Source: an uncultured Thermoplasmata archaeon | Lineage (GTDB): Archaea > Thermoplasmatota > Thermoplasmata > Halarchaeoplasmatales > Halarchaeoplasmataceae | Assembly: GCA_964398905.1 (NCBI GenBank) | Contig: CAYNOV010000002.1 | Location: forward strand, 1-40,991 | Direction: 5' to 3' | DNA length: 40,991 nt | Shown here: positions 1 through 40,991 of the stretch, piece by piece | Layout: each line of letters starts with the position of its first letter | How positions within the stretch are numbered: position 1 is the stretch's first letter | Translations under genes and position numbers: made by a program | The notes under the pieces: generated by a model | Told to the model about the DNA's origin: nothing | Seen by the model: the letters and a program-made list of their open reading frames with translations, nothing else | The model's database searches: none

Positions 1-158
1 TGTTCATTTTCATCTAAATATCGAGACATCTCTCGTTCGATAGTATATTTTTTTGAAAAATGCATCTCTCATTAGGCAAAACTTCTTAAAAATAATACTA
101 CACACCGAAAAATTATAAGTAGTAAAATTACTATCTCCTAAATAATTGAGGAATCTGA

Positions 159-320
159 ATGGATAAAAAAATCCATAAGAAGATAGACAAAGACGATGAA
201 TCATTGACTATAGATGATATTCAGAAGCTGATCAAAAAGATACAGGAGGAGAATCCAGACCGAGAGGTATTCTTTGACGGCGATGAGTACGCCATATGTA
301 GTAGGAAAAAGGAAGGGTAA
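159..320 (+). CDS. small hypothetical protein (53 aa), below the ORF-track cutoff
   Basis: ATG at 159 follows an in-frame TGA (156..158). GAGGA at 148..152 lies 6 nt upstream. TAA stop at 318..320 is 3 nt before the IPK start. Hand translation: MDKKIHKKIDKDDESLTIDDIQKLIKKIQEENPDREVFFDGDEYAICSRKKEG. No family recognised. Confidence 0.3.
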   Translation: MDKKIHKKIDKDDESLTIDDIQKLIKKIQEENPDREVFFDGDEYAICSRKKEG

Positions 321-323
321 TGC

Positions 324-1076
324 TTGATATTGATCAAATTAGGCGGTAGTGTTTTAACGAATAAAGATAAAAAATATACATTTAGAACTCGAGTTGCCAA
401 AAGACTTTTGAAAGAGATAAAAACTAGTACTGTTGAAGATTACATCATCGTTCATGGTGGAGGCAGTTTTGGGCATCCGGGCGCCAAAGAATTTTCGATA
501 AATGATAGAGATTCCGATCCTTCTGCTGAGGGTCTCTCAAAGATCCAGTTGGACATGAGAAGGATGAACAATCGTGTTTTATCTTTGATGCAAGATCTTC
601 AGATGTGGGGAGTTTCTATTCCAGGCGGACTGGTCACTATCTTCAAAGCGGGCCAATTAAAAACCATCGACGAAAGTATATTCGAGAGGTATCTAGAACT
701 CGACACTATCCCTGTATCTTTTGGTGACGTTACAGTAGATCTCGAGGACGGAATGACTATTTGTTCTGGCGATGATCTGATACTTGGACTTTCTAGACTG
801 GCAGATAGGGCTATCTTCGTGAGCGATGTGGATGGGATTTATAAGCAAGGCAGAGTGGTAAAAACTTTTGACGAAAGTATGTTTCCTCTTACTTCTGAGG
901 ACGTCCCCGAAAGTAATGGAGGTATCGATGTTACTGGTGGGATGAATGAAAAAGTTAAAAAGATGTTGGATATTTCTAAAAGATGTGAAACTCATCTAGT
1001 GAACGGTGAGAAAACCGGCAGACTTAGAAAAATATTGGATGGAGAAAATGTATCATCTACGGAGGTCAGAACATGA
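324..1076 (+). CDS. isopentenyl phosphate kinase (amino-acid-kinase fold)
   Basis: N-terminus (M)ILIKLGGSV and the HGGGSFGH motif are typical of archaeal IPK. The start is TTG at 324 (alternative TTG at 330). The stop overlaps the next start as ATGA at 1073..1076. Context is IPK-IDI2-GGPPS. Confidence 0.85.
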   Translation: MILIKLGGSVLTNKDKKYTFRTRVAKRLLKEIKTSTVEDYIIVHGGGSFGHPGAKEFSINDRDSDPSAEGLSKIQLDMRRMNNRVLSLMQDLQMWGVSIPGGLVTIFKAGQLKTIDESIFERYLELDTIPVSFGDVTVDLEDGMTICSGDDLILGLSRLADRAIFVSDVDGIYKQGRVVKTFDESMFPLTSEDVPESNGGIDVTGGMNEKVKKMLDISKRCETHLVNGEKTGRLRKILDGENVSSTEVRT

Positions 1077-2113
1077 TAGAATCAAGAAAAGAAGATCATA
1101 TAAATATTTGTTTAAATGAAGATGTAGATGCTGAAAAGAATTTTTGGAATGATATTGAACTTTATCATCGTGCTGCTCCAGAGATAGATTTTGAGGATAT
1201 AAATATAGAGAAAGAATTCTTAGACAAAAAATTGTCCGCTCCGATAATGATCGCCGCGATGACTGGAGGTTACAGCGAAGCTGAAAGTTTCAACGAAAAA
1301 TTGGCTTCCGCGGCCGAAGAGGTCGGAGTAGGCTTTGGTGTCGGCAGTCAGAGAGCAGCTATCGAAAATCCCGAATTGAGAGATACTTACGAAATTATTG
1401 CAGAATATTCTCCCCCGGTAGTGATGGGTAATTTAGGTGCTCCACAATTGATAAGACAGGATGGAAATCAACCTATGGGTGTAGAAGATGCTAAAACCGC
1501 TTTGGAAATGATAGATGGTGATTATCTAGCTGTCCATTTCAATTATCTGCAGGAATCAGTCCAGCCGGAAGGTGATCTTAAAGCTAAAGGTGTTATCGAA
1601 AGTCTGAAACGTCTTTCTTCTGAGATCCCTACAATAGCTAAAGAGACTGGAGCAGGTGTTTCCACTGAAATGGCTTTAACTTTTCAGGATGCTGGAGTCA
1701 AAGCGATAGATGTTGGTGGAAGAGGAGGGACCTCGTTCTCAGCTGTTGAACATTTTAGGAACGAAAGGTCCGACATGAAAAACATATCTAAGAACCTTTG
1801 GGATTGGGGTATTCCTACACCGGTTTCAGTGATCGAATGCAGGGGTTCAGTTTCGTTGCCGTTGATAGCCACTGGAGGTATAAGAAACGGTATTCAAATA
1901 GCTAAGGCCATCGTTCTTGGGGCAGATATAGTAGGAATAGCAGGAGGAGTTTTAGACGCATTGGCTGAAGATGAAAAAAGCGTGCAGGAATATCTCCAGA
2001 GGGTGATCCGGGAACTGAAGACGGTGATGTTCTTATTGGGTTGTGACGACCTTGACGATCTTTTGCGTGTTAAGAAGGTCATCTCAGGGGATCTAAAGGA
2101 TTGGATGAAGTGA
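1073..2113 (+). CDS. fni: isopentenyl-diphosphate delta-isomerase, type 2 (FMN-dependent)
   Basis: 346 aa TIM-barrel flavoprotein pattern: MTGG, ETGAGVS, GGRGGTSF, ATGGIRNG. Translationally coupled to IPK. Confidence 0.9.
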   Translation: MIESRKEDHINICLNEDVDAEKNFWNDIELYHRAAPEIDFEDINIEKEFLDKKLSAPIMIAAMTGGYSEAESFNEKLASAAEEVGVGFGVGSQRAAIENPELRDTYEIIAEYSPPVVMGNLGAPQLIRQDGNQPMGVEDAKTALEMIDGDYLAVHFNYLQESVQPEGDLKAKGVIESLKRLSSEIPTIAKETGAGVSTEMALTFQDAGVKAIDVGGRGGTSFSAVEHFRNERSDMKNISKNLWDWGIPTPVSVIECRGSVSLPLIATGGIRNGIQIAKAIVLGADIVGIAGGVLDALAEDEKSVQEYLQRVIRELKTVMFLLGCDDLDDLLRVKKVISGDLKDWMK

Positions 2114-2131
2114 TTTTTGGAGAGGATAATC

Positions 2132-3115
2132 ATGGATATGATAAAAGAATTAGAAGATAGGAAGGAACTTATCGATAGAAAGATAAAACAACTGTTTGAA
2201 GATAAGAAAGATCATCAACTTTGGAAATCTATGGCGTATTATCCTGAATCGGGTGGAAAAAAACTAAGACCTTTTTTGACTATGGTTTCCACGGGAGCTT
2301 TTGGTGAATCAGAGGAAAAGGCCATCCCTTATGCATTGGCTCTAGAGCTCGTTCACAATTTCACTTTAGTCCATGATGACATAATGGATCAAGACGAACT
2401 CAGAAGAGGAGAACCAACTCTCTATAGAAAAGTTGGAGACGCCCATGCTATCAATGCCGGTGACGGTCTTTTCGCATTAGCGTTCAATATATTGACTCAG
2501 ATGGAAGTAGATGATGAGAAGATAGTAAAATTACTTGACGAATTATCATCCTCCGTTCTCAGAATAGCAGAAGGACAAGAAGAAGATCTCAGTTTTGAAA
2601 GAGATTTCGATATCGAAGAAGATGATTTCATACAGATGATAGAAAAGAAAACCGCCTATCTTTTCAGAGCTTCTACAAGAGGTGGGGCGGTAATCGCTGG
2701 TTGTAACGAAGAAGAGATCGAAGCGATCGGTGAGTACGCTAGAAAGATGGGTATAGCCTTCCAGATACAGGACGATTATCTTGATCTTGTCGGAGACGAG
2801 GGTAAGATCGGAAAAGACGTTGGTAGCGATATCAAAGAAGGTAAAAGGACCTTGATGGTAATCAAAGCCCTATCTGAGTTGACTGGAGAAAGAGCCGATA
2901 GACTCTTAGATATCCTTGAAAAAGATGACAATACAAAGGCAGAGATAGAAGAGGCTATCGATCTTTTTGAGGATGCAGGAGCTATAGAGTATTCTAGAAA
3001 CTTAGCTAGAAACTACGCATCCCAGGCAAAAGCCGAATTGAGTGTTGTTCCAGATAACGAATATAAAAAGATACTAGAAGAGCTAGTCGATTTCGTTATC
3101 AACCGAGATAGGTAA
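2132..3115 (+). CDS. idsA: geranylgeranyl diphosphate synthase (short-chain trans-prenyltransferase)
   Basis: First Asp-rich motif is DDIMDQD and the second is DDYLD. Phe lies 5 residues before the first motif, consistent with a C20 product. The track start at 2117 is TTG. ATG at 2132 has GGAGAGG about 6 nt upstream, so I prefer it. Confidence 0.85.
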   Translation: MDMIKELEDRKELIDRKIKQLFEDKKDHQLWKSMAYYPESGGKKLRPFLTMVSTGAFGESEEKAIPYALALELVHNFTLVHDDIMDQDELRRGEPTLYRKVGDAHAINAGDGLFALAFNILTQMEVDDEKIVKLLDELSSSVLRIAEGQEEDLSFERDFDIEEDDFIQMIEKKTAYLFRASTRGGAVIAGCNEEEIEAIGEYARKMGIAFQIQDDYLDLVGDEGKIGKDVGSDIKEGKRTLMVIKALSELTGERADRLLDILEKDDNTKAEIEEAIDLFEDAGAIEYSRNLARNYASQAKAELSVVPDNEYKKILEELVDFVINRDR

Positions 3116-3131
3116 AAACTCTTGCGATCAT

Positions 3132-5372
3132 TCAATCTTCTTCATCTTCTTGATATTTCCTTTTGAACTCGCTCTTCTCTATCTCTTCTAAGAGTTCTTT
3201 TAATACTTCTTGGGTTTCCTGCAGGTCTTCGAAATCTCCTCTCTTTTCCAATTCTTCAGCCTGTCTTTCTAATTTCATTTCTTTTCTCCTCAATTCATCT
3301 TCCTTTTCCTTTAGAGTTTTCTCCCAATCTTCTAGATCCTCTTCTCTTTTGTCTAGGTCATCTTCTAGTGACTCTAGATTTAATTCATGTTCGTCAAGAT
3401 ACTCCTTTCGCTGATCTAGTTCTTCTTCTAGTTCTTTCAAATTTTCTTCTCTCTGTTGGAGTTCTTTTTCTCTCTCAGAGATGCTTTCTTCTAGAGAATT
3501 AATATCATTCTCTTTTTGCTCTAATTCATCTCTTCTACTTTTCAGATCTTTTTCAAGCTCATCTAATTGTTTTGCCTTTTCGTCTAACCTTTCTTCCTCT
3601 ATGCCCAGTTCGTCTTCGAAGGACTGTAGATCACTTTCTCTTTCATCCAATTTTCTTCTACTCTCTTTAAGTCGTTCCTCCAATTCGGCAATTTCATCTT
3701 CTTTTTCCTTCAAATCTTCATCTTTATCTTCTAGTTGCTCTTCTAGAGTATCTAGATCATCTTCTCGATCTTTTAGACTTTCTTTTCTGTCTTCTAATTC
3801 CCTCTTTAAGTTTTCTAGTTCTTCTTCTCTCTCATCTAGATCCTTTTCTTTTTCATCTAAATCTTCCTTACGCTCATCGAGTTCTTTTTCATAGTTTGAG
3901 AGTTCAACTTTCTTCTCATCTAGATCTTCCGCTTTCTCTTCCAGCTGCTCTTCTAGAGAATCTAGATCCTCTTCTCGATCCTTTAGACTTTCCTTGAACT
4001 GATCGAGTTCCTTTTCCAATTCTTCTAATTCATTTTCTTTATCTAAGACTTTTTGCTCTTTCTCATCTAGATTTTCTTTTATAGAGTCGAGATCATCTTT
4101 CTTCTCATCCAATTCATCTCTGCGATCATCGAGTTGTTTTTCATACTCGGAAAGTTCGTTTTCCCTTTCATCTAGATTTTCTGCTTTCTCTTCCAGCTGC
4201 TTTTCTAGTGAGTTGAGGTCTTCTTCTTTTTCACTTATACTTTCTTTTCTACTTTCCAGTTCACTTTCCATCTCTTGCAATTCGCTTTCTTTATCTTTCA
4301 GATTTTGTTCCCTTTCCTCGAGTTCCTGTTGTAGAGATTTAAGATCGTCCTCACGTTCGTTTATATCTTCCTTTTGTTCTTCGATCTCTTTTTTGATCTC
4401 TTCAAGTTCATCTTCTTTTTCCTCTATTTTTTTATCTTTAGCTTCTAAGTCGTTTTCGAAAGATTCTAGGTCCTTTTCTCTTTCATCTAAACTTTCTTTT
4501 CTTTTTTCCAGTTCACTTTCCATCTCTTTTAACTCGGTCTCCCTTCCTTCCAATTCCTCCCTTCTCTCTTCCAGTTCATCCTTCAAGGAAGCGAGTTCGT
4601 CTTCCTGTATAACCAACTTTTCATTCCTTTCATCGAGTTGTTCTTCGTAATCAGAGAGTTCTTCTTCTTTCTCGGCGAGATTTTCTTCTTTTTCTTGCAG
4701 TTCTTTCTCTAGCGTATCTAAATCATCCTGTCTCTGATCTAGCCCCTCTTCTCTGCCATCTAGTTCTTCTTTCCGTTCCATAAGATATTCTTCTTTATCC
4801 TCTAAATCTTGTTCCTTTTCATCTAGTTCTTCTTCGAAGGAATCGAGGTCATTTTTACGCTGGTTCATCTCATCTTCTCGTTCGTTCAGTCTTTTTTCCA
4901 AAGAATTCAATCCGTCTTCCCTCTCATCTAAATTCTCCTTGAACTGATCTAATTCCTCACCCAGTTCTTCAAGATCTGTTTCTTTATCCTTTAAAGTTTC
5001 CTCCCTGTTGTCCAATCTATTTTCTCTCTCATCGAGGTCCTCTACACGTTCATCGAGTTGTTTCTCAAATTCGTTGAGTTCGTCTGTTCTATCATCTAAT
5101 CTAGCTTCGCGCTCATCGATCTCATCTTTTAGGTTAGTCAGTTCATTTTCTTTTTCTTTTAATTCTTCCTTTCTTTCGTCCAATTCATTTTCTTTGGTCT
5201 TTAAATCTTCCTTCCATTTGTCTAGATTTCTTTCCCTGTTCTCTAGATCCTCTTCCCAGGATTCTAAATTGATTTCTCTACTGTCAAGATCTCCCTTTCT
5301 TCGTTCAAGCTGAGTTTGGAACTCATCCAATTCTTCTTTTCTGTCGTCAAGTTTCATTTCAAAAGAGTCCAA
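3132..5372 (-). CDS. giant acidic coiled-coil protein, downstream segment; in frame with ORF 5436..8357 across one TAG
   Basis: 746 codons of E/K/D/R-rich heptads with Leu at every 7th residue. The track 'M' at 5372 is TTG, and the first ATG is at 5357. It shares a frame with the upstream ORF (5438-5372=66). TGA stop at 3132..3134. Confidence 0.7.
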   Translation of the reverse strand: MDSFEMKLDDRKEELDEFQTQLERRKGDLDSREINLESWEEDLENRERNLDKWKEDLKTKENELDERKEELKEKENELTNLKDEIDEREARLDDRTDELNEFEKQLDERVEDLDERENRLDNREETLKDKETDLEELGEELDQFKENLDEREDGLNSLEKRLNEREDEMNQRKNDLDSFEEELDEKEQDLEDKEEYLMERKEELDGREEGLDQRQDDLDTLEKELQEKEENLAEKEEELSDYEEQLDERNEKLVIQEDELASLKDELEERREELEGRETELKEMESELEKRKESLDEREKDLESFENDLEAKDKKIEEKEDELEEIKKEIEEQKEDINEREDDLKSLQQELEEREQNLKDKESELQEMESELESRKESISEKEEDLNSLEKQLEEKAENLDERENELSEYEKQLDDRRDELDEKKDDLDSIKENLDEKEQKVLDKENELEELEKELDQFKESLKDREEDLDSLEEQLEEKAEDLDEKKVELSNYEKELDERKEDLDEKEKDLDEREEELENLKRELEDRKESLKDREDDLDTLEEQLEDKDEDLKEKEDEIAELEERLKESRRKLDERESDLQSFEDELGIEEERLDEKAKQLDELEKDLKSRRDELEQKENDINSLEESISEREKELQQREENLKELEEELDQRKEYLDEHELNLESLEDDLDKREEDLEDWEKTLKEKEDELRRKEMKLERQAEELEKRGDFEDLQETQEVLKELLEEIEKSEFKRKYQEDEED
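3736..4208 (-). repeat. near-identical intragenic DNA copies at 210-nt and 252-nt offsets (70-aa and 84-aa super-repeats)
   Basis: 3736..3782 versus 3946..3992: 44 of 47 nt identical, offset 210. 3916..3956 versus 4168..4208: 38 of 41 nt identical, offset 252. Both were compared by hand. Confidence 0.8.
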
Positions 5373-5435
5373 ATTTTCTTTTCTCCTGTCAAGGTCATCT
5401 TCGATATTTTCTAGTTTTTCCCATTCATTTTCTAT

Positions 5436-8348
5436 CTAATTTTTTGCCTTGACCAAATCGTTTTCTTTTTCATCCAATTCTGCATCTCTTTCTTTTATTT
5501 TTTCGGCTCTATGCTCAAGTTCGTTTTCCCACCCTTCGATCTTGACTTCTTTCATGTCGATTTTATTTTCACGTCTCTCTAAACTCTGCTGCCAATCCTC
5601 TAGATTATCCTTCTTTTCATCTAGATCTGACTCGATAGAATCTAAATCTTCTTTTCTTTCTATCAGTTCGTTTTGAAGTTCTACAAGCTCATCTTCGCGT
5701 TTATTCAAGACCTCATTATAGGAATCTAGTTTTTCTTCACGTTGGTCCAAATGGTCTTCCAATTGAAGGATCGACTCTTCGAGCTCCAAGATACGATCCT
5801 CGACTTTGTTCAAGCCATCTTCTTTTCTGTTCAAACGGTCTGACTTCTCTGAAAGATGTTTTTCCTTTTCATTCAAGCGTTTGTCTCTCTCCTCTAGCTG
5901 ACTCTCTTTCTTATCTAAATTGTTATTTAGTTCATCGAGTTTTTTCTTACGTTTATCTTGTTCTTTCTCTCTACTTTCAACACTTTTTTCTCTTTGTTGT
6001 ATGGTGTTACTCCATGTATCTATATATTCCTCTCTTTCTGTCACTTTAGACTCCAATTCGTCAAGGGTATTTTCTCTTTCTTCGAGTTTTTCTTCAAATG
6101 AGTCTAGAACCTCTTCTCTCTTCTCTACTATATTTTCTCTTTTTTCTACTTTTGAATTCTTTTCTTCCAATTCTACATTTTTTTCATCCAATCGCTTCTC
6201 TAGGTCTTTTAGCTCTGTTTCCCAATCCTTGAGATAACCTTCTTTTTCATTCAGATCCTCCTGTCGATTATCCAGTTTTTCACTTCTAGTTTCTAGACTA
6301 AGATACATCTCATTAAGAGCATTTTCTATGTTACCAAGTTCTTCCTCCCAAGTCTTCAAGCTCTCTTCCCTTTCATCCATCGCCTCATCTAATTTTTGGA
6401 TCTTATCCAATCTATTTTCAAGTTTATCTTCATAATTTTCCAAACTTTCTTTCCTTCCAGTAAGATCAGTTTCCCATTCCTCTAATTGGGTCTCTCTAAG
6501 ATCAAGGTCGAATTGATGATCGGCTAGATCTTCTTCCCATCTCTGCAATCTTTCATCCTTGTTTTCTAATTCCTTTTGTTTGACCTCTATTTTCTTTTCT
6601 TCTTCATTTATCGATTCTTTTCTCTCATCAAGCAATTCTTCTGTTTTCTTCAATTCTTCTTCCTTTTCTTTTAATTTGCTTTCAATCTCTTCGATATTAC
6701 CTTCTCTTCTTTCCAGTTTCTCTCGTTTCTCCGTTATATCTTCTTCTTTTCTATCGAGAATTGTTTCTCTTTTAGAGAGTTTTTCATCTTTATCGCTTAA
6801 TTGTTCTTCCCACCCCTCTAATTCGACTTCTTTCAGGTCTAGAATCCTTTCTTTTTCTTTCAGCCGTTCATCCTTATCTTCTATAGCCTCTTCTCTTTTG
6901 TCGATTTCGAGTGAACGTTGATCTAATTTTTCCATCCTAGTTTCTAATTCATCTTCGAGCTTTTCAAGAGAGCCCTCTTGTTTTTCTAGTGTTTGTTCTT
7001 TTTCCTCAAGAGTCTCTTTTAGATCGGTCAATCGATCCTCTTTTTCGTCTAGATCGGATTCTCTTTTTTCGACTTCTTCCATCTGTTCTTCTACATCTTC
7101 TTCAAAATTTTCTAGATGTTCTTCAAGCTCTTCAAGATTTGTTTCTCTTATGTCTAATCTGGTACCTCTTTCTCTCAGTTCTTTCCTCTCTCTTTCTAAA
7201 TTTTTCTCTCTTTCTTTGATCTCTCTTTCCTTCTGGGAATATTCTTTCTCTAGAGCTTCAAGTTCCTCCATTCTATTTTCTATTTTCTCTTCTTTGGATT
7301 CCAATTCTTCCTCTTTCTCCTCGAGTTCCCCTTCTATGTCTTCTATTTCAGCCTCTCTTTGGTCCAGACTTCTTCTTTCCTTTTGGAGTTCTTCTTTACC
7401 TTCTTCGATCTCTCCTTTTATCTCATCGATCTCCTTTCTTTCCTTCTTTATCTCTGCCAGATCTGATTTTATTTTTCTTTCTCTATTGCTGATGCTCGAT
7501 TTTATTTGATCTAGATTTTTTTTCTTTTCCTTCAACTTCTTTTCTCGCTCATCCAACCCCTTCTCTCTTTCCTGGATACGATCCTTTTTTTTCTCAGCCA
7601 ACTCTATCTCTTTTTTCAATTCTTTCTTTTTCTTTTCTAGCTCTTTCGTCTCCGATCTGTTGTTTTCTAGTTCATCTTTCCAATCTTCTAGCTCTGTTTT
7701 GAATCGATTCAGTCTATTTTCTTTCCTCTCAAGCATCATCTCCTTTTTCAGAAGAGACTTGATAATACCTATAGTGCCCCCGTTTATATCCTGAAGAACA
7801 TCTAAGTCCTCTTCATCGAGATCTTCGACACTCAGATCCTTCTCGACCTCTTTCTCCGCGAGCACCTCATCAATTATCTCCTGCTCATCGTATCCTTCAA
7901 AGTTCCCATCTTTTATGAGATCGCCTTCAGGTCTTTCATCTAGGTTTGAATCTTCTTGAGCGGCAGAACTCAACTCAGTGAAAAGTTCTATATCTACATC
8001 CTCTTCGATTTTACAGTTTTCAAATTTAGATATGACTTGACCCATATAAAAATTTGAAGAGCGGGCACAAGAATAGAGTTCTAGGACAGAGTTTTTGTCG
8101 TAAGAGATCCGAGCCATTTCAGTAAAAGCTTCCTTTCCTTTTTTAGATTCACCGTTTTCTTCAAGGCGTGCAGCAGCCGGCACACCATCTTTTAATATTA
8201 TCACACCTTCAATTTTTGAATCTTCATCATCAAAATCAACTTTGAGATAGCCATCGAGTCCCCGCCGTTCTATATCCGATATGATATTTTTAACGGATTC
8301 TATACCTCCCATGCTCGTTGAAATCCTCTTGCCGGCTGGTATCTCCAT
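5436..8348 (-). CDS. giant acidic coiled-coil protein, upstream segment (globular N-terminal head, acidic linker, heptad array), ending at an in-frame TAG
   Basis: The track start at 8357 is GTG. ATG at 8348 has AGGTG 6 nt upstream, so I prefer it. About 120 aa of mixed-composition head and about 75 aa of acidic linker are followed by roughly 770 aa of heptads. Stop is TAG at 5436..5438. Confidence 0.75.
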   Translation of the reverse strand: MEIPAGKRISTSMGGIESVKNIISDIERRGLDGYLKVDFDDEDSKIEGVIILKDGVPAAARLEENGESKKGKEAFTEMARISYDKNSVLELYSCARSSNFYMGQVISKFENCKIEEDVDIELFTELSSAAQEDSNLDERPEGDLIKDGNFEGYDEQEIIDEVLAEKEVEKDLSVEDLDEEDLDVLQDINGGTIGIIKSLLKKEMMLERKENRLNRFKTELEDWKDELENNRSETKELEKKKKELKKEIELAEKKKDRIQEREKGLDEREKKLKEKKKNLDQIKSSISNRERKIKSDLAEIKKERKEIDEIKGEIEEGKEELQKERRSLDQREAEIEDIEGELEEKEEELESKEEKIENRMEELEALEKEYSQKEREIKEREKNLERERKELRERGTRLDIRETNLEELEEHLENFEEDVEEQMEEVEKRESDLDEKEDRLTDLKETLEEKEQTLEKQEGSLEKLEDELETRMEKLDQRSLEIDKREEAIEDKDERLKEKERILDLKEVELEGWEEQLSDKDEKLSKRETILDRKEEDITEKREKLERREGNIEEIESKLKEKEEELKKTEELLDERKESINEEEKKIEVKQKELENKDERLQRWEEDLADHQFDLDLRETQLEEWETDLTGRKESLENYEDKLENRLDKIQKLDEAMDEREESLKTWEEELGNIENALNEMYLSLETRSEKLDNRQEDLNEKEGYLKDWETELKDLEKRLDEKNVELEEKNSKVEKRENIVEKREEVLDSFEEKLEERENTLDELESKVTEREEYIDTWSNTIQQREKSVESREKEQDKRKKKLDELNNNLDKKESQLEERDKRLNEKEKHLSEKSDRLNRKEDGLNKVEDRILELEESILQLEDHLDQREEKLDSYNEVLNKREDELVELQNELIERKEDLDSIESDLDEKKDNLEDWQQSLERRENKIDMKEVKIEGWENELEHRAEKIKERDAELDEKENDLVKAKN

Positions 8349-8498
8349 GCTGAACACCTAATAGATATCGAAATATATACTTCTTTATATGATTGAATTT
8401 TATCATATAGGAGTTTCGGTCGGATTATAGTATTTTAGATTTTTTATGTTAAGTCTCAAAATTGAGATAAGGGCCAAAGTTCCTTTCACATCGATCGG

Positions 8499-9032
8499 TC
8501 AATCCTTTTTTAGGATGTCCTCGGCTTTATACATAGCTATAGTGGTATGTGGATGGCTTATTTTGTTCTGTTCCAACATCGAATAGGCTTCTTTTATGGA
8601 AAACTGGCATATGTCTATATCTTCTCCTTTATCATGATCAATATTTCCTCCTCTTTCTACAGTTCCAACGAAAAGATGGGCTTTCTGATCGTTCAAACTC
8701 GCAATAGGATGATACTCACACAGCTTTTCTGACTTCTGTAAAAGAAATCCTGTTTCTTCCTCGAGTTCCCGCTCTGCCGCCGCTTCAGCGGTTTCACCTT
8801 TATCGATAAAACCAGCTGGAAGTTCTATCACTTTTTCATCAATCGGATACCTGTAGTTTTTGATCAGTATCAATTTGTCTTCAAAAACTGGTAGGATCCC
8901 TGCAAAATCTGGAAGGTCAAGCATGGTATAGGTCTTTTTCGATCCATCTGGTAGGATCAAATCATCTTCGGTCAGCGTGAATAATGTTGAATCTGCGATT
9001 TTTCTAGACTCCTCTTTTTTCCATCGAGCCAT
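8499..9032 (-). CDS. NUDIX hydrolase (ADP-ribose pyrophosphatase-like)
   Basis: Nudix box GFIDKGETAEAAAERELEEETGF matches GX5EX7REUXEEXGU. Confidence 0.85.
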   Translation of the reverse strand: MARWKKEESRKIADSTLFTLTEDDLILPDGSKKTYTMLDLPDFAGILPVFEDKLILIKNYRYPIDEKVIELPAGFIDKGETAEAAAERELEEETGFLLQKSEKLCEYHPIASLNDQKAHLFVGTVERGGNIDHDKGEDIDICQFSIKEAYSMLEQNKISHPHTTIAMYKAEDILKKD

Positions 9033-9063
9033 GTTCTCGGTAAAACATTAGACCTATTTTTTA

Positions 9064-9639
9064 TTATCCCAGCAGAAGTGCTTCTAGCAGAAATATACTA
9101 CCGAGTATTATGAAAAGCGAACCCGCGATAAGATCTATTTTTTTACTTTCAAGAAGTTCTCCTATCTTTGAGCCGAGCACCACGCTTATAGCTATTATCG
9201 ATCCCATTCCTATTAGAGCTCCTATGAGAACGGAGAAAGGAGATGCGTATCTCGCGGTCAAAGCTATAACAGCAAGCTGCGTCTTATCACCGAACTCAGC
9301 AAATATAGAAAATACAAAAGAACTCCATACGACCCTTCCGTTATTTTTTTCTATATTTACCTTCTCACCATTGTCATAAAATATGGTATAGATGCCAAAA
9401 AATATGAAGATCATAGACGCGAATATCTTAACATAGGTGACGGGAACAAATTGAAAAAGTATAGTACCTAAAGCTACAGCCAATATAGTGACGATGGCGA
9501 TGCCTGCAAATATCCCTGCGAAGACAGCCTTGTTATCGTATCTAGACGCTAGTGAGATAGTCATCAATTGACTTTTATCACCGAACTCTGCTATGAAGAC
9601 GGTGGAGAAGGTTATCCCAATAACAAATAGCCATAGCAT
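9064..9639 (-). CDS. UPF0016 / GDT1-TMEM165 family cation (Ca2+/Mn2+) transporter
   Basis: Multi-pass membrane protein with two copies of the family signature E-x-G-D-K-[ST] (EFGDKSQ and EFGDKTQ). Confidence 0.8.
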   Translation of the reverse strand: MLWLFVIGITFSTVFIAEFGDKSQLMTISLASRYDNKAVFAGIFAGIAIVTILAVALGTILFQFVPVTYVKIFASMIFIFFGIYTIFYDNGEKVNIEKNNGRVVWSSFVFSIFAEFGDKTQLAVIALTARYASPFSVLIGALIGMGSIIAISVVLGSKIGELLESKKIDLIAGSLFIILGSIFLLEALLLG

Positions 9640-9692
9640 CGGGATGTCTTTTCATTTGAGATATAAATAGGTTTTGTTTGCAGGATATAAGT

Positions 9693-10292
9693 TCAAAAGG
9701 TTTTTTCTCTTCGATCGATCTCGTTATGGACCAAAGTCACAGAATGTGATGTGAAATACTCTCTAGGTCCTACGGAAATCTTCTCAACTCCCATCTCTTC
9801 GCATTTTTTGAGTATTTTTTTCGGGAATCCTTTGTGATCACCCAAAATGAAAATCGGATCCTTTTCGACCTTTAGGTCTCTGATGTCATCCCCTTTTCTT
9901 TCAAGGAGATATAGCGGATGATGTGATATCTTCTCCAACAATTTATTGATATCTAACTTTGATAGATATATGCCGTCATGGGTCTCCATCCAGCCATCTT
10001 CAACTACATCCCTATATCTCAAGCACTTCTTTAACCATGTAGCTATATTTCTTTCATCAGGAGAAACTCTTTTCAAACTGGAACCGTCTAATTTGATAGT
10101 CAAAGGAGGGTCTGGTTCCCCATTCAAACAGATATTTATTCTAGTATCTTTTCTCATATCGTTCGAGAGCCAAAGTGCAGAAATTATGCTTTTACAGATA
10201 AGATCCATCCTCCCTCCACTTCCTGGAAGGTCTTTCAAATTAAAATCTGGGGTAGTAGCTCCTTTACTAGAATAGATAATGAACTCTCTCAT
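9693..10292 (-). CDS. trmY: tRNA (pseudouridine54-N1)-methyltransferase TrmY (SPOUT, DUF358)
   Basis: N-terminus MREFIIYSSKG...NLKDLPGSGGRMDLICKSI and the VSPDERNIA segment match my recollection of archaeal TrmY. Confidence 0.75.
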   Translation of the reverse strand: MREFIIYSSKGATTPDFNLKDLPGSGGRMDLICKSIISALWLSNDMRKDTRINICLNGEPDPPLTIKLDGSSLKRVSPDERNIATWLKKCLRYRDVVEDGWMETHDGIYLSKLDINKLLEKISHHPLYLLERKGDDIRDLKVEKDPIFILGDHKGFPKKILKKCEEMGVEKISVGPREYFTSHSVTLVHNEIDRREKTF

Positions 10293-10410
10293 ATACAGAC
10301 TAAATCGAAATGAAGCTTTAAGTCTTTCCTACAATTGACTGAGTGACTTCCTATCTAAAGACGGATTAGATTTATATCTCATGAATTTGTAAACAAGTTA
10401 GGCTCAAACA

Positions 10411-11439
10411 ATGAAGATATCACCTTTGGTTATACATCCTCATCATATAGATTTCTTTGAAAATCTACATAACGAGCTTAGAGGTAAGGGACATGATGTT
10501 CTCTGTTTCGTGAGAGATGACGATGTAAACAGAGAATATATTCAGGATTCTGATATAACTCACAGCTTTTACGGCTCGGGCCCGAAGGGTTATCTCCCAG
10601 ATTTCGTATCTAGATATAAAAACCAGTTCTCTCTAGCTAGAAAGCTCTTCTCTTTCAAACCAGACCTTATTTTTTCCGTAAACAGCATCCCTTACTCGAC
10701 TTTCAATTCTATATTCAACATTTACTCCGTTACGTTTTTGGATAGAAGACTGCAAAAGAAGGACGAGAAGAAGATATTTAGGCATGCAGATAAGATCGTC
10801 ACGCCTGATTGTTACCCTTTCGAAGTACCTTCCGATAAGCAGGTCTCTCATTCTAGCTATCATCCTTTTGCATATCTACATCCAAATAGATTTGAAGCCG
10901 ATCCTACTGTTTTAGACGATCTGACCGTCGAACCTAACGATTACGTACTCGTCAGCTTCGCTAGTAGGTCCTGGGAAGGCTTCACCGAGGAAGACCTACT
11001 CACTCGCAAAGAGAAGATAGATATTGTAAGGGAAATATCGGAATATAGGAAGGTTTTGTTAGATGGGAGAGGTTCTGTTCCCGAGCCTTTAGAGGAATAC
11101 GTTCCTTCTATTCCACTGAGGAGTTACAATCAACTCATGGCGAATTCAGAACTCGTTGTAGGTGACGACCCGATCATATGTGGTGAGGCGGGTGTTCTCG
11201 GGATACCATGGATTTTCATTTCTGAATCTTCTGCACCTACGTTAGAGGAGCAAGAGATACAATATGAGATAGGAACCCAGGTCGAAAGTATTGAAAAAGC
11301 CGATGAACTCGCAGAGATGCTATTAACTGGAGAGGTAGAGCCAGATTTCGAAAACGCTCGAGAGAAAATCCTAAATGATAAGATTGATCTTACTGAGTGG
11401 ATGGTTAAATTTGTTGAGATATCCGAAAAGATAATTTAG
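10411..11439 (+). CDS. DUF354 family protein (glycosyltransferase/epimerase-like fold)
   Basis: 342 aa. The N-terminal pattern (hydrophobic strand, then HHIDFF...L...GHDV) resembles DUF354. TAG stop. Confidence 0.55.
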   Translation: MKISPLVIHPHHIDFFENLHNELRGKGHDVLCFVRDDDVNREYIQDSDITHSFYGSGPKGYLPDFVSRYKNQFSLARKLFSFKPDLIFSVNSIPYSTFNSIFNIYSVTFLDRRLQKKDEKKIFRHADKIVTPDCYPFEVPSDKQVSHSSYHPFAYLHPNRFEADPTVLDDLTVEPNDYVLVSFASRSWEGFTEEDLLTRKEKIDIVREISEYRKVLLDGRGSVPEPLEEYVPSIPLRSYNQLMANSELVVGDDPIICGEAGVLGIPWIFISESSAPTLEEQEIQYEIGTQVESIEKADELAEMLLTGEVEPDFENAREKILNDKIDLTEWMVKFVEISEKII

Positions 11440-11473
11440 TTTAATTTGTCAGTAATTAGTAGGAGCTATATCG

Positions 11474-12235
11474 ATGAAGAGATGGTTCGAAGATGAATCC
11501 TTCTGGAAAGAGTTCAGGGACGTTTTATTTTCCGAAGAAAGGTTAGAGAGAACGGAGTATCAGGTGGATAGATTTGAGGAACTTTTAGGACTTGAGAAAG
11601 GAGACAAGATACTAGATCAGTGCTGTGGGATAGGAAGACATTCTATAGAACTAGCTAGAAGAGGATATGAAGTGACGGGGATAGACCTGACCGGAGCTTA
11701 CCTCGAAGAAGCTAGGGAAAAAAGCGAAAAAGAGAGTTTGGAAATAGAATTCATAAAAGCAGATATCCGAGACTTCAAAAGAGAAGGGTTTTACGATGCA
11801 GTGATCAATTTTTTCACTTCTTTTGGTTATTCAAAATTTGAAGAGGAAAATAGAAAAGTTCTACGAAATTCGTATATTTCTTTGAAACCAGGTGGAAAAA
11901 TTTTGTTAGATGTGATGGGCAAAGAGATATTGGAAAACATATTCACAGATACTGACAGGTGGAGGATGAAAGACGCTTATTTTTTGGAAAATAGAAAGAT
12001 AAGGGACGATCTTGAAATGCTTGAGTCAGAATGGAAATTGATCAGAGATGACGGTGAGGTCCACGAACATAAATTCATGTATAAGCTGTTCACGAAAGAA
12101 AAGCTAGAAAATATGTTGAGGGATATAGGTTTTGATGGAATAAAGATTTATGGAGATCTAGAAGGCTCTGGTTATGACGACAGCGCAAGAAGATTGATCG
12201 CGATCGCAGAAAAAAAGGACAAACACGAATTTTAG
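11474..12235 (+). CDS. class I SAM-dependent methyltransferase
   Basis: Motif I is ILDQCCGIGRH, with an acidic residue at the end of strand 2 (GIDL). AGGAG lies upstream of the ATG. TAG stop. Confidence 0.8.
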   Translation: MKRWFEDESFWKEFRDVLFSEERLERTEYQVDRFEELLGLEKGDKILDQCCGIGRHSIELARRGYEVTGIDLTGAYLEEAREKSEKESLEIEFIKADIRDFKREGFYDAVINFFTSFGYSKFEEENRKVLRNSYISLKPGGKILLDVMGKEILENIFTDTDRWRMKDAYFLENRKIRDDLEMLESEWKLIRDDGEVHEHKFMYKLFTKEKLENMLRDIGFDGIKIYGDLEGSGYDDSARRLIAIAEKKDKHEF

Positions 12236-12255
12236 GCGTAAACATTATATCCCTT

Positions 12256-12271
12256 ATGCTCAGTTGAGCAT
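12256..12271 (+). promoter_or_regulatory. palindrome ATGCTCA-GT-TGAGCAT between a TATA-like element and the moaA start
   Basis: Two 7-nt perfect inverted arms lie 6 nt upstream of the moaA ATG (12277). ACATTATAT at about 12243..12251 looks like a TATA box. Confidence 0.25.
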
Positions 12272-12276
12272 CTTGA

Positions 12277-13191
12277 ATGAAAGATCCTTATGGAAGAGAG
12301 ATAACGAATCTGAGAGTTTCGCTCACTCAAGAATGCAATCTAGACTGTTTTTACTGTCATAACGAAGGTGAAGAAGAAAGTCAATATAAAACAAGACTAC
12401 GATCGGAAGAGGTAAAGCAGCTGGTGAGAACCGCGTCAGACCTAGGTATGAACAAAGTAAAGTACTCTGGGGGCGAGCCATTAGTTCATCCGGAAATTGT
12501 TGAAATAATCTCAATTTCTTCTGAACTGATGGACGATGTATCTTTGACCACGAATGGAGTCCTACTTTCCGAAAAGGCGGAAGAATTGAGTGAGACTGGA
12601 CTTGATAGAGTCAATGTTAGTCTAGATGTGATGGATTCTGAAACTTATGAAAAGATAACAGGAATGGCTAATGTTGAGAAGGTCAAAAGAGGGATAGAAA
12701 AGGCCAACCAGGTCGGTCTCCACCCTGTAAAGATAAATATGCTTCTGATGAAGGGTTTGAATGAGGGGTCTATAGACCAAATGATGGGATTTGCAGCAGA
12801 CACCGGCTCTATACTTCAGGTCATAGAGATGACTAGCAGTAGAGAAGGTATCAGTGATGACTTCTATCAAAGGTATCATGTTTCGCTGGATGAATTGGCC
12901 TCAAAGATTGAGAAGAGAGCTGTAAGAACAGAAACTAGAAATATGCATGCTAGAAAAAAATATTTCCTAAAATCACCAGAAGTTGAAGTAGAACTCGTAA
13001 GAACGATGCATAACTCGACCTTTTGTCAGAACTGTACCCGTTTAAGAGTAACATCGAAGGGTGAATTGAAACCTTGTTTATTAAGGACTGATAATCACGT
13101 CTCTACAAAAGAGATCTTGAAGAGGAACGGGAACGTAAAAGATAAGTTTATCAAGGCTATAGAGGAAAGAGAACCGTATTGGTGTGAGTGA
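12277..13191 (+). CDS. moaA: GTP 3',8-cyclase MoaA (radical SAM)
   Basis: CNLDCFYCH matches the radical-SAM CX3CX2C motif. C-terminal Cys cluster CQNC...C. 304 aa. Confidence 0.9.
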   Translation: MKDPYGREITNLRVSLTQECNLDCFYCHNEGEEESQYKTRLRSEEVKQLVRTASDLGMNKVKYSGGEPLVHPEIVEIISISSELMDDVSLTTNGVLLSEKAEELSETGLDRVNVSLDVMDSETYEKITGMANVEKVKRGIEKANQVGLHPVKINMLLMKGLNEGSIDQMMGFAADTGSILQVIEMTSSREGISDDFYQRYHVSLDELASKIEKRAVRTETRNMHARKKYFLKSPEVEVELVRTMHNSTFCQNCTRLRVTSKGELKPCLLRTDNHVSTKEILKRNGNVKDKFIKAIEEREPYWCE

Positions 13192-13624
13192 GATGGTTGG
13201 AAAAAAAGCGTTAGTGACTGAAGAAGATTTTACGATAGAAGAGTTGAAAGAACGCGTGAGATCAGACGAGGATGGAGCACTCGTTGTTTTCAACGGGGTT
13301 GTTAGATCGAAGAATAAAGATCAGGAAGTAGAAAAATTGGAATTGCAGAGATATGAAGACATGACCGAAAGTGAACTTGAAAAAGTGAAAGATGAAGCTC
13401 TAAACAATTTCAAGATAAGTGATCTAGTAGTGGTTCATAGATATGGAGAATTGAACATAGGGGATAATATAGTCGGCATCGTTGCAGCGGCTCCTCACCG
13501 TGAAGATGCATTCGAAGCTTGTAAATATACTATAGACAGGATAAAGGAGAAAGTCCCTCTTTGGAAAAGAGAGACGACGAAGGGTGGAGAATCTAAGTGG
13601 CTTGATAAAGAAGAGAGTGAGTGA
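13184..13624 (+). CDS. moaE: molybdopterin synthase catalytic subunit MoaE
   Basis: MoaE-like pattern: FNGVVR...HRYGEL.IGD..V.I...APHR..AF.A....ID.IK..VP.WK.E. Start is GTG at 13184 or ATG at 13193, overlapping the moaA stop. Confidence 0.85.
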   Translation: MSEMVGKKALVTEEDFTIEELKERVRSDEDGALVVFNGVVRSKNKDQEVEKLELQRYEDMTESELEKVKDEALNNFKISDLVVVHRYGELNIGDNIVGIVAAAPHREDAFEACKYTIDRIKEKVPLWKRETTKGGESKWLDKEESE

Positions 13625-14082
13625 TCATGGGAATGATAGATATAAGTGGGAAGGAAAAAATTCCAAGGAGGGCTAGAGCTGTAGGAGAGATCTTACTCGA
13701 TGAAAAGAGTATAAAAGCTATTCAAAATGAAGATATCAAAAAGGGAGACGTTTTTCAGGTAGCAGAGATATCGGCCATACAGGCGGTGAAAAGGACTCCT
13801 GAAAGTTTACCTCACTGTCATCCTATCCCGATCGAGAGCGTGGATGTTAAATTCGATCTAACCGATGATACTTTGAAGGTAGAATGCGAAGTCAAAGCGG
13901 TTTACAAGACCGGTGTGGAGATGGAGGCTCTTTCAGGTGTGAACGCCGCTCTTTTGACAGTATGGGACATGGTGAAATACTTGGAAAAAGATGAGGATGG
14001 CCAATATCCCGATACCGCGATCAAAAACATTTCCGTTGTGGAGAAAAAGAAGGTGTATGAGGATGAGTCATCAAGAGCATAA
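13621..14082 (+). CDS. moaC: cyclic pyranopterin monophosphate synthase MoaC
   Basis: MoaC-like pattern: MIDISGK...R.A.A.G.I.L, LPHCHPIP, KTGVEMEAL.GV..ALLT.WDM.K. Start is GTG at 13621 or ATG at 13627. Confidence 0.85.
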   Translation: MIMGMIDISGKEKIPRRARAVGEILLDEKSIKAIQNEDIKKGDVFQVAEISAIQAVKRTPESLPHCHPIPIESVDVKFDLTDDTLKVECEVKAVYKTGVEMEALSGVNAALLTVWDMVKYLEKDEDGQYPDTAIKNISVVEKKKVYEDESSRA

Positions 14083-14554
14083 GAAAAACGCACCAGATCA
14101 TGTCGAATGTGCGGTGATAACAGTCAGTGATACTAGAGATGTCGATAGTGACGTATCTGGTAAGATGATCAGAGAGATGTTGATGGAAGAAAAACATGAG
14201 ATAGTTGGATACGAGATCGCTAAAGACGATGCGGATGATATAAGGAAAACTATAGAGTCTATAGATGCGGAAGCGTATATTCTAAATGGAGGAACAGGTA
14301 TAAGCTGTAGAGACGGAACGCCTGATGTTTTAGAGGAGATCATAGATAAAAGACTTCCCGGTTTTGGAGAGGCATTCAGGAGATTAAGTTTTGAGGAGAT
14401 AGGTTCGGCAGCGATATTGAGCAGGTCTCTAGCTGGCGTAGCCGATGAGAAGGTCTACTTTTCACTTCCAGGCTCTACTGCAGCGGTTGAATTAGCGATG
14501 AAAGAGCTAATATTACCAGAATTGGGTCACATCGTTTTCGAGGTGAATAAGTGA
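14057..14554 (+). CDS. moaB: MoaB/MogA-type molybdopterin adenylyltransferase
   Basis: VITVSDTR and GGTGIS.RD motifs. The track ORF begins at 13991 inside moaC. ATG at 14057 or 14063 is more plausible. Confidence 0.8.
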   Translation: MRMSHQEHKKNAPDHVECAVITVSDTRDVDSDVSGKMIREMLMEEKHEIVGYEIAKDDADDIRKTIESIDAEAYILNGGTGISCRDGTPDVLEEIIDKRLPGFGEAFRRLSFEEIGSAAILSRSLAGVADEKVYFSLPGSTAAVELAMKELILPELGHIVFEVNK

Positions 14555-15771
14555 TGGAAGAACAGAGGCCGTTTGGTGAACTCATAACTTACACCGATGC
14601 ACTTACTACTATTTTAGAGGAGGTCCGGCCTGTAGAAAGGAAAGAGATCATAGATTTGGATGACGCCTTTGAGAGAGTCCTTGCCGAAGATGCAGAAAGC
14701 GACATGTTCGTCCCTCCTTTCGATAGAGGGGCTATGGACGGATTCGCCGTAAAGGCTGAAGATACTTTCGAGGCGGGAAAATTTGATCCGATCGAATTGA
14801 AGAACATAGGAACTCTGCATGCTGGCGATTCGCCAGAAAAGGAGATCGGAAACGGAGAATGTATCCAGATCGCCACTGGGGCACCAATGCCTGAAGGAGC
14901 CAACGCTGTTGTAAAAGTCGAGGTCACAGAGAAAGAAGGAGATAAGGTGAAAATACACAAACCAGTACACCCTGGAGAGAATGTATCTCCTAAAGGAGAA
15001 GATATTGAAGAAGGAGAGACGGTAATAAAGAAAGGTTCGTTCCTTACTTCCGCAAAAATAGGCGCATTGGCAGCCATGGGAAAAGAAAAAGTAAAGGTAT
15101 ACGAAAAACCGAAGGTAAGTGTTATTCCGACCGGGGACGAAGTTGTTGCGGTCGGAGACGAATTGAAACCAGGCCAGATCTATGATGTAAACTCACATAC
15201 TTTGAAAAGTGTAGTAGAAAAAAACGGCTGTGAGGCTTGGAGAAAAGATGTCGTGCATGACACGATCGAAGGCCTAAAAGAGGGTATAGAGAAGGAAGTA
15301 AAAGATAAGGATATGATACTTTTTTCTGGAGGTAGCTCAGTTGGAGATAAAGACATATTGATCGACGCTTTAGATTCTATCGGAGAGGTGATATTTCACG
15401 GTGTGAAGCTCAAGCCGGGTAAACCGACACTTTTCGGAGAGGTTGAAGATACTTTGGTCGTTGGAATGCCGGGTTATCCCACTTCCTGTTTGAACACCGC
15501 TCAGCAGTTGATCAGACCGGGATTGAGAAAGATGTCTAGACTTCCAGAACCATCTGAAAGAAGTACCGACGCGGTCTTAGCGAAGAGGATCACATCCTCA
15601 TTGGGTAGGCAGCAATATATGACGGTAAGATTGGAAAACGAGAAAGCACATCCGGTTTACAAACAATCTGGAGCAATCACCAGCATGGCTCAGGCAGATG
15701 GTTATTTCGAGATCCCAGAAAATGTCGAATTGGTGGAAAAGGGAGAAAAGATTTCTGTAACGCTGTTCTGA
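14554..15771 (+). CDS. moeA: molybdopterin molybdenumtransferase MoeA
   Basis: About 405 aa with the MoeA domain pattern: RGAMDGFAV, IATGAPMPEGANAVV, IPTGDE, SGGSSVGDKD, KPGKP. ATG at 14554 overlaps the moaB TGA. Confidence 0.85.
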   Translation: MEEQRPFGELITYTDALTTILEEVRPVERKEIIDLDDAFERVLAEDAESDMFVPPFDRGAMDGFAVKAEDTFEAGKFDPIELKNIGTLHAGDSPEKEIGNGECIQIATGAPMPEGANAVVKVEVTEKEGDKVKIHKPVHPGENVSPKGEDIEEGETVIKKGSFLTSAKIGALAAMGKEKVKVYEKPKVSVIPTGDEVVAVGDELKPGQIYDVNSHTLKSVVEKNGCEAWRKDVVHDTIEGLKEGIEKEVKDKDMILFSGGSSVGDKDILIDALDSIGEVIFHGVKLKPGKPTLFGEVEDTLVVGMPGYPTSCLNTAQQLIRPGLRKMSRLPEPSERSTDAVLAKRITSSLGRQQYMTVRLENEKAHPVYKQSGAITSMAQADGYFEIPENVELVEKGEKISVTLF

Positions 15772-17604
15772 TCAGTCGACTATCTTGACGTTTTTTCCCG
15801 CATTCACATCTTGAATGAGTTTTCTAGCGACTCTAGTACCTTTTCTTACTTTTATAGAACCGCCCTGGCCCACGGTTACAGTTGACAGGTATTCGTTACC
15901 TGAAAACAGGTCCACAGTTTTCCCTATTTTTTCTCTTCCAGCTTCGATTATCACTTTTTCCTCGCCGACCAAAACGTCGACGTTTTTACCTTTGATCTTA
16001 TCCTTGATCACTCTTTCTCTTCCACTCGCCTCTTCTAATGGCTGTACATCGATCCTAAGACCTAATTGGTCTTCTATCCGTGAGATATTTTTCCCGTTCT
16101 TTCCTAAAAGTCTGGGTATTTGGCTGTCTGGAACGTAAACCTTTACTCTATCGGAACTTTCTACTTCGACTTCAACTCTGCCAGAAACGTATCTATTGAT
16201 CTCCCTTTGAATCTCTTTCTGTGCTATATCGTGTACAGGTTTGCTTCTTTTTTCTCCTTCAACGGGCATAACAACGACTTGTTCACCGTAGGAATATACT
16301 TCGTATTCTGGAACACCTGTTTCAAAATCTTTGACCTCTATCACCGGCCTGGCTAGATCCTCTTCAACCATCCCCTCAGGGACTTTCACTGTATATGTGA
16401 TGTCGTACACTTTTTTGATCTGAGCTTCCTCGACGAAAACTATCGTGTCAACGATCTGTGGTACCATCCCTAATTCGACTCTTCCTATTAGCCTTTGAAG
16501 TGCATCTATAGCGCGGTTCGCATGGGTTACTCCGATCATCCCCACTCCTGCTAGCCTCATATCCGCAAAAGTCTCAAAGTCCGGAGTCTTCCTCACTTCG
16601 TCAAAGATCGTGTAATCAGGTCTGACTAAAAGTAAAATATCCCCTGTATCTTCCATCTTACCTTCTAACTTACTGTATTGGGTTATCTCATCCCCTACTT
16701 GAAGATCTCTAGGGTCTTCCATCGTTTTTATTGTGAATTCACCTTTACGTAGATAATCTGCGATCGCCTGGGCCAACGTACTTTTCCCAGCACCTGGTGA
16801 ACCCGCTAAAAGCACGCCTCTTCGTCTTTCTGTAAATCTCTCTTTCAACTCTTCAGATAACTTATATTCCTCCAGATCGACTTTAGCTACAGGTCTGACA
16901 GCGGTTATCTCAAAACCATCAGAGAAAGGGGGTCTAGCTATAACGATCCGGATATTCTCCAATTGGACTACGGTAGCTCCACCTTTATCCACTTCTATGA
17001 ATCCTTTGGAAGATCTCTTAGCATTTTCGATGATGTTGTGAGCTAGAGCTTTTAATTCTTGATTGGTAGATTTTTCCTCTTTGATAATTTCTGTTCTGAT
17101 GTTGCCAGGGGTACCTTTTTTGGCAGTAGGTTTCGTCCCATCTCTCAAATGTACGGACATCGTATCTTCAGTGAAGTATCCCAGTATCTTGTTTCCCTCC
17201 TTTTCTTCCTCTAGAACAGGTTTGAGATATTCAACATTAACTCCTTTCGCCTTAGCGACTTCTGATTGTACCAGATCACTAGTCACCAATAATGCGTTTT
17301 CGTCAAGTGCGATAGAACGTATTATAGAATCTATCTCACCTTGGTCCGAGAGCCTTCGCTCATCCAATTTAGGTCTTTCACCTTTGAACAAAAGGTTGAT
17401 TTTTCCCGTTTCAGAGAGTTCTTTGATCTCCTGTATCTCTTCTAGACCGCTCATGCCAGTCTCTTGACCTCTGTTAGCTTGAGATTCGAGTTCGAAAAGA
17501 ACGGCTTCAGGTATTAAGACCTCGGCCCCCTCATAATCACCTTTTTTGACTTTCGATGTGATCCTTCCGTCGATTATAACGCTTGTATCCGGAACTATTT
17601 TCAT
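15772..17604 (-). CDS. PIN domain - PilT/PhoH-like ATPase - KH domain protein (conserved archaeal COG1855-type)
   Basis: N-terminus [13 protein letters not shown] is PIN-like. Walker A is GSPGAGKST. The C-terminal [22 protein letters not shown] is KH-like. Confidence 0.8.
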
Positions 17605-17623
17605 GTATATCGATGAAACTTGC

Positions 17624-17636
17624 TTTTATTTAAATA
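17624..17636 (-). promoter_or_regulatory. TATA-box-like element for the PIN-ATPase-KH gene
   Basis: The minus strand reads TATTTAAATAAAA, 20-32 nt upstream of ATG 17604. This implies a very short or absent leader. Confidence 0.35.
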
Positions 17637-17882
17637 CTTTTGACCATCTGATTTTCAAATTTATTAATTGATAACCGACGGGAACATTATTTTTATTCTC
17701 TATCTTAAAATATATTAAAATTCTCCTCCTCTGTTCGTCAGACGGATCCTTGCTTCAGGGTGAAAATACCCTCTTTTAACCCCTAATTTGCCTGGATAAT
17801 AACGAAACATATTTATATTAATAGTATATTATGGGTCTGGGAGTTGGGTATGACGCCATCTCCGAAGTAGGAGGTAAAAATA

Positions 17883-18104
17883 ATGAGCATGGAAAAAATA
17901 AGTGTTGGAAAAGCCAAAGAGATAGCCGATGAAAAAGGCTTAAAACCCGGACTAGTCAAAGGTACTGACGGTATACAGTTCACCAAAGGAAACAATGATA
18001 GGATCGAAACGGTTTCTTGGGAAGAATTCGAAGAGAAACTTGAAGAAAGAGATCTCGCTGTTTTCGAATCAGGCGGCTGGATGAAGATAATGAGTGATGA
18101 ATGA
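17883..18104 (+). CDS. small acidic hypothetical protein (73 aa)
   Basis: GGAGGT at 17870..17875 lies 7 nt before the ATG. An AT-rich TATA-like TTTATATTAATA lies about 60 nt upstream. A hairpin plus T-tract follows the gene. No family recognised. Confidence 0.6.
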   Translation: MSMEKISVGKAKEIADEKGLKPGLVKGTDGIQFTKGNNDRIETVSWEEFEEKLEERDLAVFESGGWMKIMSDE

Positions 18105-18106
18105 AC

Positions 18107-18147
18107 GAGGACTGAGTAATACTCGGTCCTCTTTTTCTTTTTTATTT
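18107..18147 (+). terminator. hairpin plus oligo-T terminator-like element
   Basis: GAGGACTGAG (18107..18116) pairs with CTCGGTCCTC (18122..18131) as 10 bp with one G-T wobble and a 5-nt loop. TTTTTCTTTTTTATTT follows. Confidence 0.5.
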
Positions 18148-18199
18148 AACTCTCTTGCTTAGATAAATCTTTTTTACTTTGAACTGTGTTAGTCATCTG

Positions 18200-19876
18200 A
18201 TGATAGAGATAACTGATAGATGGGGTCTAGCCAAACGGGGAAAATGGAATATCAAGAATAAAGAAATAGAGACACCTAATATTTTTTTTCTTCAAGGTGA
18301 TCTATTCGATCCACCTGAGGATTCTGAACTGACTCTTTCTGTAGATGGAAGTTCGGACTTTAAAACCCCAAGTTCTTTTTTCAACTTTGAAGAAGAAAGT
18401 GATTTTCCTTCTGCATTTGCCTATCCCGGAGATATGATCGACGGTTTGGTAGACGAAATAGGGGGCGATGAAAAGATACAGATCATTTTCGATCAAGCTC
18501 CTGATCCTGATGCAGAACTTTATGTAATCGGAAATGCGCCTGAACTTTATAAGAGAAGCGATCGATTGTATGAAAAGATAATAAGCCTTAGGAGAAAAAT
18601 AGATTATCATAAACTCCTATATCTACCAGGTATAGTTCAGCCTAACAACATGGCACTGATGACTTATCTCGGTGTTGATCTTTTTGATTCTGCATATTCG
18701 GAGACGATGGGAGTTGAAGGAGTCGAATTATCTGATTGGATAGGCTTCCCGGGAACTTCAGAGAATAATTCTCGCCACCTATTGGACGAACTACGCCTTA
18801 TTCGAAAAAGCATCCAAAATCATCGTATAAGAGAACTGGTAGAGGTCCGTTCAAGGGTCGAACCTTGGCAGGTAGAACTTATTAGGAAAGCTGATGAAGA
18901 TTTCAAAATCTTTTCCAAAGGTGTTCCTGTTAGTGGAGATGATTTTTCCGTCACAACTAGAGAAAGCTTGAACAGACCAGACATCGTGAGATTCAAGCGT
19001 AGAATAAAAGATAGATATTCTCCACCGGATAGAGATGTACTGCTTTTGTTTCCTTGTTCAGCTAGGAAACCTTATTTTCAGTCTCGAACTCATCGCAGGT
19101 TTAGAGAAGCTACTCGAGAAATCGATTGGACAAGTCTGCAAGAAGTCACTCTCACATCTCCGTTAGGAGCAGTCCCTAGAGAATTGGAGCTCTTCTATCC
19201 TGCTCAACAGTACGATATTCCAGTAACACATCGATGGTTTGAGGAAGAAAAAAAGATGATCCTTGAGCATCTCCAATCAATAATAGAAAAAGGTGATTAC
19301 CAAACAATAATATCCCATCTACCTGAAAGCATGTCTTTTGTGAGTGATGAGATCGACGGGATAGACACCTCTAGAGGTTATCACCCAACATCAGACGAAG
19401 CCATAGAATATTTAGCAGATAAGTTGAAAGAAGTTGTTGGGAAGGAAAGAGGAGACGGACAGGGATTTTTACAGCAAAATCTAGAGTCTTTTTCTAAGTT
19501 CCAGTTCGGAAGAGGAGGTGAACGTCTTCTTGATGGAGCAATTATAAAGGGGAAATATCCATGGTATAAGATAATGGGTGATGATGATCAGAGAGGCATG
19601 TTGGTACCTCAAAGAGGATTGATATCACTAACATTAGAGGGTGCGGAATTATTGAAAAAAGAAGAAATAGCTTTAGTGGAAATAGACGATTTCGTACCTA
19701 AAGGCAGTGTCTTTGCGGTCGGCGTGAAAGATGCAGATAAAAGTATAAGACCGGAAGAAGAAGCTTTAGTTATACATGAAGGAGAATTAAGAGGCGTCGG
19801 TCCAGCAGTGATGTCTGGAGAGGAGATGATGCGAGCTGAAAAAGGAGAAGCGATCAGATTAAGGCATCACCTTTGA
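18200..19876 (+). CDS. arcS: archaeosine synthase ArcS (TGT-like N-terminus, DUF5591 core, C-terminal PUA)
   Basis: FPCSARKPY matches the PC[ST]xxKPY signature of ArcS as I recall it. The N-terminus MIEITDRWGLAKRGKW is TGT-like. The C-terminus is PUA-like. The track start at 18179 is TTG, so I prefer ATG at 18200. Confidence 0.75.
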   Translation: MIEITDRWGLAKRGKWNIKNKEIETPNIFFLQGDLFDPPEDSELTLSVDGSSDFKTPSSFFNFEEESDFPSAFAYPGDMIDGLVDEIGGDEKIQIIFDQAPDPDAELYVIGNAPELYKRSDRLYEKIISLRRKIDYHKLLYLPGIVQPNNMALMTYLGVDLFDSAYSETMGVEGVELSDWIGFPGTSENNSRHLLDELRLIRKSIQNHRIRELVEVRSRVEPWQVELIRKADEDFKIFSKGVPVSGDDFSVTTRESLNRPDIVRFKRRIKDRYSPPDRDVLLLFPCSARKPYFQSRTHRRFREATREIDWTSLQEVTLTSPLGAVPRELELFYPAQQYDIPVTHRWFEEEKKMILEHLQSIIEKGDYQTIISHLPESMSFVSDEIDGIDTSRGYHPTSDEAIEYLADKLKEVVGKERGDGQGFLQQNLESFSKFQFGRGGERLLDGAIIKGKYPWYKIMGDDDQRGMLVPQRGLISLTLEGAELLKKEEIALVEIDDFVPKGSVFAVGVKDADKSIRPEEEALVIHEGELRGVGPAVMSGEEMMRAEKGEAIRLRHHL

Positions 19877-19881
19877 AGTCT

Positions 19882-21411
19882 TCATATCTTTTTTATATCA
19901 GGATGTTTTTCAAGTATCATACCTTCTACTTTTAATGGTTTTAGATGATTAGCCAGGTCCACAGCTTTTTTCAATTTAGATTCATGATCAGAAAATATGG
20001 TGTAAAGTTCTTCATCATTATCGACTTTATCTCCTTTTTTCTTGTTCAAACTTATCCCTGCTTTTTTGCTGTTCGGTCCTCCTGCTGCTCTCACTATCTG
20101 TATCATCTCATCGTTGTTTATACTGTCGACATAGCCCTCATCTTTTGAAAGTATATCTTTAGAGTATTGTCCGATTTCAACCTCATTTGAGCTGATTTCT
20201 GGATCGCCTCCCTGTCTATCTATAATCTCCTTCATCTTGTCCAAAGCTTTGCCACTTTCTAAGATACTTTTTGCCTCTTCTTTTCCGTCTTTGATCTCGC
20301 CTTGCTCTAATACCATACCGGCGAGTGTAGTTGATTTTTCTATCAAGCTCGAAGGTACTGACTTCCCTTCTAGAGCCATCAGAGCCTCTTTTGCCTCGAT
20401 AGCGGGTCCTATAGTGTTCCCTATAGGCTGACCTCCATAGCTGAGTGCGCAAGAGGTCTCGATCCCTATCTCTTCACCTAAAGAAACAAAGTCTCTTGCA
20501 TATTTCCGCCCGAGTTCTATGCTCTCAACTTTAGTGTTGGGTCCTACTGGAATATCCATCACAAGATATTCGGCTCCAGCCGCTTTTTTCTTCGCCAGGA
20601 CAGAAGCAAGCACCTGAGGATAAGGATCGATCCTCAAAGGATATTCAGCTCTTATGATTATATCGTCGCTCGGTGCTAGATTTACTGCGCCACCCCATGC
20701 AATAGTTCCTCCAACATCTTCCGCGATCTCTTTGATCTCTCCGATGCTGAGGTCTACATTGGCTAAGGTCTCGAAAATATCTGCGGTCCCTCCTGCACTC
20801 GAGATCGCTCGAGAGCTAGTTTTAGGGATCATCATACCCGCGGCAGCGACTATTGGGACTATTAGAAGTGTTATCTTATTTCCTGGAACACCGCCTATAC
20901 TATGATGATCAAAGACCGGATGTCTTTCGAATTCTATCGTATCTCCTGTTTCTACCATCGCATCGATGAGATGTTTGATCTCTCTTTGGTTCATCCCTTG
21001 CGAATACGTGCCAGACACGTAAGCAGACAACTCGATATCTGAAAGACGATGATCCACTATGTCCTGGATTATCTCTCTTATACCGTGTTCGGATAGTTCT
21101 CGACCCTGGAGTTTTTCTATGATGTGCTCGACGGATTCTGGTCGATCGGCGGGTTTGACAGTTACCGGCTCACCACCTCCCACTCCAAGCTTTTCGCAGA
21201 CATCTTTTACAAGGCCGACCTCTCCTACATCAACCAAAGTTTCTGAAGTCTTCACTACAGCGGTCAATTTTTTATTTCCATGGTTCAAATTCACTCGATC
21301 CTGACTCGTCGCTCCCATCTCTTTTGAGTCTTTCAGATTCAATATCACCATTTGATCACGGGCATCGATATCTATCGTCTTCGTTTTCAATTCCAAAAAG
21401 ATCACTTCCAT
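19882..21411 (-). CDS. deoA: AMP phosphorylase (thymidine-phosphorylase family with N-terminal extension)
   Basis: 509 aa. About 85 aa of extra N-terminal domain precede a pyrimidine-nucleoside-phosphorylase core (HSIGGVPGNK, GGTADI). Overlaps the rbcL stop by 10 nt. Confidence 0.85.
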   Translation of the reverse strand: MEVIFLELKTKTIDIDARDQMVILNLKDSKEMGATSQDRVNLNHGNKKLTAVVKTSETLVDVGEVGLVKDVCEKLGVGGGEPVTVKPADRPESVEHIIEKLQGRELSEHGIREIIQDIVDHRLSDIELSAYVSGTYSQGMNQREIKHLIDAMVETGDTIEFERHPVFDHHSIGGVPGNKITLLIVPIVAAAGMMIPKTSSRAISSAGGTADIFETLANVDLSIGEIKEIAEDVGGTIAWGGAVNLAPSDDIIIRAEYPLRIDPYPQVLASVLAKKKAAGAEYLVMDIPVGPNTKVESIELGRKYARDFVSLGEEIGIETSCALSYGGQPIGNTIGPAIEAKEALMALEGKSVPSSLIEKSTTLAGMVLEQGEIKDGKEEAKSILESGKALDKMKEIIDRQGGDPEISSNEVEIGQYSKDILSKDEGYVDSINNDEMIQIVRAAGGPNSKKAGISLNKKKGDKVDNDEELYTIFSDHESKLKKAVDLANHLKPLKVEGMILEKHPDIKKI

Positions 21412-22631
21412 TTTTCTAGTGCTTTATTCAATTCTTCATGCTTTTCTGCGTAATCCGTAAGACTTTCACTTTGGTAAGCTGCATCGACCGCTTGCTTCAA
21501 GGCTTTTGCGCCAGCTCTAACACCGTCAGGATGTCCTGACACCCCTCCACCTGCCTGTATCTGCACGTCCATACCGCTCATCTCGATAAGTTCAGGAACG
21601 AGTCCTGGATGTAGTCCTCCGCTTGCAACTGGCATCACCTTTGGGAGTCCATGCATTCCTTCCAAAAGAATCCTTTTAGATCTCAACTCTTCTTCAACCT
21701 CAGCATGCATCTTTCCCGCTCCATAGGTACCTATATGTAGAGCGTCACCTCCCGCCATCCTAACTATCTTAGCTATAACGGACATAGAAATACCATGTTC
21801 TGGATTTTTTGTGATCGCACCGTGCATCGCTCTGTGAACATGGATGGGAACGTCTACAGATGGATCTTCAGCGAGAGCTTGAAGACCAGAAAACCCAACT
21901 GTCAATACATCTATCATCAGTTGTCTAGCCCCGTTCTCTAATGCAATGTCAGCAGCTTCGAGGATACGGTGACCAGAGGTACTGATGTTATGGGCGTGTA
22001 TCATCTGGTGTCCTTCCTCTTCAAGTTCGTCCAACTTTTCGCTTACTTTGCTTACTCTTTCTTCAAGAGGACAGAAATCCTGGTCCACTAATGTCTCGTC
22101 GTCTTTTGAATTGGTGAGCCCTCCTTTTCCCGCGTCATAAACATAATCTGCGAAATCTTTAGGTGGTAAACCGATCTTCGGCTTGACGATCGTTCCGACG
22201 AGAGGTCTCTCAGGTCTATCTAATATGTTCCTTAGACCTTCTATACCGAACTGTGGTCCCGGATATTTTTCTACGATCTTTGACGGGAACTTAAGATCCA
22301 CTAATCTCACGCCTTCAAGTGATTCCAGCCCGAACAAGTTGCCTGCTATGATGCTCAGTATCTGTGGTATCTCTCCGATATCTCCAGAAAAATCTATCAT
22401 CGGGTAACCTATACGGACTCTGTTCCCCTCAGCCATTGTGACTTTACCTCCGTATTTATGAAATATATCTTCTGAAAGTGTTGTAGGATGAGTCCAAGTC
22501 CCGGTGGATTCTTCTTCGGCTATCCTCTTTCCCGCATCCTTTATATCTAGATCAGTTTTCACGGTATACTCACATATGACATAATCTTCAGGATCTAATT
22601 CTTCCTCTAAAGCTAAATAATCTATACTCAT
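21402..22631 (-). CDS. rbcL: ribulose-1,5-bisphosphate carboxylase large subunit, form III
   Basis: All catalytic positions I can place are retained (spinach numbering): STGTWT, GNLFG (N123), KPK (K175/K177), KDDE (K201/D203/E204), HVHRAMH (H294/R295), GGDALHIGT (H327), GK (K334), PVASGG, GGGVSGHP. Confidence 0.9.
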   Translation of the reverse strand: MSIDYLALEEELDPEDYVICEYTVKTDLDIKDAGKRIAEEESTGTWTHPTTLSEDIFHKYGGKVTMAEGNRVRIGYPMIDFSGDIGEIPQILSIIAGNLFGLESLEGVRLVDLKFPSKIVEKYPGPQFGIEGLRNILDRPERPLVGTIVKPKIGLPPKDFADYVYDAGKGGLTNSKDDETLVDQDFCPLEERVSKVSEKLDELEEEGHQMIHAHNISTSGHRILEAADIALENGARQLMIDVLTVGFSGLQALAEDPSVDVPIHVHRAMHGAITKNPEHGISMSVIAKIVRMAGGDALHIGTYGAGKMHAEVEEELRSKRILLEGMHGLPKVMPVASGGLHPGLVPELIEMSGMDVQIQAGGGVSGHPDGVRAGAKALKQAVDAAYQSESLTDYAEKHEELNKALEKWK

Positions 22632-23545
22632 CTTTTCATCTCCTCCATTATCCTATAAGCTCCTTCGGGTGATATGACTCCCTTTTCAGTGATTATCGAG
22701 TCGATATATTTTGGCGGCGTAGCATCGAAAACAGGATTGCTTATCTCTACACCTGGAAAATCTTTGGGATCGACTATCTCTGAAGCATCCCTTTCTTCGA
22801 TCTCGACCAGATCTCCAAATTCAGTCATTTTTGAAAATTTGTATGACTCAGCACAAACCGTGAAAGGGACCCTAGCCTCATCAGCGCAAAGTGCTACTTG
22901 AGAAGTACCTATCTTATTGATAACCGCTCCGTTAGAAGCGATGGTGTCCGCCCCAACATAGACTTTATCCACGTCCTTGATTTTATGTCTAACAGCCGAA
23001 TCAACAATCAGAGTAACATCTATATCGTAATCGGAAAGTTCTCTTACAGTTATATATCCCTGTTTTTTTGGTCTAGATTCAGTGGCAATAACTTCAATAT
23101 CTTTTCCTTGGTCATTTGCATATTTTATTGCTCCTAATGCCATAGAACTGTTGCAATGAGTTAAGATAACATCGCCATCACTGATCCTTTTACCACCGTA
23201 TTCAGAGATCTTCTCTTTCGCCTCTAGAGAATCCTTGATAAATTTTGATGCCCTTTCTTTTATGTCTTCTTGAAGAGCCTCTACCTCGTTTTTTTCGCTC
23301 TGGATCACGAAATCTATTGCATTGTCCAAGGAGACGGCTGTAGGTCTAGTGGACTTCAATCTTATTGCAGCCCTTTCGATCTCAGATTTAAGAGCATCTC
23401 TATCTGTTCCCTCAAAGTCTTCAGCGACTTTCTTTAAAGCTAGAGCTGTGGCTCTAGCGATTTTTGCCGCACCTCTTATCTCCATGGTCTCTATCTTTTT
23501 GCATATCTCTTCTAAGTCTTCACCCTCTAAGTCTTCAAACTCCAT
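22628..23545 (-). CDS. ribose-1,5-bisphosphate isomerase (eIF-2B alpha/beta/delta-like, e2b2)
   Basis: eIF-2B-like fold pattern: IRGA..IA, THCNS, VGADTIASNGAVINKIGT. Overlaps the rbcL start by 4 nt. Confidence 0.85.
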   Translation of the reverse strand: MEFEDLEGEDLEEICKKIETMEIRGAAKIARATALALKKVAEDFEGTDRDALKSEIERAAIRLKSTRPTAVSLDNAIDFVIQSEKNEVEALQEDIKERASKFIKDSLEAKEKISEYGGKRISDGDVILTHCNSSMALGAIKYANDQGKDIEVIATESRPKKQGYITVRELSDYDIDVTLIVDSAVRHKIKDVDKVYVGADTIASNGAVINKIGTSQVALCADEARVPFTVCAESYKFSKMTEFGDLVEIEERDASEIVDPKDFPGVEISNPVFDATPPKYIDSIITEKGVISPEGAYRIMEEMKR

Positions 23546-23600
23546 GATAATATGTTTAATACTCGAACAGGCATAAAATATTTTGGTAAGAACTTAGTGT

Positions 23601-24236
23601 TTACAGCTCATCTAACAATATTCTAAGATCTTTTTCAGTTATGACTTTGTCAGCGGCTTCTTTTATTTTTTCATCAGCAGGATTGAAAGCTATTCCTTTT
23701 GCTGCTTTTTTCAACATGGGGGCGTCAGTACGACTGTTTCCTATCGCGGCTGTATGTTTTCGGTCAATACTCATCTCGGCAAGAAGTCTATCCATTGCCT
23801 CCCCTTTATCCCTAAGTTTGACTTCAATAATGCCTTCACCGGTCAGTTTCCCATTTTTTTCCTCCAGTTCATTAGCCATTATTCTATCGAATTTATCTCC
23901 TCCGATGTGTTCTGCTAGGACTTTAAGGCCGCCGCTTATTATCGCGGTTCGATATTTTTCGCATATGAGAGGGATTGTTTCATCAAAACCATCTATAAGG
24001 GGTATCTTTTTAACTATTTTGAGCACATCTTTTCTGGATATTTCTCTATCTGCTTCTTTCCAGAGCTCTATATCCCTCCTTATGAATTCTAGATCATCGA
24101 TCTTTCCTTCTTTGTACGCCTTTAAAGAATCATCGTTATTCACATCGAAATGATCGTGTACCCAGGCCCATGAACTGATCGCATCGACCAGAACGCCATC
24201 CATATCAAAGATCACTAGCTGTATCTCAGAATTCAT
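23601..24236 (-). CDS. HAD-IB hydrolase, phosphoserine-phosphatase (SerB)-like
   Basis: Motif I is FDMDGVL. Also SGG, K...GNSRTDAPML, and a C-terminal IAFNPADEKIKEAADKVI..KDLRILL that resembles archaeal SerB. The substrate is not certain. Confidence 0.7.
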   Translation of the reverse strand: MNSEIQLVIFDMDGVLVDAISSWAWVHDHFDVNNDDSLKAYKEGKIDDLEFIRRDIELWKEADREISRKDVLKIVKKIPLIDGFDETIPLICEKYRTAIISGGLKVLAEHIGGDKFDRIMANELEEKNGKLTGEGIIEVKLRDKGEAMDRLLAEMSIDRKHTAAIGNSRTDAPMLKKAAKGIAFNPADEKIKEAADKVITEKDLRILLDEL

Positions 24237-26131
24237 ATCTCAGAGATCACCTCCATCTCTTTTTTGTAGTTTTTCAGAGCTTCAAAACCCCTTTCCAACT
24301 CATTTTCTTTTTTAGCCTGATTAGCTTTTTTCAGGTAAGTGATCGTTTTCTTGACATCCACCTCGTCGCTTTTTACACCTCTGAGTGTTTTTTTAGCGTT
24401 TTCGATCTCACCTCTCAGAAAGTTGACCAATTTCTCCTGGAGCTCATCTTCGCAGGCATCTATATTCTCTTTAACACTATCAAATCTTTTCTTCTCGAAC
24501 TCATCTTTCGCTTTTTCCAGTTTTTCTTCTACACTATCGGTTTCAAAGCCTATCTCGACTGCATCTTCGATTATACCTTCTATTTTAGAGATTTTTTCAG
24601 ATAAATTTTCTTCTCGCTTTTTCAGAGATTCCAAACGTTCTTCAGTATCCTTTAATAGATTCAGGGCTTCAAAGTGATCCTCTTTTTCAACCAGTTTTTC
24701 TAATTCATCTCTTGGGAACTCCTCCTCAAAACCATTCTCTTCGAATCTCTTCTTCAATCTTTCTACTTGTTCTTTGATCTTTTTTTCAAAAGATTCTTTG
24801 AATTGGTCGAATTTTGCTATCGCCTCTTCGTGCTTTTCTTCTTCTTTAAGACCTATAATTTCATCTCTAATTTCTTTCTCTTCGCTCAGCTCTAGATCAG
24901 CTATTTCGATTTCTAGCAAAGATTTCATCTCGGAGATTTTCTCCTCCAATTCTTTTTCCTTCGCTTCCTCTTCTTTCTTTGCTTTTTCTTTTTCGATATC
25001 CTCCAAAGTATTTTCTAACTCCGGTATCAGTTCTCCTATCATTTCGAGCGCTTCTTGTTCTTCCCCGGATTCGATTTTTTCCATAACCTGATCTAAACCT
25101 TTCCTGAATTCAGACCCATCTTCCCTTTTTTCGATCTCATCGATGAGCTTCTCTGCCTCTCTGATCTTTCCATATAATTTGTTGATCGTATCGATCGAAT
25201 CAAGAGTTTTTTTACACAGACAAAGACCTTCGGCCAGATCTCCCTGATTTTTCAGAGATCTTGCTTCGTTGATTTTTTCTCGGAAGTAATCTATAGGCAT
25301 CTCTTTACCTATATCTGATATAGAACTATCAGCTTCCTCAATCGTACTTTCGATAAATTCTTCCAGCCAAACTTCATCGATTTTCTTTTGAAGATGGTTT
25401 TTGATCTCTGCTTCGAGTTGTTTAGCTTTCTTAGAAGCTGTTCTGAACTCACCCAATTCACAACCTTTATAGACTTTCTTCACTTCATCTTCAAATTTGG
25501 GATCCTCATTTTTTTCAGAGATCGGATCGAGATAGTAATCGATCTTTTTTAACGAGTTCATTATCTCTTCAGTATAGTTCAAACTTTCATCTAGTTTTTG
25601 TGATAACTCTTCGCAACTTTCCTTATCCCCCTCTTGTCCAGCATGCTTGAATTCACTCAAATAGTTTTTTGGATATTTCATATCGAGACCTTCTCGTTCA
25701 AACCTATCGATCTTATTTTGGAAAGAGTTGACTTCTTCTTTGATATCGATCGATATAGATTCTTCTTTTTCTTCATCTTTTTTCTCTTCTTCCTCAACCT
25801 CAAATATAGCTCCGCAGTTTGGGCATTCAGAATCGTCTTCACCGACTTCACTATCGCAGATAGGGCAGGCGAAGGTAACGACTTCCTCGACATCTTCGAC
25901 CCCTTCACCTCCAGAACCTAGTTCCTTTATAGCTTCTATCAATTCTTCGTCCTCCCCTTCTTCTACAATAAGTTCTTTGACTTTTTCGATAGATTCTTCT
26001 GGGATGTCCTCTTCAATATCCAAATCGAACTCGAACATATCCAATAATGCTCCACACTCGGGACATTTTTCCTTTTCATCTGGGATATCCGATTCACAGA
26101 CCGGACAGGTTTCGGAAGATTTCTGGGCCAC
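24233..26131 (-). CDS. double zinc-ribbon protein with a long acidic helical/coiled-coil region
   Basis: Two zinc ribbons, CPVC-x12-CPEC and CPIC-x12-CPNC, lie in the first ~110 aa. About 500 aa of E/K-rich helical sequence follows. GTG start has GAGGTG 8 nt upstream. 4-nt overlap with the HAD gene. Confidence 0.7.
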   Translation of the reverse strand: MAQKSSETCPVCESDIPDEKEKCPECGALLDMFEFDLDIEEDIPEESIEKVKELIVEEGEDEELIEAIKELGSGGEGVEDVEEVVTFACPICDSEVGEDDSECPNCGAIFEVEEEEKKDEEKEESISIDIKEEVNSFQNKIDRFEREGLDMKYPKNYLSEFKHAGQEGDKESCEELSQKLDESLNYTEEIMNSLKKIDYYLDPISEKNEDPKFEDEVKKVYKGCELGEFRTASKKAKQLEAEIKNHLQKKIDEVWLEEFIESTIEEADSSISDIGKEMPIDYFREKINEARSLKNQGDLAEGLCLCKKTLDSIDTINKLYGKIREAEKLIDEIEKREDGSEFRKGLDQVMEKIESGEEQEALEMIGELIPELENTLEDIEKEKAKKEEEAKEKELEEKISEMKSLLEIEIADLELSEEKEIRDEIIGLKEEEKHEEAIAKFDQFKESFEKKIKEQVERLKKRFEENGFEEEFPRDELEKLVEKEDHFEALNLLKDTEERLESLKKREENLSEKISKIEGIIEDAVEIGFETDSVEEKLEKAKDEFEKKRFDSVKENIDACEDELQEKLVNFLRGEIENAKKTLRGVKSDEVDVKKTITYLKKANQAKKENELERGFEALKNYKKEMEVISEI

Positions 26132-26233
26132 TCAAAAGCACCTCTGCGTTCATGTTTACCCTTTAGATGGATATAAATCTTTTACCTATCGCCCTATAAT
26201 ATAGATCGAAAGTGATTTTTTCTTTACCATTCA

Positions 26234-26914
26234 TCATATTCCGATCAATATCTGCATCAGATGATACAATATGAACGAAGTGAAAATACCATTCAAGGCC
26301 ATACCCAAACCACTAACAGCTCCGCTCAATTCGTCCTCTTTGATGATCTGTGCAGTTCCCAATCCGTGAGCCGTCACTCCCATAGAGAGCCCCCTAGCTA
26401 CTCTGTCTTCGACTCTGAAGAAATCTAGCACTGGGATGCCTATCGAATTTCCTAGGATTCCCGTGATTATCACCAATATCGCAGTTAAGGAAGATATACC
26501 TCCTATTTGCTCACTCACACCTATAGCTATAGGAGTTGTTACACTCTTCGGCGCGATGCTCAAAAGCAGATCATTACTTCCACCGAGGATATATGCTATG
26601 AGGATAGCGCTCAGTATTGCTGTCAAGCCACCAAATACGACACCAGAAGATATCTGTACGGTATAATCTTTGACCACTTTTCTTTTCTTGTATAATGGGA
26701 TCGCTAAACTAACGACCGCAGGACCCAACAAAAAGCTCAATATCCTAGCGCTTTCCATGTATGACTCGTAACTTATATCGGCCATATACAAGATCAATAT
26801 GATAAATATGATCGAAAGCATGACTGGATTGAGATAAAATTTACTTTTCGTCTCGTAAAGCTTTTTAAAAATAAAAAAGATCAATATGGTCAGAAAAATC
26901 CCTAATACGTTCAT
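26234..26914 (-). CDS. lrgB: LrgB/CidB family membrane protein
   Basis: 226 aa polytopic membrane protein with an LrgB-like G-rich pattern (GVSEQIGG, GNSIG, HGLGTA). Overlaps lrgA by 4 nt. Confidence 0.75.
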   Translation of the reverse strand: MNVLGIFLTILIFFIFKKLYETKSKFYLNPVMLSIIFIILILYMADISYESYMESARILSFLLGPAVVSLAIPLYKKRKVVKDYTVQISSGVVFGGLTAILSAILIAYILGGSNDLLLSIAPKSVTTPIAIGVSEQIGGISSLTAILVIITGILGNSIGIPVLDFFRVEDRVARGLSMGVTAHGLGTAQIIKEDELSGAVSGLGMALNGIFTSFILYHLMQILIGI

Positions 26915-27249
26915 CTCAACACCTCTACGATTTTACCAGTCACGCCTATCGTTATTAAAAAACTCAATACTAAAGCACCTAATATCGGCAATAATTCTCT
27001 CCTCAAAAGCCCAAAATAAAGCATTATCCCTACACCTGGAGGGATGAACATTATGCTCATATTATCAACGAACAACTCGGCTTCTTTTTCTACGTCGTCG
27101 ATGTTTATCATACCGGTCATCAAGGCTAAAACCAAAAATATCATACCCAAAACGTTACCGGGAACTGGCAATCCCGTCATTTCAACACTTAACTCTCCGA
27201 GAAAGTAAAAACCGAATATTATGGCGAGTCCCTTGTAGATTTTCATCAC
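26911..27249 (-). CDS. lrgA: LrgA/CidA (holin-like) family membrane protein
   Basis: About 110 aa with four predicted TM helices, positioned immediately upstream of lrgB. Start is GTG at 27249 or ATG at 27246, overlapping the methyltransferase TGA. Confidence 0.7.
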   Translation of the reverse strand: MMKIYKGLAIIFGFYFLGELSVEMTGLPVPGNVLGMIFLVLALMTGMINIDDVEKEAELFVDNMSIMFIPPGVGIMLYFGLLRRELLPILGALVLSFLITIGVTGKIVEVLR

Positions 27250-27812
27250 CTTTTTGCGTGTAATATGTACTGGAAAAAATTAATCTTTTCGATATCAACC
27301 TCAAATCCTTTATCATGAAATACTCTGATTATCTTTTCTCTTTCATAGAAACTTGAATCTTCTCCTAACAACCTTTCTCCTATCTCCACCATCCTTGTGA
27401 GAGGATTGTCGGCTTCCAACTCAAGTATTATGATTTCACCTTCATGTCTTAAAACCCTGATCATCTCTTCTAGACTTTTTTCTATCTTCTCAAAATGATG
27501 AAGCGCATCGATTGAAAAGACCACATCAAATTTATAAGACTCAAAGGGTAGAGCTGAAGCGCTTCCTATTATCGCATGATCATCGGAACTAGTTCTTTTT
27601 AACATATTCTTTGACCTATCCACGACAAATCTTCTCGTTTTGGGTTGAATTTTAGAAATGATTCTCATCAGTCGACCGGTCCCTCCACCTACGTCGAGGA
27701 TGCGATCGTTTTCCCTTAAATGTATTTTCTTTCCGACCTGTTTTTCTAGGTCTGGGATGACCGGTCTAGATAAATGATCGTAGATCGGAGCTAGCCTATC
27801 GAATATTGTCAT
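27246..27812 (-). CDS. class I SAM-dependent methyltransferase (UbiE/type-11-like)
   Basis: Motif I is [10 protein letters not shown]. Also [11 protein letters not shown] and L.PGG-like RHEGEI. The track start at 27860 runs into the divergent promoter region, so I prefer ATG at 27812 ([12 protein letters not shown]). Confidence 0.75.
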
Positions 27813-27934
27813 CTCGAACTTTACTCCCGATAACGAATAGGTTGTTAGTGCTAAAATCATTTTTGATAGTATTTGGGCTTAAAATTCATTTCCGAAACAA
27901 AGCATTTAATAATATCGACATAATCACCGAGAAT

Positions 27935-28804
27935 ATGGGAATATTAGTAGATGAAAATACGGAAGTGATCGTTCAGGGTATAACAGGTCAACAGGGTATT
28001 TTTCACAGCGATTACATGAAGCAATACGGAACTAACATCGTGGCGGGTGTAACACCTGGCAAAGGCGGTAAAGAAGTCAATGATATCCCGGTTTTCAACA
28101 CCGTGGAGAGAGCCAAGGAAGAAGTGGGAGGAAACACTTCGATCATATTCGTTCCGGCTCCATTTGCCAAAGATGCGGCTTTCGAGGCGATAGAGGCAGG
28201 ATTGGATCCAGTGGTCATAATAACTGAAAGCATACCTGTTCAGGATTCGGCTAAGATAATGCGTTTGGCAGAGATGAACGACACGACGATAATAGGTCCG
28301 AATACGCCAGGGATAATCTCACCAGGGAAGAGCAAAGTAGGGATAATGCCCAATCATATTTTTGAAGAAGGCGATATCGGATTGGTCTCTAGGAGTGGAA
28401 CACTGACTTATGAGATCGTCAATACGATATCGAAAAAAGGTCACGGACAATCGACGGCCTTCGGCTTAGGTGGTGATCCTATTGTTGGTATGGACTTCAT
28501 AGATGCGCTTGAACTTTACGAGGACGACCCTGGTACAGATGCGGTCATAATGATTGGAGAGATAGGCGGGAGTGCAGAGGAAAAAGCTGCCAAATACATA
28601 AAAGAAGGATACGATAAGCCCGTAGTCGCCTACATAGCTGGAAGGACCGCTCCGGAAGGTAAAAGGATGGGACACGCTGGCGCGATCGTCTCTGAGGGCG
28701 GAACAGGAACAGCAGAATCTAAGATAGAGGCTCTTAAAAACGCTGGTGTTTCAGTCGCTAAGATGCCAACTGAGATAGGAGAAATATTGGATAAAGAACT
28801 GTGA
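27935..28804 (+). CDS. sucD: succinyl-CoA ligase (ADP-forming) alpha subunit
   Basis: [17 protein letters not shown] and the phosphohistidine loop MGHAGAI. The track ORF from 27806 has a non-homologous hydrophobic N-terminal extension. The true start is ATG at 27935 (MGILVDENT). Confidence 0.9.
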
Positions 28805-28827
28805 TACAGGGAATAAATCTAATAATA

Positions 28828-29553
28828 TTAAAGGAGATCTACTATTTCCGGCAATTTCTTTCCGACCTTTCCCTTTAGGAACTTATCTGAGACTTCATCA
28901 CTCAAAGGTGTCTTTTCTAGGTTTATCTCGATGACTTTGGCCCCAGACCTTTTAGCCATCATCGGTATCGAAGCGGCAGGCTGGACAATCGCCGACGTAC
29001 CCAACGAAAACAGGATATCACATCCTTCAGCTTCTCTCCACGCTCGCCGTAAAACTTTTTGCGGTAGTGCTTCCCCGAATAGAACCACGTCTGGCTTCAA
29101 TATCTTTTCACACTCGCACCGAGGTATCTTACCTTCTTTTATCTCATCTAAAAATCTATCTGTTTTGAAGGTGTTCTGACAGTTTTGGCAGACTAACCGG
29201 TAAAGTGAACCGTGTAATTCTAAAATATCGCTACTGTCCGCTCTTTGGTGAAGTCCATCGATATTTTGGGTTATTATGGAACTTAACCCATGCTCTTCTA
29301 GTTTTGCAAGTGAATGGTGTCCTTGATGAGGCTCACTTTCGAAGCTTTCTTCGATCTGGAGCTTGAATAGTTTCCAGCATTTCTCGGGATCTTCAGAGAA
29401 AGCTTGTGCGCTGGCGACCTCTTCAGGATCGAATTCGTTCCAGAGACCATTTTTTCCCCTAAAAGGAGCTATCCCACTTTCTACCGACATACCTGCTCCA
29501 GTGAACGCTACGATCCTTTCTGCCTCTTTTATATATTCGATTATCTCGTTCAT
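28828..29553 (-). CDS. cobB: NAD-dependent protein deacylase (Sir2/CobB family)
   Basis: GAGMSVESGIAPFRG, TQNIDGLH, and a zinc ribbon CQNC...CEC. Confidence 0.85.
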   Translation of the reverse strand: MNEIIEYIKEAERIVAFTGAGMSVESGIAPFRGKNGLWNEFDPEEVASAQAFSEDPEKCWKLFKLQIEESFESEPHQGHHSLAKLEEHGLSSIITQNIDGLHQRADSSDILELHGSLYRLVCQNCQNTFKTDRFLDEIKEGKIPRCECEKILKPDVVLFGEALPQKVLRRAWREAEGCDILFSLGTSAIVQPAASIPMMAKRSGAKVIEINLEKTPLSDEVSDKFLKGKVGKKLPEIVDLL

Positions 29554-29575
29554 ATCAAAAAAAGAAAGAAGGGTT

Positions 29576-30160
29576 TTAAAGCTCGGCTTTCACCTTTTCG
29601 AGGTTTTTCGAAACCTCCTTAGCTACGTCATCATGGATACTGTTTCCGGCGGAATCCATGGTCACCAAGAAAGGTCCCGCTTCTTCTACTCTGAACATCC
29701 AGAAAGCTTCTGGGATACCCAATTCTTCGAGGAAGTAGACGTCTTCGACCTCTTTTATAGCGTTTGCCATGAGTGCACCTGCACCACCAGTATATTGACA
29801 GTATACCGCACCGTGTTTTTGTAGTGCCTTCAGGGTTCTATCTGCCATCCCGCCTTTTCCGATGATGATCTTCGTTCCAAAACGCTCGATGAAATCGTCT
29901 TCAAATATCTCCAATCTTATACTAGTAGTGGGTCCAGCGGAGACGACCTTCCATTCTCCGTCTTCTTTATGTATTGCTGGACCGCAGTGGAACATAGCGT
30001 ATTTTGAAGGATCGAAAGGGATATCCTCGTCGTCCATCTCTAGAAGGAGTTCGTGTGCGGCGTCTCTTGCTGTGAATAACGTACCGGTTATGTAGAAAGC
30101 ATCACCGACTCGCAATTTTTTTACTTCTTCAGGATCAATGGGTGTTTCAAGAACTTTCAT
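29576..30160 (-). CDS. fumB: class I fumarate hydratase, beta (C-terminal) subunit
   Basis: Fe-S hydro-lyase beta-type pattern (GTLFTARDAAH, IIGKGG, YTGGAGAL). Coupled to the alpha subunit through ATGA. Confidence 0.8.
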   Translation of the reverse strand: MKVLETPIDPEEVKKLRVGDAFYITGTLFTARDAAHELLLEMDDEDIPFDPSKYAMFHCGPAIHKEDGEWKVVSAGPTTSIRLEIFEDDFIERFGTKIIIGKGGMADRTLKALQKHGAVYCQYTGGAGALMANAIKEVEDVYFLEELGIPEAFWMFRVEEAGPFLVTMDSAGNSIHDDVAKEVSKNLEKVKAEL

Positions 30161-31029
30161 CTTATCACCTCTACTTCTCCTTCAGAATCGATTTTGACTT
30201 TTGCCTGGCGGTTTGCCCAACATTGTGGTAATACGGCAACTGGATAAGACGCAGGATGCCGATGTGCGTATTCTATTTTGACGTCCAATACGGTCGTTTT
30301 TCCTCCTACGCCCATAGGACCGACTCCAAGATCGTTGGCTTTCTCGAGCAATTCCTCTTCAAGTTTTGCTATTCTTTCCTCAGCGTGTCTCTCGCCGACC
30401 GGTCTTAAAAGAGCTTTTTTAGCCAATTCCATGGCTAGATCGGCACCGCCTCCTAGTCCCACACCAATGGTCGTGGGAGGACATGGTTTTCCTGCCATCT
30501 CTGCTATCTGATCAAGGACTATCTCTTTCACGCCTTTTAGCCCTCTTCCAGGCGTCATCATCTCTAGTTTACTCATGTTTTCACTACCTCCTCCTTTGGG
30601 GATTATGTAGATCATAGCTTCATCACCATCCACGATATCCCAATGGATCGAAGGGATGAAACGCCCGGTGTTGTCTCCACTGTTCTTATCGCTTATCGGA
30701 TCGACAGCGTTAGGTCTGAGTGGGATCACCTCAGTAGCTTTCTTCACAGATGAATTGAGCGCGTTTTTTAATTCTCCACTCCATTTAAAATCCGCACCCA
30801 GTTCTACGAAGAAAGTTTGAGTCCCAGTATCTTGGCAGATCGGTCTCTTTTCACTCTTGCCCACATCTATGTTTTCTAATATCGCGTCCAACTGTACTTT
30901 TGCACCCTCTTTCTCTTCACGTTCTTTAGCATCTTTGAGTGCGGATTCCGTGTCCTCAGTAACGCTCGTGACAGCTTCTCGAATACCTTCTATCAAATTT
31001 TCCTCTAGATCAGCCCTATTCATATTCAT
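30157..31029 (-). CDS. fumA: class I fumarate hydratase, alpha (N-terminal) subunit
   Basis: Fe-S hydro-lyase alpha-type pattern ([26 protein letters not shown]). L(+)-tartrate dehydratase cannot be excluded from sequence alone. Confidence 0.8.
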
Positions 31030-31087
31030 CGGACAGATAAATACAAGTTAGCATAAAAAACTTTCCGGAATGATTTTCAACTGAATC

Positions 31088-31384
31088 TCATATCCTTTTA
31101 CAGATATCACACATCATATCGTCGACTTTTTTCTGTGTGAGTTGGCCCGATTCACTTAGATTGTATATGTCCCTAGAGATCTCTTCTATAGCACCCTCGA
31201 TGTCTTCAGGTATTTCAGTGGTTTTGCCTCGACTACCCCTTATATATTGAGATACAGCAGGTTGAGTTATATCCAATATCTCTGAGATCTCCACCTGTTT
31301 CAGATCGTATTCGTTGTAAAGGATATATGCGATCTTTGATTTAACGGTGGGCATATACTCGTTCACGAATTCTTCGCAGCGCAT
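31088..31384 (-). CDS. small HTH transcriptional regulator with terminal cysteines
   Basis: The helix-turn-helix segment is LKQVEISEILDITQPAVSQYIRG. Cys3 lies at the N-terminus and C-D-I-C at the C-terminus. Confidence 0.6.
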   Translation of the reverse strand: MRCEEFVNEYMPTVKSKIAYILYNEYDLKQVEISEILDITQPAVSQYIRGSRGKTTEIPEDIEGAIEEISRDIYNLSESGQLTQKKVDDMMCDICKRI

Positions 31385-31482
31385 CTTGATTGACCTAGTT
31401 TAACCTAAGGATTCATAGTTTATTAATATAACCCTCACCATCTTCCGCAAAAATCAAAAATAAGATGACAACATAGTTATAA

Positions 31483-31770
31483 ATGATGTACGATGTAGTT
31501 GAACCGTGTTCAGATTCTGGTGCTTACAGAGCAGAGCCCACCGAGGAGATAAGGATAGACCTTGAAAGATTGGAGCAATACTTGGTAGAAAGGGATTTTG
31601 AGATCGGATTTTCATCGGAAGTGATATTATTGGTGGAACATCCAGACTTAGATGTTGAAGTCGGGATCTATCCTTCTGGAAAACTTCTTTTCAAGACCAC
31701 GGATGAAAACAAAGTAGATAAGTTGTTCGAAGAGTTCACCTCATTAGTGGAAGATTTTAAAGAAGATTAG
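31483..31770 (+). CDS. small acidic protein resembling a single TBP-like half-domain
   Basis: VGIYPSGKLLFKTTDENKVDKLFEEF resembles the TBP repeat core LIFSSGKxVxTGAKSxxD (from memory). TAG stop overlaps the convergent cysteine desulfurase stop. Confidence 0.45.
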   Translation: MMYDVVEPCSDSGAYRAEPTEEIRIDLERLEQYLVERDFEIGFSSEVILLVEHPDLDVEVGIYPSGKLLFKTTDENKVDKLFEEFTSLVEDFKED

Positions 31771-32948
31771 CCGAGGAGAGACTTGATCACGTCTACGAAC
31801 TTTTTAACTTCTTCTTCAGTATTGTATAAGTAAAAAGAAGCTCTATTCCCACCTTCTAATCCATGGAAACTGTACCAAGAATGGACGCACTGCTGTCCCC
31901 CTCTTAGAAGTATGTTTTCTTCATCCATTAACAGGGTTATCTCGTGGCAGCCCAATTGATCCATCTGAAAGTTGAATATCCCTGATCTTTTCTCTGGATC
32001 TTCAGGTCCGATTATATTCACAAGATCTCTTAATTCTTCGGTCGCGAGCTTGTTCAATTTGAGTTCGTGTTTCTCGATATTTTTCAAACCGATCTTTTGT
32101 ATATAATCCACAGCAGGTTTAACAGCGGCTAGACTTGCAAAATTTTGAAGACCAGCTTCAAATTTAGCAGGGGAGTCCTGTAGAGTAGCTTCGTCATACC
32201 TTGTCGATTTTACCCCACCGCCTCCATATGTCAAAGGTTCGATCTCTTCTAGAAGGTCTTTTCTTCCGTAAAGTACGCCCAAACCTGTAGGTCCCAACAT
32301 CTTGTGAACGGAAAATGCCAAAAAATCAGCTCCTATATCTTTCACATCTACAGGTCTATGTGGGACGCTTTGAGCCCCATCCAACATGAAATACGCATCG
32401 TTTTCGTGGGCTATATCGGCGATTTGTGATGCAGGTGTAGTAGTACCGTCAAGATTGGATGTATGTACCATGGAAACTATCTTGACATCTTCATCGATCT
32501 TATCTTTCAGATCGTCTATATTCAATTCGCCATCATCGTTCGTAGCGACCTGCTCGTATTCTATTCCCCTTTTTTCCTTCATCTTTATCCATGGGACGAG
32601 GTTGCTGTTGTGCTCTTTATCTGTTGTTAGTACTTTGTCACCTTTCCCCAAGTCCAAACCTCTAGCTACAGTATTTATAGACTCAGTAGTATTCTTTGTA
32701 AATGCGATTTCATCTGTTTCAGAAGCGTTCAATAGATCTCTTACACTCTCCCGGCCTTTTTTTATTTCTCTCGTCAGTCTAGTTGAAAGTGTGTGAGAAC
32801 TTCTTTTCCCCTCACAGACCGGGAACTCACAGTAGTATCTTTTGACCGCTTCTATGACTGAGTGGGGTTTAAGGCTCAAACAGGCGCTATCGAAGTAGAT
32901 GTATTCATCTACTACGGGAAAGTCCTTCCTTATACTTTCTACATCCAT
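31767..32948 (-). CDS. cysteine desulfurase (class V aminotransferase, SufS/CsdA-like)
   Basis: PLP lysine in SVHKMLGP, HTSN, and a catalytic Cys loop RGGQQCVHS. The track start at 32984 is TTG. ATG at 32948 (MDVESIRKDFPV) has GAGG 6 nt upstream. Confidence 0.85.
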   Translation of the reverse strand: MDVESIRKDFPVVDEYIYFDSACLSLKPHSVIEAVKRYYCEFPVCEGKRSSHTLSTRLTREIKKGRESVRDLLNASETDEIAFTKNTTESINTVARGLDLGKGDKVLTTDKEHNSNLVPWIKMKEKRGIEYEQVATNDDGELNIDDLKDKIDEDVKIVSMVHTSNLDGTTTPASQIADIAHENDAYFMLDGAQSVPHRPVDVKDIGADFLAFSVHKMLGPTGLGVLYGRKDLLEEIEPLTYGGGGVKSTRYDEATLQDSPAKFEAGLQNFASLAAVKPAVDYIQKIGLKNIEKHELKLNKLATEELRDLVNIIGPEDPEKRSGIFNFQMDQLGCHEITLLMDEENILLRGGQQCVHSWYSFHGLEGGNRASFYLYNTEEEVKKFVDVIKSLLG

Positions 32949-33074
32949 CTTTAGCCTCTTTTGTACTGGAGTTGTTTTAGCCAATTGGTATCGATTATTA
33001 AAGTATATCCTTGGTTAGAGTATTTGATGCGATTAATTAGACCATAGAATCCGAGCAATATAAAAATAACGACG

Positions 33075-33842
33075 TTATTGATTTTGATCATTTTCTTTGA
33101 ATTGTTCCAATCTCCTTGAGTGTTCTTCGCAAAGTTCACCTTGGATCTGATTTTGGATAACATCTTTCTGCCAGTGAGAGTTTTTAAGGGCACAATCTTC
33201 CTTATCACAGAAAGGATACCCCTCCAAACGCCAAAAGATCGTTTGTAAAAGATAGGATTTAACAGCACTCTCCATCCTGCGATCAGAGTGGGTCATCGGT
33301 TCAAAGTCGAGTATATCTTCCTTTTCATCCTCGTCAGCAAAATAGTATTCTCTCGGTTTTGCCGGCCCTTCAACGATACCTGAAACGGAGATTATCGAAG
33401 GGATAGAGTTGATCACGCTTCTGATATGATATCGAGACTCGTTGCTTTCTAGACTTCCGATCAGTCTCTTAGTTATTATTACAGTATGCTCTTCCTTTTC
33501 TTCCTGGGATAACAACCCTCGAAAAAGTTGAACTAGCCTTAGAGCATCGTATATGATGCCTAACAGATCCTTGTTATTTTCAATTACCTTTTCCTCGATT
33601 TCGACTTCTTTTGGAAGAGGCTCTTTGAATTCTCTTTTCCGTTTATTCCTGACTTTTGTTTTTGCGATCTTTTTTGCTAGACCTTTTTCATTCTTCTTTT
33701 TAAGGAAATCTTTTTCTACTAGAACTTCGCGTCCGGTTTTTCTCTCAAGGAATTTTTTTAGATTTTCAGATTTGATGTTCTCGATCCCAGAATCAAAATA
33801 AAGAAAGATTTTTGAGAAAGGGATTTCAGCCGAGAAGTTCAT
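33075..33842 (-). CDS. hypothetical protein; archaemetzincin-like topology with a Cys-rich C-terminal site but no HExxH
   Basis: The C-terminus reads [12 protein letters not shown]-x18-C-EE-H. TIFWR occupies the place of HExxH. There is a central K/E-rich linker. Overlaps the thi4 3' end by 17 nt. Confidence 0.6.
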
Positions 33843-34596
33843 CGGTTATTTCCGCTCCTTTTCTTCCGGAGAGAAGCATCGAACCGAAAGTGGGACCCAT
33901 CCTAGGAAGTCCGTAGGTGGTGGAAACCGCCATCCCTGTAGCCACGACCCCTTCATGGACTTTTCCGGTATGCTCGACTATCAGATCTTCCGATTCATCA
34001 ACCCACATACCGCCGAAACCAGTGGTTTCCATCATCCCTCTTTCTTCGAGTTTGCTGACGACACAGGCGTCGTGACCGGTAGCGTCAACGACGATGTCCG
34101 CTTCTAGAGAGATCGGATCCACACAGGTGATCTGTCTGGGAAGTTCCGAAACCGGTGTCCAATTTATGACGACACCTCCGACCCTGTCGTTTTCTCTCAG
34201 TACTACGTCTTCAAATTCTGTCATATTCAGTATCTGTACTCCTTCATCACATGCCTTTGATATCAACTTCGAACAGGCATGAGGCCCCATCGCAGTGTAG
34301 AGGTCGCCGTCTTTTTCATAAGGTATGTCGAGTTCGTCTAAGATCTCTTCACCTGGCGGTCTGACCGTGACAGTGTTCATCAGATAACCGCCCAGCCAGA
34401 ATCCACCTCCGAGATAGTTGTTCCTTTCTACTATCAGAACTTTTCGTCCTTTCATCGCCAGATCTCTCGCTGCCATCAAACCACTAGGACCAGCACCGAT
34501 TATGATCACTTCGGAATCGGCAAATTCGTCTAGCTTCTTTCCGAACTGCTTTACTATTGCACGCGTCACGTCACTTTCACTAGCTTTTTCGAACAT
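33826..34596 (-). CDS. thi4: thiamine thiazole synthase Thi4
   Basis: Dinucleotide-binding [18 protein letters not shown], and a C-terminal [14 protein letters not shown] typical of Thi4. Confidence 0.85.
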
Positions 34597-34598
34597 GT

Positions 34599-34630
34599 TA
34601 TAACACGCATATATGACAGTGTTATATAGA
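34599..34630 (-). promoter_or_regulatory. thi4 promoter region: TATA-like element embedded in an 8-bp inverted repeat
   Basis: TATAACAC (34599..34606) and GTGTTATA (34619..34626) are separated by 12 nt. The minus strand reads AAAAAAAATCTATATAAC 25-40 nt upstream of ATG 34596. Confidence 0.35.
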
Positions 34631-34781
34631 TTTTTTTTCTGAGAAATAGAAAACTCAATCGTTAATTATAGCAGAAGACATGCAGGATTACATCCTTTTA
34701 TCATGCATAACTTCTTTTAGTGGTCTCGGAAGGATAGTTTTATTTACACCGAAAACTAATCCCTAGAATCCGGAGATATAG

Positions 34782-36851
34782 ATGGCAGAATACACCGAAG
34801 ACGAAATCAGAGAAAAATTTATTGACCTGTTCGAAGATGATGAATTTCACTCTGAATTGATCAAAGTCGCAGATAATTATCCCGATGAGAAGTCCATTTT
34901 TGTGACTTATAGTGACCTTACTCTTTTCTTTGAAGATATCGATTTTCCCAGATATGTTGTCAAAAATCCAAAATCCGCTTTGACACAGGGAGAGGAAGCG
35001 ATCAAACAGGTTCTTGGAAGTGCTTACGACGATGTTCATATTCATCTGAGACTGACCCATCTATCTGAGTCTAGGAGCAAGATGATAAGAGATCTGCGCT
35101 CCGATGATCTTTCTAGTTACTTGGGTATAGATGGACTAGTTAGAAAGACCACTGAAGTCCGACCTAGGATATCTAACGCCGCATTCAGATGCATGAGCTG
35201 TGGATTTGAATTCAAGATAGCTCAGGACGGTGGTAACATAGATGAGCCTATGGAATGTGGTGGATGTGGTAAATCTTCCAATAAAACGAATTTTGTTCTT
35301 TTGAAGGACAAATCAGATTTCAAAGACTTTCAGAACATAGAGATACAGGAGAGTCCAGAAGAATTGAGAGGCGGTGAACAGCCCGAGAGATTGAAAGGAT
35401 GGGTGAAACACGATCTTGTAGGTGAAGTATCACCAGGGGATAGGATAACTCTGAACGGTATTTTAGAAGGCAAACCCAAAAGGAGAGGAAAAACCACTCA
35501 AAGTAGAGTGTTCGATATCTATATGGATGTTAATGGTATAGAAGTTAAGGAATATGAATTCGAAGATCTTGAACTTTCTGAGGAAGATAGGAGGGAGATA
35601 GAAGCCGCGTCAGAAGACCCCCGGGTCTTTGCAAAGATAGTGAGTTCTATCGCTCCAAGTATACACGGCCTTCTCAACGAGAAGACAGGTCTTGCGCTTC
35701 AGCTTTTCGGTGGAGTCAGAAAAGAGATGCCAGACGGTACGATAACAAGAGGTGATATCCATATACTTCTAGTGGGTGACCCTGGAACAGCGAAATCTCA
35801 ACTTTTGAGATATATATCGGAGTTATCGCCGAGAGGTATGTACGCTTCTGGCAAAGGTTCAACAGGTGCGGGTCTTACAGCTGCCGCTGTACGTGAAGAT
35901 GTCATGGGCGAAAGTCAGTGGGTACTTGAAGCAGGTACTCTAGTGCTGGCCGATGGGGGTATAGCTTGTGTAGACGAGTTGGACAAGATGCGCTCTGAAG
36001 ATAGAAGTGCTATGCACGAGGCCATGGAGCAGCAGAGTATATCTGTGGCTAAGGCGGGTATAAACGCAACTTTGAATTCTCGATGCGCTGTTTTAGGTGC
36101 TGCCAATCCCGAATATGGAAGATTCGAAGTGCATGAGAATATATCTCAGCAGATAGATCTCCCGCCTCCACTCATCTCGAGATTTGATCTCATCTTTGCT
36201 CTGATAGACCAGCCCGACAAAAAACAAGACTCTAAGATCGCGAAGCACATTTTGAGTCTCCATGAGGAAGGGGAAAGGATAGAAAAGGAGGGCATAGAGA
36301 TAGAAAAAGAATTCGTCCCCGAATTTGACAAAGAATTTTTGAGGAAGTACATCGCTCACGCGAAGACCAAAACTCCTGTTATGACTGATAGTGCAATAAA
36401 AAAACTAGAAGATTTCTATTTGAGCTTGAGAGAGAAGGGAAGCGATGACTCTATCCCGGTTACCGCTAGACAGTTGGAATCATTGGTTAGACTGGCAGAA
36501 GCGAGTGCTAGAGCACATCTTAGAGACCAGGTCACAGTCGAAGATGCTGAAAGAGCTATAGACGTTACTGATCACTTCCTTCGAAAAGTGGCCTCTACTG
36601 AATCGGGAGAATTGGATATCGACATGGTCTCTTCGAGCGTATCTCACAGCGAAAGAACATTGATGAGTCAGATAAGAGACATAATAAGAAATAAAAGAGA
36701 GATACATGAAGATGGCGTACCCGAGGAGGACCTTTTAGAAGAAGCTGAATCTAGAGGTTTTTCTCGAGAAGAAGTACGCAAGGAACTCGATAGGATGCGG
36801 ACTAACGGCGAGATATATAATCCGACTCCTGACAGATATAGATTGGCCTGA
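34782..36851 (+). CDS. mcm: replicative helicase MCM
   Basis: Zinc motif CMSCG...CGGCG, Walker A GDPGTAKS, Walker B CVDELDKM, and arginine finger SRFDLIF. 689 aa with no intein. Confidence 0.95.
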   Translation: MAEYTEDEIREKFIDLFEDDEFHSELIKVADNYPDEKSIFVTYSDLTLFFEDIDFPRYVVKNPKSALTQGEEAIKQVLGSAYDDVHIHLRLTHLSESRSKMIRDLRSDDLSSYLGIDGLVRKTTEVRPRISNAAFRCMSCGFEFKIAQDGGNIDEPMECGGCGKSSNKTNFVLLKDKSDFKDFQNIEIQESPEELRGGEQPERLKGWVKHDLVGEVSPGDRITLNGILEGKPKRRGKTTQSRVFDIYMDVNGIEVKEYEFEDLELSEEDRREIEAASEDPRVFAKIVSSIAPSIHGLLNEKTGLALQLFGGVRKEMPDGTITRGDIHILLVGDPGTAKSQLLRYISELSPRGMYASGKGSTGAGLTAAAVREDVMGESQWVLEAGTLVLADGGIACVDELDKMRSEDRSAMHEAMEQQSISVAKAGINATLNSRCAVLGAANPEYGRFEVHENISQQIDLPPPLISRFDLIFALIDQPDKKQDSKIAKHILSLHEEGERIEKEGIEIEKEFVPEFDKEFLRKYIAHAKTKTPVMTDSAIKKLEDFYLSLREKGSDDSIPVTARQLESLVRLAEASARAHLRDQVTVEDAERAIDVTDHFLRKVASTESGELDIDMVSSSVSHSERTLMSQIRDIIRNKREIHEDGVPEEDLLEEAESRGFSREEVRKELDRMRTNGEIYNPTPDRYRLA

Positions 36852-36853
36852 GG

Positions 36854-37159
36854 ATGAACAAGATGTATGTGAATTATCAGACCTACGATCAAGGTGAAGA
36901 AGTTTTACTCGCGGCCTGCGATAAGGACGTTTTAGGGAAGACCCTTGAGGAGGGCGATATACAGTTAGACGTGAAGGAAAATTTTTACGGAGGGCAAAGG
37001 ATAAATACTGATAGGCTCAAGAGAGAACTGAAATCCTGCACTATAGCTAACCTTGTAGGTGAAAAGACCGTTGAAGCCGCTATAGAGATCGGGTTTGGTA
37101 GTGAAGAAGATATCATGAAGATCGAAGGTATTCCTCACTTGCAGGTAGTAAGATTATGA
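36854..37159 (+). CDS. DUF424 family protein
   Basis: About 100 aa with the pattern LLAACD...LGK.L.EG...L.V...FY.G and a C-terminal IPH..V. The start lies 2 nt after the mcm stop. Confidence 0.6.
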   Translation: MNKMYVNYQTYDQGEEVLLAACDKDVLGKTLEEGDIQLDVKENFYGGQRINTDRLKRELKSCTIANLVGEKTVEAAIEIGFGSEEDIMKIEGIPHLQVVRL

Positions 37160-38211
37160 CAGAGGATATGATGATTTGTGTTGAATGTGGGGCTGAGACG
37201 TCCGAGGTACATGACGGCATGTGTGTAGATTGCTATGTGGATAGAAATGTTTCTGTGGATATAGAAGATCCGATCGAGATCGAGATATGCTCCAAGTGTG
37301 GTAGTGTCAGAAAAGGAGATAGATGGTTGGAGAGACCAGATCTTGAGACAGTGATGCTCGACAGGATCGAGGAATCACTCTCGATATCATCTTCAGTTGA
37401 CCAGTTCTCATTTCAGGTATCTTTCGACGAAAGCGATCCTTCAAATATACATGTTGATTTGACAGTTAAATTGATCGTTCATGGCGTGGAGAAAGAAAAG
37501 AGCCTTGCAACAAATATCGTTCTTAAAAAAACTCAATGTAAGAACTGCAGCAAAAGAGAAGGAGATTATTATGAAGCCATCCTTCAAGTAAGACCAACTC
37601 AAGATGAGATGACCGAAGAACAGAAAAACCAAGTGATGAGCATGGTCCATAAAAGAGTAGAAGTCGATAGAGGGGAAGAAAAGAAAGTTTTTATAACCCT
37701 TGAAAAGGAGATCCATGGTGGATTGGATTTTTTTCTGAGCGATAGAAGAGTTACTAAAAATTTGAGCTTTGATATCGCAGACTTTTTTGGAGGAGATGTT
37801 AAAACGTCTTCTGAACTTGCAGGAAGAGAGGACGGACAGAACGTTTACAGGATGACTTATTCGGTGAGACTTCCTCCTTACGAAGAGGGCGATTTCATAA
37901 AATTTGAAGGTAAGATATACCGTATAAAAAAGACGACGAGAGGTAGTGGTCCTATAGTCGTGCATGATTTAGAAGAGAACAGAGGAACGACTCTTGACAA
38001 AAAGAAGTTGACCGACGCGACAGTTTACGGCGGAGACGAAATGATCAAGGATGCTGTGGTTGTTTCAGAAGAGGAAAAAGAGATCCAGGTTATGGACCCT
38101 GAAACCTACGAAACTAAGACACTACTTAAACCAGAAGGATTCACCGAAGGAAAAGACGAAGTACAAGTGGTTAGGATCAAAAGAAGACTGTATTTAGTCC
38201 CGGATGAATAG
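37156..38211 (+). CDS. NMD3 family protein (archaeal)
   Basis: N-terminal CxxC pairs: CVECG, CVDC, CSKCG, CKNC. YEAILQVR follows. ATGA overlap with DUF424. TAG stop. Confidence 0.75.
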   Translation: MTEDMMICVECGAETSEVHDGMCVDCYVDRNVSVDIEDPIEIEICSKCGSVRKGDRWLERPDLETVMLDRIEESLSISSSVDQFSFQVSFDESDPSNIHVDLTVKLIVHGVEKEKSLATNIVLKKTQCKNCSKREGDYYEAILQVRPTQDEMTEEQKNQVMSMVHKRVEVDRGEEKKVFITLEKEIHGGLDFFLSDRRVTKNLSFDIADFFGGDVKTSSELAGREDGQNVYRMTYSVRLPPYEEGDFIKFEGKIYRIKKTTRGSGPIVVHDLEENRGTTLDKKKLTDATVYGGDEMIKDAVVVSEEEKEIQVMDPETYETKTLLKPEGFTEGKDEVQVVRIKRRLYLVPDE

Positions 38212-38251
38212 GATTGACAAGATTTATACCTCATCACTCTTTCTAATCAAT

Positions 38252-39274
38252 ATGACCGAGAGAATCCTCATTTTGCATACGACTTGGTTCGGAACTTTTC
38301 TGGTTGAAGAAGGCGATATAGTAGATAAAGAGCTTTTTCCAAAAGATGCTGAAGTGATAGCGGAAAAAAAAGAGAGGAAAGAGAAGGGTGAAATCCTCGA
38401 AGAAGAAAAGCTCTTGAGTGAAAGACACGATGAGGATTTCTACGTAACTGAGGAACGTTTATCTGTACTAGGACCTGTTAAAAAAGATCATCGAGTCGAT
38501 ATTAAGCCGCAGGAACACTCTTTTTCAGAAGATCTGCTCCATCAAGCTCTTCGACTCCTAGGTAAAAGAAAGATCAAGGAATCTATAGATTTTGGAGAAC
38601 ATCTAGCTAGGGCTGTAGATACTATCCAGGATTTAAACGAGACAATCAATATAAAAACAGAGAGGTTAAAGACTTGGTATTCTTTGTATTTCTCTGAACT
38701 CGAAAAGCACGTTAATGATGGGGAATTCATCGACCTTATAGTCAAGCATGGTGATAGAGAAGAGATAAAAGAGGAGATCGGATTAGTAGATGACATAACT
38801 GGCAAGGAAGTCACCGAAAGTGAAATGGAGCACTTTCAGAATTTAGCAGGATCTATCAAAGATGAAAGATTATTGAGAAAAGAACTCGAAGATTATGTTA
38901 CTGAGAAGATGGAGGAATATGCCCCAAATATTACCGCACTTGCTGGACCAAAGTTAGGAGGAGAACTTATCGCAGCACAGGGTTCCTTGGAAGGGTTAGC
39001 CAAACAGCCTTCCAGCACTATACAAGTTCTTGGAGCAGAAAAATCTTTGTTCAAACATCTAGATAAAGGGACTCCTCCTCCAAAACACGGATTGATACTC
39101 CAGCATCCTTTCGTCCATAAAGCACCAAAGTCCATAAGGGGTAAGATAGCTAGGGCATTCGCAAATAAGATAGCTATCGCATCGAGAATAGACTATTTTG
39201 GTGGCGAATTTCGTGGAGATGAGATGAGAAAAGATCTAGAAGAGAAGATAGAAAAGATCAAAAAAGAAAGTTAG
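38252..39274 (+). CDS. nop5: C/D box snoRNP core protein Nop5 (Nop56/58)
   Basis: NOSIC-like LKTWYSLYFSELEKHV. Nop domain is AGPKLGGELIAAQGSLEGLAKQPSSTIQVLGAEKSLFKHL...PPPKHGLILQHPFV. The track start at 38204 overlaps NMD3, so I prefer ATG at 38252 (MTERILILH). Confidence 0.85.
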   Translation: MTERILILHTTWFGTFLVEEGDIVDKELFPKDAEVIAEKKERKEKGEILEEEKLLSERHDEDFYVTEERLSVLGPVKKDHRVDIKPQEHSFSEDLLHQALRLLGKRKIKESIDFGEHLARAVDTIQDLNETINIKTERLKTWYSLYFSELEKHVNDGEFIDLIVKHGDREEIKEEIGLVDDITGKEVTESEMEHFQNLAGSIKDERLLRKELEDYVTEKMEEYAPNITALAGPKLGGELIAAQGSLEGLAKQPSSTIQVLGAEKSLFKHLDKGTPPPKHGLILQHPFVHKAPKSIRGKIARAFANKIAIASRIDYFGGEFRGDEMRKDLEEKIEKIKKES

Positions 39275-39278
39275 ACAT

Positions 39279-39758
39279 CTAAATTTCTATATCTTCATCG
39301 TCCAGAGCCGATCTAGCCGTGTTAAAAACTGATTTCAGTTTTCCTTCTAATACATTTACTCTGGATTTCAATCTAGCGTTTTCTTTTTTCAGTTCATCGA
39401 ACCTTTTTCTCAACAAGGAATCAGTATTCTCCTGGATATGCTCGTTTTTCTCCGTCGTTGCGGTAACGGTCTGTATGTCACGTCCCTTGAGATAGGATGC
39501 TACTTTTATCTGCACTTCTACCAAATTCCTTTTTTCGATATCGTAGTAAACGCTTTTTTTTCCTATATTTATCAGATTCTCGTGCAGTTCGCTGTCTCTA
39601 GTTACCATTATGTCATCTTCTTCCATCTTATCCACCAGTTCAAAATCTAATATCCCCTTGTATTCCTGGTCAACGTCTAGGATTTCGTCGAAATTTTGTA
39701 TTTCATCTAGCTCTTCTTTGACCTCCGCTGGAAGGTTCTCGTCCAGTATGATACGCAT
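39279..39758 (-). CDS. PIN-like (DUF5615/Mut7-C-like) domain fused to a C-terminal coiled coil
   Basis: The N-terminus MRIILDENLP...D.E.....E.D.I.VTRDSE resembles DUF5615-type toxin domains. The C-terminus LLRKRFDELKKENARLKSRVNVLEGKLK is coiled coil. TAG stop. Confidence 0.5.
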   Translation of the reverse strand: MRIILDENLPAEVKEELDEIQNFDEILDVDQEYKGILDFELVDKMEEDDIMVTRDSELHENLINIGKKSVYYDIEKRNLVEVQIKVASYLKGRDIQTVTATTEKNEHIQENTDSLLRKRFDELKKENARLKSRVNVLEGKLKSVFNTARSALDDEDIEI

Positions 39759-39856
39759 GGAGAAAGATTTCGCCTACCTGTAAATATAATTTGTCGTGAC
39801 AAGTATTAGGAAAAGTTTATAAGAAAAATAATCATTGTCTATTCAGGTGAAAGAAG

Positions 39857-40024
39857 ATGGTAGTAAAGATAGATGAAGATACCTGCATAGCTTGCGGTAT
39901 GTGTGAGGAGGAGTGTCCGGTAGACGCGATGACGGTAGATGACGTAGCTAAAGTTGATGCTGACAAGTGTGAAGATATCGGTAAATGCGTAGAAGTCTGT
40001 CCAGTAGATGCGCTATCACTCTGA
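39857..40024 (+). CDS. 55-aa ferredoxin, 7-Cys variant (not in ORF track)
   Basis: Hand translation: MVVKIDEDTCIACGMCEEECPVDAMTVDDVAKVDADKCEDIGKCVEVCPVDALSL. It has CxxCxxCxxxCP followed by C-x5-C-x3-CP. AGGTGA lies 6 nt upstream. TGA stop. Confidence 0.8.
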   Translation: MVVKIDEDTCIACGMCEEECPVDAMTVDDVAKVDADKCEDIGKCVEVCPVDALSL

Positions 40025-40077
40025 ATTAGAGTAGCAAAATATTTATACAGTCCATTACTGCCAAAAACTGTGATACG

Positions 40078-40245
40078 ATGGTAGTAAAAGTAGACGAAGA
40101 AGCCTGTGTAGCTTGTGCACAATGTGAAGAGGAATGCCCTGTAGATGCATTTACTGTTGAAGAAGTGGCAGTTGTGGATGAGGACACCTGCATCGACTGC
40201 GGCAACTGCGTGGATGTCTGTCCAGTTGATGCTTTGAGCCTCTAA
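40078..40245 (+). CDS. 55-aa 2x[4Fe-4S] ferredoxin (not in ORF track)
   Basis: Hand translation: MVVKVDEEACVACAQCEEECPVDAFTVEEVAVVDEDTCIDCGNCVDVCPVDALSL. It carries two canonical CxxCxxCxxxCP motifs. TATA-like AAATATTTATACA lies 29-41 nt upstream. TAA stop. Confidence 0.85.
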   Translation: MVVKVDEEACVACAQCEEECPVDAFTVEEVAVVDEDTCIDCGNCVDVCPVDALSL

Positions 40246-40255
40246 AGAAAATCAT

Positions 40256-40867
40256 TTACTTTTCTTTTTCTTTTAAATAACTGATGATAGTTTCCTGTCT
40301 CTCTTTTTTGTTTCCTTCGAATTGTCTTATTTTGATAGCGCTTTGGTTGAGCATGTTCTCTGAGAGTGAATCGGTGTAATCCCCGTCATAAACTATCTCC
40401 TCGACCTCAGCATTTATCAGCATCTTAGCGCATACTACGCAAGGATAAGTCGTACAGTAAAGTGTACTACCTTTGATGCTAGCTCCAGAGACCGCTGCTT
40501 GGATGATCGCGTTCTGTTCCGCGTGGACCGCTCTGCACAACTCGTGCCTTCTTCCTGATTTTACGCTTTCACCCTTTTTCGGGAAAAAGTCTATCTCTTC
40601 CATTATCTTCTCTTTGTCTACATCTTCATTCTCTTTGTATTGCTCCAAGAATATATCGATGTATGGAGGATGGATATCACCTCTACGCATGCATCCTCCA
40701 AGTTCTTCACAGTGTGCTAATCCTTTTGGAGCGCCGTTGTATCCGGTACTCAAGACCTGTTTGTTTTTTACCATCACTGCGCCGACTTTCCTCCGGAGAC
40801 AAGTCGATCTTTCGGAGACTAAATGTGCCATCGCCATGAAATATTCATCTATAGTAGGTCGATTCAT
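40256..40867 (-). CDS. dCMP deaminase (cytidine/deoxycytidylate deaminase family) with an internal insertion
   Basis: Zinc motifs HAEQNAI and PCVVCAKMLI, plus GYNGAPKG. The track start at 40876 is TTG, so I prefer ATG at 40867 (MNRPTIDEYF). Confidence 0.85.
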   Translation of the reverse strand: MNRPTIDEYFMAMAHLVSERSTCLRRKVGAVMVKNKQVLSTGYNGAPKGLAHCEELGGCMRRGDIHPPYIDIFLEQYKENEDVDKEKIMEEIDFFPKKGESVKSGRRHELCRAVHAEQNAIIQAAVSGASIKGSTLYCTTYPCVVCAKMLINAEVEEIVYDGDYTDSLSENMLNQSAIKIRQFEGNKKERQETIISYLKEKEK

Positions 40868-40991
40868 TGAAACCAATGCAGTGTATGGGCCAAGATTATT
40901 TTATTTTTTCTCAAGTCAGCTTCTCCCACCTAAAGTAAGGGAGCTATCTCAGAATTTTCATAGAAAATCCTAAATATCGATTGAATTCCAC

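Follow-up and report, generated by a model that had tools for sequence, protein, structure and literature searches.

Does an in-frame stop codon divide two genes, or does it interrupt one? This question is raised by a stretch of 40,991 nucleotides from the contig CAYNOV010000002.1 of an uncultured Thermoplasmata archaeon, called the window below, in which direct reading of the minus strand shows the ORFs 5436..8357 and 3132..5372 lying in a common frame with a lone TAG (5436-5438) between them. An earlier note, made from the letters and ORFs of the window, took the pair for one frame in which the TAG occupies the place of a sense codon, and named an error, a recent nonsense mutation, programmed read-through and recoding of UAG as pyrrolysine (Pyl) as the options. 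Our analysis indicates that the two large adjacent ORFs are, as judged from the sequences, a single and conserved archaeal coiled-coil gene of ~1,740 codons, and that the TAG of the window reflects no recoding of stop codons but something ordinary, either a nonsense change specific to the strain or a base error.

A single frame conserved among relatives

The proposal of one frame holds over the whole length, as positions 3132..8357 comprise 1,742 codons with precisely one internal stop, and the 63 nt past the TAG stay open in the same frame and read as IENEWEKLENIEDDLDRRKEN. The giant gene is placed at 3132..8348 of the minus strand (~1,738 residues), from ATG 8348 to the true stop TGA (3132-3134); the ORF list gives GTG 8357 as an alternative start, and the N-termini of the orthologues (MEIPAGKR) are aligned with ATG 8348 of the window. 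Codons 1-970 (5439..8348, minus strand) are predicted to encode a head and ~750 aa of rod, which is the product to be expected if the TAG terminates. The TAG itself is codon 971 (5436..5438, minus strand), and codons 972-1738 (3135..5435, minus strand) carry the downstream half of the rod and a C-terminal motif. The Leu-every-7 register, which the earlier note had followed across the TAG, is stronger than claimed there, with the same mod-7 phase on both sides when the TAG is counted as a residue.

The comparison was made with 10 other-species orthologues from hypersaline and soda-lake Thermoplasmatota and with L082, a contig from a soda lake that belongs to the same species as the window (98.77% nucleotide identity over 16.5 kb). 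This family was reached only via the neighbouring GGPPS gene and synteny, and by a metagenome scan with an alignment. A scan of a genome collection with the head domain gave no match, nor did a word-indexed protein search, whether its query was the head domain by itself or an alignment of 12 sequences, and exact-product look-up found no record for either ORF (two alternative starts each) or for the GDT1 neighbour. The closest genomes are MAGs of non-methanogenic Thermoplasmatota. A Logan contig of 2.3 kb from SRR16248216 belongs to the same strain (99.9% identical), with the TAG site outside its span.

The break point is read through in all 10 other-species orthologues and in L082. Seven of the 10 are complete uninterrupted ORFs of 1,592-1,731 codons, six metagenome orthologues of 1,592-1,731 codons being among them, and three are still open where the contig ends. 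L003 is a single ORF of 1,705 aa, whose residues 1-1700 align colinearly with 1-1738 of the window at 40.5% identity and with no gap across the TAG, and the orthologue in a Great Salt Lake MAG is colinear from the N-terminal head through the C-terminal motif. With 5.2 kb of frame, one stop and end-to-end colinearity with single-ORF orthologues, chance is ruled out for the frame at the level of sequence. In the column of the TAG, 10 of 11 sequences have Glu (GAG or GAA) and one has Lys, which bears out the view that a sense codon belongs there. The codon in L082 is GAG, the very codon that the earlier reader had guessed first; therefore the TAG of the window amounts to one G>T change, at 5438. 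L082 has a separate lesion of its own in the same gene, since the GG at 4559..4560 (minus strand) is missing from it, which makes a 2-nt frameshift.

Constraint downstream of the TAG and usage of TAG in the host

Between the window and L082, pN/pS stands at 0.57 over 4560-5435 and at 0.26 over 3135-4556, and the downstream half counts 24.5 nonsynonymous and 15.5 synonymous differences where neutrality predicts ~33 nonsynonymous ones. Because the downstream half is still under purifying selection (pN/pS 0.26-0.57), the lesion is recent or artefactual. For the giant gene as a whole, pN/pS is ~0.34 between the window and L082, against 0.12-0.19 among the intact orthologues themselves; this raised between-strain value may reflect nothing but the usual inflation at short timescales. 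The divergent head motif of the window was also considered as a sign of decay, which it may be, although it is inseparable from a long branch. The gene is unusually prone to nonsense mutation, because 28% of its residues are Glu and 13% Lys, mainly encoded by GAA, GAG, AAA and AAG: 6.8% of its possible substitutions create a stop, versus 4.7% in the other genes, and it forms 19% of the nonsense target of the window.

TAG is a normal terminator in this host. It ends 6 of the 39 other ORFs in the window (~15%), which reproduces the six counted before, as well as 21 of the 150 ORFs counted in related loci. Two TAG-ended genes of the window align end to end with orthologues whose ends coincide with theirs but are marked by TGA or TAA. 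The earlier argument against genome-wide recoding is upheld by these terminator counts and swaps. A tRNA scan and an Rfam search of the 41-kb window gave no tRNA and no match, and tRNA-Pyl was not found in the 17 related loci, which cover little sequence. Those 17 loci also contain three unassigned tRNA calls of 96-98 nt, probably intron-containing tRNAs. As for a stimulatory RNA structure, the stretch of 126 nt that includes the TAG and continues beyond it is less folded than its shuffled versions (MFE -6.6 kcal/mol, where the shuffles average -10.4; z = +1.6).

A family of giant rod proteins

The predicted protein begins with a globular head of ~130 aa (7959..8348, minus strand), modelled by AF2 as an alpha/beta domain and distantly like DUF2226. 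The model reached pLDDT 86 and pTM 0.81 with a 17-sequence alignment and pLDDT 43 with the single sequence, and a PDB fold search with the alignment-based model found no analogue (best E 0.03, TM 0.26). PF09987 (DUF2226) is matched by 8 of 12 orthologous heads (best E 1e-7) and by the distant relative P0006 at 1e-13, while the head of the window has no match in Pfam even at E <= 1. Only 22 relatives were found among 1.84 billion representative proteins, and a full-text literature search for DUF2226 found no paper.

The head is followed by a continuous heptad rod over residues ~218-1708 (3225..7697, minus strand), with the TAG inside it. It counts ~210 heptads and ~1,490 residues, and would be ~220 nm long if fully helical. 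Position a is hydrophobic (mainly Leu) in essentially every heptad, and position d in about one heptad of three (~2-3/7); the rod shows a 21-residue superperiod and is stutter-free. Gaps between orthologues keep to this repeat, as 195 of 234 gap runs are a multiple of 7 residues. The conserved acidic/basic C-terminal motif GDFEDLQETQEVLKELLEEIEKSEFKRK... (3135..3239, minus strand) is common to the single-ORF orthologues, with 70-78% identity in L001, L002 and L003.

Some known identities were tried for the rod and rejected, namely SMC (110-132 bits versus curated cut-offs of 567-729), Rad50 (46-62 bits versus 700-1,087) and ASRP (110 bits versus 300), in all of which the coiled-coil segments alone match. 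The matches of the rod to RNase_Y_N, SMC, Rad50, FlbB and other Pfam or NCBIfam models are noise of coiled-coil composition and lie nearly all below the cut-offs; those above them, to RNase_Y_N, FlbB, PgrA and other short Pfam coiled-coil models, concern only short stretches that the rod contains in multiple copies. The rod protein represents an uncharacterised family conserved in hypersaline or halo(alkali)philic and soda-lake Thermoplasmatota, whose synteny is conserved and on which purifying selection acts. A role as a cytoskeletal element or as a spacer is conceivable.

Discussion

What remains is to explain the one base by which the window departs from its relatives. We consider it somewhat probable that the G>T change is real, and that the window carries a young nonsense allele in which the TAG terminates and truncates the product of a single giant gene. 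The single gene is predicted to encode a cytoplasmic protein of ~1,738 residues with a DUF2226-like head, a heptad rod and the C-terminal motif; in this assembly its conserved Glu codon 971, GAG, has become TAG through one G>T substitution; and as TAG is a standard terminator in the host, translation would end at codon 971. The truncated product of 970 residues would then keep the head and half of the rod but lack the C-terminal motif, and the 767 codons beyond the TAG would be left untranslated or be read at trace level only.

A sequencing or assembly error in the consensus, or a minor population variant taken into it, would instead leave an intact gene with GAG at codon 971, and we give this account a real but clearly smaller chance. 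The site is one base apart from L082, all relatives are intact there, and three differences from L082 are bunched within 20 nt of it; G>T is also a typical class of oxidative-damage artefacts. The downstream half, with its clear purifying selection and its perfect frame and register, suits this account too, as an error predicts selection equally. However, substitution errors are rare in Illumina consensus sequences, and the DNA repeats of the gene are too short to confuse de Bruijn assembly: there are no repeated 12-mers at the TAG site, and since exact DNA repeats of at least 25 nt are missing from the gene, a real mutation is preferred over misassembly. A real lesion is further preferred because the sister strain L082, an independent assembly, has independently acquired its 2-nt frameshift in the same gene, which biology explains more easily than two errors. 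The T is thus probably in the DNA.

The continuation of frame, register and coding constraint beyond the TAG is also what would be expected if UAG were suppressed, by insertion of pyrrolysine or by programmed or leaky read-through, and the full-length protein were still made. Low-level near-cognate read-through of any stop is possible in principle, and Pyl is encoded in some Thermoplasmatota (Methanomassiliicocci), while for certain archaea all TAG codons specify Pyl (bioRxiv 10.1101/2024.09.30.615893). Within this phylum, however, Pyl has been reported only for Methanomassiliicocci (bioRxiv 10.1101/2024.09.30.615893), and the gene content here is that of a heterotroph, with methanogenesis and methylamine genes absent and no tRNA within the 41-kb window. 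The stop is conserved neither in the same species nor in any orthologue, TAG is a common terminator of the clade exchanged with TGA or TAA at orthologous ends, no other TAG-joined ORF pair was noticed by inspection of the window, and the RNA past the TAG lacks structure. Both suppression options of the earlier note therefore lose their ground, and we regard them as very improbable. Still less credible to us is a fixed functional split, in which translation of the downstream ORF would start on its own at TTG 5372 or ATG 5357 by use of the AGGAG. The elements of such a restart (5355..5387, minus strand) are where the earlier note had put them, with AGGAG at 5387..5383, TTG at 5370-5372, 10 nt behind it, and ATG at 5355-5357, and operon-internal genes of the host do use GGAGGTGA-like Shine-Dalgarno motifs; in more distant relatives (L006), moreover, one gene encodes a protein with the head domain and another a giant rod that lacks it. 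But GGAG or GAGG stands 5-17 nt upstream of 11 of the 65 in-frame ATG, GTG and TTG codons in this purine-rich gene (~17%), so the arrangement is judged to be at chance level, and the split of L006 has another order and position, unrelated to the break in the window. Whereas the earlier note had reasoned that a genuine gene boundary would show itself in orthologues that code for two proteins, with an independent start conserved at this point, no orthologue has a stop, a Met or a start at the break column, every one of them reads through, and the same species has GAG there.

A bolder form of the nonsense allele can be conceived, in which the TAG is real and partly suppressed, through near-cognate read-through or a Pyl system that escaped detection, so that half and full-length rods are both made or, more broadly, strains of this soda-lake archaeon repeatedly disable the rod by independent lesions. 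We think this very improbable; if it were true, the repeated switch-off in coexisting strains (by the TAG here, by the 2-nt deletion in L082) would mean strong fluctuating selection on the giant rod. For the biology of the genetic code, the locus has very little bearing: as the TAG differs from a sense codon by one base, is not conserved and lies in a host where TAG is a normal stop, it is not to be counted as a candidate for recoding. In annotations the two ORFs should appear as a single gene with an interruption, or with the base corrected once the reads have been checked, and not as two proteins. A by-product of modest value is the definition of a family of giant rod proteins in halo(alkali)philic Thermoplasmatota.

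Comparison with known systems

The gene of the window resembles strain-specific nonsense alleles or young pseudogenes in that one base turns a conserved sense codon into a stop; the site is intact in the orthologues and in a sister strain, and the frame can still be followed downstream together with its selective constraint. It differs from the usual ones in being unusually large and nonsense-prone, and in the further, independent lesion that the sister strain has. With the Pyl UAG codons of Methanosarcinales and Methanomassiliicoccales, and with Genetic Code 34, it shares an in-frame TAG that is flanked by homologous coding sequence and followed by over 15 aa of extension, and taken alone it would be a 'Category 1' TAG in the terms of Kivenson et al. 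(bioRxiv 10.1101/2024.09.30.615893). In contrast to these systems, TAG commonly ends genes here and is interchangeable with other stops between orthologues, the site is GAG in the same species, and no other such case was noticed in 41 kb; the lineage, too, is one of heterotrophic soda-lake Thermoplasmatota and not of methylotrophic methanogens.

As to the protein, the orthologous heads match PF09987 as do archaeal DUF2226 proteins with coiled-coil tails, and the relatives found by HMMER are built in the same way, with ~125 aa of N-terminal head ahead of a coiled coil. The head of the window differs in having no Pfam match, and the rod is 5 to 10 times longer than in the short relatives (200-530 aa). 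Extended alpha-helical heptad repeats are likewise found in crescentin, in CCRPs of the Scy/FilP type and in the arms of SMC and Rad50, and the HMM matches of the rod to models of SMC, Rad50 and crescentin are compositional. Unlike SMC and Rad50, the protein is without ATPase head, hinge and Zn hook, and unlike rods with stutters or hendecads, it keeps its register unbroken for ~210 heptads, in which hydrophobic residues recur consistently at position a alone.

Reading frame and orthologues of the giant gene

Direct translation of 3132..8357 (minus strand) gives 1,742 codons with one internal stop, a TAG at 5438-5436 (codon 971; ...GTC AAG GCA AAA AAT TAG ATA GAA AAT GAA TGG...), which divides the frame into an upstream ORF, 5436..8357 (minus strand, 973 aa from GTG, the ATG at 8348 being supported by orthologues), and a downstream ORF, 3132..5372 (minus strand), in the same frame, just as the earlier note had described. 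With the TAG taken as a single residue, the same mod-7 phase is hydrophobic, mostly Leu, in every heptad from residue ~218 to 1708 with no stutter in between, so the claim of a heptad register kept across the TAG was true and even understated; a 21-residue superperiod is also seen in the rod.

The synteny of the giant gene is conserved. In the orthologue locus of a Great Salt Lake MAG (L003), a single minus-strand ORF of 1,717 codons, or 1,705 counted from the conserved MEIPAGKR start, fills the space from GGPPS to NUDIX/GDT1. In BLASTP one colinear HSP (40.5% identity) covers residues 1-1738 of the window protein and 1-1700 of the L003 protein; it runs from the head, encoded by the upstream ORF of the window, to the C-terminal motif GDFEDLQxTQxVLKELLEExEKSEFKRK, encoded by the downstream one, and the global alignment of the two is gapless across the TAG. 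Six metagenome orthologues are also uninterrupted (1,592-1,731 codons), and three further ones leave their contigs still open after 1,066-1,233 codons without a stop. Sequences flanking the break are well conserved in the alignment (RENxLDMREVKNEGWExELE...KE-E-IExRE), with Glu in 10 of the 11 sequences at the TAG column and Lys in one. A soda-lake contig, L082, is the same species in another strain or assembly, as it matches window 1823..18348 at 98.77% identity (200 mismatches, 3 gap openings); its codon at the TAG site is GAG, and G>T at 5438 is the sole codon difference. With GAG in L082 and colinear single-ORF orthologues, it is confirmed that the TAG stands in for a sense codon (GAG) within one gene, which had been proposed before.

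More distant Thermoplasmata MAGs have, in the same slot beside GGPPS, a giant coiled-coil ORF (1,296-1,438 aa) that lacks the head (L006:11924-16240, L004:11005-15309, L005:3031-7002 and L007:5054-8944), so a giant rod gene seems to be conserved in the GGPPS neighbourhood, in several architectures. The headless rods of L004-L006 have a different C-terminal motif in common (...KMEEIGRxxF/Y), and the DUF2226-like head in L006 is a separate 293-aa protein (L006:10995-11876).

Head and rod domains

The window's own head (~130 aa; 7959-8348, minus strand) has no Pfam match, but among 12 orthologous heads 8 match PF09987 (DUF2226), the best at E = 1e-7. HMMER, run in full against 1.84 billion representative proteins, returned only 22 relatives; they have the same layout, a head and then a coiled coil, and DUF2226/DUF4388 is matched by one. 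For the head, an AF2 model built from an alignment is confident (pLDDT 86, pTM 0.81) and shows a beta-sheet packed on helices, with no significant PDB neighbour. The window head deviates at 18 columns where 10 other orthologues agree, and the otherwise invariant motif ELYSYSHSTSN reads ELYSCARS-SN in it; in the window species, this divergence could stem from either a long branch or a relaxation of constraint.

In the window, the rod (3225-7697, minus strand) keeps a single phase for ~1,490 residues (~210 heptads), free of stutters and stammers, and only position a is hydrophobic in every heptad. All full-length orthologues among those in L003 and L083-L091 hold one phase for ~1,400-1,490 residues, save one phase change in the metagenome orthologue L086, and 195 of 234 gap runs between orthologues are multiples of seven residues. 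HMM matches to the rod were rejected as compositional only, nearly all lying under curated cut-offs. Judged from these sequence features, the rod is predicted to be an unusually regular, long coiled coil of an uncharacterised family, and its length would be ~220 nm if fully helical (our own arithmetic, 0.15 nm per residue). No signal peptide or transmembrane segment is evident on inspection of the giant protein by eye. One may speculate that it serves as a cytoskeletal or spacer rod; the family is, taken by itself, a small curiosity.

Organism and gene neighbourhood

The giant gene is flanked on one side by isopentenyl-phosphate kinase, type-2 IDI and GGPP synthase, and on the other by NUDIX, GDT1 and an RNA methyltransferase, in a window of GC ~0.40 that contains no tRNA, Rfam match or methanogenesis gene. 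Farther out lie molybdopterin genes, MCM and a form-III RuBisCO cluster, the latter consisting of a consecutive AMP phosphorylase-like gene (Glycos_transf_3), form-III RuBisCO large subunit and ribose-1,5-bisphosphate (R15P) isomerase (IF-2B family) at 19882-23545 (minus strand), which together make up the CO2-fixing module of archaeal AMP/nucleoside salvage. A 632-aa ORF at 24233-26131 (minus strand) has a short N-terminal zinc ribbon as its sole Pfam match and otherwise defies annotation; the MoeA gene (14551-15771) directly abuts the end of a gene for a 610-aa protein with a PIN domain, a T2SSE-type ATPase and KH domains (15772-17604, minus strand). ARAGORN reported a syntenic 96-98-nt 'tRNA-???' of unparsable anticodon at L003:3907-4004, L004:3852-3947 and L006:3871-3966, probably an intron-containing archaeal tRNA misread in bacterial mode.

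The closest relatives of the window GGPPS are uncultured Thermoplasmatota MAGs (56-71% identity), one from Great Salt Lake, and the metagenome scan led to contigs of two samples, Kulunda soda-lake sediment (SL_8KL_010_SED) and Ga0207421. A Logan contig from SRR16248216 matches window 230-2526 at 99.91% identity. Abundant Thermoplasmata in the Kulunda dataset are a heterotrophic 'KTK 4A'-related group (PMC6146748), to which we infer that the window belongs.

Origin of the internal TAG

The giant gene is a large nonsense target: it has 341 GAA, 127 GAG, 150 AAA and 66 AAG codons, 6.8% of its possible substitutions create a stop (4.7% in other genes), and 19% of the window's nonsense target falls in it. 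As a separate matter, divergence from L082 rises to ~4% in window 2000-4000 against ~1% elsewhere, with pS of 0.16 in GGPPS and 0.07 at the 3' end of the giant gene versus 0.01-0.05 in other genes, which suggests a recombination tract across convergent gene ends.

A true two-gene split at the TAG could be read from the AGGAG at 5387-5383 ahead of TTG 5372 (the first ATG follows at 5357), all found as described earlier. However, the pair is unremarkable, since GGAG/GAGG precedes 11 of 65 in-frame start-like codons of the giant gene; and while a real boundary had been expected to show as two orthologous proteins with a conserved start, none of the 11 aligned sequences has a stop or start at the TAG column, so we regard this as the least probable reading, close to negligible. 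Comparison with L082 gives a pN/pS of 0.35 for the part before the TAG, 0.57 from the TAG to a frameshift in L082 and 0.26 past it, and the part downstream of the TAG carries 24.5 nonsynonymous and 15.5 synonymous changes where neutrality predicts ~33 nonsynonymous ones; from this deficit it follows that the downstream half has been translated through most of the interval after the strains split. Either the TAG arose very recently or it is not real. That it is an error or minor variant we consider less likely, though a serious alternative: the gene has no exact repeats of at least 25 nt and the site no repeated 12-mers, so repeat-induced misassembly is improbable, and L082, intact at the TAG site, carries one lesion elsewhere in the gene. 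There two nucleotides are deleted (AGAAGGGAGG -> AGAAGAGG; L082:13789, window 4559-4560), the frame shifts near codon 1263 and the first stop comes at codon 1278; after the deletion the +1 frame continues for 482 codons up to the usual C-terminus. A single species thus shows, in two assemblies, two different disrupting lesions in a gene whose pN/pS between strains is ~0.34, against 0.12-0.19 among intact orthologues and ~0.08 for the pooled flanking genes; in our judgement a large, mildly relaxed target fits them better than two random errors, and we lean, with some reserve, towards a real nonsense allele. The giant gene is an ordinary interrupted gene, or contains a base error.

Read-through and pyrrolysine, also raised in the earlier note, are not supported, and suppression of the TAG seems very improbable. 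The 126 nt spanning and following it show no more folding than shuffled sequence does (z = +1.6). TAG terminates 6 of the 39 other window ORFs, upholding the earlier tally of six, and 21 of 150 ORFs of related loci; for two TAG-ended window genes the orthologues align over the whole length and stop in the same position, by TGA, TAA or TAG, so TAG is a normal, interchangeable terminator in this clade. Within Thermoplasmatota, pyrrolysine has been placed in Methanomassiliicocci, and in genomes described as reading all TAG as pyrrolysine, internal TAGs are numerous and true TAG stops few or absent (bioRxiv 10.1101/2024.09.30.615893); the window shows neither pattern.
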